Shown piece by piece: positions 1 through 32,000 of a DNA stretch of 32,000 nt. How positions within the stretch are numbered: the first letter of the stretch is position 1; each line of letters opens with the position of its first letter. The notes beneath the pieces were generated by a model, which saw nothing but the letters and a program-made list of their open reading frames with translations, ran no database searches and was not told where the DNA came from. Location: contig NZ_AP028907.1 in NCBI RefSeq assembly GCF_036323395.1, positions 1,920,001 to 1,952,000 of the forward strand, written 5' to 3'. Source of the DNA: Pyrodictium abyssi. Its GTDB lineage: Archaea > Thermoproteota > Thermoprotei_A > Sulfolobales > Pyrodictiaceae. The translations under genes were made by a program, and so were the position numbers.

Positions 1-245
1 ATACTCTTAGGAATAATTCGTGAAGACACCAACTCTATACAGATGGTACTCCTCTTCCTATAGCGACTAAAGAATGCAACGGCTAAAACAAACAAACTTA
101 GAAGTACGTATGCATGTTCATGAAATCGTCTAAGAGGCTGCACTACTGCTAATATGGGGATCCCGAGCCCGTTCGCTAATAGTAGAGCGGCCACGGCTAA
201 GGGGAGAAGGGCGTGCCTTCTCAAGCCCAGCTGTTCCCGCAGCAT
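1..245 (-). CDS. partial hypothetical membrane protein (C-terminus outside window)
   Basis: Not in the supplied track. My own minus-strand translation from ATG at 243-245 stays open to the window edge (MLREQLGLRRHALLPLAVAALLLANGLGIPILAVVQPLRRFHEHAYVLLSLFVLAVAFF...). It has two hydrophobic stretches. Confidence 0.3.
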   Translation of the reverse strand, partial: MLREQLGLRRHALLPLAVAALLLANGLGIPILAVVQPLRRFHEHAYVLLSLFVLAVAFFSRYRKRSTICIELVSSRIIPKS

Positions 246-381
246 AGTCTCTGATTGACGTAGCAGATAGAGAGGGTTGAGCGAAAGCTCTGTACAAAGC
301 TTGAGACTAACGACAAGCCACAAACATTATACATGCAAAGAATACGGCAATGTGTTTGTAATGGCTGTAATTATCTTCTGC

Positions 382-747
382 CTAGGCTCTCGAGACTTTC
401 ACGTAGACCTTCTCGGTCGGTGTAAGCTCTAGCTTCTCGCTAGCTCTTATTATGAAGAGTAGGCCGCCTATAGAGATCAGTACGGCTTTCTTACCACCCT
501 CGTCTTTCATAGTAACCACGGTGCCACGTCCCACAAAGTCCTCCCCATCCTTATACTCGGGGAGACTCCTGGATACAGTTACCTCAACCTCTGTTCCGGG
601 CTCATAGACTACAAGGTCCTTATGGAGGTCCATCTCTACCTCGTAGTTACCGTCTAGGCTCTTTATCCGTGCCAGAAACATCTTAGGTATAAGCTCTGGC
701 TCAACGGACTCGACTCTTCCTTTGAACTCCACTATGGTGTCTGCCAA
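382..747 (-). CDS. rpo8: DNA-directed RNA polymerase subunit Rpo8 (RpoG)
   Basis: 121-aa beta-rich ORF with a TTG start. DFVGRGTVVTMKDEGGKKAVLISIGGLLFIIRASEK...KVYVKVSR matches my recollection of Sulfolobus Rpo8/RpoG (DFCGHGYIVTELKD...ISLFGLLVKIISNKE...HVYFCVKK). This subunit is specific to Crenarchaeota. Needs HMM confirmation. Confidence 0.6.
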   Translation of the reverse strand: MADTIVEFKGRVESVEPELIPKMFLARIKSLDGNYEVEMDLHKDLVVYEPGTEVEVTVSRSLPEYKDGEDFVGRGTVVTMKDEGGKKAVLISIGGLLFIIRASEKLELTPTEKVYVKVSRA

Positions 748-838
748 CCTCGTATTACACCCTGGCTGTATCGCGTGTATTAACAGAGCTAAAATTCTAC
801 ACCCCTATGCTGCTAGCAATAGCGGCCCCGAATAGCCG

Positions 839-848
839 TATTTAAAAA
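839..848 (+). promoter_or_regulatory. TATA-box-like element upstream of the Sm-like gene
   Basis: GTATTTAAAAATC lies about 50 nt upstream of ATG 899 in the divergent intergenic region between rpo8 and the Sm gene. Confidence 0.35.
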
Positions 849-898
849 TCCCAATTGATGCTACTAAGGGATGTGGTGCGGAAGTAGTGGCCTCAGTA

Positions 899-1345
899 AT
901 GGCCCCTTCTGCGGCTAGGCGCTTGCTTGCCGAGCTCAACCACCTTGTAGGAAAACGCGTTGAGATAATACTCGTTGACGGGCGCAAGTATTCTGGGACG
1001 CTTCTCGGCTTCGACCATCCAGAGATGAACATAGTGCTCAGCGACGTTGAGGCCGGGGAAGAGAAAATACCCAGAGTATTTATAATGGGGCGGGTTATAG
1101 CCGAGATAAGAGCCTACGAGACAACACTGTTCGATCCACGCGAGTTCGCAAACTACGTGGCCAAGAAGCTAGGTCTCCGCCCTGATGCGATAAAGGTGTT
1201 CCAGGACGCAGGTGTAGTAGTCATATACAACAGCATCCGTGTAACCGCAAACGGTGTAGAAGGGGCGGGCCCTCTAGTGGCGAAGGTAAACTACGTGCTA
1301 AAGGAGTATCTTGAGGCTAAGAGGAGGGGAGAACAGCCCCATTGA
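899..1345 (+). CDS. Sm-like archaeal protein with C-terminal extension (SmAP3-like)
   Basis: Sm1/Sm2 motifs are present: GKRVEIILVDGRKYSGTLLGFDHPEMNIVLSDV and RVFIMGRVIAEI. A C-terminal extension of about 70 aa follows. The track ORF begins at GTG 887, but ATG 899 (MAPSAARR) is preferred. Confidence 0.75.
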   Translation: MAPSAARRLLAELNHLVGKRVEIILVDGRKYSGTLLGFDHPEMNIVLSDVEAGEEKIPRVFIMGRVIAEIRAYETTLFDPREFANYVAKKLGLRPDAIKVFQDAGVVVIYNSIRVTANGVEGAGPLVAKVNYVLKEYLEAKRRGEQPH

Positions 1346-2913
1346 GCAGGGTAGGAGTTTTTGAAATAAGGGACAAAGACCTAGCAGGTAGAATAGGTAG
1401 ACTTCATACGCCACACGGTGTGCTTGAGACTCCGGCGCTACTACCAGTAATAGACATAGCAAGGCAAGAGGTGCCAATCGAGGATATAGAATCCCTAGGC
1501 TTTAGAGCAGTTATAACCAACGCTTACCTTCTCTGGAAGCGTATGAGGAGTAGAGCTATAGAGCGCGGCGTCCACGGCATACTAGGCTTCAACGGCATAG
1601 TGATGACAGATTCTGGCGCATACCAGATACTACAGTATGGAAAAGTAGACATAAAGCCGCGCGACGTTATAGAGTTCCAGAAGAGTATAGGCAGCGACAT
1701 AGCCGTAATCCTGGACATACCCACTGGCAACGCGAGAGACCCGGAGCAAGCACGCTATAGCGTCGAGGAGACACTCAGACGTGCACAGGAAGCCCTAGAC
1801 CACATAGACGATGATAGAATATGGACTCTACCTGTACAGGGAGGCCCCTTCCGCGACCTACTCGAGAAAAGCGCCAGGGAGTCGGCAAAGATACCACGCT
1901 ACCGGCTATACGCTCTAGGAAGCCCAACAGTTCTCCTAGAGAGGTACGACTATGCAACACTAGTAGAAATGATATACACAGCGAGACTACACCTCCCGAG
2001 AAGCAAGCCACTCCATCTATTCGGAGCAGGCCACCCCATGGTAATCCCCTTCGCAGTAGCACTTGGGGTAGACATGTTCGACTCAGCGTCATACATACTG
2101 TATGCACGAGACAACAGGTATATGACGCTGAGTAGGACATACCGGCTCGACAAGCTAGAATACCTCCCCTGCAGCTGCCCCGTATGCAGCAAGTACACGT
2201 CCAAGGATCTCCGAGAAATGCCCAAACACGAACGTACAAGATTACTAGCGCTACACAATCTATACGTGCTGAGGACGGCGATAAACGAGGTAAAAACCGC
2301 CATAAAAGAAGGCAGGCTCTGGGAGCTACTGGAGGAGAAAAGCAGAGCACACCCCTCGCTAGCAAAGGCCTTCAGCAGGTTCGCACGCTACAGCAAGACG
2401 CTTGCACGCCTCACACCAAGGGTCAAGGGGGCTACAACAAAAGGAGTATTCCTATACGGTAGCGAGAGCCTACACAACCCCAAGCTGGTCATCCACCGTG
2501 AGAGGCTGGCAAAGTACTACCAGCCAAGGAAGACCAGAGCCGTGTTAATACCAGTAGACCCAGCAGAGAAGCCATTCACATCTTCCAGGCTATACAGGGC
2601 TGCACTAGCAGAATATGGTGGAGAAGACACCCATATAGTAGGGTATAGCTTGTACATAGGCGTCATACCCGAAGAGCTTGCTGAGACGTATCCCCTTTCA
2701 CAGTACGAGCTGAATGATGCCGCCTACCCGGAAGTAGTAGAGCAATCAGCACGCTACATAGCAGACTACATACAGAGAAACAAGAACATATACCGATACG
2801 TAGTGATCACAAAGTGCTCCAAGATACGGTGGAGCAGCAAGATAGCAGACATTGTGGCAAGCATTCTAAAAGAGGCAGGCCTAGACGTGGAGACTAAAGA
2901 ACTAGAATGCTAG
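1342..2913 (+). CDS. tgtA: archaeosine tRNA-guanine transglycosylase, catalytic polypeptide
   Basis: 523 aa with TGT signatures MTDSGAYQ and LFGAGHP and the zinc site CSCPVCSKY...LALHNLY. The TTG start overlaps the upstream stop (TTGA). I recognise no PUA domain at the C-terminus. Confidence 0.85.
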   Translation: MSRVGVFEIRDKDLAGRIGRLHTPHGVLETPALLPVIDIARQEVPIEDIESLGFRAVITNAYLLWKRMRSRAIERGVHGILGFNGIVMTDSGAYQILQYGKVDIKPRDVIEFQKSIGSDIAVILDIPTGNARDPEQARYSVEETLRRAQEALDHIDDDRIWTLPVQGGPFRDLLEKSARESAKIPRYRLYALGSPTVLLERYDYATLVEMIYTARLHLPRSKPLHLFGAGHPMVIPFAVALGVDMFDSASYILYARDNRYMTLSRTYRLDKLEYLPCSCPVCSKYTSKDLREMPKHERTRLLALHNLYVLRTAINEVKTAIKEGRLWELLEEKSRAHPSLAKAFSRFARYSKTLARLTPRVKGATTKGVFLYGSESLHNPKLVIHRERLAKYYQPRKTRAVLIPVDPAEKPFTSSRLYRAALAEYGGEDTHIVGYSLYIGVIPEELAETYPLSQYELNDAAYPEVVEQSARYIADYIQRNKNIYRYVVITKCSKIRWSSKIADIVASILKEAGLDVETKELEC

Positions 2914-2934
2914 GAATAAGACAAGCCCTCCACA

Positions 2935-3681
2935 CTACATGTAAGCACGCTCGCTGTTTGGCGGCGTTAGCATCTCCCTCTGCTGCTGCTCCATCATAGT
3001 TATCATCTCTTCTACCTTCTTAGCCTGTTCAAGTAGCTCGTCAACGCTGAACTCTAAGCCGTATATCTCGTTTATCTTCTCTATAGCCACGGCGGCAGCT
3101 CTAGGATCGGGACGAGCGGCCTCAGTGTACGGTAGCACAGCAAGCGCCGGGTACCCTCTGACCTCTGCGTGGAAGAGGAGAAGCGCCAAAGGACCTACAA
3201 CGTAGAGGCCCTTATCCATGCGCGGCTCCTCGAGAACACGGCTATACGAAGAGGTGGCTATCCAGCGGAGCTTCTCATCGCCTTGCTTGAACCTCGAATC
3301 GAATCCTCCTATCAGCACAGCCTCCTTAACGCCTATGCTCTGGAGGAAGTCCACTATAGCCTCGGTAAAGCGGCTACGCTCCTGGACAACGGGTATGTCG
3401 TGGTTCACCAGGAGCACTATACGCTTGCCAGCACTCTCACAGCTATACAGGGTAAAGGGGCCTACAACACCCCGCGAGCTGGGTGTAACCGCCTCCGGCA
3501 TATACTTGGTTATAACGTAGCCCGCCTCACGGCACTCGGCTGTATCGGCCAGATGTAGCGTAGCGATATACCCTACAGCGCCGTACCCCTTAAACCCGGT
3601 TATAAAGAGGTCAGCGCCGGTAAGCTCTTCAGAATAGGCTATCCTGATAGTCTTAAACCGGTGTACAGCGAACCCGCTCAC
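2935..3681 (-). CDS. PAC2 (proteasome assembly chaperone-like) family protein
   Basis: The track ORF 2935..3801 overlaps the upstream gene. GTG at 3679-3681 directly follows that gene's stop (3683-3685). LFITGFKGYGAVGYIATLHL and LIGGFDSR fit the PAC2/DUF75 family as I recall it. Confidence 0.55.
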   Translation of the reverse strand: MSGFAVHRFKTIRIAYSEELTGADLFITGFKGYGAVGYIATLHLADTAECREAGYVITKYMPEAVTPSSRGVVGPFTLYSCESAGKRIVLLVNHDIPVVQERSRFTEAIVDFLQSIGVKEAVLIGGFDSRFKQGDEKLRWIATSSYSRVLEEPRMDKGLYVVGPLALLLFHAEVRGYPALAVLPYTEAARPDPRAAAVAIEKINEIYGLEFSVDELLEQAKKVEEMITMMEQQQREMLTPPNSERAYM

Positions 3682-3682
3682 A

Positions 3683-4207
3683 CTACTGCACCTCTCCCCT
3701 ACTGGCTGTACTCTGCTCGGCGAACTTACGTATACGGATAGCCTCGCCCCAGCACCCCTCCTCAAGTATCTCTTCCGGGGCGAGGCGGAGCCTGCCGACA
3801 CCTATTAGCAGCCCGTTCTCGTTCAAAACTATAACCTCGTCCCCTGCCAACAGCTCCGGGTCTAAGCGCTTAACCATCCAGCATGGAATGCTCTTACGCA
3901 GCTCCTCGGCCCCATTAGTAGCTATCCATGCACGGAGCCTAGGCTCGGGCAGCTTTAGGAGCCTGAGAGCACCGTTCACAGACAACGAGAACAAGTAGTC
4001 ATGAGCACGGATAACAGCTAGCAGTCCCTCCTCGCCATAGACCTCGCGGATCCTCCGCGTCCCCGGCGAGACGCCAACGACAGCATCCTCGGGTATAAGC
4101 AGGTCTCCAGCCGGGTAGCCAAACTGGTAGTCGGCAATACCCCTAAGACGGTCTATCTCCTCCCGGGTCGCTGGCCTGAGTATCATGCCCGGTATAGCCC
4201 CCAGCAC
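3683..4207 (-). CDS. PUA-domain protein (arcTGT C-terminal-like; second half of split arcTGT)
   Basis: PUA-like motif GDEVIVLNENGLLIGVGRLRLAPEEI. The N-terminal IADYQFGYPAG...RIREVY...LLAVIRAHDYLFSLSVNGA resembles the pre-PUA C2 domain of archaeosine TGT. An alternative start is MILRPATREE at 4186. Confidence 0.6.
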   Translation of the reverse strand: MLGAIPGMILRPATREEIDRLRGIADYQFGYPAGDLLIPEDAVVGVSPGTRRIREVYGEEGLLAVIRAHDYLFSLSVNGALRLLKLPEPRLRAWIATNGAEELRKSIPCWMVKRLDPELLAGDEVIVLNENGLLIGVGRLRLAPEEILEEGCWGEAIRIRKFAEQSTASRGEVQ

Positions 4208-4279
4208 AAACTCACTAGCAGAAACCAGGAGAGCAACGACCCACAGGAGCAGGGGTATATAGAGGATAGGAGACCGGAG

Positions 4280-4405
4280 TGGTGGGCCCGCCGGGATTTG
4301 AACCCGGGACCACGGGGTCCCGAGTCGGGCACACCCCCGCCTTCACGGCGCGGGTCCGGCGGGGCTGTGTGTACCCCGCATCCTACCAAGCTAGACGACG
4401 GGCCC
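4280..4405 (-). tRNA. tRNA-Pro: tRNA-Pro(CGG) with 49-nt intron and encoded CCA
   Basis: The reverse complement reads GGGCCCG TC GTCT AGCTTGGTA GGAT G CGGGG [49-nt insert, + coords 4325-4373] CTCGGGA CCCCG TGGTC CCGGG TTCAAAT CCCGG CGGGCCC A CCA. This gives a full cloverleaf with the anticodon loop C-U-CGG-G-A. Confidence 0.85.
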
Positions 4406-4635
4406 ACCCACGCGCCTCCAGGCTCCACTTTGGGTTCCCGGAAAGGTAGTGGCCAGTGTTATTTGCGTTTCTGGAGCTCCGCTCAATTATTTAACGTGTG
4501 TTGTTTACTAGAGTGTGTAGTGGTTAGCGTGTCGGTAGACAACGAAAGTATTTGTGGCCTTGGCTCTGGCTATGAGAGAGGCTGTACGACGGGTTTTTAT
4601 GGGTAAATAATGTTATAGATAACCTGGGAGAAGTA

Positions 4636-4992
4636 TTGCCTAGCAATATGACTGATATAAGCTCTCTTGCAAACCTGATAGAGCTGGCACAGACCAACCC
4701 GCAGCTGGCTACAGCCATAGTTATACAGCTCTTGCTAGGATTCGCAGCAGGCTACTACATGGCCAAGGTCGCGAAATACGTCATGGCGCTTGTCGGAGTA
4801 TTCGTGCTGGGCTCGCTTATAGGCGCATGGGGCGCTTCGGGGAGTGTTGAGGACGCTGTGTCAAGAATACAGAATATAGCTGAGTTCAAAGACATGGCAA
4901 TGAACATAATAAAGATGTTCGGCTTCCTAATGGTAGGGCCAACAGCTATAGGCTTCCTAGCTGGCTTAATAGTAGGCCTTACACGCAAATAA
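4636..4992 (+). CDS. small hydrophobic membrane protein
   Basis: 118-aa ORF with about 3 hydrophobic helices (LATAIVIQLLLGFAAGYYM, VMALVGVFVLGSLIGAW, FGFLMVGPTAIGFLAGLIVGL). ATG 4648 is an alternative start. An oligo-T run at 5006-5010 follows the stop. Confidence 0.5.
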   Translation: MPSNMTDISSLANLIELAQTNPQLATAIVIQLLLGFAAGYYMAKVAKYVMALVGVFVLGSLIGAWGASGSVEDAVSRIQNIAEFKDMAMNIIKMFGFLMVGPTAIGFLAGLIVGLTRK

Positions 4993-5297
4993 CCGCCTCT
5001 ACATGTTTTTGCCAGCCCTAGATTACCTGGGGCCTCTAATCCTTAAGCCCGGGAGGAATACAATGTGTGGCATCGCCTTCTCGGTAGCTGTCAACCCGAT
5101 AGCCCGGGGTCTGTTCCCGCATCGCAACACAGACAAGAAGACGTCATGACGCACTACGTAGCTCCAAGTCGGTGTCGTAGCAATTGGACGAGGAGCGCAG
5201 AGGCACAGGGGCGCAGTCATAGTAGCACTTACAAGAGACCAGGCTTGTGTGCAGCTGCGGTCACCAAAGCTGCAAGAAACCGGAACCTGGGGCCTGG

Positions 5298-5564
5298 CTA
5301 GATCTTGCCTTGTAGCTCGGCGTCCAGAACTTCTAGGCTCTTACACTTGTCCTTTATCGACTTTACGAACTCTATGCCCTCGTCAACATTGTCAAACACT
5401 ATCGTGTAGAGGTAGCGTGGTGTCCGCGCCTTAACCTTCAGAACCTTTATCCTCTTTGCACCCTCCTCTGTCTCAACTCTCCTATAACCTAGCTTTACAC
5501 GGCACCCACTAGCCCTCTCAAGCACCTTGATGAATTCATCCCTGCTCTTAAGCTCGACCGGCAT
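5298..5564 (-). CDS. rpl38e: ribosomal protein eL38
   Basis: From the internal ATG: MPVELKSRDEFIKVLERA...RIKVLKVKARTPRYLYTIVFDNVDEGIEFVKSI. This parallels eukaryotic L38 ([28 protein letters not shown]). The N-terminal 26 codons of the track ORF are probably not translated. Confidence 0.7.
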   Translation of the reverse strand: MPVELKSRDEFIKVLERASGCRVKLGYRRVETEEGAKRIKVLKVKARTPRYLYTIVFDNVDEGIEFVKSIKDKCKSLEVLDAELQGKI

Positions 5565-5750
5565 ACTCCAACCCCAACCCGCCCGGAAGCACCAGCTTCC
5601 CTCTTTAAAGGGAACTCCTCCTTTAGCTACCTTGGATGCCAAGAGAGTTTGAGCCTAGGAAGGCTGCATCCCTTGCAATGGGTCCCGGGGGGCAACATCA
5701 CGTTCTGATAGAAGAGTGCAGTGAGGTTGGGGGAAGGCCCGCAGCTGGGG

Positions 5751-5805
5751 TGGAGCCGCCGCCGGGATTCGAACCCGGGACCTCCGCCTTACCAGGGCGG
5801 CGTCC
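5751..5805 (-). tRNA. 3' fragment of tRNA-Thr(GGU), attachment-site copy, not a complete gene
   Basis: The reverse complement reads G CCGCC CTGGTAA GGCGG AGGTC CCGGG TTCGAAT CCCGG CGGCGGC T CCA, covering the anticodon arm through CCA. The expected 5' acceptor strand GCCGCCG and a D arm are absent upstream, where the sequence is the integrase 3' end. Confidence 0.7.
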
Positions 5806-5814
5806 CGTGGGGTG

Positions 5815-6708
5815 TCAAGCGTCGAGGATCCGGTTCACGAGGGGTTCTAGGGCGGGGCGGTACCATTTCTCGTAGATGTGGAGTATGTCTGCCTTGTTGT
5901 AGTGTTCCTCGAATACGTCTCTGGGGGCGTGCCCCTGGAGCAGCTTTATCGCCCACTTGGGTGTGCCGTGTAGTGCTAGCGCGGTTGCGAAGGCACGGCG
6001 GAAGTCGTAGACCGTGACCAGTGGCTCGTCCTCCCTCTGTACGCTGTGCAGCGTCTCGCGTAGCTTCGAGTAGCTCGGCGGCCTGACGCCTAGGCTCGCC
6101 GCGGCCTCGAGGCGGCTGTAGAGCCGCTCCGTCAGCAGCGTGGCGTAGGCCCTCTTAGTGGCCCGGTCGTCGAAGAGCCTGAGGCCCGGCACGGCCCCGA
6201 AGTGCCTCACGAGGCTCCTGGGCATGGCCCTCCACGCGGCGTAGGCCTCGGACGGGCGTAGGCCTGTCGCCAGCAGCAGCGCCAGGAAGACGCGGTAGTT
6301 GCTCGGCCGGAGCCGGGCAGCCCTTGCCGCCACCTCGACCACGCGCTCCACGAACTCCGGGTCACCCAGTACCTCGAGGGCGAGGCTCCGCGGGTTGCCG
6401 CCGGCCAGCCGCCTCCTCCGCAGCATTGCTGAGACCCATAGCCGCTTCTCCTCCCACTCATCCAGCAGCCCGAGGTACTCGGCTAGCCAGCCCAGCGCAG
6501 CGAGGACCTTCTCGCGCTTAGCCCTGCTCAGCGTCCGGACCTCGACGAGAACCCGTCGCCGGTCCTCGAAGAGCAGCCTCCAGTACCCCTGCTTCATAGT
6601 GTAGCGCATATAGTCCTCGACACGCTTACGGCTAAGCCCCATACCCTCCAGATACGCCCGGAACCCCTCCCAGTCTATGCTAACCATTTTCTGGCCCGCG
6701 GCTCTCAT
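5815..6708 (-). CDS. int: tyrosine recombinase / integrase
   Basis: 297 aa with motifs ATGLRPSEA (Arg I), YDFRRAFATALALHG (Arg II region) and LLQGHAPRDVFEEHY (His...catalytic Tyr). The stop TGA (5815-5817) lies about 10 nt from the tRNA-like segment. ATG 6687 (MVSIDWEGF) is an alternative start. Confidence 0.85.
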   Translation of the reverse strand: MRAAGQKMVSIDWEGFRAYLEGMGLSRKRVEDYMRYTMKQGYWRLLFEDRRRVLVEVRTLSRAKREKVLAALGWLAEYLGLLDEWEEKRLWVSAMLRRRRLAGGNPRSLALEVLGDPEFVERVVEVAARAARLRPSNYRVFLALLLATGLRPSEAYAAWRAMPRSLVRHFGAVPGLRLFDDRATKRAYATLLTERLYSRLEAAASLGVRPPSYSKLRETLHSVQREDEPLVTVYDFRRAFATALALHGTPKWAIKLLQGHAPRDVFEEHYNKADILHIYEKWYRPALEPLVNRILDA

Positions 6709-6889
6709 GGCTCCCGCCGTGGCGTATATGCTGTATTTAGCGTGCGTTATCGCTATCGGTAATTGTTTCTACTACAGCTATCTTCCAGCCGTAAATACGT
6801 TGTATAGAACATGTCCTTGCCCATCCTGCGGCTGGCCATGTGCCTGGAGGGAGATGGCGTAGGTTGGTAAAAACCGAGCCAGCTGGACA

Positions 6890-7135
6890 CTATGTTCTTG
6901 CCCTAAGCATAAGCTTCGATAAAACCAGAACTATTACCGCGAGCACTACGCCGCTTAGCGATAACATATCGCATGCTGCGCCAAGCAGGAGTAAGAACAT
7001 ACCATCCCTAATGGCTCTATAAGCTCGTTGTTTCGCCTCCTCAAGGTCTAGGTAGTCATCGAGGCTTTTTGCAAGCAGCTCTGTACCCTCTAGTAGGAAA
7101 ACCATGATGCCTATTGCTTCAAGCCCCTTACCCAC
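6890..7135 (-). CDS. hypothetical small membrane protein (possibly N-terminally decayed)
   Basis: 81-aa ORF with a GTG start. The same frame stays open 49 codons further upstream, to 7282, and encodes a hydrophobic stretch (YAILVGVIVAIIVYY). That extension contains no ATG, GTG or TTG. Confidence 0.3.
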   Translation of the reverse strand: MGKGLEAIGIMVFLLEGTELLAKSLDDYLDLEEAKQRAYRAIRDGMFLLLLGAACDMLSLSGVVLAVIVLVLSKLMLRART

Positions 7136-7301
7136 TGCATCAGGGAGGAAAAAGCTCCTGTAGTAGACGATTATCGCAACTATGACTCCTACTAGGATTG
7201 CATAAGAATACCTTGCTATGCGTGATAGAGGGTCAGCTAACAGTGAGAGTATCTCGCTTAAGCCTAGACCACCCCGTTCTATCTATGCACACTAGTCGAT
7301 C

Positions 7302-7625
7302 CTACACGTCTGCGAATCTTTCCTCTATTAGCCTCTCTTGTTCGTCTATACATCTTTTTACAGCATCTAGTACTCTGGTAAGGCATTGCTTAAGTTCGCT
7401 TGGTAGTTCCCCTTCTACCTCTAGCTTGTAGGTACAAGACTCTAGGTTGTCGTATTTTAGGGCACATGCATAGAACTCTGAAAGCTTTTGGAACCAATTA
7501 CTGCTCAGCACGTCTTTGAAGACCTTATAGCACTCTGGACAGCATTGTAGCAGACTAGTTTTAGATAGCGTCGACGAGATACATGAGCCTCGCGATGACC
7601 TTTTGAGCATATCTTGCAGATCCAT
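7302..7625 (-). CDS. hypothetical Cys-rich protein
   Basis: 107-aa ORF in the lower-G+C island with plausible composition and several Cys (CCPECYK, YACALK, ESCTYK, KQCL, KRCI). I recognise no family. Confidence 0.4.
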   Translation of the reverse strand: MDLQDMLKRSSRGSCISSTLSKTSLLQCCPECYKVFKDVLSSNWFQKLSEFYACALKYDNLESCTYKLEVEGELPSELKQCLTRVLDAVKRCIDEQERLIEERFADV

Positions 7626-7918
7626 GTTCTCACCTTCTCACGCAGGCGTATATAGAATAGCAGTGCATGCTTAAAGCAGCTTAGGGGACAGAGTTATGCT
7701 ATTACCTCGTGCTTGATGGCAGAGAAGTAGAGAGACGAAAGATTGTCTGTTAGTACTGTCCTCGAATGCACCAGTCCGTTCTGCTAATGCAAGCTTGTCT
7801 ACATAATAATCAGCAGATCCAAGATCGGACAAGTGGGCAGACTAGTCGCTGGGTGAAAGCTTATTGGGTCTGCGGACTAGTATTATAATGATGGAATAGC
7901 AAAGGGAGGAGACAACGC

Positions 7919-8263
7919 GTGATAGAGGAAGCGATTATAGGATTGGTCTCTGGCATGCTGCTAGGCCTGGGATTCGCTGAAGAGGCAAAACTATTGAGAG
8001 CTATGGGTACACTTCTAGAACCTATAGGACTCATTGTAATTGTTAACAGATATGTGAACTATATGAGCTACACTAGCATGGTCACTTTTAGTGGCATAGC
8101 TGCTACCGTTAACATGACCGTTAACATGATAGCGGATCTCATTCTGTATATATTCATCACGTTTCTAGGCTCTGCTATAACGGCAATACCAGTAAAGTTC
8201 CTTGAGAAGGGCGGGTACATGTTAGGGAGTAGTCTCCGAGGGCTCTATGACTATGACCTCTAA
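7919..8263 (+). CDS. hypothetical membrane protein
   Basis: 114 aa with a GTG start preceded by AGGGAGGAG and a TATA-like GTATTATAAT about 35 nt upstream. It has three hydrophobic segments. Confidence 0.45.
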   Translation: MIEEAIIGLVSGMLLGLGFAEEAKLLRAMGTLLEPIGLIVIVNRYVNYMSYTSMVTFSGIAATVNMTVNMIADLILYIFITFLGSAITAIPVKFLEKGGYMLGSSLRGLYDYDL

Positions 8264-8398
8264 GAAGGGCTGCCATAGACCTCTCCTTATCTGGCTCCTT
8301 TTTTGCCATGAGATCTACTTCTATAATGCTGCTCTCGCTTGATCTGATGCCCCCATGGACCCTTCAGAGTGTTGATACACGTTATGCCACCTCTGTAT

Positions 8399-8713
8399 CT
8401 ATTCTATGCATATTGGCCATGGTCTGTCGAGCTGGTCGAATTCTAGCCTGAGTCTTGCTGCCCTTTTTCTGTCGTAGACGTAGATGCGGCGTGGCTGCTC
8501 CGCGTCACATGTCACTGTAGTCTTTTTCATTAGGAGGCCTATCTGGCGTAGCCTCTTTACGACGTGGTACTTCATGCCCCGCTCCGGGTCGTTCCTCCTT
8601 ATTTCTATGTAGCCTTTCTCCGCTAGCTCGGCTAGCACTTTGTTGCACATCTCTAGGGCCTTCTCCCCCTGGAAGAATATGGTGCAGAGCACCCAGTCCC
8701 GTGGGGCCTCCAC
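8399..8713 (-). CDS. putative winged-helix DNA-binding protein
   Basis: 104 aa. ALEMCNKVLAELAEKGYIEIRRNDPERGMKYHVVKRLRQ looks like a helix-turn-helix plus wing. No specific family recognised. Confidence 0.4.
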   Translation of the reverse strand: MEAPRDWVLCTIFFQGEKALEMCNKVLAELAEKGYIEIRRNDPERGMKYHVVKRLRQIGLLMKKTTVTCDAEQPRRIYVYDRKRAARLRLEFDQLDRPWPICIE

Positions 8714-8728
8714 AGCCTATCCCTCCAC

Positions 8729-8789
8729 CAAAGAACGGGCTTACCGGGAGACGGCGCCCCGGGAAGCTGGGGCGTCAGCCCGTTCTTTG
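8729..8789. repeat. perfect 13-bp inverted repeat (hairpin) in an intergenic region
   Basis: CAAAGAACGGGCT (8729-8741) and AGCCCGTTCTTTG (8777-8789) are exact reverse complements. The 35-nt spacer is itself G+C-rich and partly self-complementary. Confidence 0.7.
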
Positions 8790-8903
8790 ACCGGTGTAAG
8801 CCGGCTCTTTGGCAGCAGAGGGGTCTGCGGTACTCTACCCGCCTACCACAAACCAGGGGTACGAGGACAGGCCTGTGTTCAAAGAAAAGACTGGCAGCGG
8901 AGG

Positions 8904-10784
8904 CTAGGTTATGATCAGCGGCTTTGCGCCCTCCTCGAGGACCTCGTCTAAGAGGCTCCTTGGGAAGGGTACTGGGGTGGCGGTGTAGTCCAGCTCTACC
9001 GGAGTCCCTGTGGGCTGTGTGGCCTCTATGCTTACTGTTAGCTGGCTCCCGGGCTCGACGGTGTAGAGGACCAGGCCCGGGTCCTCTAGCACCAGTGTCT
9101 CGTTGTACGTTATGGTGAATGTGGAGTAGTAGGGGTCGCCCCACATGTAGTCTACTATAGTTCTCGACGCGGTGTAGGTCTTCCTGTCGAGTACTATCCT
9201 CTCCACGGGCCGGGCCTCGGCTACAGGCTCTAGCCGGAGGGTTGTCGGCGCCAGCAGCTCGTTCGCGTTAGCGGTCTCGGTGTGGCTGTGGGCTATGTAG
9301 AGTAGGAGTTCGGTGCCGACCATGGCGTAGCTCCCGACTCCAGGCACATAATGGAAACGGCTTACCCATGCGCCGGCCCATGCCGCGTAGCTCACCTCGA
9401 GCACTGCTACAGCCGCGGTGGCGGTGGGGCCCAACCGCTTCACCAGCTCCGGCCCTATAGTGATGGTCACTGCTACCGGGTGGTCTAGCCTGGCCACGTT
9501 CCGGCCCTCTATGCGTATTGTCTCTGTGTAGAGCGCCTCCTGGACCCGCGCCTGCCAGGAGGGGTCCACTTGGCTCGCCATGCCTCTGGCTACGACTAGT
9601 TTGCCAGGGTCGTAGGTATTGGGCGGGAGGAGGTGCAGCTTCACCGAGACGTGGGTGACCGGCAGGGCTAGGGTGCTAGTGTAAGTGCACGAGGTTATGA
9701 CGCCGCAGTAGTCCTGGGCACGCCACCCGGTGACGGTCTCGTTGACGGCTGCGCTGACGGGGTCCCGGGGCAGGAGTAGCAACGTTATGGTCTCGGATTT
9801 CGACTCCGTGGTTACCAGGAAGGGTATGTAGATGGCGCCTACTGCTCCGCCGGAGAGCCAGGAGGCACTATGGTCGTAGTCGTTGAATGGGATAGGGAAG
9901 CTTATCGAGGACATCCATCGCCAGTAGCGGCCCCTGTAGAGGGCGAAGATCTCGCTTGTCGTGTATAGTAGGCCCTCCTTGGTGAACCCTATCTTGGGCT
10001 TCCAGCGGTACTTTTCATAGATGTCTGCGCAGGCGTAGACCCTCGCCTCCCGGTGCTCCAGCCGCAGCAGGCCCCCTGCTATGGGCTCCAGGACGCGGCG
10101 GCGGACGTAGAGCTCGCCGCAGCCACAGCAGCCCAGATCCCGCTCGCTGCTCTCCACGCTGTCGCGGACCGGCAGCCCCGCTATCCTGTAGAGCTGCGCC
10201 TTCTCTGGATCGGTGTTGACGCCGGGCAGGGGGCCATCCCCAGCAGCTCTCGCAACATCCTCGACGCTGTCTACGGGCAGCAGTGGGCCCGCAAACCACA
10301 CCGGCTGCAGAACCGGGCCATACTGGACAAGCAGCACCTCCCGCACAGCCTCGCCTACCAGGCTCTCGGTGTCTACGTTCGCGGTATTGTTGGCGGTCTC
10401 CAGTGGTGCGCTCGCTACGCTAGCCATTGCTGCGACGGAGCTGGCTACGGGGTCGGCTGCCCCTACCCGTAGGTTCCCCCTCTTCGCTACGTAGATCTTG
10501 GACTGGTCGGCGGGCCAGGGTAGGGTCACGGTGGTAACGTTCACGGCTACGTGGGGGATGCCATTGGGATCAACTACTATGATGTCTGCTGGCTCGGGTA
10601 GGCTGATAACGTTACTTGATATGTTTGCGTGCTCGGCTATGAAGCGGGCGCGTTCATACAGTTGCTGCTGCTCGTGGATTGCTTGTGTGACAGTCCTGCC
10701 CATGTAAGCTATGTATACCGCTATGCTGGCTAATGCTAGGAGCATGATTAGCCCGGCATAAACCGTGCCTATGCCCCTCAGCAT
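8904..10784 (-). CDS. large secreted/pilin-like protein with class III-type signal peptide
   Basis: The track ORF extends to 10940, but ATG 10784 gives MLRGIGTVYAGLIMLLALASIAVYIAYMG, a basic-Gly start followed by a hydrophobic helix as in archaeal prepilins. It also avoids overlap with the divergent gene at 10850. The remaining ~600 aa or so are beta-rich and probably extracellular. Confidence 0.6.
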   Translation of the reverse strand: MLRGIGTVYAGLIMLLALASIAVYIAYMGRTVTQAIHEQQQLYERARFIAEHANISSNVISLPEPADIIVVDPNGIPHVAVNVTTVTLPWPADQSKIYVAKRGNLRVGAADPVASSVAAMASVASAPLETANNTANVDTESLVGEAVREVLLVQYGPVLQPVWFAGPLLPVDSVEDVARAAGDGPLPGVNTDPEKAQLYRIAGLPVRDSVESSERDLGCCGCGELYVRRRVLEPIAGGLLRLEHREARVYACADIYEKYRWKPKIGFTKEGLLYTTSEIFALYRGRYWRWMSSISFPIPFNDYDHSASWLSGGAVGAIYIPFLVTTESKSETITLLLLPRDPVSAAVNETVTGWRAQDYCGVITSCTYTSTLALPVTHVSVKLHLLPPNTYDPGKLVVARGMASQVDPSWQARVQEALYTETIRIEGRNVARLDHPVAVTITIGPELVKRLGPTATAAVAVLEVSYAAWAGAWVSRFHYVPGVGSYAMVGTELLLYIAHSHTETANANELLAPTTLRLEPVAEARPVERIVLDRKTYTASRTIVDYMWGDPYYSTFTITYNETLVLEDPGLVLYTVEPGSQLTVSIEATQPTGTPVELDYTATPVPFPRSLLDEVLEEGAKPLIIT

Positions 10785-10793
10785 GAGCCACCC

Positions 10794-10836
10794 CTTCTCC
10801 CGGCTTCTCCGGGTAGACTGGGGAGCCCGGGAGAAG
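10794..10836. promoter_or_regulatory. inverted repeat in the divergent pilus promoter region
   Basis: CTTCTCCCGG (10794-10803) and CCGGGAGAAG (10827-10836) are exact reverse complements. A near-copy CTTCTCCGGG sits at 10804-10813. A GGAGG Shine-Dalgarno sequence precedes ATG 10850. Confidence 0.45.
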
Positions 10837-10849
10837 GAGGCGCGACACC

Positions 10850-11170
10850 ATGCGCGCATTATCCGAGCTCTACGCGGCGATACTGCTCTTTGCGGCCAGT
10901 GTAGCCGTCGCTGGCATGCTCTACAGCTACGTGGAGGCACACATCCCTAGGCATGAGCCGCCGCGCCCCGTGCGCGTTCTCGAGCTCAACGAGACCCACG
11001 TAGTCTGCTACACACCGTTCACGGTGAACCTCACCTACTGGCAGACAGTGGGAAGCTTCAGCTGCTGGCTGGTGCCAAACATTTCTAGCAGCGCGCTGGA
11101 CCCGTGTCCCCCCGTCCTCGAGCCAGGCACCTACATCCTCGTGAGCCCTCCATGGCTCTGCAGCCCTTGA
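10850..11170 (+). CDS. small pilin-like protein (class III signal peptide)
   Basis: The N-terminus MRALSELYAAILLFAASVAVAGMLYSYV resembles an archaeal type IV prepilin. It is preceded by GGAGG and lies directly upstream of the pilus ATPase. Confidence 0.5.
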   Translation: MRALSELYAAILLFAASVAVAGMLYSYVEAHIPRHEPPRPVRVLELNETHVVCYTPFTVNLTYWQTVGSFSCWLVPNISSSALDPCPPVLEPGTYILVSPPWLCSP

Positions 11171-11184
11171 AGGAGGCGAGGGCG

Positions 11185-12798
11185 ATGAGCGAGGCGGAGG
11201 CCAGGGAGCTAGAACATGGAAAGGAGGACCTCCTGCTAAGCCTCCTCGAGGAGCCGGGAGCCCCGGAGCCAAGAGTCGGGGAGGTGTCAGGAGCTCCTGA
11301 GGCCCCCGAGGAGCCTGCTGGGGACGTGGAGGAGCTTACGAGTGTGGAACCCGAGGAGGTGCTCGAGGAGCCCGGTGAGGCTGGAGGGCAAGAAGCCGGG
11401 GAGAGCGCTAGCGGTACCAGCGGGATCCTTGAGTATAGCGTCGGAGTGCTTACCGTGGTAGTCTCTGAGGACCAGTACGAGGTTGTGGAGCCCCGGCTCG
11501 ACCCTGACGCGGAGAGAGCCCTCCACGCCGTCGTGGAGTACCTGGCGAAGCATGGGCTGGGCCCCGAGAAGGCGGGGGAGGCAGCGGAGAAGCTCGGGCT
11601 AGCCTCTCATGCTCAGCGGCAGCCCGAGGCCTTCCGCTACTACGTCGAGAAGGCCCTCAGCCCCTGGGGGTTCCTCTACCCCTTGATACTCGATCCCCAC
11701 ATCGAGGAGATAAGCGTCGTAGCAGGGAGGCCCGTGGACGTTATACACCGGAGGCTCCCCGGCCGGGAGTACATACCGACAAACATAGCCGCGCCGCCCG
11801 AGAGGGAGCTCCGAGAATACGTTCAGCGCCTCGCAGCCGCCGCGGGCACGGCTGTCTCCCCCGCGTTCCCGATAGCGGAGGCCGAGCTCGATGGCCACAG
11901 GGTCACTATCGTTCTCGGCAGCATAGCGAGCGCCACGAGCCTCTCAGTACGCAAGCACCCCGAGAAGCCGCTGGGGCTAGAGGACCTCATAGCAGACGGC
12001 ATGCTGAGCAGAGAGGCGGCGGAGTACCTGCTACTCGTGCTGCTGAGCCGCGGAATGGTGTTCATAGTGGGTCCGCAGGGCACCGGCAAGACCACGCTGC
12101 TCAACGCGCTGATGGAGAAGCTGCCCCAGGACTGGAAGCTGGTGGCGATAGAGGATGTACCTGAACTTAGGCCGAGGCACCCGCGCTTCATAAGCCTCCG
12201 CGTCAGGAGGGCGAGAAGCCTCGCTGCGAGTCGGCAGACCGAGGTGACGTACCAGGACCTGGTCCGTGTCGCTCTAAGGCTCCGGGGCCAGTTCACGGCG
12301 ATAACAGAGGCCCGTGGCGAGGAGATACTTGACCTCTTCGAGGTAGCAGCACTAGGCGAAGCCTCCGCCGCGACCTTCCACGCTAGAGACTGGAGGGAGC
12401 TGAAGCTCAGACTGCTGAAGCTAGGCGTTAGAGAAGACATGCTGGTGCTGCTCTGGTCTGTGGTGGTCCTCAGCAAGGTGAGGCTGAAGGACGGGAGAAC
12501 CGTCCGCAGAGTCGTGGCAATCTACGAGGTGGAGCCCGACGGCAGCGAACGGCTCCTCTTCCGCTACGACCCCGAGAAGGACGTGCTCGTGAAGGTGGCG
12601 GAGCCTCGCCGCATCACCTTCTCCCCGCTGAGCGAGTCAAGCGGGGATAGAAGTGGAGGAGGCCCGGGCACAGGTTCAGGCCCAGAGAGCCAGGAAGGTC
12701 ATAACGCTGTATCAGCTAGCCGTGACGGCAGCGTCGACGCTGCTGATACTGACGGGAATAGTGCCTTGGAGAGCGCTTCTGGGTCTAGCGGAACCTGA
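11185..12798 (+). CDS. type IV pilus assembly ATPase (PilB/FlaI/VirB11 superfamily)
   Basis: Walker A GPQGTGKTT (12070-12096), with VAIEDVPEL, AITEARGEE and ATFHARD motifs. An acidic low-complexity N-terminus precedes them. Start chosen at ATG 11185, which is preceded by AGGAGG; the track ORF starts at 11104. Confidence 0.85.
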   Translation: MSEAEARELEHGKEDLLLSLLEEPGAPEPRVGEVSGAPEAPEEPAGDVEELTSVEPEEVLEEPGEAGGQEAGESASGTSGILEYSVGVLTVVVSEDQYEVVEPRLDPDAERALHAVVEYLAKHGLGPEKAGEAAEKLGLASHAQRQPEAFRYYVEKALSPWGFLYPLILDPHIEEISVVAGRPVDVIHRRLPGREYIPTNIAAPPERELREYVQRLAAAAGTAVSPAFPIAEAELDGHRVTIVLGSIASATSLSVRKHPEKPLGLEDLIADGMLSREAAEYLLLVLLSRGMVFIVGPQGTGKTTLLNALMEKLPQDWKLVAIEDVPELRPRHPRFISLRVRRARSLAASRQTEVTYQDLVRVALRLRGQFTAITEARGEEILDLFEVAALGEASAATFHARDWRELKLRLLKLGVREDMLVLLWSVVVLSKVRLKDGRTVRRVVAIYEVEPDGSERLLFRYDPEKDVLVKVAEPRRITFSPLSESSGDRSGGGPGTGSGPESQEGHNAVSASRDGSVDAADTDGNSALESASGSSGT

Positions 12799-14617
12799 GG
12801 TTCACGTTACACCCGCGTTGCTCGGCCTGGGCATCTTTCTATTCGCGCTGGTGGTCATGGATCTGGCGACCGGGCTGTTCTACCGTCTAGCGCTCTACCC
12901 GTCTAGGCGCCTAGTCCTAGCAGCCGCGCTCTCGATGATAGCACTAGGCGTGGTCTCGTCGACGCTGCAGCTCGAGAGGAGCCCGCTGCTAGCCGCCATC
13001 GGGGCAGCCCCCATAGCCCCCGGGGCCTGGCTGCTCTACAGGCTGAAGAAGAAGGCCGAGGAGAGGCCCGAGGAGCCCCGTGGCCTCCTCAGATACGTAG
13101 TCCCCGCGGTTCTAGGCATCACCCCGCTCGGGGAGAGGATTACCGCAAGACTAGGGATCCTCGAGGCCGCCGACCGGGCGGGGATAAGGTGGACCCGGCT
13201 CGAGGCTGCCGCGATAACTAGCCTCGTGCTCGTGGCCGGACTGGCGTCTACATGTATTATACTAGGTGTAGCGGCCTTAACGGGGAGTAGACTGCTCCTA
13301 GCGGTATCCCCGCTGCCGCTGCTGGTACTCCCACTTCTCAGGCTACACCTCGACGCTAAGGCAAAGGAGAGAGCGAGGATAGCGGAGGAGGAGCTGCCGT
13401 ACCTTAGCTTGTGGGCGTGGCTGCTCGAGCGCTCGGGTAGCGGCGGCCTCGAGGACGCGCTCGAGGAGGCACGTAGAAGCGGGCTGTTGCTGGCGCTGGG
13501 GGCTGACGCCGGTAAGAGCCTCGAGGAGCTGGCCCGGAGGCATCCCTCGAGGAGGCTGCGCAGGTTCTATGCATACTACCTTGCGATAAGGGATACTGGC
13601 GGTGATGTAGCTGCATTCTTGGCAGATATTCTACGTTCTGAGATCGATGAGCTAAGAGCCAGAGTTACTGCCTACGCGGAGAACGGTGTGGCACTGGGCA
13701 CCGGCTTGTTGGGCATGCTTGGCACGGCTCTCATATTCGTGCTGTTCAGCGCATTCCTGGGCGCTGGGGGCGCCGGTCTAGCAGCCATAGCCATTCTCCT
13801 AGCCGCTCCTATGGGCTACCTCGTGCTCTCGATGCAGCAGCCGAGGCTGCGCGAGCGCTACGAGGACGCTAAGGCGGCTGTGGCCGCAGTGGTGGCTGCC
13901 AGCGCTGCGGCGCTGCTGGGCTCGCTGCTTATGCTGCCAGCAATCATGGCTGTAGGCCTGGCTGCAACCGCCGGGCTAAGCGTCTACGGCGTAGCATTCA
14001 GGGCGCAGAAGCGCATAGTGAACAAAGAAGAACAGGAGTTGCTGCCACTCCTCAGAATGGTTATCGAGTACACTAGGAGCATGTCGGATAAGCCCATATC
14101 CCAGCTACTGGGGCAAGCAGCTGGTAGTGTCGAGGAGCCGCTAGCTGGCGTAGCGCGGGCCGCGGCGAAGACTGGAAACGTGGCAGCCCGGAGCTGGCTG
14201 GCCCGCTACACTCTCTACACAGTAGTCAAGCTGGTAGGAGGCCAAGGCGCGAGCGACCCCCTGGCGCTCGAGAGGCTCTACGACCTAGTCTACGCGCATG
14301 TTAACACGTACAAGGCCGCGTCTATGCGGCTGAGGATGCTTGGTGCCCTGGCAGTAGGCTTCCCGCCGGTAGTGGTCGCGGCCGCGTCTGGGCTCCAGAA
14401 GATAGTAGGAGGCACAGTGGCGCCGATGCTGCAGGCGCTGCCGGTATCGTTTACAGGAGGCATAGCAGAGGTCATAGCCTGGCTAGCTCTGCTAGGAGCC
14501 GGTGTAATGGGTTTCCTAGCAGCCAAGGCTGTAAGCCTGACTGTAAGGGACACGCTCTGGCCCCTGGCCGCTGTGCTAGCGACGCTGCTCTCCATCCTCG
14601 CCTTCGGGGCTTTTTAA
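12653..14617 (+). CDS. type IV pilus platform membrane protein (FlaJ/TadC/PilC-like, two T2SSF-like repeats)
   Basis: 654-aa polytopic protein. It has two soluble helical segments (LPYLSLWAWLLE...RRFYAYYLAIRDTGGDVAAFL and ELLPLLRMVIEYTRSM...), each followed by transmembrane clusters. It sits immediately after the ATPase gene. Confidence 0.75.
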   Translation: MEEARAQVQAQRARKVITLYQLAVTAASTLLILTGIVPWRALLGLAEPEVHVTPALLGLGIFLFALVVMDLATGLFYRLALYPSRRLVLAAALSMIALGVVSSTLQLERSPLLAAIGAAPIAPGAWLLYRLKKKAEERPEEPRGLLRYVVPAVLGITPLGERITARLGILEAADRAGIRWTRLEAAAITSLVLVAGLASTCIILGVAALTGSRLLLAVSPLPLLVLPLLRLHLDAKAKERARIAEEELPYLSLWAWLLERSGSGGLEDALEEARRSGLLLALGADAGKSLEELARRHPSRRLRRFYAYYLAIRDTGGDVAAFLADILRSEIDELRARVTAYAENGVALGTGLLGMLGTALIFVLFSAFLGAGGAGLAAIAILLAAPMGYLVLSMQQPRLRERYEDAKAAVAAVVAASAAALLGSLLMLPAIMAVGLAATAGLSVYGVAFRAQKRIVNKEEQELLPLLRMVIEYTRSMSDKPISQLLGQAAGSVEEPLAGVARAAAKTGNVAARSWLARYTLYTVVKLVGGQGASDPLALERLYDLVYAHVNTYKAASMRLRMLGALAVGFPPVVVAAASGLQKIVGGTVAPMLQALPVSFTGGIAEVIAWLALLGAGVMGFLAAKAVSLTVRDTLWPLAAVLATLLSILAFGAF

Positions 14618-14625
14618 TGGGGCAG

Positions 14626-14634
14626 TATTATAAG
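14626..14634 (+). promoter_or_regulatory. TATA-box-like element
   Basis: TATTATAAG lies about 30 nt upstream of GTG 14661, consistent with a leaderless or short-leader transcript. Confidence 0.35.
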
Positions 14635-14660
14635 CCATTCAAACCCGTTTTCAAATCCTC

Positions 14661-15590
14661 GTGGGTTATGTACGGAAAGCTCAACAGGTCATACCTCCTG
14701 TCTGGATGCATGGGCTGCCTACATTGGCTGCCAGCGTAACTAGGACCCGGCAGCGGTATGGCGCAGAGCTAGCGCTGGACCTGCTACTAGCCGAGGCTCT
14801 GGGCAAGGGCTACAGGGTAGACGAGGAGGCGGAGCAGTACCGCCGGCTCATAGTCGCTGGGCTGGAGAGGCTAGGGGTGAAGCGCTACAGGGAGGCAACC
14901 GAGCTAGCATACGCCACGGCTTGGCTCATAGACGGCGAGTGCCGGGTCGACGACGGGCGCGGAGCCGACCTACGCGCGCTCGCAGCCGCTGCAGTGTACT
15001 GGGCTTGGCTCGTAGAGCATTCACGGGGGCTCCTCGGCAGGCCCGTGGCCCAGAGGGCATGGGAGCTGGTGGGTAGCAGTAGGGCCAGTTTCTACAGGGC
15101 GATAAGGATATGGAGCGAGTGCTTGCTGGGGCTCGGCAGCCATCATGCACTGCTACGGGGAGAGGCTAGGAGCCTAGTGTTCTCGGGTGTCGCCGCTAGC
15201 TATCCCGGCTACTTCATAGCCGCCCTGAGGGGCTATACTCCCGTGGCGGCGGGCTTTCATAGGCTCCGGCTGGGGCGGCTGCGCCCTGTGGAGCTGCTCC
15301 TTCTCCCCCACGGGGATAACACGCGGAGGACGGGAGCCGTGAACGGCAGGATGACTGTCACGTTTGACCTGGAGAGGCTATACAGCCTATTGAGGATGAG
15401 CTTCGACTATCAGCCCTTCTCGGCCCAGGACTTTGCCCGTATCCTAGCGCTCCACTACCCTAGCGCTGTCCAGGTGCTGAAGAAGCTTGAGACGCTGGGC
15501 ATAGTGGAGCGTATAGGCGAGGGCGTCTGGCGGCTCCGGGAGAAACCCATACAGGAGCCTATGTATCCAGCCCATGGAGGCAGGCTTTAG
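14661..15590 (+). CDS. putative transcription regulator with C-terminal winged helix
   Basis: 309 aa. The C-terminal FSAQDFARILALHYPSAVQVLKKLETLGIVERIGEGVWRL is a typical wHTH. The central helical repeat (ADLRALAAAAVYWAWLVEH...RASFYRAIRIW) is faintly cyclin/TFB-like, which is inference only. Confidence 0.5.
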   Translation: MGYVRKAQQVIPPVWMHGLPTLAASVTRTRQRYGAELALDLLLAEALGKGYRVDEEAEQYRRLIVAGLERLGVKRYREATELAYATAWLIDGECRVDDGRGADLRALAAAAVYWAWLVEHSRGLLGRPVAQRAWELVGSSRASFYRAIRIWSECLLGLGSHHALLRGEARSLVFSGVAASYPGYFIAALRGYTPVAAGFHRLRLGRLRPVELLLLPHGDNTRRTGAVNGRMTVTFDLERLYSLLRMSFDYQPFSAQDFARILALHYPSAVQVLKKLETLGIVERIGEGVWRLREKPIQEPMYPAHGGRL

Positions 15591-15616
15591 AGCCAGCGTC
15601 ATCGGCTACGCGGTCC

Positions 15617-15624
15617 TATAAATG
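15617..15624 (+). promoter_or_regulatory. TATA-box-like element upstream of the pilin gene
   Basis: CCTATAAATG lies about 160 nt upstream of ATG 15782. A GGGGTGA Shine-Dalgarno sequence sits just before the ATG. Confidence 0.3.
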
Positions 15625-15781
15625 TTTTACCATCTTGCCGCTCAAGTAGATGCCCCATGGGCGCATCTCTCCTCCCCCGCGCCTCCTACATCCTCCGCCG
15701 CAGCTAGCCCACCCACTCCCCGCCGTTTCTCCCGCCACGAGGCTAGCAACGTGAAGAAGCCAGAAGGGGTGAGCAGAGGGT

Positions 15782-16186
15782 ATGCCCCGCAGACTCCGTG
15801 GCCTGAGCCCCCTCGTGGCATCGGCTATCCTCTTGGCGGCCGTGCTAGCCGTTGGCGCAGTCATATACAGCTATGTGCACACAAGCACAGCAGCGGTAGT
15901 GGAGAAGCCGCAGCTCATGATAACAGCGGACGCAGACTACGTGGGTTCGACGGCCTACGTGGAGATAAGCATAACGAATAGCGGTGGGGCAGCGGCCAAC
16001 ATAACAGACGTGACCATAGACGGGCAGAGCGTCAAGAGCCAGCTATTCAGCGGGAGCTACTACCTGCTGAAGCCCGGCAAGGAGCTACACAAGGTCGTCG
16101 AGCTATCAAACCTCCCCAGCGGCGAGCACATCATAATAGTGACGCTAGCCGACGGCACAGAGTTCAAGTCCAAGTTCACCAGCTAG
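15782..16186 (+). CDS. archaeal type IV pilin (class III signal peptide, DUF361-like)
   Basis: MPRRLRGLSPLVASAILLAAVLAVGAVIYSYV matches the canonical archaeal prepilin N-terminus (KG-[IL]SPV[IV]A...). The rest is a small beta-sandwich-like domain. An oligo-T run at 16197-16201 follows the stop. Confidence 0.75.
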   Translation: MPRRLRGLSPLVASAILLAAVLAVGAVIYSYVHTSTAAVVEKPQLMITADADYVGSTAYVEISITNSGGAAANITDVTIDGQSVKSQLFSGSYYLLKPGKELHKVVELSNLPSGEHIIIVTLADGTEFKSKFTS

Positions 16187-16231
16187 CCACACATCCTTTT
16201 TCCTATAACATGCTCCACGGAGGTGGTTACT

Positions 16232-16546
16232 GTGCGCATACGTGCTGCTCTATCCGTGGCTGCTCTGCTCACACTGGTCTCCACACAGCTAGCCCTGGTG
16301 GCCTACGCGCAGACCGAGACCACGACCAACGTGAGCATACCAGCTGTCGAGAAGGTAGTTGGTACTGCCGACTACCTGGCGGGGAAGCTGAAGACATTGG
16401 CCTCGGCGGTCATAGTGATAGCGGGGCTTGTCGGCGTCATAAACTACGCTACGGGCAAGGGGCCGGAGTGGCTCTGGAGAGCAGCAATGGCTGCTGTGCT
16501 GGTGGCTGCGTTCTTCTGGTTCATAGGCTACGTTATGGGCGGGTGA
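16232..16546 (+). CDS. VirB2/TrbC/TedC-like conjugative pilin candidate
   Basis: Sec-type signal peptide (MRIRAALSVAALLTLVSTQLALVAYA-QTE), then two hydrophobic helices (LKTLASAVIVIAGLVGVINYA and LWRAAMAAVLVAAFFWFIGYVMGG) joined by a short polar loop TGKGPEW. GGAGGTGG precedes GTG 16232; the track start is 16223. It occupies the virB2 position relative to the VirB4-like gene. Confidence 0.5.
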   Translation: MRIRAALSVAALLTLVSTQLALVAYAQTETTTNVSIPAVEKVVGTADYLAGKLKTLASAVIVIAGLVGVINYATGKGPEWLWRAAMAAVLVAAFFWFIGYVMGG

Positions 16547-16553
16547 CTGGGCC

Positions 16554-17081
16554 GTGCCCCGCCTAGTCTCGGTTTTTAGCATCCCGGACCTCGGCTGGCT
16601 GGAGGAGCCGATAGCGTACCGGTTCGGCGTGGCTATCCGCGTCCGCCACCTCCTGGGGGTGTTCGCCGGCGTCTTCGCTCTCGTGGCGGGCGCGCCGCTC
16701 GAGGCAGCCGCAGCGGTGGCTGGCGCCGGGTTGGTGCTGGGAGCGCTCCCCGTGAAGCCGCCGCTGGGCAAGATGCTTGCCCGCCGCGAGCCCCCGAGGG
16801 AGACTGTCTACTGGGCGCCTATGGGCAGCATACTGGTCTACGTGGTCGTCGAGGAGCCCGGGGAGCTAGTGGTGCTCGTAGACGGGAGGGAGCACGACAG
16901 GCTCCGCGCATCCCCCGGCGTAGCCCGGCTGGAGGTGGCCGGCCTAGAGCCGGGCGAGCACACCATACGCGTCGTGGCCGGCCGGGTTCTCCGGGAGCTG
17001 CGAGTCCTCTCGGGAGAGCCCCGTGCCCAGCCAAAAGAAGCAGGGGCGAGAACAGGGGCGGGACAAAGGAGGGAAGCCTAG
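16554..17081 (+). CDS. small membrane protein in the VirB3 position, with a C-terminal beta-rich domain
   Basis: GTG start 7 nt after the upstream stop. It has a hydrophobic hairpin HLLGVFAGVFALVAGAPLEAAAAVAGAGLVLGAL followed by a beta-strand-rich region (GEHTIRVV). The assignment is positional only. Confidence 0.4.
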   Translation: MPRLVSVFSIPDLGWLEEPIAYRFGVAIRVRHLLGVFAGVFALVAGAPLEAAAAVAGAGLVLGALPVKPPLGKMLARREPPRETVYWAPMGSILVYVVVEEPGELVVLVDGREHDRLRASPGVARLEVAGLEPGEHTIRVVAGRVLRELRVLSGEPRAQPKEAGARTGAGQRREA

Positions 17082-18891
17082 GCCCCGCGAGCCCGGCCTC
17101 ATTTTGCAGGTTAATGGCTACCCCTTCGCCGCGCTGCCCGAGAAGGAGAGGGACCGGTTTCTATCCAAGTGGACAGCGCTACTCAACGCCGCCGCGGGCA
17201 GAGCCCGGGTAAGCGTCTACGCCATGTGGGACGCTGTGGAGGGGTTCCGGTTCCGGCGGCTACTGTTCTTCACAGAGGGCCTCGACCCCGGCCTCCTGGC
17301 CCAGCTCGGCTACGAGCCGAGGCCGGCAGCGGAGCCCTACAGGCCTAGGCCCGTGAAGGCTACGAGAGGGCTTCTCGAGCTGGAGGACGGCAGCTACGCT
17401 AGAGCGTACACCGTTATGAGGCTGCCTGACTCGCTGCCGGAGGCATGGCCCCTAGAGCTCGGCTACGCTGCTGACGAGGTCCACCTGCTCCTGGAGCCCG
17501 TGGAGCCCGCCCGGGCGCGGGGGATGCTCGACCGGAAGCTCTCGATGCTCATGAGCGCGCAGCAGGGCAGCGTTACATGGCAGCTGGAGAGCGAGGCCTA
17601 CCGGCTGCAGCAGCTACAGCAGCTCCTAGGCGGCAAGGCCCGGCTCGTAAAGATAGCCATCGTGATCATTGTGAGGGGCTCCAGCCTCGGGGAGGTCCGT
17701 GAGAGGGCTAGGAGGCTCGAGGAGCTCCTATCCTCGAGGATGGTGGAGTACGCTTCGGGGCCCGGGTTCTACCAGCGCCGCCTCTACAACCTCGAATGGA
17801 CAGTACCAGTGTTCCACTACATCGATACTCTGAGTGCGCAGGCGCTGTACCCGCTGGTGCAGGAGCAGCTGGCCGACTTCGGCGGCTTCTATCTCGGCTA
17901 CGACCTCGACACGGGGGAGCCCGTGGTCTACAACCCCTACGCCCGGCCCAACTACAACGTCGTGGTGCTGGGCGAGAGCGGCTCCGGGAAGAGCATGACC
18001 CTGAAGGTCTACGTCCGGCGCTGGTGGGCCGCCGGGCTGGGCCAGCAGGTCATAATCGTAGACCCTGAGGGCGAGTACGTGGGGATACGAGAGTACCTGG
18101 CGACCGGCCTCGCCGGCTACGAGCTCAGCAAGGACGCTGCGGAGGAGCGGGGCGGCCTCGGCCTAGACCCCGTCAAGCTATACCGGCGGGGAGTCATTGG
18201 CCTCGACGAGGCTGTCGACGTAGTGCAGGAGTTCTACCGTGTCCCCGACGAACTCCGGGGCGAGCTGGTGGAGGCTGTCTCGGAGTCCGAGAGCGTCCTC
18301 GGCGCCGCCAGGCTGGCAGAGGAGAGGGGCACGGGGCTGGAGAGGTACCTGAAGGCCGCCGGGGCCGACTCATGGATATACGAGGGGGAGCCCCCGCTGC
18401 CCACAGGCCGCGGCGCTGTCTACACCCTCGCTGGCATTAGGTCCCGTAGGGCCCGTGCACTAGTAGGAGCGCTTCTAGCGCTCGTGGTGTCCTCGAGGCT
18501 CCGCAACTCGTTGCTAGTAGTAGATGAGGGATGGATGTTCGCACAGTACCCAGCGCTAATGGCAATGTTCGCCGACATAGCGAGGAGAGGCCGCAAGAGG
18601 GGCGTAAACTTCGTGTTCGCCAGCCAGCGGCCGCACGATGTCCTCCGCTCGGAGCACGGCAGGACAATCCTAGAGCAGTCGGCCACCGTGCTTCTACTAC
18701 GCTTGAACGAGGCCTCCCTGGAGGCGGTCAAGCCCATCTATAATCTCAGCGAGGCCGAGGAGGAGCAGCTCCTCGACGCCGAGCCCGGCCAAGGCATCCT
18801 ACGGGTAGCCGGCGGGTGGAGGCTCCGGGTCTACGTGCAGCCCACGCCGGAGGAGCTCCGCGTCTTCAGCACCCGGCCCGGTGAGTGGTAG
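17023..18891 (+). CDS. VirB4/TrbE/CedB-like conjugation ATPase
   Basis: Walker A GESGSGKS (17971-17994), Walker B LLVVDEGWMF (a DE[AG]W type as in VirB4) and FVFASQRP. About 620 aa. The start is uncertain: GTG 17023 overlaps the upstream gene by 59 nt, and TTG 17104 is the alternative. Confidence 0.8.
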   Translation: MPSQKKQGREQGRDKGGKPRPREPGLILQVNGYPFAALPEKERDRFLSKWTALLNAAAGRARVSVYAMWDAVEGFRFRRLLFFTEGLDPGLLAQLGYEPRPAAEPYRPRPVKATRGLLELEDGSYARAYTVMRLPDSLPEAWPLELGYAADEVHLLLEPVEPARARGMLDRKLSMLMSAQQGSVTWQLESEAYRLQQLQQLLGGKARLVKIAIVIIVRGSSLGEVRERARRLEELLSSRMVEYASGPGFYQRRLYNLEWTVPVFHYIDTLSAQALYPLVQEQLADFGGFYLGYDLDTGEPVVYNPYARPNYNVVVLGESGSGKSMTLKVYVRRWWAAGLGQQVIIVDPEGEYVGIREYLATGLAGYELSKDAAEERGGLGLDPVKLYRRGVIGLDEAVDVVQEFYRVPDELRGELVEAVSESESVLGAARLAEERGTGLERYLKAAGADSWIYEGEPPLPTGRGAVYTLAGIRSRRARALVGALLALVVSSRLRNSLLVVDEGWMFAQYPALMAMFADIARRGRKRGVNFVFASQRPHDVLRSEHGRTILEQSATVLLLRLNEASLEAVKPIYNLSEAEEEQLLDAEPGQGILRVAGGWRLRVYVQPTPEELRVFSTRPGEW

Positions 18892-20342
18892 TGCGGCGGC
18901 TCGAGGCCCTAGCCCTCGCCATGGTTCTAGCGCCAGCGCTGCTCGCTGTAGGCGTCCTAGCAGAGGCTGCATACGATAAGCTGCACACACAACTGGAGGA
19001 CTACGGGCTCGAGGACACGGCGTACCGGGACATGGAGGCCACAGCGACCTACACCGTGTCCAACCCGTTGACTGGCGTCTCTCCGCCGCCCTGGAGTCCT
19101 ACGTGGTCGCCGAAGAGCCCCGCCATGCTGACATGCACTTGCAGCCCCACAGCGGACGACCCGAATATCCATGGCGCACCAAGGACCATACTAACGCTGG
19201 GTGAAGGCGAGGCCGTAACCGAGACCGTGACATGGAGCGTCGGGGAAGCTGCCTCTCTTGGCACCCACACGTTGGCATACATGTGTACATGTAAGTATCT
19301 GGAGTGGCAGCGGTACATGGTGAAAACGAAGACCAACATAACCACCACTACGACGGTGAACGACACGACAACCACAACAACCACCACGACCACGGTAACA
19401 AGGACAAAGACGAGAACGAGGACAGTGACCACGACCCTCAGCGACGCCGCCACGCTGATGGTCATACCCCGCCGTGTTAACGAGACGCTGCTAGGCCTCG
19501 ACCTCAACGTGAGCTTGCTGCAGGTGCTCGTGGACTACCCTGTGCCCGGGCAGAGCTCAGCCCTTGTCAACATGACTGTGAGGCTCTACAACTTCGGCCT
19601 AGGATTAGGGAACGCAACGCTGCCACGGGAAGACGGGATGCTGCTCCTCCACAACCTGGCAGTCATGGTTAACGGTGTTCCGGTGATAAGATGCGATAGG
19701 TTCTGCGCCCCCGCCCAGCCACTGCCGGTAGCCGGCGAGCCTGTACCCAGCGTCTCGGGGAGCGCGGAGCTGGTCCTAACGCCGCCCCGCGAGCCCGGCA
19801 ACGAGTATATGCTCAACATAACGATATGCTACACCGAGGACAGGCCGGAGCCCGTAACCACCTGCGTCGAGGACCGGCTGCCGGTCTTCCTGCCCTTCAA
19901 GTGGCGCCTAACCGTGCTCATGGACGACGCCTGCAGGGTCTACAACAGGCTATGGGAGATAGTGCCGCTGGGCGAGCCCAGCGCAGAGACCGTGGTGGCC
20001 GACGCGGCGAAACCCGGACTCCGGGAGGAGCGCGGCTGCATAGTAGCCGCTGCCGGCGCATGCGAGAGCGTGGAGCTACAGGTAGATGGCGACGGAGTAC
20101 CCGTGGCCTCGAGGGCGGGCAGAGGGGAGGCAAAATGGTGCCCCATGGAGCCTGGGGTCTACACTGCTAGGGCCGTCGACGAGTACGGGAACGTGGTTAC
20201 AGGCACGTTCACGATAACATGGTCCGCTGGGCCGCCGCCGGCGCTGAAGCATGCGCTGCTGAGGCTAGCCCTCACCCTCGTAGCCCTCATGGCTATGGCA
20301 TACATATTGGCTGGCGGTAGATGGCCGCTCCGAGGGCTCTAA
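18885..20342 (+). CDS. secreted, C-terminally anchored Thr-rich glycoprotein
   Basis: The start overlaps the VirB4-like stop (GTGAGTGGTAGTG). Signal peptide MVVRRLEALALAMVLAPALLAVGVLAEA. A Thr tract and many N-x-S/T sequons are present. C-terminal TM segment LLRLALTLVALMAMAYILAGG. Confidence 0.65.
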   Translation: MVVRRLEALALAMVLAPALLAVGVLAEAAYDKLHTQLEDYGLEDTAYRDMEATATYTVSNPLTGVSPPPWSPTWSPKSPAMLTCTCSPTADDPNIHGAPRTILTLGEGEAVTETVTWSVGEAASLGTHTLAYMCTCKYLEWQRYMVKTKTNITTTTTVNDTTTTTTTTTTVTRTKTRTRTVTTTLSDAATLMVIPRRVNETLLGLDLNVSLLQVLVDYPVPGQSSALVNMTVRLYNFGLGLGNATLPREDGMLLLHNLAVMVNGVPVIRCDRFCAPAQPLPVAGEPVPSVSGSAELVLTPPREPGNEYMLNITICYTEDRPEPVTTCVEDRLPVFLPFKWRLTVLMDDACRVYNRLWEIVPLGEPSAETVVADAAKPGLREERGCIVAAAGACESVELQVDGDGVPVASRAGRGEAKWCPMEPGVYTARAVDEYGNVVTGTFTITWSAGPPPALKHALLRLALTLVALMAMAYILAGGRWPLRGL

Positions 20343-20356
20343 GCCCTAGGGCTTTT
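20341..20356. terminator. palindrome plus T-run between convergent genes
   Basis: AAGCCCTAGGGCTT (20341-20354) is a perfect palindrome that runs into TTTT. It sits exactly between the stop at 20340-20342 (+) and the stop at 20346-20348 (-). Confidence 0.4.
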
Positions 20357-20525
20357 GCATGATAAACGCTGCCAGCCAGTTGGCGTTCTGCTTCTTCTCA
20401 CGTACCCTGGTGACTGCGTCCCTATGCATGCTTTGCATGTGCCGCCCCATCAGATCTCGTACAGTCTTGTAGTCGGGCCCGGTAATGGTCTTACCACAGT
20501 AGGGACACACAGCCTTGTGCCTCAC
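20346..20525 (-). CDS. small C2H2 zinc-finger protein (59 aa, below the track cutoff)
   Basis: My own translation gives (GTG)MRHKAVCPYCGKTITGPDYKTVRDLMGRHMQSMHRDAVTRVREKKQNANWLAAFIMQKP. The CxxC...HxxxxH spacing fits C2H2 fingers common in crenarchaeal viruses and plasmids. An AT-rich AGATATA x2 region and GGTGAG lie upstream. Confidence 0.5.
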   Translation of the reverse strand: MRHKAVCPYCGKTITGPDYKTVRDLMGRHMQSMHRDAVTRVREKKQNANWLAAFIMQKP

Positions 20526-20597
20526 AGCTTCTCACCAAGAGCAATTGATACAGTTATATCTGAACTATATCTAGGTTTGTAGTACGATTTATGGTAG

Positions 20598-21142
20598 TGC
20601 ACCCGGCTTGCACGGGCTCCCGGCTTCTGGAGGAAGGTGGCCCGGGCCCAGGCTCCCCGGGAGAAGCCCTAGGCTGTAGCCCAGGCGTGTGTGCACCCGA
20701 CCACGTGGAGGCCAGAACTAGCTATAGTGTGTGTCTAGGAGCCCCGGGCCTCCAGGTGTGCCTCAGTACGGGCGCCAAACGTGCGGTCCTACTAGTGCTT
20801 GTAGCAGTCGGCGCAATATTTATAAGCTTCCTGGCATCCAAATATATGGGTGCCCCGGTTTTCATAGATCCGATTCTAGTAGCCCTTAAGCTCGGCATCG
20901 AGATAGAGGTGAGCTCCAAGGTGTGCGGCACTAGCAGCCCGGGGAGAGCCCCGGGGCGCCTAGGGCTCTCCGCACACTCCCCGGGCGGGTCGGGTTCACA
21001 CCCAGGCCCGGGCCTAGGCCGGGAACACGTGGAGGTCCCAGGGAGAGTAGCACCCTCTATCATTAGGCCACACTTTAGCTAGACTGTGGCACAGCATTCT
21101 CCGATGTCGGGTTTGCACCCTTTCCAATGCAAACCGGGTGCA
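20598..21142. repeat. 545-bp ORF-poor segment bounded by 19-bp imperfect inverted repeats
   Basis: The left end is TGCACCCGGCTTGCACGGG (20598-20616). The reverse complement of the right end (21124-21142) is TGCACCCGGTTTGCATTGG, identical at 16 of 19 positions. The interior has G+C-rich palindromic arms around an AT-rich core (about 20810-20880). Confidence 0.6.
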
Positions 21143-21195
21143 AGACCTCCGTCACCATGTTCTACTCGTGCAGACTTGTGGCGTAGACGTCACAG

Positions 21196-21229
21196 CCATT
21201 GATAATCTCTCTATCGGAGTTATCAATGG
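21196..21229. repeat. 10-bp perfect inverted repeat
   Basis: CCATTGATAA (21196-21205) and TTATCAATGG (21220-21229), separated by a 14-nt spacer. Confidence 0.7.
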
Positions 21230-21305
21230 AGGCTATGTGTACGCCGTAGACACGCGTTCTATCTCTACTGGTTCAAATACCGAGTCATAGTGTCTACATA
21301 GTCCT

Positions 21306-21337
21306 CATGGATCACTGATATACTTGAATGATCCATG
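21306..21337. repeat. 9-bp perfect inverted repeat
   Basis: CATGGATCA (21306-21314) and TGATCCATG (21329-21337), about 90 nt upstream of the 21428 start. Confidence 0.7.
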
Positions 21338-21427
21338 GAGCTGCCGTCGCCGCCTATATTGTGCCATGTGTAGCCGTGGCCCCGAGAACCGTCTCCCGGG
21401 CCGGGGAGAACACCGGGGACCCAGGGA

Positions 21428-23752
21428 ATGGGGAGAGCTAGGGCCTCGAGGAGGCTCTGGAGGCTGGGTGCCGCTGGGCTGCTGCTGGCTGGCCTAGCGC
21501 TGCCGCTACTCGCCATAGCCGCTGGCGCCGTGGAGTACCACGACTCCGTGCTGGGGTATAGCGGGGAGGGGGAGCCTGTTGAGCCGCTCCAGAGGCTAGG
21601 CTACGCCTTCGCCACGATACTGGTCTTCATCGGCGGCATTGCCTACGCGCTGGGCCGCTCGGATATCGCGAAGAGCAGCTGGGCGTGGGCAGTAACGGTG
21701 GCAGTCATAGTGGCATGGGTTTCGAGCTATAGTAGCGGGCTGCCCGGCGCCGCCGGAGAGGCCATGGTGTTCTGTCCCCCGGGGCAGTTCTACAAGGACG
21801 TGCCCGCTACGGTTGTGGTGGCGAGGCCAGGCGCCGAGGTCAGTGCCACCATTGACTGGGGCGACGGGAGCACTAGCAGCTGTTCTGGCCAAGGCTACTG
21901 CGTGGCCAGCCACGCGTACAGCGGGGAAGGGCTCTACACGATACGGGTCTCCGGTACCGCTAGCGCCCAGTGCGGTGTCGAGGTAAGGAGCCTGGGGAGC
22001 CTGCTGGAGGAGGGGTTCTCGGGGCTAGAGGCGGACTGCGGCTGGAGCCCGACCTCGTGGCCGGGCTGCATCATGGTGAACGCCGCGAAGGCTGTTGGGA
22101 AGGCCTTCGCGCTGCTGAGCGACGCTGTGGTATGGTTCTTCGCCCACAGCGGCGCCGGCGGCGTCTTCGAGAAGGTCGGGCTGATGCTCGTCACCGTGCC
22201 TGAGTCGGCGCCGCCACTCCTCGACACCCATGTCTACGCGTTGTTCCTCCTAGGCTACGCTGTGGCGGGCCTCGCTCTCTGGAGAGCGTTCTGGGAGTTC
22301 GAGAAGGGGCTGTCATGGCTGGATGCTCTCCGGGACGTAGCGTTCGTGCTGCTGGCGCTCAGCCTCGCGCAGCCGGTGTACACGTGGGCCGCCAGGCTAG
22401 TCAATAGCATGAGCATAGCCATGGCGCAGCCGGGCGTGCTGATGGCGTGGATGGCTATGCTGCTGGCCGTCACGGCTCTCGCGGCTGCGCTCCCCGTGGG
22501 CGGGGCCGGGGGCCTAGCGGCTGCCGGGGCGCTGGGCTTCGCTGGCTTCATCCTAGTAGCGCTGCTGAAGTACCTGCTGCTGGAGGCCATGTACCTGCTG
22601 CTGCCCCTCGTGGCGGTGCTCTGGCTCTTCCCCGGCACAAGGAGCGTCGCCCGGAGCATGACAAACATAGTCGTGGCGCTCATGGCGTGGAACCTAGTCC
22701 TAGCCGCGATGGTAGGGCTCTCCGCCAGGGCCCTGGCAGAGCCGGCCAGCGCCTCGCCCCTAGAGGTCATAGGCTACGGGGTAGCTCTCCCCCTGGCAAT
22801 GCTCGCCACAGGGCCCATGATAGGAGGCCTATTCGGCGCCCCACTCCCCGGGGCCGGCTTCTTCGCCGGCATGTGGGGCCGCGCCGCCGGCTTCGTGGCG
22901 ACCAGGCTAGGAGTGGCGCCACCCCAGCCACGAGCAGCACTAATGGTGGCACCAGGAGCCGTGGTAGGCCACACCGAGTACCTCCGCCCACCGACGCCAG
23001 CGATGCCGGCGCCGGGCACAACAGTAGCAGCCGGCGGAGCCCCCATAGCCTACGGCACCGCGGGGCCACCATCGCCAGCTCCGGCAAGAACCGACTGGCT
23101 CCGGCCGGCAGCAGGCCCAGGCCAGGCATGGGCCGGGCCCGAGGCAGTGTCAGGCATGGTGAGGAGGGTAGAGGAGCTCGGTAAGGGGCATGTAGGGTAT
23201 GAGGTCTCAGGCAGGGTGCCCGGGAGCCTCGAGCGCCGCTTCGCCGAGGAGGCGGCCCGGGATGCCGGCGCAGCGCTCGAGAAGCCGGGGCCGCGCGTTG
23301 AGGAGGTGCCACCAGCGACTAGGAGGATAAAGCAAGCAGCCAAGGAGGCGGCTCTTGGGCCTGTAAAGGCCGCAGCCAGGCCCCTGGCAAGAGAGTACAG
23401 GGCGATTAAGCAAGCAGTATCAGAGGTCGAGGGAGGCCGGGCAGCCAAGGCCGCCGCGCTAGGCGGCGCCGTCGCCGCCCGCCTCCACGCCTACATGTCC
23501 AATAGAGCAAGGCAGTTCATACGCGAGTTCTCAAGAGCGTTTGAGGCCCAGACCGGCATCATGGTGCCGACAAAACTCAAGCAGCTACAGTCCATCGAGT
23601 GGCAGCGCATCGAGGAGAGGATACGCACCGGAGCAGAAGCAGGCGCCATAGTCGGGCAAACTATGTACATGCGGATAAAGAAGCCCTTTGAGCGTTCGGA
23701 GCAGATAGTTAAGGCCTCTAGTGGGCGCAGCAGTGTCTACATGTACGGCTAA
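21428..23752 (+). CDS. polytopic membrane protein with PKD-like ectodomain (VirB6/TrbL/CedA-like candidate)
   Basis: 774 aa. It has a signal/TM segment and a PKD-type motif (IDWGDGSTSS...ASHAYSGEGLYTIRVSG). At least 8 hydrophobic helices follow, then a Pro/Ala-rich segment and a charged C-terminal tail. The VirB6-like call rests on topology and context only. Confidence 0.55.
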   Translation: MGRARASRRLWRLGAAGLLLAGLALPLLAIAAGAVEYHDSVLGYSGEGEPVEPLQRLGYAFATILVFIGGIAYALGRSDIAKSSWAWAVTVAVIVAWVSSYSSGLPGAAGEAMVFCPPGQFYKDVPATVVVARPGAEVSATIDWGDGSTSSCSGQGYCVASHAYSGEGLYTIRVSGTASAQCGVEVRSLGSLLEEGFSGLEADCGWSPTSWPGCIMVNAAKAVGKAFALLSDAVVWFFAHSGAGGVFEKVGLMLVTVPESAPPLLDTHVYALFLLGYAVAGLALWRAFWEFEKGLSWLDALRDVAFVLLALSLAQPVYTWAARLVNSMSIAMAQPGVLMAWMAMLLAVTALAAALPVGGAGGLAAAGALGFAGFILVALLKYLLLEAMYLLLPLVAVLWLFPGTRSVARSMTNIVVALMAWNLVLAAMVGLSARALAEPASASPLEVIGYGVALPLAMLATGPMIGGLFGAPLPGAGFFAGMWGRAAGFVATRLGVAPPQPRAALMVAPGAVVGHTEYLRPPTPAMPAPGTTVAAGGAPIAYGTAGPPSPAPARTDWLRPAAGPGQAWAGPEAVSGMVRRVEELGKGHVGYEVSGRVPGSLERRFAEEAARDAGAALEKPGPRVEEVPPATRRIKQAAKEAALGPVKAAARPLAREYRAIKQAVSEVEGGRAAKAAALGGAVAARLHAYMSNRARQFIREFSRAFEAQTGIMVPTKLKQLQSIEWQRIEERIRTGAEAGAIVGQTMYMRIKKPFERSEQIVKASSGRSSVYMYG

Positions 23753-24462
23753 ATCATGAGGCCTAGGGCGCGTAGTATTGCGAGGCCTATGAAGGCCCGC
23801 TGAGGTAGCTCGTCTAGCGCTTTTTTCGCCTCCTCCTTGCTTATCTCGCCCTTCTGCACAGCCTCAGCCAGGCCACGTCTCCATAGGTCGTCGGCGTAGC
23901 AGGCCGCGGCTGTTCTCGCTATGTCGTATGCTGTCCTGGTGCCATTGGCTAGCTCTAGGAGCATACATTCTAGGGCGCGAGCAAGGAAGCGGCGGCCATC
24001 GCGGGCCTCGATAAGGCAGCGGTATGGGGCAATGTTGTATTCATCGTAACCTGTCAGGGTAATGGGCTCGTCGAGCCAGCGAAAAGAGGCTAGGGGCCGC
24101 GGCTTCCATGTGTCAGCGTTAGTCTGTATCCAGTCAATGTCTAGTGGTGGGTGGCTGTGCATGTAGTCGTCGAGACCGCTGGGCAGTAACAGGTAGTCAT
24201 TGTGGCGCTTGAAGGGGAAGTTCTTCATTGTGTCGCGGGCCACAATGTAGAGGTCATCGCCTATCTTGCGCCAAAATAACTTGATTTCACCCTTGGCGAT
24301 ACGTTCCTCGGCGGCCCTCCATGCCGGGCTCTTCTGCATTAGCTTGAGGCGCTCTCTTGCTTCGGGTGTCAAGTTCTTCTCCATTTCCTTGGCTTGTCGT
24401 TCTAGCTCCTTTGCAAGCTCTTCAGCAAAGCGTTCCTCCTCACTTTTCTTCTTGAAGAGCAT
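23749..24462 (-). CDS. hypothetical protein (second gene of the RHH operon)
   Basis: ATG 24462 is preceded by GAGGTGA, which overlaps the upstream stop. N-terminal charged helix (EEERFAEELAKELERQAKEMEK). No family recognised. The track ORF extends to 24507. Confidence 0.55.
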   Translation of the reverse strand: MLFKKKSEEERFAEELAKELERQAKEMEKNLTPEARERLKLMQKSPAWRAAEERIAKGEIKLFWRKIGDDLYIVARDTMKNFPFKRHNDYLLLPSGLDDYMHSHPPLDIDWIQTNADTWKPRPLASFRWLDEPITLTGYDEYNIAPYRCLIEARDGRRFLARALECMLLELANGTRTAYDIARTAAACYADDLWRRGLAEAVQKGEISKEEAKKALDELPQRAFIGLAILRALGLMI

Positions 24463-24469
24463 GAGTGAC

Positions 24470-25090
24470 TCACCTCTTGAATAGTGATAGTTGTCTCGCC
24501 TCTTCAATTTTATCTAGTGGTACCAGTATCATGGTCTCTGCTTTGCTTCGGCATGAGTCTTTGTCCTTCATGCACGCTTTCAGGTCCGTTGTGTCTATGC
24601 CCATCTTGTCTAGTATCTCTACGGCTTCCTGCTTCTCCTTGAGTAGCTCGTGCATTTTTTGGGAGGCGTAGTCTATGCAATAGTCGAGGTCTTTGGCGAG
24701 GGTCTCGTACTCGCAGCGCCGTGGATCTAGGCAGTACGACTTATACACGGGTAGTGGGCTTACTGCAAGGATTAGTCTTACCTTGGGCCTCCCGCTGTTC
24801 ATGCCTACTCGGTAGGTGTAGAAGACCAGCGGGTCCGCTGCATGGCCCATGCAAGTGGTTTCGTACAGGTAGTAACCTGGTCTCCGATCTTTGAAGAGGA
24901 GCCTTGAGACCATAGCTTCAACACTTGCCGCCTCACCGAGCACATAGCCTTCCACATACTTGTTAACTAGGTGTTCTACGGCCTCGGCTGCCGAGTTGAG
25001 GCCTTCACGCTGGGCTATCTCTAGGAGCCTATCGAAGATCGGGGCCCTGACGCTCACGCTCCGATAACCACGCCTCTTGGTCTCGGACAC
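24470..25090 (-). CDS. ribbon-helix-helix (CopG-like) domain protein with Cys-rich C-terminal domain
   Basis: The N-terminus RRGYRSVSVRAPIFDRLLEIAQREGLNSAAEAVEHLVNKY follows the beta-alpha-alpha RHH pattern. The C-terminal part of about 150 aa is unassigned. Confidence 0.55.
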   Translation of the reverse strand: MSETKRRGYRSVSVRAPIFDRLLEIAQREGLNSAAEAVEHLVNKYVEGYVLGEAASVEAMVSRLLFKDRRPGYYLYETTCMGHAADPLVFYTYRVGMNSGRPKVRLILAVSPLPVYKSYCLDPRRCEYETLAKDLDYCIDYASQKMHELLKEKQEAVEILDKMGIDTTDLKACMKDKDSCRSKAETMILVPLDKIEEARQLSLFKR

Positions 25091-25363
25091 AGAGTCTCAC
25101 CCGTGTCGTCCTCTATACCTGCTTAGACCCGTATAAACTTACCTGCTAACACGTTAATGACGTAAAACCATAGCAAGATATATGTATAGTGATACCTAAT
25201 AGCTTATTTAAGTCTAGAGGGCTAGCCGAGGTCAGCAATAGCACCCTTGGCTTGTCAGGGGGTGGACAGAGGTAGACGGGGGTCGAGAGGGGTATAGTGG
25301 CTCCTAGACCCCAGAAGGGGTATATAGGGGTATTACTGCTCCTGGAGCCTCGGGTTAGTATAG

Positions 25364-26383
25364 ATGTGGCATAGTATAGGTGAGTTCGTCGAGCACGTCC
25401 TCGAAAGAGGTGCAAGGAAAGTCACTTGCTGGAAGAAGGGATCCGAGGGGTGCCGTGTCGCAAAGGTTAGCGTCGAGCCAAGTCTAGTAGGTGAACGGGT
25501 CTACGTATGGACTGAGAGCGAGGTAGAGGAGCTCCAGCGGAGGATTAAGAGCCTAGACTCTATGCGCCGGTTCTTCATATCGCTGATGAATACCGAGAAG
25601 GGGCGGAAAATGTTCACCATAGTCAGCGAGACGTGGAACCCCGTCACGGGGTGTGACCACAACTGTATCTACTGCTGGGCACGGCAGCTAGCGCTCACGA
25701 AGCTACGACGCGCCCCCCGCTACAGAGAGGGCTTCAGGCCCCGGCTCAACCCCGAGGAGTTCAGGAAGCGGTTCAAAGGCGGCGTAGTCTTCGTAAGCGA
25801 TATGGGCGATCTATGGGGCGAGTGGGTCCCTGATGACTGGATCCGTCGTGTACTAAACCATATAAAGAGATTCCCTAATACATGGTTCCTCTTCCTGACC
25901 AAGAACCCGCAGCGCTACCACGACTTCCTGGACGAGATCCCGCCTAACGCGATACTAGGCGCCACTATCGAGACTAACCGGGACAGCTACTTCCAGGAAG
26001 GCCACAAGCCAAGGATGTCCTCGGCTCCACTGCCTAGCCGCCGCTACAGGGCTATGAAAGAGCTAGACTGGCCTCTCAAGTTCATCTCTATAGAGCCGAT
26101 CCTAGACTTTGACCTGGACGTGTTCACCAGGTGGATCGAGGAGATAAACCCGTTCATGGTCTACATAGGCTACGACAACTACAGCCACAGGCTCCCAGAA
26201 CCCCCGCTAGCTAAGACACGAGAACTTATAAAGCGGCTAGAAGACTTCACACTCGTTATACGGAAAACGATTCGCCCAGCATGGAACGAGACACTCAACA
26301 AGTACACAAGCGGGGTGAAAGAAACTGGGCAAGCAAGGGAGTCAAAGAAAACAGCAGAGGCAGAACAAGCAGCAGCCGTATGA
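25364..26383 (+). CDS. DUF5131 / phage Gp37-Gp68 family protein (three-Cys, radical-SAM-like motif)
   Basis: ETWNPVTGCDHNCIYCWA (CxxxCxxC at 25652-25675), VFVSDMGDLWGEWVPDDWIRRVL and WFLFLTKNPQRY match the PF07505 consensus as I recall it. The conserved domain begins near ATG 25610, so the 82-codon N-terminal extension is uncertain. Confidence 0.7.
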   Translation: MWHSIGEFVEHVLERGARKVTCWKKGSEGCRVAKVSVEPSLVGERVYVWTESEVEELQRRIKSLDSMRRFFISLMNTEKGRKMFTIVSETWNPVTGCDHNCIYCWARQLALTKLRRAPRYREGFRPRLNPEEFRKRFKGGVVFVSDMGDLWGEWVPDDWIRRVLNHIKRFPNTWFLFLTKNPQRYHDFLDEIPPNAILGATIETNRDSYFQEGHKPRMSSAPLPSRRYRAMKELDWPLKFISIEPILDFDLDVFTRWIEEINPFMVYIGYDNYSHRLPEPPLAKTRELIKRLEDFTLVIRKTIRPAWNETLNKYTSGVKETGQARESKKTAEAEQAAAV

Positions 26384-26408
26384 GAGGTTTACACACTACC
26401 TAGGTGTA

Positions 26409-27398
26409 ATGCACAAAAAGGCGCTAGAACTTATGGACAGCCTTCCTGAGAACCAGAAGAACCAGGTCCAAGTCTTCTTTGACAAATACTATCCTACAAA
26501 GGAGCAACACTATTGGAGCGTCACAAAGCTCTTTGCTCACGCCATGTATATACCTATGTTTCTGCAAATAGGGCTCCATAATGTTGCTAAGGGCAAGTTC
26601 TCAAAGCTAGTATACATAGATACGCATTCCGGTCCAGGGCTAGCTAAGATAGGGGGCGATGAACGAGACATAGTCCTAGGGTCAGCTCTCCTAGCTCTAC
26701 ACTGGCCCCGTGTAGTCGCGAGCCAGGTGCCTCAGTTCAAGAACATAGCTAGGGGATTTGACGAACTCCACTTTATTGAGCTAAGCTGGCGCAATACGAA
26801 CATACTGCGTAAGTTCGTTAACAGCTTTACACATGTAAAGGTATATACTGACGACGCTAATCGGAGTCTACCTCGCATACCCGTGGATGAAAGAGCATTG
26901 GTGTATCTCTTTGTCGACCCGTATGGCGAGCTTGATTCGCAACTTAGTTACGACGCGCTAAGCAGCTTCGTTGCCCGCCATAGGGCCGACATAATGATGA
27001 GCGTGTTTGCCTCTCATCTTGCCCGCGGATTCTCCAGCATATCAAGGATAGACCTGCTAAAGGAAAGAGTTGAGCGTATCTTTGGGCCAGGGTTCTGTAC
27101 AAGTACGTGCCCTGGGGCACAGCTTCTTTGCAGTATTGGCGCAGCTACACGCGATGCCGTGCTTGAAGCCTTCAAATGCTTGCTAAGGAAGCTGGGTTAT
27201 CAGAAGGTAGTTGACATTCCGGTCCGCTTTGAGAAGGGCATTCTCTACTACATGGTATTAGCTACAAAAGGGTCTGGAGGCTGGATAGACGGCTACATAG
27301 ATTACATTAGTAACAAAGCGCCAAAAGACTATGAGACGCTGAAAAAGCTCTGGCTACGTGCAACCGGTAGACTTGTTGGCCTCGATAACTTCTTCTAG
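26409..27398 (+). CDS. TcmP-like (three-Cys-motif partner) protein, methyltransferase-like fold candidate
   Basis: 329 aa, immediately downstream of DUF5131, which is the arrangement that defines TcmP. YIDTHSGPG and FVDPYGE resemble the RlmJ-type ETHAGAG / DPPY motifs, from memory. Confidence 0.5.
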   Translation: MHKKALELMDSLPENQKNQVQVFFDKYYPTKEQHYWSVTKLFAHAMYIPMFLQIGLHNVAKGKFSKLVYIDTHSGPGLAKIGGDERDIVLGSALLALHWPRVVASQVPQFKNIARGFDELHFIELSWRNTNILRKFVNSFTHVKVYTDDANRSLPRIPVDERALVYLFVDPYGELDSQLSYDALSSFVARHRADIMMSVFASHLARGFSSISRIDLLKERVERIFGPGFCTSTCPGAQLLCSIGAATRDAVLEAFKCLLRKLGYQKVVDIPVRFEKGILYYMVLATKGSGGWIDGYIDYISNKAPKDYETLKKLWLRATGRLVGLDNFF

Positions 27399-27743
27399 CC
27401 TATACTGAGCCTTGCTACGAGTCTCTCAATCTCCTAGCGCTATTTCGTTGATTTAATCTTCTGCCTTACTTTACTCCCGTTTCCATATTCCCTCCATTAG
27501 GGCATGAGCTTTCCTTCCACTCCCCTTTGCGGAACCGTTATGACAACACGTCAAGCAGCTCGGTGTTAGCGTGGAAGACTTGGGCTCATCGGCGGCGTTG
27601 TGGAACAAGTATAACCGGCCCTCGCGGAGCCGCTCCGTGGTTTCTGTCCCGGTAATTACTCCTCTCCTCTTCGTACAACTCCTCTGGCTCTATCCGTCTA
27701 TGCTGGGATCCAGCAGTATGAGAAGCCTCGTGGCTGTGGCTTG

Positions 27744-28136
27744 TCACTGCTCCCGGGCCTCCTTTCTCTCCTCGACCTTGTTGAGCATCTCCAGTATTGG
27801 CTCGCGTAGCCTCTTGTTCATCACCCATACCCGTTTCCGTGTCCATCCGTAGTAGTGTTGCTCGACGAGGGGCGGGAGGTCTCCCCGCTGCTTGGAGAGC
27901 CTCCGAAGCCAGCTCACGGCCGCCACGTAGTTGTCGTCGCCGACTATCTCCGCGACGCGGCGTGTAGAGACCTTGTTGCCCTCGGCTAGGTAGCGTAGGA
28001 GTCTCCTCTTCCACTCGGGTAGCTCCCGGAGCCACTCCTCCACCTCGACTCGGTCTAGGATGGATTCTCTCCGCCTGGGCACGGCCCAGCCGCCTCCAGG
28101 ACTAGTAGCCGGGCCGGGAGAAGGCCGGAAACGCAT
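27744..28136 (-). CDS. putative HTH/winged-helix DNA-binding protein
   Basis: 130 aa. KRRLLRYLAEGNKVSTRRVAEIVGDDNYVAAVSWLRRL is HTH-like. It lies directly downstream of the iteron-like array. Confidence 0.45.
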   Translation of the reverse strand: MRFRPSPGPATSPGGGWAVPRRRESILDRVEVEEWLRELPEWKRRLLRYLAEGNKVSTRRVAEIVGDDNYVAAVSWLRRLSKQRGDLPPLVEQHYYGWTRKRVWVMNKRLREPILEMLNKVEERKEAREQ

Positions 28137-28282
28137 GGAGACGCGGCAGAGCGCCCCATGCGTGTCAGGTCGCTTCTATGCGCAGTAGAGCGGCCTAGCG
28201 AACTCCTGGGGGCTGCAGGGCTGCTCCAGGAGGCCTCCGGGGGCCCCTCGGGCCAGAAGCGGCCCCTAGGGACCTAGGCAGG

Positions 28283-28434
28283 TGCTAGGGAGTGCTAGGC
28301 GGCGCCTGGAGACCTGAGAGAGCCTGGAGGAGCCTCGGGAGGCCTCGAGAGCTGCTAAGAGCTGCTAGGAGAAACACGGGGCCCGGGAAGCTGCTAGGCG
28401 GCCACAAGGGCTGCTAGCCGGTGCTAGGCGGCGC
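28283..28434. repeat. iteron-like array of TGCTAGG motifs
   Basis: TGCTAGG occurs at 28283, 28293, 28363, 28392 and 28422, with variants TGCTAAG at 28353 and TGCTAGC at 28412. The exact 14-mer GTGCTAGGCGGCGC occurs at 28292-28305 and 28421-28434. GCCT(G/C)GAG repeats lie at 28303-28350. Confidence 0.7.
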
Positions 28435-28452
28435 GGCGCGACCCTTCATTCT

Positions 28453-31400
28453 CTATACCCAGATTCGGCTTGCTCCGCGGGTTGCGTAGACGCGTCCGGT
28501 GCGGGTTTTCTTTAGCCTGTAGCCGCGGGCTCGTAGCTCGAGTGCTTTCCTGGCTTTGGGTTCTGGGAGGCATACTTCCTCGTGTTCTGGGGTGTCTAGT
28601 TTGACCCAGTAGCAGTTCTGGTCTGGGTCGTATTCGGGTTGCTGTGGGGTTTGCTGGGTCTGGGTGTCTGGTGTCTCGGGTTTCTCTCCCCGTGTCTCTG
28701 CTGGCGCCTCCTCCCGGAGTTCCGGTGCCTCCCCGTGCTCGTGTGCCTGCTCGGTCTCTGGCTCGGGCTCTGTGATCTCTCCGTGCTGCTGGTTGGCCTG
28801 GGCTAGTTGTTCTAGGAGCGTTATCATCTTCTCTAGGAGCTTTGTCTGGTGCTCTTGGAGCTCTAGTAGCCTGTCGAGCTTCTCTTGCTGGGTCTTCTGG
28901 GCTTGTAGGAGGCTCGCTGTGGCCTGGCCCAGGGCTAGTAGGTGCTTGGCCTGGGCCTCTAGGATCTGGTAGAGGTCTCCACCGGGGGCCCCTCGGGGCT
29001 CCCTGGACCCGGGCCGCTGCCCCACGCCCTCGACGCCGGCACCGGCCTCCTCGACGGCCTCCACGCCATCGCCGGTCTCCTCCCCAGCCTCCCCGGACGC
29101 CTCCACCTCAACACCGGCCTCAACGCTGGCATCCGGCTCCTCGACGCCAGCCTCTTCGGTGCCCGGCACCTCTCTGTCGGCCTCGACTGCCTCCTCTACC
29201 TCAGCACCAGCCTCCTCGACGGCCTCCTCCGGCGGCATCACCCTGACCGGCAGCGGCAGCCTACCCTCCACCTTCCCGAGGACCTCGAGCAGCCTAGCCC
29301 GGCACCCCGCCGGCGCCCAGACGTGGACCTCCGCGAAGACGCCCCGCCGGTGCTTCAACAGGTTCCGGGCAGCCTGCTCCGGGTGCGTAGCGAGCTCGTT
29401 GCAGCTCTCAATCTCGACCGCGACACTCTTGTCATAGCGTAGACTCATCGAGGCAGGATCAAACGGGATCGCCACCATGTCTGGCCTGGCGCTGAGGCCC
29501 GGGTCCTGCCTGGCGGGGTAGACAACATAGCCCCTCGAGAAGTAGTGGAGCACCGCCTCCCGGGCCAGCCTGTAGCCCTCCTCGCCCGGCGCAACCTGGT
29601 GGAGTCCCTCGAAGAGCCCCTTGACGTAGCGCACGAGCCACCGGTTGCCCTCCCTACGGGCCTCGATCAGCCCCCGGGCAGCCAAGGCATTACGGGCCTC
29701 ATCCGCCCTATTGCGCGGCAGCCCGAGCCTCACCAAGACGTTGCTCCACAGCTCCTCCCCCGCGCCGCCCCCAGTCGCCTCGTAGACGTGGTAGAGAGTC
29801 CACAGCTCAACACCACTCGGCCGATCCCTAGGGAGATACCTCAGCACAGGGTTAAGCTTCGAGACGATATCCCCCGCCCCGGGCTCCGGGGGCGGCGCGA
29901 AGCGCGGCAGCAGCTCCACCAGCGGCCGGATGTTCCCGAGGCGGCGCCTAGGCGGCGGGTCCATCTTCACAACCGTGGGCGGCGCCGGCGGCTCCCCGAA
30001 GTCCGGCGCAACCGAGACCACCGCCGAGCCGCCCGGAAGCCCGCTGAGAGCCCGCTTGACCTCCTCCGCGAACTCCTTGTCCACGGCAGCGAGCACGTCC
30101 ACGTCGCGGGCGTCGGCTACGGGGAAGAACACCTTCACCAAGGTGTTCGTGAACATGCTCCGCAGAAGCACATCCGGGACCTGCCGCGGGTGCTGGTGAG
30201 CCATCACGAGGACCACGCCATACTTCCTGGCCTCGCTGAGAACCGTGTCCACCACCTCGGGGATAGCCTGCGCCACGTTCTGGAACTCGTCCATAATGAT
30301 GTACACCGGGGTCCGCTTCTTGCCGAGGAGAGCCCGCTCCAGCGCCCAGAACCAGATGCGGAGCACCACCATGGGTATGAGCAGCCTGAGAAACTGCTCC
30401 CCCAGCACCTTCGGCAGCCTCAGTATCAGCAACCCGCCGGGCTGCAGCACGGTGTCGAGGTCCAGAGTTGACTCGGAGGTCATCGCACGGAGCAGCTTAT
30501 TGTTACGGAAAGGCTCCAGCCTCGAGAAGACACCGAAGAAGCTGTCCTCGCTCATGTCCCTTAGGAGTTCGAGCTGGTGGCGCCACTCCGGGTCGTCGAT
30601 CGGCAGGTCTAGCTCCTCGCGGTACAGCGCCACAAAGGTGTCGTAGAGGTCGGCGAGCGTCACCCTGCCGCCGAGCCGGTGGTACATGTAGCGGAGCACG
30701 ACCTGGAGAAGGTACTTGATGCGGACACTCGTCCCGCTTAGCTCCAGCACCTTCTCGAACAGGTCCACCAGGTGGTCCGTGGCTATGTCATAGGCTTGCT
30801 CCCTGTCGCGGAGGCGAGGCGGCTCCAGAGGGTTGAGGCTGGCGAGGAAGGGCCTCTCCCCGTCGTCGGTCTCGTAAACGGGGTCCACTAGCCAGACGCG
30901 CTCGAGGCTAGGCAGCGACTCCAGGATGTCGTAGGAGACGTCGCCGTGGGGGTCGATGAAGACTATAGCAGCGTCGCTCTCCTCCCGGAGCCTCAGAACG
31001 AGGTTCCAGAGGAACGTCGACTTCCCGCTCCGGGTGCGGCCCACCACCCAGGTATGGAGCATCTGGCGCAGGGGAACGCAGTACTCCTTCCCGTCCAGGG
31101 TCTCCCCGAACCGGATACACTTCTCCCGCGGCTTCACCCGCGGCGTTATGCTCGGCAGCTCCCCGCCCCGGGCAAACTCCACGAAAGCTGAGACCTCGTC
31201 CGGTCTCGGCAACCTCACAAGATGCATGAAGCTCTCCTGTGGTATCCACGGGTACTCCTTCTTCGGGGAGAACCGGCCCATGAGGCTCATGGGGTCCCTT
31301 AGCTTGGAGGGGCTCCCCCTCCGGGAGACCTTCACCTTGAGTGCGGGGGTGAAGAGGCCCGCAGCCCTCTCCCCCAGCTCCCTAGCACGCTCCTTATCAT

Positions 31401-31959
31401 TGGTGTAGAACCTGACTGCTGTTATGTAGATGCGCTTGGTGCTCAGCTGGGAGAGGTGCCGGGCCATGTCGGGGTCCTTCTTATGGTACTCCAGGGGGCC
31501 TAGCCCCTTGAGCTCGGGGCGCTCGCCTAGACGGTAGTGCCTGGCCTTCTTGGCCAGCTCCCGGTGGGTCCTCGCATCGTAGAAGCCGACTATCTGCACC
31601 GCCTCGCCGGGCTCCAGCCAGTCGTAGACCGAGAGCCAGGCCTCGCTAGCCTCGACCCCCGTCTCCCAGGCGCCGCTCGGCGCCCTTAGCTCGGCCACCC
31701 ACTTCTGGGGGAGCTCCGGGGGCTCCTCGAGCAGCTCCACGCTCGCCCGGCGCCGCAGCAGCGGCAGCGCAATGTCGCGTATCCACGCGTAGAACTCGAT
31801 GCGGTCCTCGAGCCGGTGAGCCTCCAGCACCACGTGCGGGCTCAGGGAGACCAGCTGGGCGAACTCCCTCTCGTAGCCGAGACGCGGCTTCAGACGAACC
31901 CAGCCCACGTAATGGGTGCCCCCGAGAACCCGGCTCCTCTCAACATCCCTCCTGCCCAA
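28453..31959 (-). CDS. TraG/VirD4-like (HerA-FtsK superfamily) ATPase, putative coupling protein/DNA translocase with multidomain C-terminus
   Basis: 1168 aa. Walker A VVGRTRSGKST (31015-31041), FIDPHGD, Walker B YIIMDEFQNV and VLVMAHQHPRQ. C-terminal parts: wHTH (ALAARGLIEARREGNRWLVRYV), a PD...E-x-E nuclease-like segment, acidic E/A/G/V repeats and a Gln/Leu-rich coiled coil. I see no N-terminal TM helices. Confidence 0.8.
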   Translation of the reverse strand: MGRRDVERSRVLGGTHYVGWVRLKPRLGYEREFAQLVSLSPHVVLEAHRLEDRIEFYAWIRDIALPLLRRRASVELLEEPPELPQKWVAELRAPSGAWETGVEASEAWLSVYDWLEPGEAVQIVGFYDARTHRELAKKARHYRLGERPELKGLGPLEYHKKDPDMARHLSQLSTKRIYITAVRFYTNDKERARELGERAAGLFTPALKVKVSRRGSPSKLRDPMSLMGRFSPKKEYPWIPQESFMHLVRLPRPDEVSAFVEFARGGELPSITPRVKPREKCIRFGETLDGKEYCVPLRQMLHTWVVGRTRSGKSTFLWNLVLRLREESDAAIVFIDPHGDVSYDILESLPSLERVWLVDPVYETDDGERPFLASLNPLEPPRLRDREQAYDIATDHLVDLFEKVLELSGTSVRIKYLLQVVLRYMYHRLGGRVTLADLYDTFVALYREELDLPIDDPEWRHQLELLRDMSEDSFFGVFSRLEPFRNNKLLRAMTSESTLDLDTVLQPGGLLILRLPKVLGEQFLRLLIPMVVLRIWFWALERALLGKKRTPVYIIMDEFQNVAQAIPEVVDTVLSEARKYGVVLVMAHQHPRQVPDVLLRSMFTNTLVKVFFPVADARDVDVLAAVDKEFAEEVKRALSGLPGGSAVVSVAPDFGEPPAPPTVVKMDPPPRRRLGNIRPLVELLPRFAPPPEPGAGDIVSKLNPVLRYLPRDRPSGVELWTLYHVYEATGGGAGEELWSNVLVRLGLPRNRADEARNALAARGLIEARREGNRWLVRYVKGLFEGLHQVAPGEEGYRLAREAVLHYFSRGYVVYPARQDPGLSARPDMVAIPFDPASMSLRYDKSVAVEIESCNELATHPEQAARNLLKHRRGVFAEVHVWAPAGCRARLLEVLGKVEGRLPLPVRVMPPEEAVEEAGAEVEEAVEADREVPGTEEAGVEEPDASVEAGVEVEASGEAGEETGDGVEAVEEAGAGVEGVGQRPGSREPRGAPGGDLYQILEAQAKHLLALGQATASLLQAQKTQQEKLDRLLELQEHQTKLLEKMITLLEQLAQANQQHGEITEPEPETEQAHEHGEAPELREEAPAETRGEKPETPDTQTQQTPQQPEYDPDQNCYWVKLDTPEHEEVCLPEPKARKALELRARGYRLKKTRTGRVYATRGASRIWV

Positions 31960-31969
31960 GCCCGGTTCC

Positions 31970-31988
31970 CCCGCCCTAGTAGGGCGGG
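31970..31988. promoter_or_regulatory. 19-bp perfect palindrome upstream of the TraG-like gene
   Basis: CCCGCCCTA-G-TAGGGCGGG lies 11 nt upstream of the TTG start at 31959. It is immediately followed by CCGGGAGAAG (31989-31998). Confidence 0.5.
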
Positions 31989-32000
31989 CCGGGAGAAGTG

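Follow-up and report, generated by a model that had tools for sequence, protein, structure and literature searches.

According to Krupovic et al. (2019, PMC6563490), type IV pilus (T4P) genes occur on integrative conjugative elements (ICEs) of Thaumarchaeota, namely those for pilins, a prepilin peptidase, TadC, and FlaI/PilT ATPases. In bacteria, the thin pilus (PilS/PilV) of the IncI1 plasmid R64 is a T4P that aids mating-pair formation in liquid, and the variable C-terminus of its pilin-adhesin sets recipient specificity (PMC12857230). In Sulfolobales, Ups pili, made of an ATPase, a platform, and two pilins, drive aggregation prior to DNA transfer by Ced, an apparatus related to VirB2/VirB4/VirB6 (PMC9905601). 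The pNOB8 family and pT33-3 are experimentally proven archaeal conjugative plasmids. Their only recognizable components are described as VirB4- and VirD4-like proteins (PMC12857230).

Here, we describe a block of T4P genes lying beside the DNA-transfer genes of an integrated conjugative element of Pyrodictium abyssi, at positions 8904–16186 of the analyzed 32,000-nt stretch (the window). The locus combines identifiable pilus genes, an element context, a conserved linkage to T4SS genes, and a modular adhesin-like protein.

Element Context and Transfer Genes

The pilus block has an integrase and a partial tRNA-Thr att site (5751–6708) on its left and the VirB4 and TraG genes on its right (Table 1), in agreement with the first-pass annotation, which had placed the set in an integrase-bounded element directly upstream of T4SS-like genes. 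The att site, read directly from the sequence, begins immediately after the integrase stop codon; it covers positions 10–63 of the Rfam tRNA model with 25.1 bits, a score under the gathering score, as expected because the copy is truncated. With up to 3 mismatches allowed, the 32-kb window contains no second copy, the right att site being located beyond it. Integrase homologues occupy the same end of two other elements, L009 and L004. The pilus block shares its high G+C content (62–66%) with the genes for the integrase, T4SS, and TraG, against 52% in the host flank and 49–54% in cargo segments; low-G+C insertions make the element a mosaic.

Table 1. Features of the element in the window.
Feature	Position	Strand	Remarks
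Left attachment site	5751..5806	-	partial tRNA-Thr copy, anticodon arm to CCA, anticodon GGU
Tyrosine integrase, archaeal type, 297 aa	5815..6708	-	Pfam Phage_integr_3 30.3 bits, cutoff 27
Large pilin-like protein, putative tip adhesin, 626 aa	8904..10784	-	class III-type N-terminus MLRG/IGTVYAGL
Imperfect palindrome	10793..10837	.	divergent spacer between 626-aa and 106-aa genes
Small pilin-like protein, putative minor pilin, 106 aa	10850..11170	+	N-terminus MRA/LSELYAA
T4P assembly ATPase, PilB/FlaI/TadA family	11185..12798	+	PABY_21270, 537 aa
TadC/FlaJ/UpsF-type polytopic platform protein	12653..14617	+	UpsF/BasF NCBIfam matches; true start likely ~12851–12857
Conserved 309-aa protein, putative module regulator	14661..15590	+	helical N-terminal domain, C-terminal winged helix-turn-helix
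Major-pilin candidate, archaeal type IV pilin, 134 aa	15782..16186	+	N-terminus MPRRLRG/LSPLVASAILL
VirB2/TrbC-like T4SS pilin candidate, 107 aa	16223..16546	+	Sec signal and two hydrophobic helices
Small membrane protein, 175 aa	16554..17081	+	overlaps VirB4 start; VirB3 position; hydrophobic N-terminus
VirB4/TrbE-type conjugation ATPase, 622 aa	17023..18891	+	Pfam AAA_10 over cutoff
Predicted surface protein, 485 aa	18885..20342	+	N-terminal signal/TM, Thr-rich linker, Ig-like C-terminal domain, C-terminal anchor
Polytopic membrane protein, 774 aa	21428..23752	+	putative VirB6/CedA-type channel position
TraG/VirD4-type coupling ATPase, 1168 aa	28453..31959	-	Pfam TrwB_AAD_bind and TraG-D_C over cutoffs

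The VirB2-like gene starts 37 nt past the 134-aa pilin gene on the same strand; Pfam TrbC detects three of the four members of its family (best E 6e-9), but not the window copy when it is searched alone. VirB4 matches two NCBIfam VirB4 families (E 1e-28 and 2e-24), and TraG is 40% identical to its homologue in L008. The 175-aa protein has homologues in L004 and L009 and no family match in Pfam or NCBIfam; the 774-aa protein has homologues in L009 and L091 and no family assignment by HMM search. Homologues of the 485-aa protein, itself weakly matching BiPBP_C, come after VirB4 in L004, L008, and L009.

The prepilin peptidase motif GxGDxK is absent from every frame of the window, as the first-pass annotation had it. 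Neither a PilT-like retraction ATPase (HMM searches), nor a recognizable TFIIB or ParB gene, nor a VirB11 homologue besides the pilus ATPase (Pfam and NCBIfam searches) is seen in the window.

Assembly ATPase and Platform

The ATPase ORF is open from 11104 (11104–12798, +), and the start in the public record is 11185. The protein contains the Walker A motif GPQGTGKTT, the Asp box AIEDVPEL, and the His box ATFHA, and matches Pfam T2SSE over the cutoff (E 4e-22). Its NCBIfam scores are 166 bits for BasE, 158 for FlaI, and 143 for the TadA type, against 84 for VirB11 and 78 for TrbB; the closest solved structures are the archaeal GspE 2OAP (1e-33), FlaI (8e-27), and CpaF (3e-22), with weaker matches to VirB11-type structures (Brucella VirB11, 2e-15; HP0525, 2e-6). 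By both measures it groups with archaeal FlaI/BasE/GspE and TadA/CpaF, so that the assignment to VirB11 is rejected and the earlier one, to the PilB/FlaI type, is retained.

The description of the platform as a two-repeat FlaJ/TadC-type protein stands in part. The alignment of the 654-aa ORF with UpsF/BasF runs end to end (UpsF colinear over residues 187–642, E 3e-23; BasF, 9e-13), but Pfam T2SSF finds one repeat only, at 21.5 bits, under the cutoff of 25.2. The internal-repeat comparison is weak, though in the correct register (hhalign E 0.015); hence, "two-repeat" refers here to the colinear UpsF match, not to two Pfam hits. The start at 12653, as read earlier, is not favored: the called start of a homologue aligns near 12851–12857 and the long ORF would share 146 nt with the ATPase, so the protein probably starts there and has ~586–590 aa.

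Pilin-Like Proteins and the Putative Regulator

A rule scan for class III N-termini in all six frames of the 32-kb window looked for [KR][GA] no later than residue 16 and, after it, a hydrophobic 20-mer without charged residues. The scan yields the 134-, 106-, and 626-aa proteins together with two false positives, one being a platform TM segment and the other the Sec signal of the VirB2-like protein. All three N-termini fit the published archaeal rule (PMC4371748), in which the cleavage site precedes the H-domain and has G/A at −1 and a charged residue at −2, and the motifs are kept in homologues from 4–7 other loci, which bears out the earlier reading of three ORFs with class III signal peptides. 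The set had also been called complete: the ATPase, platform, pilin, and class III proteins are indeed present, but for completeness the host must provide PibD.

The 134-aa protein is the one clear archaeal pilin of the block. It matches the archaellin/pilin N-terminal domain TIGR02537 (27.6 bits, cutoff 20) and UpsA (E 2e-11), and aligns full-length to the 8FK7 filament subunit (E 0.002); its homologues in L002, L004, and L006 are 53–69% identical. The 106-aa protein has an invariant INETHxxC motif, conserved cysteines, and a weak N-terminal match to UpsA, and its homologues are found directly upstream of the ATPase in six other loci. Its N-terminus also matches pilin-like ORFs of thaumarchaeal ICE loci (hhalign probability 91%, E 9e-7).

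The 626-aa protein is a chimera of a conserved pilin-like stalk (~140 aa) and a swappable C-terminal domain (~490 aa), and its gene is recombinant. Residues 2–140 find matches in ~15 cluster representatives and residues 130–626 in ~8 others; among proteins of this type, similarity is seen in 91/91 N-terminal and only 3/91 C-terminal pairs. The variation of the C-terminus is between elements, not within one. The C-terminal domain, for which no fold is recognizable, is shared with a stand-alone chromosomal host surface protein, P0093, also in P. abyssi. In a low-confidence AF2 model (pLDDT 52), the N-terminus forms a long helix and the body after it is rich in beta structure. The conserved stalk and the cassette-like C-terminal domain suggest a specificity-determining adhesin.

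The gene of the 309-aa protein, absent from the first-pass annotation, is the sixth conserved gene of the block, with homologues in L004, L009, L008, L006, L010, and L092; four of six family members weakly match HTH_Crp_2/MarR_2 (best E 9e-5). A TATA-like sequence, TATTATAA, is located ~30 nt upstream of it. The palindrome between the 626-aa and 106-aa genes, with related palindromes in L004, L009, and L006, may be an operator or a ribosome-binding-site pair. Downstream of the platform and pilin genes are T-rich stretches resembling terminators, hence co-transcription of the pilus and T4SS genes is not assured.

Distribution and Role of the Pilus Module

The first-pass annotation had proposed a survey for co-occurrence of both modules; the linkage recurs in five other Pyrodictiaceae/Desulfurococcales-type elements (L004, L009, L008, L010, and L092; VirB4 identity from 84% down to 29%), where the pilus module adjoins or sits within T4SS genes. 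The Pyrodictiaceae elements share a conserved gene order. L091 has VirB4 and TraG and no T4P module within the 13 kb visible. In thaumarchaeal VirB4 loci, the ATPase has a relative (E 1e-19 to 1e-49), and a TadC-like protein (~1e-14) and pilin-like ORFs are present too. L002 and L006 contain the whole module on the chromosome without T4SS genes; since such copies exist, the module looks self-sufficient and can presumably build a pilus alone.

We consider it reasonably probable that the block is a self-contained archaeal T4P module, belonging to the conserved backbone of an ICE and serving as a mating or aggregation pilus; judging by gene context, an element-encoded pilus of this kind, as in IncI/R64, is the most likely product. 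The host prepilin peptidase would trim the three pilin-like proteins of their short leaders, which end in R-G or R-A; bound to the UpsF-like platform, the FlaI/TadA-type ATPase would polymerize the 134-aa major pilin, with the 106-aa protein as a minor or priming pilin. The 626-aa protein would display its variable C-terminal binding domain, and the 309-aa winged-helix protein may control the module. The pilus would join donor and recipient by aggregation or mating-pair formation, after which the VirB2-like/VirB4/polytopic-protein/TraG machinery would move DNA. We infer pilus assembly, dependence on PibD, and a role in mating.

The T4P could instead be integral and essential to DNA transfer, in a T4P–T4SS hybrid as described for the Pseudomonas PAPI-1 island (PMC12857230), the pilus or pseudopilus and its ATPase being needed always, for example for S-layer breach, for pulling cells by retraction, or as a VirB11 replacement. 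This is unlikely, although the linkage to VirB4 is tight and ancient: many Thaumarchaeota loci have a related ATPase no more than ~2 kb from VirB4, the module sits between TraG and VirB4 in L008 and L092, and no VirB11 homologue other than the pilus ATPase is seen. The ATPase tree has only element-borne members (L010, L092, and L008) on the family's earliest branches, and the thaumarchaeal VirB4-linked ATPases form their own supported clade (100%) just outside the family, their placement as its sister group being unsupported (44%). However, the complete chromosomal copies lack any T4SS genes, and the window lacks a PilT-like ATPase. The element also has its own VirB2-like pilin, so the T4P would be an extra filament, as in IncI plasmids. 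Moreover, conjugation of the pNOB8-type and pT33-3 plasmids relies on related VirB4/VirD4 proteins (PMC12857230) and, as far as the top organisms listed for the T4P ATPase show, on no such ATPase, hence a T4P is not generally needed for archaeal conjugation.

More doubtful still is that the T4P is cargo, an adhesion or biofilm pilus for the host or for element maintenance, with no transfer role and only incidental T4SS adjacency. Window-type ATPases do cluster with chromosomal ones (bootstrap 95%), the close chromosomal relatives of the module (L002, L006) have housekeeping neighborhoods, the 626-aa protein shares its C-terminal domain with P0093, and separate promoters along with the T-rich terminators are possible; yet the T4SS linkage holds across elements with VirB4 29–46% identical and across phyla, T4SS genes flank the module on both sides in L008 and L092, and its G+C content is that of the element backbone, not of the lower-G+C cargo segments. 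An inactive remnant, with the element immobilized and pilus expression or assembly lost, is very improbable: the single visible att copy with its partial tRNA, the mosaic structure with low-G+C insertions, and the recombinant 626-aa gene would fit it, but no T4P or T4SS ORF is broken or shortened against its homologues, the catalytic motifs and the integrase are intact, and near-syntenic copies occur in two other assemblies (66–84% protein identity).

Comparison With Known Systems

The TraG/VirD4-type ATPase without a relaxase is shared with the Sulfolobus conjugative plasmids (pNOB8, pING, pKEF9, and relatives) and Thermococcus pT33-3, and pNOB8-type elements likewise integrate next to tRNA genes; VirB4 is 33–35% identical over 95–99% of its length to pNOB8/pING-type plasmids and 32% identical to pT33-3. 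Sulfolobus and Thermococcus plasmids are not among the top organisms listed for the T4P ATPase, a list in which 35 minor groups are not itemized.

The pilin and platform have UpsA and UpsF as their best NCBIfam matches, with scores far under the equivalog cutoffs (44 vs. 130 bits and 82 vs. 400 bits), so they are not taken as Ups orthologues. Ups and Ced are chromosomal, unlinked, UV-induced, and DNA-importing, whereas the Pyrodictium modules are adjacent on a mobile element with a TraG/VirD4 coupling protein.

R64 and PAPI-1, similarly, are conjugative elements with a T4P plus VirB4/VirD4-type transfer proteins, and the variable C-terminus of the R64 pilin-adhesin parallels that of the 626-aa protein, although no R64-type shufflon (repeated inverted sites or an adjoining dedicated invertase) is seen at the 626-aa gene. 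Both are bacterial, and the analogy is functional only.

Closest in composition are the thaumarchaeal ICEs (PMC6563490; Abby et al., 2018, PMC5797428), also tRNA-integrated, with VirB4, VirD4, VirB6/VirB2-like proteins, and no relaxase, and with TadC, FlaI-type ATPase, and pilin genes, their pilin-like N-termini matching the 106-aa family. The Pyrodictium element differs in its host, of the hyperthermophilic Pyrodictiaceae (Thermoproteota), in a VirB4 only 26–29% identical to theirs, in the absence from the window of a prepilin peptidase, a PilT-type ATPase, and a recognizable TFIIB or ParB, and in the large chimeric pilin-adhesin; the thaumarchaeal ICEs are reported to be non-syntenic, while the Pyrodictiaceae elements keep their gene order. 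The novelty of the pilus–T4SS pairing implied by the first-pass annotation is not upheld, given the earlier report of T4P components on thaumarchaeal ICEs; the Pyrodictium element is a well-documented new example of a known pairing rather than a new kind of system.

Placement of the pilus genes within a predicted integrated element

The secretion ATPase is encoded by an ORF with 100% identity to PABY_21270 of Pyrodictium abyssi, and the window DNA is chromosomal. An archaeal-type tyrosine integrase gene is followed directly by a partial att copy, a tRNA-Thr(GGU) gene truncated to its 3' half (see the table). The 5' half of this tRNA is not present at the att site, and neither ARAGORN nor Rfam at the gathering score calls a tRNA there; the half-tRNA was detected by eye and at relaxed thresholds only. 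The 35-nt att core occurs once in the window at three or fewer mismatches. The arrangement is that of the distal att copy of a tRNA-inserted element, with the element on the integrase side and host DNA below position 5751. Given this layout and the single att core, the element probably covers at least 5751–32000, and the type IV pilus (T4P) block, 8904–16186, lies within it. The first-pass annotation had put the block inside the element, and this placement is supported: the block is found between the left att/integrase and the VirB4/TraG genes, with no second att copy in the window.

The pilus genes have the base composition of the element backbone: G+C is 62% in the T4P block, 64% in the type IV secretion (T4SS) block, and 66% in both the integrase and TraG genes; the respective values are 52% for the host flank and 49% and 54% for two internal cargo segments. 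A lower-G+C cargo segment encodes a DUF5131 protein (339 aa) and, downstream of it, a "three-Cys-motif partner" protein, TcmP (329 aa; TIGR04474, 63.7 bits vs. the cutoff of 53); the two genes are known to form a mobile pair. A full-length tRNA gene with an apparent intron (acceptor GGGCCCG...CGGGCCC-A-CCA; T-arm GGTTCAAATCC) is located in the host flank, at a distance of 1.3 kb from the att copy; it too was seen by eye and at relaxed thresholds only, and was missed by ARAGORN and by Rfam at the gathering score.

Features of the element and its host flank (positions in the window)
Feature	Position	Strand	Remarks
tRNA gene, apparent intron	4277–4406	-	host flank; about 130 nt
Partial att copy	5751–5806		3' half of tRNA-Thr(GGU), anticodon arm to CCA; directly past integrase stop codon
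Tyrosine integrase	5815–6708	-	archaeal type; Phage_integr_3 above cutoff
Large pilin, 626 aa	8904–10784	-	class III-type N-terminus
Imperfect palindrome	10793–10837		divergent spacer between the large- and small-pilin genes
Small pilin, 106 aa	10850–11170	+	class III-type N-terminus
Secretion ATPase	11185–12798	+	PilB/FlaI type
Platform protein	12653–14617	+	start probably near 12851–12857
309-aa protein	14661–15590	+	C-terminal winged helix
Pilin, 134 aa	15782–16186	+	TIGR02537
VirB2-like protein, 107 aa	16223–16546	+	begins 37 nt past the 134-aa pilin gene; Pfam TrbC/VirB2 in 3 of 4 family members, best E 6e-9
Small membrane protein			after the VirB2-like gene; VirB3 position
VirB4	17023–18891	+	
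Surface protein, 485 aa	18885–20342	+	predicted; downstream of VirB4
Polytopic protein, 774 aa	21428–23752	+	after the surface protein
DUF5131 protein and TcmP	25364–27398	+	cargo segment
TraG/VirD4-type ATPase	28453–31959	-	

Components of the predicted pilus machine

All ORFs named by the first-pass annotation were recovered at the coordinates given, with the N-termini and ATPase motifs it had quoted; a sixth gene of the block, coding for the 309-aa protein, had been left unmentioned. The ATPase matches Pfam T2SSE (78.7 bits vs. the cutoff of 24.9) and the BasE, FlaI, and TadA models (E 1e-41 to 1e-48), with NCBIfam scores of 166 bits for BasE, 158 for FlaI, and 143 for the TadA type; the Walker A, Walker B, Asp, and His boxes of the PilB/FlaI family can be read in its sequence. 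The nearest solved structures are archaeal GspE (2OAP), FlaI, and CpaF, well before VirB11. The assignment to the PilB/FlaI type, made earlier from motifs, is borne out against VirB11 by both the NCBIfam scores and the PDB ranking. Scores for a VirB11-type T4SS ATPase are far lower than those for FlaI, BasE, and TadA (TIGR02788, 83.8 bits vs. the cutoff of 250; TrbB, 78.5 vs. 305), and the adjoining platform and pilin genes also speak against this identity.

The platform protein is polytopic, of the PilC/TadC/FlaJ type, and encoded beside the ATPase. It matches the UpsF model colinearly over positions 30–480 of 484 (E 3e-23), and BasF with E 9e-13. The two-repeat structure ascribed to it is supported by these colinear matches, but only in part: Pfam T2SSF finds a single repeat, at 21.5 bits just under the cutoff of 25.2, and the two halves align weakly to each other (hhalign E 0.015), so that the internal duplication is weakly supported. 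The ORF itself exists as described, although its start is probably downstream of the annotated one.

The 134-aa protein is unambiguously predicted to be an archaeal pilin: it scores 27.6 bits with TIGR02537 (cutoff 20), matches UpsA with E 2e-11, and aligns over its full length with a solved archaeal filament subunit. The 106-aa and 626-aa proteins have no family match. Their N-termini, RA/LSELYAA and RG/IGTVYAGL (slash, cleavage site), satisfy the published archaeal class III processing rule (PMC4371748), applied here as a charged residue at -2, G or A at -1, and cleavage before the H-domain; these N-termini are kept in the homologues of another four to seven loci. Our own six-frame rule scan returns exactly the three candidate proteins and two explainable false positives, in agreement with the three signal peptides noticed at first reading. 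Likewise, the window shows no prepilin peptidase signature, in line with the earlier claim: there is no GxGDxK motif in six frames and no A24 match among the scanned ORFs.

In the family of the putative 106-aa minor pilin, an N-E-T sequon with His and Cys after it (INETHxxC) is invariant, and a C-terminal PPW.C is also kept, which suggests a head domain that may be glycosylated and disulfide-stabilised. The short divergent spacer between the large- and small-pilin genes holds an imperfect palindrome (CTTCTCCCGG ... CCGGGAGAAG), kept in the spacers of the element-borne loci L004 and L009 and of the chromosomal locus L006 alike; it may serve as an operator or represent a facing pair of ribosome-binding sites.

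The 309-aa family travels with the pilus ATPase, its homologues being found in L004, L006, L008, L009, L010, and L092. It has a helical N-terminal core with the motif GRG.D.RALA.AA.YW...SSR.SFYRAI and, in most members, a C-terminal winged helix. Profile searches match the C-terminal wHTH and return nothing for the N-terminal domain, whose TFIIB/cyclin-like look, noted by eye, has no search or model in support; the single-sequence model is unusable (pLDDT 35).

The large pilin as a chimera

Residues 2–140 of the 626-aa protein match about 15 cluster representatives of 288–474 aa, and residues 130–626 match about eight proteins of 615–663 aa with another class III-type N-terminus, MRG/YGSLLGSAL. 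One of the latter (P0093) is a second, stand-alone protein of P. abyssi, of 656 aa, with its own class III-type N-terminus and a C-terminal domain 53% identical to that of the element's protein. Two relatives (in loci L089 and L090) are found in housekeeping neighbourhoods with no pilus ATPase nearby, next to an AglH-like glycosyltransferase gene (Glycos_transf_4) and two small unknown ORFs. For 14 stalk-family representatives, the N-terminal region is common to all 91 pairs (median identity 52%), and any C-terminal similarity is seen in three of them. Judged from these alignments, the protein is a chimera of a pilin stalk and a cassette-like outer domain, the pattern expected of a specificity-determining adhesin, and we regard it as a putative adhesin. 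Pfam scans of the variable C-terminal domains of the family give no match, and the AF2 model is poor (pLDDT 52, pTM 0.50, alignment of six rows). An IncI-type shufflon mechanism can be rejected, as no array of inverted repeats is found around 8.3–9.2 kb, at the gene of this protein.

Adjoining transfer genes

For the VirB2-like protein, sequence and profile searches against PDB return spurious designed coiled coils only. Since this pilin is present beside the T4 pilin, the element encodes two different pilin types. VirB4 is 33–35% identical, over nearly the full length, to VirB4 of the pNOB8/pING-type Sulfolobus plasmids; for the protein of Thermococcus pT33-3 the value is 32%. With both a VirB4-type and a VirD4/TraG-type ATPase, the element is a predicted archaeal integrative conjugative element (ICE).

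The predicted surface protein encoded after VirB4 is kept in L004, L008, and L009. Its sequence combines a long tract rich in Thr (TTTTVNDTTTTTTTTTTVTRTKTRTRTVTTT) with an Ig-like domain and a membrane anchor, both C-terminal, and it is a second candidate cell-contact factor.

Related loci and ATPase phylogeny

The ATPase family is small (about 20 sequences, 47–81% identity). The whole module, comprising the large and small pilins, ATPase, platform, usually the 309-aa protein, and the 134-aa pilin, recurs in two settings: beside or within T4SS genes, or in housekeeping neighbourhoods. Co-occurrence with T4SS genes, the association on which the first-pass annotation had relied, is seen in five related loci. 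L004 and L009 are fully syntenic with the window element, in L009 including the integrase; in L008, which has an integrase nearby, the module is flanked by TraG and VirB4; in L092, between the VirB4 cluster and TraG; and L010 has the module and T4SS genes, its VirB4 being only 29% identical. Housekeeping surroundings with no T4SS genes are seen for L002, L006, and probably L005. A further related element, L091, has VirB4 and TraG and no T4P module within the 13 kb available. In L010, which is a divergent element of Pyrodictiaceae, the platform and pilin genes have between them a gene (7079–7615 of that locus, + strand) for a membrane protein of the YdjM family (Pfam E 3e-16).

A related ATPase gene is found upstream of VirB4 in eight thaumarchaeal VirB4 loci, in most cases no more than about 2 kb away, and three of the eight also encode a TadC-like protein. 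Several thaumarchaeal VirB4 loci also contain 139-aa pilin-like ORFs, whose N-terminus KA/ISEIYSAAL matches the 106-aa family (hhalign probability 91%). Among bacterial VirB4 loci retrieved with the archaeal VirB4 profile, ten from Bacillota MAGs and Sulfobacillus (L057, L063, L073, L075, L076, L080, L082, L084, L086, L087) have a gene for a T2SSE/TadA-like ATPase some 3 kb downstream of VirB4 (E 1e-22 to 1e-28 vs. the window ATPase); hence, the pairing of such an ATPase with VirB4 is not confined to archaea.

In the neighbour-joining tree of the ATPases (bootstrapped, distances capped), the family is monophyletic (90%), and the first three branches, L010, L092, and L008, are element-borne; the nested clades are supported at 92% and 100%. 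Window-type ATPases cluster with chromosomal ones (95%). The tree is compatible with an element-linked ancestor, and its topology points to exchange between elements and chromosomes; the comparative data as a whole suggest gene flow between chromosomal and element-borne pilus loci.

Proposed function of the pilus and comparison with known systems

The best-supported reading is that the module would be a self-sufficient pilus machine, kept as part of the backbone of this element family and serving donor–recipient contact. It is preferred because the linkage to T4SS genes lasts over deep divergence, the pilus genes have backbone composition, a separate VirB2-like pilin is present, the module also has stand-alone chromosomal copies, and its variable large pilin is adhesin-like. 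Its chief competitor is a hybrid of the PAPI-1 kind, where transfer would require the pilus; readings of the module as cargo or as a remnant are less likely. We think it improbable that, going further, the module is the ancestral, obligatory half of a hybrid T4P–T4SS conjugation machine common to thaumarchaeal and Pyrodictiaceae elements, with the chromosomal loci of the ATPase clade as domesticated leftovers and the swappable C-terminus of the large pilin setting the recipient range.

A contact pilus would bear on the means by which conjugative elements of archaea locate recipient cells and keep hold of them. P. abyssi can be cultivated, the surface filaments of this hyperthermophile are already under cryo-EM study, and an apparently intact T4P set side by side with a VirB2-like pilin, VirB4, and TraG makes a concrete test system. 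It would let one ask whether conjugation in archaea relies on a mating pilus of its own, what the role of each filament is, and whether a modular pilin–adhesin sets partner specificity.

Functional analogues of the element pilus are the IncI/R64 thin pilus and Ups–Ced pairing (PMC12857230, PMC9905601). The likeness to the former is functional only, as the 3' end of the IncI adhesin gene is marked by multiple inverted recombination sites plus an invertase, neither of which is found here. Compared with the Ups system of Sulfolobales, the window proteins are distant homologues rather than orthologues (UpsA, 44.3 bits vs. the cutoff of 130; UpsF, 82.3 vs. 400). The model plasmids (pNOB8 family, pT33-3) are described with VirB4/VirD4-type proteins only (PMC12857230). 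The conserved components of thaumarchaeal ICEs include TadC, FlaI/PilT ATPases, a prepilin peptidase, and pilins (Krupovic et al., 2019, PMC6563490), so this kind of system is already known; new here are the lineage (Pyrodictiaceae, with a host that can be cultivated), conservation of the gene order, counterparts of the module on chromosomes, and the putative chimeric pilin–adhesin.

Follow-up and report, generated by a model that had tools for sequence, protein, structure and literature searches.

The DNA analyzed here is a 32,000-nucleotide stretch of the Pyrodictium abyssi chromosome (the window; positions count from its first letter). Its central part carries five consecutive, intact open reading frames on the plus strand (16232 to 23752), all present as an earlier note on this DNA had described them. 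The first encodes a two-helix protein with a signal peptide and the second a two-TM protein; a VirB4 ATPase, an anchored protein rich in Thr, and a polytopic protein of 774 residues follow. The last of these is identical to a P. abyssi protein, and the first product and VirB4 are 99 to 100% identical to proteins of this species. According to the same note, the module belongs to an integrated element that also carries a locus for type IV pili and a TraG-like ATPase, which profile matches and the presence of an integrase bear out. The features are as follows.

5755 to 5806, minus: truncated tRNA-Thr(GGU)-like copy with the 5' part missing (Rfam tRNA model positions 10 to 63)
5815 to 6708, minus: tyrosine recombinase/archaeal integrase (Pfam Phage_integr_3, 30.3 bits; cut-off, 27)
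8904 to 10940, minus: large membrane-anchored protein bordering the pilus locus (homologue at the same place in the related locus L001, phmmer 1.5e-47)
10850 to 11170, plus: small protein with a hydrophobic N terminus (L001 orthologue, 3.9e-52)
11104 to 12798, plus: type IV pilus assembly ATPase of the FlaI/UpsE/TadA class (Pfam T2SSE, 78.7 bits)
12653 to 14617, plus: type IV pilus platform membrane protein of the UpsF/TadC class (NCBIfam UpsF, 82 bits; cut-off, 400)
14661 to 15590, plus: C-terminal winged-helix protein (weak MarR/TrmB/Crp HTH matches, residues 241 to 287)
15782 to 16186, plus: UpsA-like archaeal type IV pilin (NCBIfam arch_flag_Nterm, 27.6 bits; cut-off, 20)
16232 to 16546, plus: candidate conjugative pilin of the VirB2/TrbC family, 104 residues (TrwL-like topology; Pfam TrbC scores of orthologues)
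16554 to 17081, plus: protein of two TM segments and a C-terminal beta domain, at the place of VirB3/PrgI (hydrophobic hairpin, residues 26 to 67)
17104 to 18891, plus (open from 17023): VirB4-family ATPase (Pfam AAA_10, 40.8 bits; cut-off, 27.5)
18885 to 20342, plus: secreted, Thr-rich protein anchored at its C terminus, probably a glycoprotein, in the VirB5 position (signal-like N terminus, C-terminal TM segment)
20346 to 20525, minus: 59-residue zinc-finger reading frame (Pfam zf-BED, 21.6 bits; cut-off, 20.6)
21180 to 21245, no strand: imperfect palindrome (inverted repeat I1) upstream of the polytopic gene
21428 to 23752, plus: polytopic membrane protein of 774 residues, in the VirB6 position (hydrophobic segments)
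23749 to 27398, both strands: four conserved accessory genes (252- and 206-residue proteins, minus; DUF5131 and 329-residue proteins, plus)
28453 to 31959, minus: coupling ATPase of the TraG/VirD4 type whose long C-terminal domain is conserved (Pfam TrwB_AAD_bind, 27.4 bits; cut-off, 20.5)

The third gene product is a VirB4-type ATPase, as had been proposed. It scores 52 to 99 bits on NCBIfam VirB4 models, with top scores on those of the monoderm type, and matches the VirB4 of PDB 4ag5 at 1e-20; HerA and CedB are ruled out as its identity, with about 27 bits on either model. It most resembles the VirB4/TrbE proteins encoded by Sulfolobus conjugative plasmids (33 to 35% identity over 95 to 99% of the length, E values of 1e-67 to 1e-78) and by Thermococcus plasmid pT33-3 (32% identity over 94% of the length). 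The motifs GESGSGKS, VVDEGW, and SQRP are all found. Translation probably starts at TTG 17104, 22 nt past the stop of the preceding gene, and not at 17023, because the NCBI protein has 595 residues. Within GTGAGTGGTAGTG, the stop codon (TAG, 18889 to 18891) overlaps GTG 18885, where the following gene starts, an overlap that, like the motifs, had already been remarked on.

The two-TM gene begins 7 nt after the pilin gene, and its hairpin and spacing are as first described, but the VirB3 identity proposed with them is not established: no direct match to Pfam, TrwM, or PrgI was found. The N terminus is homologous to the product of a 183-codon gene beside VirB4 in Sulfolobus plasmid pHGQ25 (hhalign 82.6%, E value of 1e-5), which itself matches Pfam PrgI (E value of 0.011); position, topology, and this weak indirect link are suggestive of a VirB3-like protein. 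The Thr-rich protein has the secreted, anchored character ascribed to it, with 24 Thr within residues 151 to 190, 7 N-x-S/T sequons, and a TM segment near the C terminus (residues 453 to 479). It scores 25.1 bits against a Pfam BiPBP_C-like beta domain (cut-off, 26.8) and is conserved across the related loci L001, L005, L007, and L011; homology was not detected to TrwJ or to an 890-residue protein of pT33-3.

Between the Thr-rich and polytopic genes lies a gap of 1085 nt. It had been called noncoding; the gap is real, but the zinc-finger reading frame lies within it on the minus strand, absent from the related loci compared. This intergenic spot varies between loci, and the window has unique sequence there, including a repeat-bounded 555-bp segment. 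The only part conserved in L001 and L005 is the palindrome core (21196 to 21239), and the palindrome may be an operator or promoter element. For the polytopic protein beyond it, the suggested VirB6/TrbL/CedA identity finds no significant sequence or fold support, and neither TrwI, PrgH, nor Pfam TrbL is significantly linked to the protein; homology is instead to the conserved polytopic protein of archaeal plasmids. The TM core (residues 270 to 472) is homologous to an approximately 600-residue Sulfolobus plasmid protein (hhalign 95%, E value of 3e-8) and to a 933-residue protein of pT33-3 (hhalign 96.6%, E value of 6e-10). The fold search is uninformative because it was run on an AlphaFold model of low confidence (pLDDT of 46.5), whose sole confident part is an external PKD-like beta sandwich (residues 113 to 187). 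We regard the protein as a candidate translocation channel.

In the upstream pilus locus, the assembly ATPase scores 143 to 166 bits on the NCBIfam BasE/FlaI/TadA models, under their equivalog cut-offs, and the platform protein, whose translation probably begins downstream of 12653, has a weak Pfam T2SSF match. The UpsA-like pilin reaches 44 bits on NCBIfam UpsA (cut-off, 130); the small protein at 10850 to 11170 shows weak similarity to the L001 counterpart of this pilin (E value of 0.0021) and is possibly a minor pilin. The winged-helix protein, kept in L001, L005, and L014, is likely a regulator, and the large protein at 8904 to 10940 matches no Pfam family. Downstream of the module, the order of the accessory genes is identical in L005 and L006, and the DUF5131 protein scores 71.5 bits in Pfam. 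The TraG ATPase scores 24.9 bits on Pfam TraG-D_C (cut-off, 22) and aligns over residues 229 to 895 with TraG of plasmid pHVE14 (phmmer 3.4e-94), the C-terminal motif being conserved.

The integrase abuts the truncated tRNA-Thr-like copy, which probably represents the attachment-site repeat at the element's left end. The copy scores 25 bits, under the Rfam gathering score, and its sequence was read directly; no tRNA was called there even with introns permitted. A second copy was not found within the window, and the right end of the element falls outside it. Default scans of the window gave zero tRNA genes, and the sole complete one detected, by a scan of 4200 to 6000 with the intron option, is tRNA-Pro(CGG) (4280 to 4405, minus). 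As to the description of the element as tRNA integrated, tRNA-Pro does not adjoin the integrase; the truncated copy does. In L001, the integrase (36% identical to that of the window) lies beside a truncated tRNA-Asn-like copy, so the related elements occupy different sites. As previously stated, no relaxase is recognizable within the window by Pfam and NCBIfam profile scans.

The best explanation, which we consider probable, is that an integrative conjugative element resides in the P. abyssi chromosome and that the module is its mating apparatus. Judged by its genes, the machine appears to be of the same kind as those of the Sulfolobus conjugative plasmids pNOB8, pING1, and pHVE14 and of pT33-3. 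In such a machine, type IV pili specified by the element itself (ATPase, platform, and pilins; 10850 to 16186) would gather cells, like Ups pili in Sulfolobus, and the 104-residue protein, after Sec export and cleavage behind VAYA, would polymerize into a thin conjugative pilus. VirB4 would power this polymerization, docking on the two-TM protein, which would act as VirB3/PrgI, and on the polytopic protein, which would be the channel in place of VirB6. The Thr-rich glycoprotein may have a surface role, be it in adhesion, in exclusion, or in passage through the S-layer. TraG would pass the excised element DNA into the channel, and the integrase would put the element into a tRNA gene of the recipient.

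An identical gene order is found in L001, L005, L007, L011/L012, and L014, down to 44% VirB4 identity (L011, L014), and in L005 synteny runs from the pilus ATPase through TraG. For every module gene, dN/dS against L001, the one relative compared and one with saturated synonymous sites, is 0.11 to 0.41 (the highest values being 0.41 for the pilin, 0.30 for the Thr-rich protein, and 0.26 for the two-TM protein). Because the order recurs in relatives and dN/dS is in this range, the arrangement is more than chance, and the genes are not degraded: all are intact, co-conserved, and under purifying selection. These data weigh against a cryptic or defective remnant that no longer transfers, with genes kept only recently or for adhesion or cell-cell contact. 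We consider that reading unlikely, although the right end and any replication or processing genes were not seen in the window, a relaxase is not recognizable there, and the spot between the Thr-rich and polytopic genes is variable; every module gene is intact, and the order is kept across several divergent relatives.

The conjugative reading is strengthened by comparison with Sulfolobus plasmids (pNOB8, pING1, pKEF9, pHVE14, pHGQ25), in which VirB4/TrbE is orthologous near full length, TraG is orthologous including its C-terminal domain, and the polytopic membrane protein is homologous; in pHGQ25, the homologous two-TM protein adjoins VirB4. They also have a small signal-peptide two-TM reading frame and an integrase and, like the Pyrodictium window, no recognizable relaxase. 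They differ in gene order, VirB4 being divergently transcribed from the membrane-protein cluster; a type IV pilus locus was not seen within the stretches examined, and they are free replicons of Sulfolobales, whereas the Pyrodictium element is integrated. Their small reading frame (103 residues) nearly attains the cut-off of Pfam T4SS_pilin, not TrbC, and its relation to the Pyrodictium pilin is undetectable. Plasmid pT33-3 of Thermococcus nautili (NZ_OX281346, 103 kb) has the same local order (signal-peptide two-TM gene, two-TM gene, VirB4, anchored glycoprotein) and shares the polytopic core, but it belongs to a euryarchaeon and is a plasmid rather than an integrated element, and its small proteins and glycoprotein show no significant sequence similarity to their counterparts. 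Conjugation has been shown experimentally for the Sulfolobus plasmids and pT33-3, all of which carry VirB4 and VirD4 homologues, and in pT33-3 it is lost on deletion of the VirB4 and VirD4 genes (PMC12857230).

Integrated elements of this composition are also on record. The thaumarchaeal integrative-conjugative elements of Krupovic et al. (2019), often located in tRNA genes, carry VirB4, VirD4, VirB6- and VirB3-like proteins, FlaI/PilT ATPases, TadC, and pilins, without a relaxase (PMC6563490). By this published description, they show the same overall combination as the Pyrodictium element, and the view that it was an uncharacterized one was overstated. The thaumarchaeal elements differ in having no reported VirB2-type pilin, in the described lack of synteny among their conserved genes (PMC6563490), and in a TFIIB-ParB pair, which was not seen in the Pyrodictium window.

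Similar parts serve the host in the Ced (Sulfolobales, Aeropyrum) and Ted (Thermoproteales) systems, and the module might accordingly be a domesticated machine importing chromosomal DNA for repair rather than transferring the element. Both pair VirB2-like, VirB4-like, and VirB6-like (polytopic channel) parts without a relaxase (PMC9905601); the signal peptide of TedC is cleaved, as predicted for the Pyrodictium pilin (CedA1 is reported to be unprocessed); and the adjacent pilus locus is Ups-like, Ups cooperating with Ced in Sulfolobus. However, Ced and Ted are chromosomal and "domesticated", Ced importing DNA, whereas this module lies beside an integrase and an att-like tRNA fragment, with related copies at different tRNA genes, and has a TraG/VirD4 protein orthologous to that of conjugative plasmids. 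The ATPases fall far short of the model cut-offs (VirB4 on CedB, 26.6 bits against 700; TraG on CedD, 24 bits against 600), and the family is rare and patchy: a search of 1.8 billion representative proteins gave only 3 matches to the pilin at an E value of ≤0.001, one being the P. abyssi protein and the others two relatives, and VirB4 has 14 matches. Separate Aeropyrum-type CedA1 homologues are reported in Pyrodictiaceae (PMC12518558); the window pilin is probably not among them, because that exhaustive search gave no further match. Host DNA import is thus a rather improbable function, and element transfer by conjugation is the more probable one.

The pilin gene is open from 16223 or 16232 to 16546; GTG 16232 is the likelier start, agreeing with NCBI protein P0001 and lying 6 nt downstream of GGAGGTG. 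Hydropathy delineates a signal-like helix (residues 5 to 26) ending in VAYA followed by Q and two hydrophobic helices (49 to 75 and 80 to 104) joined by the loop GKGPEW, the same layout as in TrwL, the VirB2 of R388. The VirB2/TrbC likeness claimed earlier is supported through the syntenic orthologues, which pass or approach the Pfam TrbC cut-off of 27.9 (34.3 in L001, 32.5 in L005, 27.7 for P0009, and 18.6 for P0002); the window copy alone has no match in Pfam. That it is instead a generic two-TM membrane protein, the channel moving DNA or protein without a VirB2-type pilus, is very unlikely: the missing Pfam match, an AlphaFold model of low confidence (pLDDT of 57) with an uninformative Foldseek result, weak hhalign to the single TrwL sequence (P about 0.01), and literature holding that archaeal conjugative plasmids have no recognizable pilus proteins speak for it, and the orthologue scores, the virB2 position shared with R388, and a loop motif, G(K/R)GPEWL.RA, near-invariant in close relatives and more divergent in L011 and L014, speak against it.

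The module parallels the R388 order trwL-trwM-trwK-trwJ-eex-trwI (pilin, small TM protein, VirB4, secreted protein, small insert, polytopic protein) and has in common with R388 the TrbC/VirB2 pilin family and the VirB4-family ATPase. Unlike the VirB/Trw system, it is missing VirB7 to VirB11 genes and a relaxase, its VirB3, VirB5, and VirB6 positions hold proteins without demonstrable homology to the VirB/Trw ones, and its VirB4 has about 600 residues. The earlier claim of novelty is tempered by existing NCBI and UniRef names, "VirB4 family" for the ATPase and "TrbC/VIRB2 family" for the pilin. What is new is that an archaeal mobile element carries a recognizable VirB2-type pilin in the gene order known from bacteria; such a small pilin gene is unusual for elements of this kind.

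All the features that the earlier note had listed for a five-gene T4SS-like module in the bacterial virB2-virB3-virB4 order are present in the window, and the surrounding element is most likely an integrative conjugative element of the archaeal plasmid type. The feature is real, with intact genes, and reading it as T4SS-like is largely correct; its main parts are as follows.

16232-23752, plus strand: module of five genes, encoding a candidate pilin (16232-16546), a two-transmembrane (two-TM) protein, a VirB4 ATPase, a Thr-rich anchored protein, and a 774-aa polytopic protein
28453-31959: TraG, 1168 aa, which passes the Pfam models TrwB_AAD_bind and TraG-D_C

By sequence, the 774-aa protein matches one from Pyrodictium abyssi exactly, and for the pilin and VirB4 the identity to proteins of that species is 99-100%. 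Comparison with related integrated elements bore the module out, with intact genes and a core order retained among the relatives. Locus L001, in a Pyrodictiaceae genome from a metagenome, contains the element with a VirB4 that is 84% identical; locus L005, a 32-kb metagenome scaffold, keeps the whole order, pilus ATPase through TraG, accessory genes included; and the core order is also found in the related loci L007, L011/L012 (44% VirB4 identity), and L014 (43%, P. delaneyi type). Between the window and L001, a comparison in which synonymous sites are saturated, dN/dS is lowest for VirB4 (0.11), followed by the polytopic protein (0.22), the two-TM protein (0.26), the Thr-rich protein (0.30), and the pilin (0.41), which indicates that the module genes are functional. 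The highest values, those of the pilin and the Thr-rich protein, would fit exposed parts. Conservation extends to the stretch of the element that separates the polytopic gene from TraG, where a DUF5131 protein with a radical-SAM-like N terminus adjoins a protein of ~330 aa (25364-27398; L005 12701-14732).

The ATPase had been read as VirB4 type, an assignment that its sequence makes firm. It has Walker A and Walker B motifs, and both family models and the structure match place it with VirB4 above HerA and CedB: Pfam AAA_10 scores 40.8 bits (cut-off, 27.5), the NCBIfam VirB4 models score 99, 86, 58, and 52 bits versus 27.6 for HerA and 26.6 for CedB, and the PDB match is to Thermoanaerobacter VirB4 (4ag5) at 1e-20, with HerA at 4e-3. 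The top score of 99 bits stays below the cut-offs of the NCBIfam VirB4 equivalog and subfamily models (325-643). The most likely start is the TTG at 17104. Among 72,556 plasmids searched in translation, the top matches were the Sulfolobus conjugative plasmids pHVE14, pKEF9, pHGQ25, pING1, and pNOB8 (33-35% identity over 95-99% of the query), followed by a 103-kb Thermococcus nautili 33-3 plasmid (32% identity over 94%), which matches the pT33-3 of PMC12857230. NCBI names the protein "VirB4 family," and two of the element's proteins have already been named by automated annotation.

TraG aligns with its pHVE14 counterpart at 3.4e-94. Its C-terminal domain (residues ~700-895; 29275-29862, minus strand) is 34% identical to that of the Sulfolobus pHVE14 TraG, and the two have the motif RPDxVAxPFD ... 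A(V/I)EIES.NEL..HPEQ in common; the C-terminal region has no Pfam or PDB match. By eye, the motif resembles a PD-(D/E)xK nuclease signature placed after a winged helix, and the domain might stand in for the missing relaxase.

For the 774-aa polytopic protein, the proposed VirB6/TrbL/CedA identity found no sequence or profile match. Pfam TrbL does not match it, its profile found no relevant sequence in the PDB, and hhalign against single sequences of R388 TrwI and PrgH, underpowered by thin alignments, gave a probability of 0.1%. The AlphaFold2 model (6 sequences) has a pLDDT of 46.5, with a PKD-like domain as its sole confident part, and Foldseek with this model retrieved mostly Ig-like structures; the only non-Ig match in the top 50, the R388 TrwI chain 7o3v_J, is nonsignificant (E 0.15, TM 0.22). 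The protein starts with an N-terminal signal-like segment and a PKD-like beta sandwich, after which come a block of hydrophobic helices, a stretch for which no secondary structure is predicted, and, at the C terminus, a helical domain that is conserved. For the transmembrane core (residues 270-472), homology extends to a ~600-aa membrane protein that Sulfolobus conjugative plasmids have in common (95%, E 3e-8) and, on pT33-3, to a protein of 933 aa (96.6%, E 6e-10). What the literature calls an "intriguing conserved membrane protein" and mentions together with VirB4 and VirD4 is probably this Sulfolobus protein.

The small protein at the head of the module had been proposed to be VirB2-like, which holds by its syntenic orthologues and its topology but not by any family match of the window copy alone. 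Its start is most likely the GTG at 16232, after a GGAGGTG motif. Pfam TrbC/VirB2 (PF04956; curated cut-off, 27.9 bits) does not match it even at E<=10. For its syntenic orthologues the scores lie above the cut-off, at 34.3 bits (L001) and 32.5 bits (L005); those of the other family members, P0009, P0002, and a fusion protein of L011, are 27.7, 18.6, and 16.5 bits. Identity between the window protein and these members is 41-60% in the alignments made, and the family has in common a nearly invariant loop, G(K/R)GPEWL.RA, between its two hydrophobic helices, with a more divergent form in L011 and L014. A signal peptide followed by two hydrophobic helices with a short polar loop is the TrbC/VirB2 layout, and it is present here: by hydropathy, the hydrophobic segments are 5-26, 49-75, and 80-104, those of R388 TrwL being 15-33, 46-75, and 82-101. 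The AF2 secondary structure is H3-31, H38-74, and H79-103 (model pLDDT 57, 4-sequence alignment). We accept the window protein as a member of the TrbC/VirB2 family by transitivity through its orthologues.

Other searches with the pilin returned little. Foldseek against the PDB with the pLDDT 57 model gave no meaningful match; PDB sequence searches with the protein alone and as a profile gave designed coiled coils and chance matches, with no pilin chain among them; and hhalign of the thin family alignment against single TrwL and PrgF sequences gave nothing significant, a comparison that is underpowered and no evidence of absence. Searched exhaustively with HMMER, 1.8 billion representative proteins yielded only two relatives besides the protein of P. 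abyssi (E<=0.001); the family is small. In L011 (1705-2316), a protein of 203 aa has a signal peptide and an Ig-like domain ahead of the VirB2-like hairpin fused to them, and its C-terminal part matches Pfam TrbC at E 0.0098.

The second gene had been placed in the VirB3 position. It does encode a small two-TM protein adjoining VirB4, but no VirB3 or PrgI profile matches it: Pfam VirB3 and PrgI gave no match for the two-TM proteins of the window, L001, L005, L011, and L014, and hhalign of the family against single sequences of R388 TrwM and PrgI gave nothing, with thin alignments that leave the comparison underpowered. PrgI is the Gram-positive counterpart of VirB3. The N-terminal 40 residues of the two-TM protein are homologous to a 183-aa protein of pHGQ25 from Sulfolobus tengchongensis (hhalign 82.6%, E 1e-5), which is encoded directly after VirB4 and itself matches Pfam PrgI at E 0.011, below the cut-off. 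The window protein is longer (175 aa) and has an extra beta domain. The VirB3/PrgI link is only suggestive; a 2025 paper describes VirB3 homologues as absent in archaea. The Thr-rich protein is kept in the relatives, with no homologue detected outside them, and hhalign of its family against single R388 TrwJ, a thin and underpowered alignment, gave nothing significant. On pT33-3, an anchored, heavily sequon-bearing protein occupies the matching position.

Beltran et al. (2023; PMC9905601) showed VirB2-like pili for the chromosomal Ced and Ted systems, and a host Ced system would offer another source for a module of this kind. This can be ruled out, because the CedB and CedD models score only 26.6 bits (cut-off, 700) and 24.3 bits (cut-off, 600) and the context bears an integrase. 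No further protein came up at E<=0.001 in the exhaustive search with the window pilin, which also speaks against a host Ced system; separate Aeropyrum-type CedA1 homologues have been reported in Pyrodictiaceae (PMC12518558).

The integrative conjugative element remains as the preferred reading, and here the earlier view that the combination is uncharacterised gives way to precedent in thaumarchaeal integrated elements and conjugative archaeal plasmids. The thaumarchaeal elements carry VirB4, VirD4, VirB6- and VirB3-like proteins, FlaI/TadC, and pilins, without a relaxase (PMC6563490). The Sulfolobus plasmids and pT33-3 are proven to be conjugative, and transfer of pT33-3 depends on its VirB4 and VirD4 genes (PMC12857230); these plasmids have orthologous VirB4, TraG, and the conserved polytopic membrane protein in common with the window. 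The module is best filed as a variant among known archaeal conjugative elements and not as a new system. Homology is established by sequence for the ATPases, for the membrane protein, and for the family of the pilin; that a pilus forms, what the two-TM and Thr-rich proteins do, which way transfer runs, and how DNA is processed are what we infer for the element.

Small two-TM genes are found on the plasmids as well. A signal-peptide two-TM ORF of ~103 aa occurs in each of pHVE14 (L004 7973-8284), pNOB8 (L002 4929-5249), and pING1 (L010 1925-2236), always on the minus strand, and the pHVE14 ORF, the only copy scanned, scores 25.0 bits with Pfam T4SS_pilin (cut-off, 26.6). In pT33-3 (L003 7913-13651), VirB4 is directly preceded by two two-TM genes, one of 130 aa with a signal peptide and one of 157 aa, and directly followed by an anchored protein of 890 aa that bears 31 N-glycosylation sequons, so that the gene order of the window is mirrored.

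According to Beltran et al. (2023), archaeal conjugative plasmids have no recognisable pilus protein or relaxase (PMC9905601). In the literature searched, we found no archaeal mobile element described as encoding a recognisable pilin of the VirB2/TrbC type. The present element joins a Pfam-recognisable TrbC/VirB2-family pilin, in bacterial order, to the VirB4/TraG/membrane-protein trio of conjugative archaeal plasmids, and in this respect it is a testable sequence bridge between bacterial-type T4SS, archaeal plasmids, and Ced/Ted. A tentative proposal, which we ourselves consider rather unlikely, is that it represents a nondomesticated archaeal T4SS of a mobile element that still builds a VirB2-type pilus, with the bacterial virB2-virB3-virB4-...-virB6 order; that this component has gone unrecognised in the small signal-peptide two-TM genes beside VirB4 on pT33-3 and on Sulfolobus plasmids; that conjugation is pilus based; that Ced and Ted descended from such elements; and that the TraG C-terminal domain possibly supplies DNA processing. 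If true, archaeal plasmid conjugation would be pilus based, as in bacteria. The window offers a concrete pilin candidate for filaments prepared from P. abyssi, of which cryo-EM images already exist (PMC12518558), as well as candidate pilin genes on pT33-3, where genetics exist.

The left border of the element lies among the following features.

1 to about 4400: host genes encoding an Lsm protein, archaeosine tRNA-guanine transglycosylase, and PAC2
4280-4405, minus strand: tRNA-Pro(CGG) with a 49-nt intron, found only by ARAGORN with the intron option
5755-5806: 5'-truncated tRNA-Thr-like copy, adjoining the integrase
5815-6708, minus strand: archaeal-type tyrosine integrase

Integration at a tRNA, as first proposed, is in keeping with an integrase and one tRNA copy at the border, but this copy is truncated and not a whole tRNA gene. 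Since the truncated copy lies beside the integrase and no second copy occurs within the window, the element would start near 5755 and end beyond position 32000. The integrase of L001 is 36% identical to that of the window and neighbours a truncated tRNA-Asn-like rather than tRNA-Thr-like copy, which places the related elements at different sites and argues for mobility. The tRNA-Pro(CGG) gene (4280-4405, minus strand) was overlooked by ARAGORN in default mode and by Rfam at the gathering score. Two small ORFs of 118 aa (plus strand) and 114 aa (minus strand) lie at 4636-5642, between tRNA-Pro and the truncated tRNA copy, and might be the leftover of another insertion. GC content drops across the left flank.

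The gap before the polytopic gene, described as 1.1 kb and noncoding, is indeed present but contains a zinc-finger ORF on the opposite strand.

20346-20525, minus strand: 59-aa C2H2/BED-type zinc-finger ORF (Pfam zf-BED, 21.6 bits; cut-off, 20.6)
20593-21147: GC-rich segment of about 555 bp with 20-nt inverted repeats at its ends (85% complementary) and many short palindromes
21180-21245: imperfect palindrome ATTGATAA...TTATCAAT, lying ahead of the polytopic gene by about 190 nt (also L001 13955-13998 and L005 8933-8976)

Neither the ORF nor the GC-rich segment was found in the related loci, and the segment could be a small inserted element. Of the whole gap, only the palindrome is conserved among related elements, and it may serve as an operator. 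A degraded toxin-antitoxin pair like those that relatives have at this spot was rejected for the gap (20343-21427), as no similarity was found. The spot between the Thr-rich and polytopic genes is variable: L005 has a ParE toxin there, L001 a Gp49-like gene, and L011 a 65-aa gene with an N terminus that looks ribbon-helix-helix-like by eye.

Follow-up and report, generated by a model that had tools for sequence, protein, structure and literature searches.

The genes at 25364..26383 and 26409..27398 (both on the plus strand) of the window, by which we mean the whole 32,000-nucleotide stretch that was analysed, encode a DUF5131 / Gp37-Gp68 family protein of 339 aa and the 329 aa TcmP, or three-Cys-motif partner protein. 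The two may act together as one bifunctional, nucleic-acid-modifying unit with a probable role in the conflict between host and mobile DNA, a reading to which we assign a probability of about 0.4. Both genes match the PADLOC candidate system PDC-M41, and the pair is therefore already catalogued as a named defence candidate. New here are the matches in predicted fold of TcmP to RlmJ and of DUF5131 to spore photoproduct lyase, the strict linkage and the fusions. We found no functional study or experiment on any member of the pair in the literature, in agreement with the sequence-only reading, which held that the pair has no established function.

Genomic setting

The window consists of Pyrodictium abyssi chromosome with an integrated conjugative element. 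An SSV-type integrase and VirB11/T2SSE-, T2SSF-, VirB4/HerA- and TraG/TrwB-like genes bear out the conjugative setting that had been proposed. The enzyme pair is cargo of this archaeal integrative conjugative element, which resides in a hyperthermophile host, and it occupies a variable slot. It had been grouped with two neighbouring genes into an island of lower G+C content. All four open reading frames are present, as are the motifs CDHNCIYC, DTHSGPG and VDPYGE and the GAGGTGA-coupled 237-aa gene, and the difference in composition is also real (G+C of 0.521 for the four genes against 0.632 for the element backbone; the host flank is likewise at 0.521).

The further proposal that the four genes were gained as one unit is not supported. 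The two neighbouring genes, which code for an RHH-type protein of 206 aa (24470..25090, minus strand) and a protein of 237 aa (23749..24462, minus strand), recur in the related elements L001, L088/089, L090/091 and L092/093. There, their operon always adjoins the gene of a large membrane protein, and on contigs that reach far enough VirB4-like genes follow further on, whether the enzyme pair is present or absent. We therefore assign both genes to the element backbone. The enzyme pair is found without this operon in many other contexts. The adjacent slot holds the pair in the window, in L001 and in L088, and a different low-G+C gene in L090.

The divergent operon and control region

The mechanical open reading frame of the 237-aa gene spans 23749-24507(-), while the start and Shine-Dalgarno context place the real start at ATG 24462. 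The stop codon of the RHH gene lies inside GAGGTGA, 7 nt ahead of this ATG, an arrangement that, as judged from the sequence, couples translation of the 237-aa gene to that of the RHH gene. At its 3' end the 237-aa gene shares 4 nt with the convergent gene of a 774-aa membrane protein. The 237-aa protein has 17 homolog clusters, none of which is named or has a Pfam match.

The 206-aa protein combines an N-terminal RHH-type DNA-binding domain (residues ∼8-45) with a rare C-terminal domain containing an invariant YCx5C, and its homologs amount to only ten representatives among 1.84 billion proteins. It has no Pfam match of its own, and its earlier assignment as an RHH protein holds indirectly: the N-terminus aligns to the positionally equivalent protein of L090 (probability 87%, E 4e-6), which passes MatP_C RHH (26.5 bits, cutoff 24). 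To call its C-terminus Cys-rich was an overstatement, since the family has no more than two invariant Cys. The protein probably regulates either the backbone operon or the divergent promoter.

The two operons share an intergenic region of 273 bp (25091..25363), much as had been described. This region was thought to be AT-rich; its G+C content of 48.7% is below that of the surroundings but makes it only mildly so. Each start is preceded, at a distance of about 40 nt, by a TATA-like box, located at 25132-25137 for the minus-strand operon and at 25321-25326 for the DUF5131 gene. Imperfect 33-nt GGGGTATA-type direct repeats occupy 25259-25349. Nucleotide-level conservation of the region with L001 or L088 was not found.

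The DUF5131 protein

The product of 25364..26383 is 100% identical to a P. abyssi 'DUF5131 family protein'. It passes PF07505 (71.5 bits, cutoff 28.9) and matches PHROG 2045 (5.7e-28) and PADLOC PDC-M41B (3.2e-19), in support of the family originally assigned to it. A radical-SAM-type core (residues ∼85-310) is preceded by an N-terminal extension (residues 1-85), which tracks TcmP: it is present in 20 of 21 proteins with TcmP versus one of 30 without. Within the core, CDHNCIYC (25652..25675, plus strand) provides Cys97, Cys101 and Cys104, the presumed [4Fe-4S] ligands. Their CxxxCxxC arrangement is the radical-SAM spacing already recognized, and they are invariant across 95 homologs, the alignment of which contains no further invariant Cys. 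The Radical_SAM Pfam model gives a weak match over residues 92-137 that stays below threshold (17.6 versus 29.5).

The AlphaFold2 model (pLDDT 90.8) retrieves spore photoproduct lyase as the first fold match in the PDB, followed by SuiB, viperin and TYW1; MiaB is also among the matches. TM-scores are modest throughout, ranging from 0.38 to 0.53 for the DUF5131 and TcmP models together and being about 0.38 for spore photoproduct lyase, to which no similarity is detectable at the sequence level. Some sources label DUF5131 homologs 'DNA repair photolyase'.

The TcmP protein

The product of 26409..27398 passes TIGR04474 (63.7 bits, cutoff 53) and matches PADLOC PDC-M41A (5.3e-8). Its motifs DTHSGPG (residues 71-77; 26619-26639, plus strand) and VDPYGE (residues 169-174; 26913-26930, plus strand) fall on columns that are invariant in 34 TcmP homologs, and the view of this protein as a TcmP with methyltransferase motifs is thus upheld. 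Of the profiles that the sequence-only reading had named, PF07505 and TIGR04474 pass, while Radical_SAM and RlmJ (14.3 versus a threshold of 27) remain below threshold.

The 14 top PDB fold matches of the AlphaFold2 model (pLDDT 92.4) are RlmJ and members of its family (E ∼5e-8 to 1e-6), and nicotinamide N-methyltransferases come later in the list. In the hhalign alignment with RlmJ, YIDTHSGPG pairs with YLDTHAGAG and FVDPYGE with LIDPPYE. TcmP is predicted from its model to be an RlmJ-like SAM-dependent amino-methyltransferase. An in-frame upstream extension (26319..26408, plus strand), which overlaps the 3' end of the DUF5131 gene in the +1 frame, encodes the conserved PYERFTHYLGV and contains no ATG, GTG or TTG. 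TcmP homologs begin 25-30 residues before the conserved MH.

Linkage, fusion and distribution

In the DUF5131 clade of the window, TcmP lies directly downstream of DUF5131 at 17 of 17 GTDB loci and likewise at five metagenome loci. In the reverse scan, DUF5131 adjoins TcmP in 22 of 27 TcmP loci; in three of the other five the locus starts right at the end of a contig, a fourth has only 453 nt upstream and the last ends at a contig edge, with no DUF5131 in the 1.3 kb upstream. This obligatory linkage is accompanied by fusion of both proteins in a single frame at at least eight loci (L008, L013, L183, L185-L187, L190 and, partially, L184) and in P0151. The co-conservation expected by the earlier reading is therefore found across genomes. 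A conserved third gene beside the pair is not seen.

Bacterial neighbourhoods of the pair (listed without a background rate) contain integrases, type I and II restriction-modification (R-M) systems, DRT3b, AbiH, Mrr and PDC candidates, and R-M genes also occur in some archaeal ones. The pair is patchy and universal in no lineage. In phages DUF5131 mostly stands alone: a TcmP-like gene adjoins it in only seven of 80 IMG/VR loci and, using tblastn, in none of 96 phage records. One Bathyarchaeia clade of DUF5131 is also found alone, within housekeeping neighbourhoods; the radical enzyme therefore has no general need for TcmP, and its substrate may be cellular.

Proposed function and alternatives

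In our preferred reading, the genes 25364-26383 and 26409-27398 would form one functional unit, which in many relatives is a single polypeptide. Cys97, Cys101 and Cys104 would hold a [4Fe-4S] cluster and DUF5131 would split SAM to yield a 5'-deoxyadenosyl radical, which would take an H atom from the substrate. TcmP, as an RlmJ-like SAM-dependent methyltransferase whose amino-methyltransferase motif IV is the variant DP[YF]G, would flip out and methylate a base, most likely at adenine N6. Both enzymes would work at the same or neighbouring nucleic-acid sites, and the resulting covalent modification would serve host/mobile-element conflict, either by marking or protecting self DNA or in defence. 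We infer DNA as the substrate and conflict as the role because of the variable slot in the archaeal conjugative element and the R-M, DRT and Abi neighbours in bacteria. The RHH and 237-aa operon would stand outside the enzyme unit, although the RHH protein may regulate the shared divergent promoter. Nucleic-acid modification, which had been suggested before, fits the nearest solved folds, RlmJ and spore photoproduct lyase, which both belong to enzymes acting on nucleic acids. That RlmJ, to which TcmP is structurally closest, has rRNA as its substrate speaks against DNA. Motif IV being DPYG rather than DPPY, the modest TM-scores, the sub-threshold Radical_SAM and RlmJ Pfam scores, the mostly stand-alone phage DUF5131 and the solitary Bathyarchaeia clade also argue against the reading as a whole.

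The RlmJ family matches of TcmP, together with the tRNA modifiers TYW1 and MiaB among those of DUF5131, raise the alternative that the pair alters rRNA or tRNA, either in the host or in a cell that newly receives the element. In that case TcmP would make m6A as RlmJ does and DUF5131 would add a radical-based change, with altered translation or resistance to a toxin or antibiotic as the outcome. The lone DUF5131 in conserved housekeeping neighbourhoods, suggestive of a cellular substrate, agrees with this. Conjugative elements and prophage-like or variable defence-rich regions are nevertheless an unusual place for core RNA modification, the distribution is patchy, and TcmP not only falls below the RlmJ Pfam threshold but seems from its motif spacing to lack an RlmJ stretch between DTHxGxG and GSPL; we regard RNA as an unlikely target. 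Somewhat more doubtful is an R-M-like defence in which TcmP methylates self DNA and DUF5131 uses radical chemistry to damage or cleave incoming DNA that is unmethylated. The PDC-M41 listing, the defence-rich neighbours, the combination of a methyltransferase with a second enzyme in fusions resembling type IIG, and the DNA-acting lyase as nearest fold of DUF5131 would suit it. A nuclease domain is absent, however, the literature holds no phenotype reports, and a self-toxic effector is hard to square with the solitary DUF5131 genes seen in most of the phage loci examined and in the housekeeping contexts of Bathyarchaeia.

Repair of DNA appears improbable. DUF5131 would here reverse a lesion in the manner of spore photoproduct lyase, for example in single-stranded DNA that has been transferred, at temperatures of about 100°C, and TcmP would be an accessory or targeting subunit. 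The best fold match, the photolyase label, the hyperthermophile host and the presence of DUF5131 in many phages are in line with this, but the low TM-score comes with no sequence-level match, and an obligatorily linked or fused methyltransferase with intact catalytic motifs is left unexplained. Chemistry on nucleotides or other small molecules, with DUF5131 making a nucleotide analogue as viperin does and TcmP methylating the product, seems the most improbable of all. Viperins do occur among the DUF5131 fold matches and nicotinamide N-methyltransferases among those of TcmP, and radical-SAM defence systems acting on nucleotides are known (prokaryotic viperins and Ophion). Viperins nonetheless rank below spore photoproduct lyase, and the enzymes closest to TcmP are not small-molecule enzymes but base-flipping methyltransferases of polynucleotides.

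Comparison with known systems

TcmP has its best structural match in Escherichia coli RlmJ, the 23S rRNA m6A2030 methyltransferase (PF04378/DUF519), and contains the same motifs, DTHxGxG, GSPL(I)A and DP-aromatic, in an identical order. It differs in motif IV (DP[YF]G instead of DPPY), in a DTHxGxG-GSPL stretch that is about 40 residues shorter, in helical parts of its own at both termini, and in being encoded on mobile DNA and always accompanied by a radical-SAM-type partner. The DUF5131 core is in turn best matched by spore photoproduct lyase (for example PDB entry 4fhc), a radical-SAM DNA-repair enzyme that also contains CxxxCxxC. Sequence similarity to this enzyme is not detectable, the TM-score is ∼0.38, and the lyase has no methyltransferase partner. 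RlmN/Cfr and MiaB likewise apply radical-SAM chemistry, to RNA adenine, and Cfr is carried by mobile DNA. These enzymes need extra conserved Cys or a second cluster, whereas DUF5131 has three invariant Cys only, and no separate Rossmann-fold methyltransferase takes part in their work.

Type II and IIG R-M systems resemble the pair as two-component or fused modules with an amino-methyltransferase-like enzyme in defence-rich regions, but the pair lacks a nuclease domain and its second enzyme is of the radical-SAM type. With PDC-M41 (TIGR04474 plus PF07505) it shares both models, the adjacency of the genes, CxxxCxxC in DUF5131 and a location on mobile DNA. The pair in the window represents an archaeal clade in which DUF5131 precedes TcmP, whereas TcmP comes first in 12 of 13 bacterial pairs sampled. 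Its DUF5131 has the additional N-terminal extension, the pair is carried as cargo by the conjugative element of a hyperthermophile, and its relatives are often fused into one protein.

The gene pair and its divergent neighbour

The window carries an archaeal representative, located on a conjugative element, of a known, uncharacterised gene pair. It consists of the DUF5131 gene (25364–26383, plus strand, 339 aa) and, after a gap of 25 nt, the TcmP gene (26409–27398, plus strand, 329 aa). Divergent from it runs an operon on the minus strand, in which the gene for a 206-aa putative RHH protein (24470–25090) is followed by a 237-aa gene (23749–24462); the sequence GAGGTGA holds the stop codon of the former, and the ATG of the latter lies 7 nt past it. 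All four ORFs at 23749–27398 are present as the sequence-only reading had described them. The spacer between the two operons (25091–25363) is 273 bp long with 48.7% G+C and contains TATA-like boxes, each ∼40 nt upstream of its divergent start. Three imperfect 33-nt direct repeats of the GGGGTATA type, GGGGT(A/C)…GGGGTAT…, at 25259–25349 overlap the DUF5131 TATA box and may serve the RHH protein as operators. No nucleotide-level conservation of these repeats is seen in two homologous loci, L001 and L088.

Upstream of the TcmP ATG at 26409 an in-frame ORF reaches back to a stop at 26316–26318. The intervening 26319–26408 encodes a family-conserved N-terminal extension of TcmP, …QQPYERFTHYLGV ahead of MH, overlaps the 3′ end of the DUF5131 gene in the +1 frame and contains no ATG, GTG or TTG. 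Among relatives of TcmP, some use a GTG or ATG start at that extension and the others are DUF5131 fusions. In the window the gene may have lost its start recently, may use a non-canonical one, or may be read by +1 frameshifting into a fusion with DUF5131.

DUF5131 is predicted to be a radical-SAM enzyme

The 339-aa protein scores 71.5 bits against PF07505 (cutoff 28.9, residues 88–248), matches PHROG 2045, a family of unknown function, at 5.7e-28 and is 100% identical to a P. abyssi 'DUF5131 family protein' in the protein collection. Its core opens with the motif CDHNCIYC (CxxxCxxC), of which C97, C101 and C104 are invariant in 95 sequences; no further cysteine is invariant in this set. We predict that DUF5131 binds a [4Fe-4S] cluster and cleaves SAM reductively. 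Mechanisms of the RlmN/Cfr and MiaB types require extra cysteine residues or a second cluster, and they are disfavoured here because only these three cysteines are invariant.

An AF2 model based on the 95-sequence alignment has a mean pLDDT of 90.8 and agrees with a partial TIM barrel like that of radical-SAM enzymes. All ten of its PDB fold matches with E ≤ 1e-3 are radical-SAM enzymes, the best being spore photoproduct lyase (E about 4e-5, TM about 0.38), followed by SuiB, viperin, TYW1 and others. A DUF5131 profile search of PDB sequences did not retrieve a radical-SAM chain. Membership of the spore photoproduct lyase family itself was rejected, as there is no sequence-level match and the likeness is one of fold. 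RadicalSAM.org lists DUF5131 as a radical-SAM subgroup adjoining the spore-photoproduct-lyase cluster (PMC9477430).

TcmP resembles the methyltransferase RlmJ

The 329-aa protein, named TcmP by NCBI in P. abyssi, reaches 63.7 bits against TIGR04474 (cutoff 53, residues 36–287). PDB sequence searches were uninformative for DUF5131 and TcmP alike, that with the TcmP profile not retrieving RlmJ, and it was fold comparison alone that gave a result. For the AF2 model of TcmP (34-sequence alignment, mean pLDDT 92.4) the top 14 Foldseek matches are E. coli RlmJ and a Legionella homolog (RlmJ/DUF519), with E values of about 5e-8 to 1e-6 and TM scores of 0.41–0.53. Alignment of the TcmP profile with E. 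coli RlmJ by hhalign (E 8e-4) pairs YIDTHSGPG with YLDTHAGAG and FVDPYGE with LIDPPYE, and D71, T72, H73, G75, G77, N151, D170 and P171 are invariant in the archaeal TcmP family. Together, the modelled fold, the hhalign pairing and the invariant motif residues place TcmP among RlmJ-like amino-methyltransferases, its motif IV being the variant DP[YF]G. As an RlmJ ortholog it was rejected: the RlmJ model PF04378 gives 14.3 bits against a cutoff of 27, and the mobile, patchy distribution of TcmP argues against orthology.

Both assignments of the sequence-only reading are thus upheld. PF07505 and the invariant CxxxCxxC bear out a DUF5131 protein with radical-SAM cysteine spacing, and TIGR04474 with the alignment of DTHSGPG and VDPYGE to RlmJ bears out a TcmP protein with methyltransferase motifs. 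Two of the other profiles it had named for checking fell short, the general Radical_SAM Pfam model matching DUF5131 below threshold only and the RlmJ model not being passed by TcmP.

DUF5131 and TcmP form a self-contained two-enzyme unit

Species-representative genomes were scanned with the DUF5131 profile, and the loci obtained were then searched with HMMs. In the window clade all archaeal DUF5131 genes (17 GTDB and five metagenome loci) are followed directly by TcmP, which overlaps them or lies no more than 120 nt away. In a reverse scan of metagenomes with the TcmP profile, DUF5131 is adjacent at 22 of 27 TcmP loci, and the co-conservation on which the sequence-only reading depended is therefore borne out from both sides. 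Of the five loci without DUF5131, three open at a contig end, a fourth offers just 453 nt of upstream sequence and the fifth stops at a contig edge; in this last locus no DUF5131 is found in the 1.3 kb upstream of TcmP. Six of the 22 adjacent loci are single-frame fusions (one partial) and three are convergent. Natural fusions of about 620–690 codons, with DUF5131 and TcmP in one ORF, occur at L008 (7135–9066), L013 (4538–6502), L183 (2954–5038), L185 (863–2827), L186 (1333–3186), L187 (1230–3077) and L190 (3017–5041), all homologous loci compared with the window.

Among the bacterial DUF5131 loci sampled, TcmP is adjacent in 13 of 37, and in 12 of these 13 pairs it lies immediately upstream, the reverse of the order in the archaeal clade. 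No third conserved gene was found around the bacterial pairs. DUF5131–TcmP is thus a self-contained two-enzyme unit, often one protein. The lower-scoring archaeal DUF5131 genes, mostly from Bathyarchaeia, lack both TcmP and the N-terminal extension of about 85 residues that precedes the radical-SAM-type core, and this extension is likely to be the interface with TcmP.

These stand-alone archaeal genes (loci L020–L050, for example L033 8001–8678 and L050 4862–5515) are short, encoding about 230–260 aa, and sit among KaiC-like, HAD, HypD/HypE-like and membrane protein genes. No recurrent partner was found for this clade beyond such conserved housekeeping synteny, which suggests a cellular role for stand-alone DUF5131. 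In viruses DUF5131 is likewise mostly alone: it occurs in at least 571 IMG/VR contigs and 96 phage genomes, with a TcmP-like neighbour at only seven of 80 IMG/VR loci. TcmP was not found by tblastn in 50,697 phage genomes or as a family among the PHROGs, and a BFVD search for it returned generic methyltransferases only.

The pair is cargo in a conjugative element

Host genes, including those for an archaeosine tRNA-guanine transglycosylase and a PAC2 chaperone, occupy positions 1–5000 of the window. An SSV-type integrase follows from about 5.8 kb, with VirB11/T2SSE-, T2SSF-, VirB4/HerA- and TraG/TrwB-like genes further on, so that the pair belongs to a conjugative element integrated in the chromosome. 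The window stops short of the right end of this element, and searches of the window found no long direct repeats of the att type, no tRNA and no Rfam match. The G+C content is 0.521 for the four genes, 0.632 for the element backbone, 0.521 for the host flank and 0.48 for the TcmP gene alone. A second low-G+C patch (7000–8500, 0.45–0.47) lies just inside the element beside the integrase and has no ORF of more than 114 aa. Repeated TGCTAGG…GTGCTAGGCGGCGC motifs at 28204–28443, in the 317-bp spacer from a small wHTH-like gene (27744–28136) to the TraG-like gene, could be a regulatory or transfer-related site. Tandem-like 35-nt repeats at 29028–29227 within the TraG/TrwB-like gene encode an acidic region of the EAVEEAG type near its C-terminus.

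Homologs of the 237-aa protein make up a small family, 17 unnamed clusters that match no Pfam model. In the related loci L001, L088/089, L090/091 and L092/093 its gene has a small RHH-type gene ahead and a large membrane protein gene convergent to it; past the latter, where the contig suffices (L088, L090 and L092), VirB4-like genes follow, with a TrbC-like gene in two of the three. These constant surroundings mark the 237-aa gene as backbone of the element family. In the window it shares 4 nt at the 3′ ends (23749–23752) with the convergent 774-aa membrane protein gene, and a similar tail-to-tail overlap is present in L001, L088, L090 and L092. Its exact product was not retrieved from the protein collection at 100% identity (best match 84%), so the P. 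abyssi annotation may lack this gene or place its start elsewhere. Related elements also have genes for ParE-like toxins (L088 13455–13736 and L092 4703–4981) in the stretch that separates the VirB4-like region from the membrane protein gene.

Relatives of the 206-aa protein are rare, only nine among 1.84 billion representatives. It has no Pfam match, and of the ribbon-helix-helix proteins of CopG/Arc/MetJ type it matches NikR, only at E 1.1. Over its first 45 residues it can be aligned (87% probability) with the positional equivalent in L090, a protein that passes the MatP_C ribbon-helix-helix model. From one element to the next the C-terminal domain varies, with only two cysteines invariant.

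The pair is divergent beside the RHH operon in the window, L001 and L088/089. In L090 this slot holds no DUF5131 or TcmP; a different low-G+C gene (1–840, minus strand, 0.43) with weak wHTH/Rrf2-like hints only is found there, and the slot resembles a hot spot for cargo. Other loci have the pair but lack the RHH operon, for example L003, in which the pair lies near MCM and Hel308. In L001 and L088 the G+C content dips at the pair as well, TcmP having 0.38–0.42. The contents of the slot, the occurrence of the pair elsewhere and the recurring dip identify the pair as cargo in a variable slot. The notion that the RHH and 237-aa genes travel with it was rejected, since the 237-aa gene follows the conjugation backbone, and the C-terminal domain of the RHH protein is exchanged from one element to another. 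The sequence-only reading is correct in its observations and supported in part in its interpretation, and its four-gene unit has to be given up.

Defence context

Adjacent genes match the PADLOC models PDC-M41B (3.2e-19) and PDC-M41A (5.3e-8). With both components matched, the pairing is already catalogued as a defence candidate, and an anti-phage function of PDC-M41 is a candidate function. Within 5 kb of the pair, ten bacterial loci contain integrases, type I/II/IIG restriction-modification genes, DRT3b, AbiH, Mrr, RmuC and several PDC candidates, and 12 archaeal loci mix housekeeping genes with type I and II restriction-modification components. These neighbourhoods would fit a conflict-related role. 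A literature search found no mention of PDC-M41 in papers, and full-text searches returned no functional study of DUF5131 or TcmP, only annotation tables and the RadicalSAM.org listing, in line with the earlier remark that the pair has no established function. TcmP appears in annotation tables only, for example beside the Hna defence gene in Sinorhizobium (PMC12445080).

A possible joint reaction and its alternatives

The obligatory linkage and repeated fusion imply that the activities of DUF5131 and TcmP work together. Their nearest structural relatives, a base-flipping adenine-N6 methyltransferase for TcmP and a radical-SAM DNA lyase for DUF5131, are both nucleic-acid enzymes. From this and the linkage we infer that the two proteins would jointly modify one nucleic-acid site, and we put the probability of such a joint modification, of DNA rather than RNA, at roughly 0.4. 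Modification of rRNA or tRNA is a rival to which the likeness of TcmP to an rRNA methyltransferase lends some appeal; DNA is favoured over RNA because the pair is distributed on mobile elements and in defence-rich regions.

Defence of a restriction-modification type, with the radical-SAM enzyme as effector, would suit the same neighbourhoods and the PADLOC match. Domain and profile searches found no nuclease domain in any of the four window proteins, and the occurrence of DUF5131 on its own, in phages as well as among housekeeping genes, speaks against an intrinsic self-toxicity of the radical enzyme. DNA repair by the pair would agree with a DNA lyase as the closest fold match of DUF5131, a likeness of fold only. 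Synthesis of a nucleotide analogue would also employ both enzymes, and is to be set against the nucleic-acid substrates of their nearest relatives. The pair may carry out an undescribed modification that couples base-flipping N6-type methyl transfer with 5′-deoxyadenosyl-radical chemistry, or else represent the first restriction-like defence with a radical-SAM effector, in either case on a conjugative element of a hyperthermophilic archaeon; we regard this as a rather speculative proposal.

To our knowledge, no reaction has been assigned to DUF5131, a large radical-SAM superfamily subgroup. Its homologs number in the thousands, more than 570 viral contigs carry it, and the catalogue entry for its pairing with TcmP, as a candidate defence system, gives no mechanism. 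The RlmJ-like fold of TcmP, the DNA lyase nearest to DUF5131, the N-terminal extension and the natural fusions as targets for biochemistry provide testable handles, and the linkage and fusion call for an assay of both proteins together on nucleic acid. New chemistry would amount to a DNA or RNA modification, or a principle of defence, of a kind not seen before, and would show archaeal conjugative elements to be carriers of such cargo. Should the pair yield no more than m6A and an accessory activity, it is routine mobile-element cargo.

Comparison with known systems

Restriction-modification systems have a nuclease component, whereas for DUF5131–TcmP neither such a component nor a third conserved gene was found. 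RlmJ, the 23S rRNA m6A2030 methyltransferase, has a motif IV of the DPPY type, whereas that of TcmP is DPYG. Ophion, a defence system that includes a radical-SAM enzyme, consists of three genes and is different from the DUF5131–TcmP pair.

Follow-up and report, generated by a model that had tools for sequence, protein, structure and literature searches.

Introduction

Conjugative plasmids of archaea have long been known to lack a relaxase, to the point of textbook knowledge (PMC9905601, PMC6563490, PMC12857230), and the archaeal relaxase is still called unknown in reviews up to 2025 (PMC12282955, PMC12857230). The traG gene is needed for transfer of plasmid pM164 and for its Hfr-like, unidirectional mobilisation of the chromosome, which its authors read as transfer from a plasmid origin (PMC9899855), and conjugation of pT33-3 depends on VirB4- and VirD4-like genes (PMC12857230). 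Among bacterial systems, the MOBC relaxases (TraX, MobC) combine a wHTH (winged helix-turn-helix) domain with a PD-(D/E)xK domain, bind direct repeats 70–120 bp from nic and have given no sign of a covalent intermediate (PMC12857230), while transfer of plasmid DNA by TraB is cited as needing no relaxase (PMC12282955).

Here, we analysed a 32,000-nt stretch of Pyrodictium DNA (the window) with an integrative conjugative element of a Pyrodictiaceae-like hyperthermophilic crenarchaeon, and found that its traG gene encodes a TraG/VirD4-type coupling/translocation ATPase with a C-terminal wHTH and nuclease-fold module. While the relaxase-less state is already known, we found no description of this module as a family-wide feature in the literature within our reach. 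On the best reading of the gene, unproven and put at slightly less than an even chance, the motor would have its element DNA recognised and cut by the module.

The integrated element

28453..31959 (-), traG/virD4-like gene, 1168 aa, TTG start (ORF listing and translation)
17023..18891 (+), VirB4/TrbE-like ATPase (Pfam AAA_10, 1.9e-10)
5815..6708 (-), archaeal-type tyrosine integrase, marking the element's left end (Pfam Phage_integr_3, 4.7e-7)

Like crenarchaeal plasmids and pT33-3, the element bears an integrase and has traG beside a VirB4/TrbE homologue, which in archaeal conjugative elements is the signature gene that partners it; its VirB4-type similarities in NCBIfam reach 1e-28, well under curated cut-offs. 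In contrast to these plasmids, it is an integrated element with archaeal type IV pilus genes. Chromosomal genes (RpoG, Lsm, archaeosine TGT and PAC2) lie left of the integrase, and the GC content climbs from ~50% to 62–67% inside the element.

In line with an earlier note on this DNA, which had recognised no relaxase, no scanned element ORF in the window matched a relaxase or Rep family in Pfam, NCBIfam or PHROGs, and several ORFs had no family. It is improbable, in our view, that a separate relaxase or nickase sits among these ORFs or beyond nt 32000, leaving the nuclease-fold domain of TraG an accessory. There is room for one, as the window stops 41 bp upstream of traG and soluble family-less ORFs are present at 14661–15590 (309 aa, C-terminal HTH), 23749–24507 and 24470–25090 (RHH-like N-terminally, by eye); these three could hide an unrelated DNA-processing enzyme, which counts against a cutting role for TraG. 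However, repeated examination of pT33-3 and of complete pNOB8-type plasmids has revealed no relaxase (PMC9905601, PMC6563490, PMC12857230, PMC12282955), only VirB4 and VirD4 homologues resemble bacterial T4SS proteins across these plasmids (PMC12857230), and a related locus (L004) has no Rep or relaxase family in roughly 5 kb upstream of its traG.

Domain architecture of TraG

The ORF at 28453–31959 on the minus strand is a genuine protein-coding gene; its relative P0001 shares 69% identity across 100% of its length (E = 0). Translation might instead begin at a GTG at residue 18 (about nt 31908). The parts of the protein, in order from the N-terminus, are as follows.

31120..31959 (-), soluble N-terminal region, residues 1–280, without TM helix or known family
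29890..31119 (-), VirD4/HerA/FtsK-type P-loop ATPase core, residues 281–690 (Pfam PF10412, PF12696 and PF01935 over cut-off)
31015..31041 (-), Walker A, GRTRSGKST, residues 307–315
30283..30306 (-), Walker B, VYIIMDEF, residues 552–559
29605..29868 (-), wHTH domain, residues 698–785 (AF2, Foldseek, family profile matches)
29245..29604 (-), PD-(D/E)xK-fold (restriction-endonuclease-like) domain, residues 786–905 (AF2, Foldseek, column conservation)
29005..29244 (-), acidic E/A/G/V low-complexity repeat, residues 906–985 (29% Glu, net charge -23)
28765..29004 (-), Gln/Leu-rich predicted coiled coil, residues 986–1065 (20% Leu, 16% Gln; aligns with P0001)
28456..28584 (-), basic C-terminal mini-domain, residues 1126–1168 (...RARGYRLKKTRTGRVYATRG...; net charge +8)

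TraG belongs to the same P-loop superfamily as the bacterial coupling proteins (VirD4, TrwB, TraD/TraG) and shares their expected role as the substrate-delivering ATPase next to VirB4. TrwB_AAD_bind (27.4 bits against a gathering cut-off of 20.5), TraG-D_C (24.9 against 22) and DUF87 (23.6 against 23.2) together span residues 279–624. The core is also weakly similar to VirB4, VirD4-like CD1115 and CedD in NCBIfam, all far under curated cut-offs, and to HerA helicases in a PDB sequence search. The bacterial proteins differ in having an N-terminal transmembrane anchor, in place of which TraG has ~280 soluble residues with no match in Pfam; TraG moreover adds the C-terminal wHTH and nuclease-fold domains and has no partner relaxase. 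The highest Kyte–Doolittle 19-residue window (1.57, residues 522–541) lies within the ATPase core, no window reaches 1.6, and the N-terminus scores far lower. The N-terminal region is kept in close relatives and is present in 34 of the 75 module carriers with an ATPase.

The AF2 model of the wHTH (pLDDT 95.5) runs helix–helix–helix–strand–strand, and its best Foldseek matches are ArsR/SqrR/CodY winged helices. Of the 44 TraG family members scanned, 18 match TrmB; matches of family members to MarR_2 reach 2.6e-9.

Compared with plasmid TraG, the acidic repeat, coiled coil and basic tail are additions common to the nearest relatives only. For the acidic repeat, whose DNA contains tandem and direct repeats at 29028–29227, P0001, the closest relative, was the only sequence that aligned, and a similar Glu-rich stretch occurs in the sequence of P0073; the basic mini-domain is kept in P0001 and P0077. 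By eye, a terminal "GY+I/L" element is also seen in remoter relatives such as P0074–P0076.

The earlier note had placed a HerA/FtsK/VirD4-type core at residues ~300–600, followed by a winged helix, a nuclease-like segment, acidic repeats, a Gln/Leu coiled coil and a basic C-terminus, with no N-terminal TM anchor. Pfam, AF2, Foldseek, the hydropathy scan, and composition and charge agree with this parsing for every part.

An archaeal TraG family with a shared module

The same note had called the protein a "giant", but it is neither peculiar nor of a new kind: the tblastn comparison places it as a regular member among the TraG proteins of archaeal conjugative plasmids. Matches reached 1e-125 for pT33-3 and, at best, 2e-107 for Sulfolobus conjugative-plasmid TraG, with alignments running from residues 13–23 to 882–897; at least 17 Sulfolobales plasmid records, pNOB8 included, were among the matches listed. 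Judged by alignment, TraG is collinear through residue ~895, from the N-terminal region to the nuclease-fold domain, with the crenarchaeal plasmid TraG proteins (pNOB8 ORF1025; pING, pKEF9, pARN, pYN01, pAH1, pTC, pM164) and the Thermococcus pT33-3 VirD4-like protein. Identity to these proteins is only 27–33%, while the closest relatives, from uncultured Pyrodictiaceae, Acidilobaceae and Desulfurococcales, show 42–69%. The module is present in pNOB8 ORF1025 and pT33-3 (E ~ 1e-57) with all motif residues retained; the family-wide architecture is a motor, then a winged helix, then a PD-(D/E)xK-fold with a near-invariant D...ExE...Q...N..K site.

The nuclease-fold domain is rare (114 among 1.84 billion representative proteins). 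A VirD4-like ATPase is also carried by 75 of 118 proteins having it, and many of the others are fragments. Not every archaeal conjugation system has the module, because haloarchaeal VirD4-like proteins match TraG by tblastn in the ATPase core only.

The nuclease-fold domain and its conserved site

The earlier note had put the nuclease-like segment at 29305–29577; the domain extends over residues about 786/788–905 (nt 29245–29604). Its AF2 model (domain only, pLDDT 93.2) has the order alpha-beta-beta-beta-alpha-beta-alpha-beta, and its named Foldseek neighbours are almost all restriction-endonuclease-fold/PD-(D/E)xK nucleases, so that the proposed restriction-endonuclease-like fold was recovered with both the PDB and the viral library. 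The PDB neighbours are PaqCI, MUS81–EME1, YaeQ, EndoMS/NucS, NotI, XPF, BglII and I-Ssp6803I (best E = 2.6e-3); in the viral library they include an MmcB-like protein (E = 5.9e-4, TM 0.56), Mrr, Holliday junction resolvases and VRR-NUC. These matches are weak in absolute terms (TM about 0.4–0.56), and the domain has no sequence family in Pfam, NCBIfam or PDB.

With Hjc, NucS/EndoMS, VRR-NUC, MmcB, Mrr and type II restriction enzymes, the domain shares the alpha-beta-beta-beta-alpha-beta core, the Asp starting strand 2 and the acidic-x-X triplet on strand 3. In contrast to these nucleases, the TraG family has Glu for the motif-III Lys, as the earlier note had seen in this protein (E849-I-E851), and extra conserved Q, N and K residues on the next helix, where K869 follows the E849-I-E851 strand. 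The conserved residues are E794, Q818, P826-D827, E849-x-E851-S852, E855, H859, E861-Q862, N866, K869 and W881. Among 106 diverse copies, with identity down to ~20%, D827 is kept in 105, E849 in 103, E851 in 102, K869 in 96, and Q862 and N866 in 91 each. Since the polar site is almost invariant over these copies, the Glu at the "Lys" position is a conserved variant rather than decay, and given the counts for E851 and K869 it is no sign of a dead site. BamHI is an example of an ExE-type enzyme, and nuclease activity of the TraG domain is assumed by analogy with such enzymes.

The nuclease-fold domain might act after or outside the initiation of transfer, in junction or concatemer resolution, trimming of recipient DNA, exclusion or anti-defence. 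It has Holliday junction resolvases, MUS81/XPF, VRR-NUC and MmcB-type repair nucleases among its structural neighbours, and some membrane-anchored coiled-coil proteins have the module but no ATPase (P0131, P0136, P0171, P0182 and P0184). However, its repeated tight fusion to a transfer motor and to a wHTH that reads sequence favours a role at the DNA substrate of the motor, and the Hjc, VRR_NUC and NucS sequence families were all unmatched. We regard a role outside initiation as very unlikely, the least probable of the alternatives considered here.

Comparison with MOBC relaxases and a possible mechanism

The MOBC proteins (TraX of pAD1, MobC of CloDF13; Replic_Relax, PF13814) have the same order as the TraG module, an N-terminal winged helix and then a PD-(D/E)xK catalytic domain, but they are free-standing proteins of ~200–250 aa, whereas the module is the tail of a motor. 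Motif III is ExE(S)xxE in TraG as compared to ExD(T)GTE in aligned Replic_Relax-like sequences. No sequence or profile similarity between the two was detected (hhalign probability 0.2%, with a shallow profile), and PF13814 was outside the 25 Pfam families most often matched by the 44 members scanned (E <= 1). A distant VirD4-like protein, P0066, has a C-terminal Replic_Relax/MOBC domain (25.5 bits against a cut-off of 25.3). With this fusion and the wHTH plus PD-(D/E)xK make-up of MOBC relaxases (PMC12857230), the earlier suggestion of a mechanism different from bacterial conjugation was overstated.

If the module does recognise and cut DNA, the wHTH would bind a specific site of the element, the nuclease-fold domain would nick or cut nearby DNA in a metal-dependent manner, and the hexameric motor of the same polypeptide would feed the cut DNA to the VirB4/pilus apparatus. 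TraG would thus unite two roles that bacteria give to separate proteins, a coupling protein and a relaxase (the non-covalent MOBC type being the most similar), and this would be why no separate relaxase was found. The earlier note's suggestion that TraG itself holds the means of recognising and processing DNA is plausible, and is strengthened by the frequent fusion of module and ATPase and by the near-invariant polar site. The replaced motif-III Lys, the weak structural matches, the undetected MOBC homology, the other possible uses of the repeat array and the haloarchaeal matches to the ATPase core only speak against this reading. If true, the nuclease-fold module could be the long-sought relaxase stand-in of archaeal conjugation.

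The repeat array and DNA recognition

28283..28427 (+), TGCTAG(G) direct-repeat array, ~10-bp phase, immediately 3' of traG; candidate binding site acting in cis
27744..28136 (-), small gene, 130 aa, just downstream of the array; wHTH-like DNA-binding protein by eye

Exact TGCTAG occurs six times on one strand within 145 bp, as compared to 40 times over the whole window on both strands. Three related elements have a ~10-bp-phased array 3' of traG; in L002 and L004 the position is the same, and the unit sequence is different in each. The array is a candidate binding site for the wHTH of TraG, a link that we infer.

FtsK and Streptomyces TraB are hexameric DNA pumps whose C-terminal winged helix reads short repeated motifs, KOPS for FtsK-gamma and clt repeats for TraB. 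On this model, the module would serve recognition and anchoring only, the wHTH, perhaps with the nuclease-fold domain as a non-catalytic DNA clamp, loading the motor onto a specific sequence, and the DNA would move as an unprocessed double strand or be processed by host enzymes such as HerA–NurA. The order of motor and wHTH in TraG mirrors that of FtsK and TraB, the array adjoins the 3' end of traG, and motif III has no canonical Lys; furthermore, Sulfolobus plasmids have been proposed to be transferred as double strands (PMC6563490, citing Greve 2004), and the Ced and Ted systems to rely on processing by host HerA–NurA (PMC9905601). However, three acidic residues with Q, N and K are near-invariant in very divergent copies, which is typical of a catalytic metal site, and such residues are usually lost from inactivated PD-(D/E)xK domains. 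Single-stranded DNA fits the lumens of archaeal mating pili (PMC9905601). FtsK and TraB also belong to the FtsK clade, for which the score of TraG is under the cut-off (FtsK_SpoIIIE, 22.9 against 24), and have no nuclease-fold domain, while the element of TraG has VirB4 and pilus genes as well. Anchoring without cutting is rather unlikely, though it is the strongest competitor of the cutting role that we favour.

The array may instead serve the small wHTH-like gene as its operator, or be a site for partition or replication, and the product of this gene is an alternative candidate binder of the repeats. The 130-aa ORF matched no Pfam or PHROG family. A 117-aa ORF of L004 (13675–14028) lies in the same position and is visibly similar to it in a by-eye comparison.

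TraG of the window among archaeal conjugative-plasmid proteins

The longest ORF in the window, traG (28453-31959, minus strand; 1168 aa, TTG start), is a real gene, since a metagenomic relative, P0001, is 69% identical to its product over the whole length and seven other close relatives (34-45% identity, mostly 966-1032 aa) can be aligned across most of it. The earlier note had divided TraG into a P-loop motor, a winged helix, an Hjc-like segment and a three-part tail, and this parsing holds for every part by Pfam, hydrophobicity, composition and structure models. The proposed HerA/FtsK/VirD4-type core is borne out by matches above cut-off to PF10412 (TrwB_AAD_bind; 27.4, cut-off 20.5), PF12696 (TraG-D_C; 24.9, cut-off 22) and DUF87, and by a VirD4-type P-loop with Walker A GRTRSGKST (residues 307-315) and Walker B IIMDEF (554-559); G312, K313, D557 and E558 are invariant in A1, an alignment of TraG relatives. 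As claimed, the N-terminus lacks a transmembrane (TM) anchor, no 19-residue window reaching a hydrophobicity of 1.6 and the maximum (1.57) lying within the ATPase core. The composition of the tail likewise agrees with the description of an acidic E/A/G/V repeat (29% Glu, net charge -23), a Gln/Leu region and a basic end, and the acidic repeat is mirrored in its coding DNA by the repeats at 29028-29227. By eye, the C-terminal element encoded at 28456-28584 (minus strand), (V/I)xLxxxxxxxLxxLxxxGY(R/K)(L/I)..., seemingly also ends P0001 and the relatives P0074-P0077; the TraG proteins that share this end otherwise have unrelated linkers.

In tblastn searches against plasmids, TraG residues 23-882 were collinear with a 1370-aa protein of pT33-3 (NZ_OX281346.1; 1e-125), and residues 13-897 with a Sulfolobus islandicus plasmid TraG (2e-107), the best of a Sulfolobales group that includes pNOB8 and its relatives and comprises at least 17 plasmid records among the matches listed. 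An HMM of the module formed by the winged helix-turn-helix (wHTH) and the nuclease-fold domain matched pNOB8 ORF1025 and the pT33-3 protein at about 1e-57, with all motif residues kept. The architecture noticed in the window is thus that of the classical archaeal "TraG", and by sequence comparison TraG is an ordinary member of the archaeal conjugative-plasmid family of the pNOB8 ORF1025/pT33-3 type. In this family, pM164 reportedly needs traG both to transfer itself and to mobilise chromosomal markers in an Hfr-like, unidirectional way (PMC9899855), and pT33-3 reportedly needs its VirB4- and VirD4-like genes in order to conjugate (PMC12857230). The requirement of TraG-type genes for conjugative transfer comes from these two homologues only and would apply to the window by analogy.

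The nuclease-fold domain was found in 118 proteins, 75 of which carry a VirD4-like ATPase, the remainder being mostly fragments, small proteins of wHTH plus domain, and membrane or coiled-coil fusions. Five proteins (P0131, P0136, P0171, P0182 and P0184) have the module without an ATPase, together with N-terminal TM helices and long coiled coils, while three TraG-like proteins of about 1000 aa (P0108, P0144 and P0179) carry it without a detected ATPase match, the Walker A position of P0108 being degenerate by eye. In the literature searched we met no description of a family-wide wHTH and nuclease-fold module with a conserved site, and an earlier mention is possible.

Predicted structure of the wHTH and nuclease-fold domains

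The C-terminal region of TraG was aligned with 43 diverse relatives, and its structure was then predicted with AF2. In the model of residues 698-913 (pLDDT 95.5, pTM 0.91), a winged helix of three helices and two strands is followed by an alpha-beta-beta-beta-alpha-beta-alpha-beta unit. Foldseek with this two-domain model matched ArsR/SqrR/CodY-type winged helices only, and members of the TraG family match MarR_2 and TrmB by sequence in Pfam; the wHTH assignment made in the earlier note is secure.

Finding the neighbours of the nuclease-fold domain required a separate, domain-only model (residues 788-913, pLDDT 93.2), which matched PaqCI, MUS81-EME1, YaeQ, EndoMS/NucS, NotI, XPF-ERCC1, BglII and I-Ssp6803I in the PDB. 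In a viral library it matched MmcB-like proteins (E=5.9e-4, TM 0.56), Mrr, Holliday junction resolvases, and PD(D/E)XK and VRR-NUC proteins. The scores are modest singly, and the restriction-endonuclease fold occurs in almost every named neighbour. Motif placement is also canonical, with P826-D827 at the start of strand 2 and E849-I-E851 on strand 3. Residues ~786-905 are therefore predicted to adopt a PD-(D/E)xK (restriction-endonuclease-like) fold, with modest absolute match scores, and the fold that had been claimed for this segment survives examination of the order of its elements, its pLDDT and its structural neighbours.

The more specific parallel with Hjc fared less well. No Pfam family was found for the nuclease-fold segment, either with isolated segments (E<=10) or among 44 family members scanned, and no NCBIfam family was found; a PDB search with the segment's family profile returned designed proteins alone (E>0.1) and no Hjc. 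Compared with the Hjc family, the E-D-E-K catalytic tetrad is incomplete in TraG, the Lys being absent. What stands is a likeness at the level of the fold, including viral Hjc-like matches at E~1e-2.

A conserved polar site

Among 1.84 billion representative proteins, a profile of the nuclease segment matched just 114, four of them repeat-protein artefacts. Conservation of the putative site was counted over an alignment of 106 copies, whose identity to TraG of the window falls as low as ~20%.

Conserved residues of the nuclease-fold domain (TraG numbering; copies of 106)
D827, motif II, after P826: 105
E849: 103
E851, at the canonical Lys position: Glu in 102
K869, in the next helix: 96
W881: 92
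Q862: 91
N866: 91
Q818: 89

The canonical motif III, (D/E)-x-K, is replaced in TraG by E849-x-E851, as the earlier note had observed in reporting a Glu where the catalytic Lys is expected. We rejected the interpretation of this Glu as the sign of a dead site: it is kept family-wide, and with the polar residues nearly fixed over the 106 copies it represents a conserved family trait rather than erosion. ExE variants of the PD-(D/E)xK fold, for example BamHI, can be active. From these alignments, the domain appears to hold a strongly conserved putative active site. P0089, a 196-aa fragment, is the sole member seen with a canonical ExK (VEVKPCNE), perhaps through natural reversion, perhaps as a sequencing variant.

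The element and the search for a relaxase

The left 5 kb of the window are chromosomal (RpoG, Lsm, archaeosine TGT and PAC2), with a GC content of ~50%, as compared to 62-67% in the element.

Features of the element
5815-6708: tyrosine integrase, which opens the GC-rich element
15782-16186: weakly pilin-like ORF (Pilin_N E=0.004, below cut-off)
17023-18891: VirB4-like (VirB4/TrbE homologue) ATPase, partner of traG in the same element

Directly upstream of the VirB4-like gene lie archaeal type IV pilus-type genes (11104-16186, plus strand), including those for a FlaI/UpsE-like ATPase and an UpsF-like polytopic membrane protein, and a pilus for mating or aggregation may be made by the element itself. 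It also encodes ORFs with TM-like segments and weak matches to beta-sandwich domains, as well as small DNA-binding proteins.

The statement that no relaxase is recognisable in the element remains valid: none of the ORFs scanned in the element within the window, that is, as far as nt 32000, matches a relaxase, HUH, Rep_trans, HD-type or Replic_Relax family at a significant score. The only trace of PF13814 in the window, on the wHTH of the ORF at 8399-8713, is below cut-off (E=0.029). A search of a genome collection gave as the nearest locus to TraG of the window (63% identity) L004, from a Pyrodictiaceae MAG, where no Rep or relaxase family was found among the element ORFs of the ~5 kb upstream of traG. 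Both the TraG family and this absence are already known. That archaeal conjugative elements lack a relaxase has long been established (PMC9905601, PMC6563490), and reviews of 2023-2025 state that no archaeal relaxase is known and that it is not understood how DNA reaches the pilus (PMC9905601, PMC12857230, PMC12282955). Since several soluble ORFs of the element have no family, a cryptic DNA-processing enzyme may be present among them; a separate, hidden nickase is in our judgement unlikely.

Comparison with MOBC relaxases and other systems

Bacterial MOBC relaxases, such as TraX of pAD1 and MobC of CloDF13, combine a wHTH with a PD-(D/E)xK domain; the direct repeats to which they bind lie 70-120 bp from the nick, and their reaction has shown no covalent intermediate (PMC12857230). 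The predicted model of TraG residues 698-913 shows the same order, a winged helix and then a PD-(D/E)xK domain. At the sequence level, PF13814 is not among the 25 Pfam families most frequently matched by the 44 TraG family members scanned at E<=1, and the NCBIfam trace of MOBC is limited to MobC_subf (E=0.024) on the wHTH of one family member. Alignment A3 of TraG relatives was compared by hhalign with five Replic_Relax-like sequences (probability 0.2%, E=0.31), a weak test with a shallow profile; the set consisted of the C-terminus of P0066 and four close relatives found by search, the CloDF13 record having no annotated MobC and frameshifted-looking ORFs. Since neither sequence nor profile comparison revealed homology to Replic_Relax, we did not assign TraG to MOBC; the likeness lies in function and architecture alone.

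P0066 (1144 aa), a distant VirD4-like coupling protein, has a C-terminal Replic_Relax (MOBC) domain that is marginally above threshold (25.5 bits, cut-off 25.3). By sequence, it appears to be a natural fusion of coupling protein and relaxase outside the TraG family, and such a domain above threshold would mean that motor-relaxase fusions exist.

Like the bacterial coupling proteins VirD4 and TrwB, TraG matches type IV coupling protein models above curated cut-offs; unlike them, it has no N-terminal TM anchor, and no cognate relaxase is found among the scanned ORFs of the element. In FtsK and Streptomyces TraB, which are double-strand DNA translocases, a C-terminal winged helix reads short repeated motifs. 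TraG has a wHTH after the motor, and the phased array 3' of its gene could belong to the downstream wHTH-like gene instead; the match of TraG to FtsK_SpoIIIE (PF01580) is below cut-off (22.9 bits, cut-off 24) and limited to residues 279-352.

A direct-repeat array beside traG

Features 3' of traG
28283-28427, plus strand: direct-repeat array, six TGCTAG and the variant TGCTAA in a phase of ~10 bp, immediately 3' of traG
27744-28136, minus strand: gene for a small wHTH-like protein (130 aa; wHTH by eye), just past the array, in the orientation of traG
L004, 13675-14028, plus strand: counterpart of the small wHTH-like gene (117 aa), in the same position

TGCTAG occurs 40 times in the whole window on both strands. 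Arrays in the same position relative to traG are present in two related elements, with CGTGG-type units in L002 (~7960-8140) and with six TAYGGSTGG and two GTACGTCTAG in L004 (~13430-13600). The position is thus conserved among the three loci and the unit sequence differs, as would be expected if a protein bound the site specifically and site and reader co-evolved. Candidate functions of the array of the window are those of an oriT/clt, an operator or a partition site. The small gene of the window has no match among Pfam or PHROG families; its product could act as an autoregulator or as an accessory factor that binds DNA, and it is as valid a candidate for binding the array as the wHTH of TraG.

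A possible role of TraG in DNA processing

Taken together, the wHTH would position TraG on the element, the nuclease-fold domain would then nick or cut the element DNA, and the TraG motor would export it, a combined reading that we regard as quite possible, if still a little doubtful. The observation made in the earlier note is confirmed, and its interpretation, in which DNA recognition and processing are built into TraG, is partly supported.

In its full form the proposal is more tentative. The module would be the missing archaeal conjugative "relaxase", and TraG a relaxase and coupling protein in one polypeptide, which would bind the array beside its own gene as a combined oriT/clt, nick or cut without a covalent intermediate, and pump the DNA out, as a convergent or very distant counterpart of MOBC. 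Such a mechanism could then hold for pNOB8-type plasmids, pT33-3 and the ICEs of many uncultured hyperthermophiles. The main competing explanation is a role in recognition only, like that of FtsK-gamma or Streptomyces TraB, with processing by the host or no processing at all. The winged helix and the repeat array would suit it, the near-fixed polar site has to be set against it, and we consider it somewhat improbable. A role of the nuclease-fold domain after initiation, with Holliday junction resolvases among the structural neighbours on one side and the repeated fusion to the transfer motor and a wHTH on the other, seems quite unlikely.

Should the module prove to be the processing enzyme, archaeal conjugation would rely on a fusion of relaxase and coupling protein of the restriction-endonuclease type. 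Ever since the sequencing of pNOB8, it has been asked how conjugative plasmids of archaea make their DNA ready for transfer. The module offers a concrete and quickly testable answer; it is common to the whole family, including the experimentally tractable pT33-3 (Thermococcus) and pM164 (S. islandicus). It would, if true, inform models of the evolution of conjugation and help transfer-based genetic tools for hyperthermophiles.

Other features of the element

The ORF at 8904-10940 (minus strand, 678 aa), near the integrase end, was considered as a hidden Rep or relaxase and rejected: it has one N-terminal TM helix and a large body, looks membrane-anchored by inspection, and matches nothing in Pfam, NCBIfam, PHROGs or PDB sequences. 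A low-GC patch (~51-53%) within the GC-rich element holds a gene of the DUF5131 family (three-Cys-motif, radical-SAM-like) with its TcmP partner (25364-27398, plus strand); the pair has the look of acquired cargo and may serve in DNA modification or defence. Neither a tRNA gene nor an att repeat was identified in the window. On its 1-5700 side the element abuts archaeosine tRNA-guanine transglycosylase genes, and in L004 a DUF5591 (arcTGT-type) gene (4532-5302) lies about 4.7 kb upstream of traG; the neighbourhood of insertion may be common to both elements.
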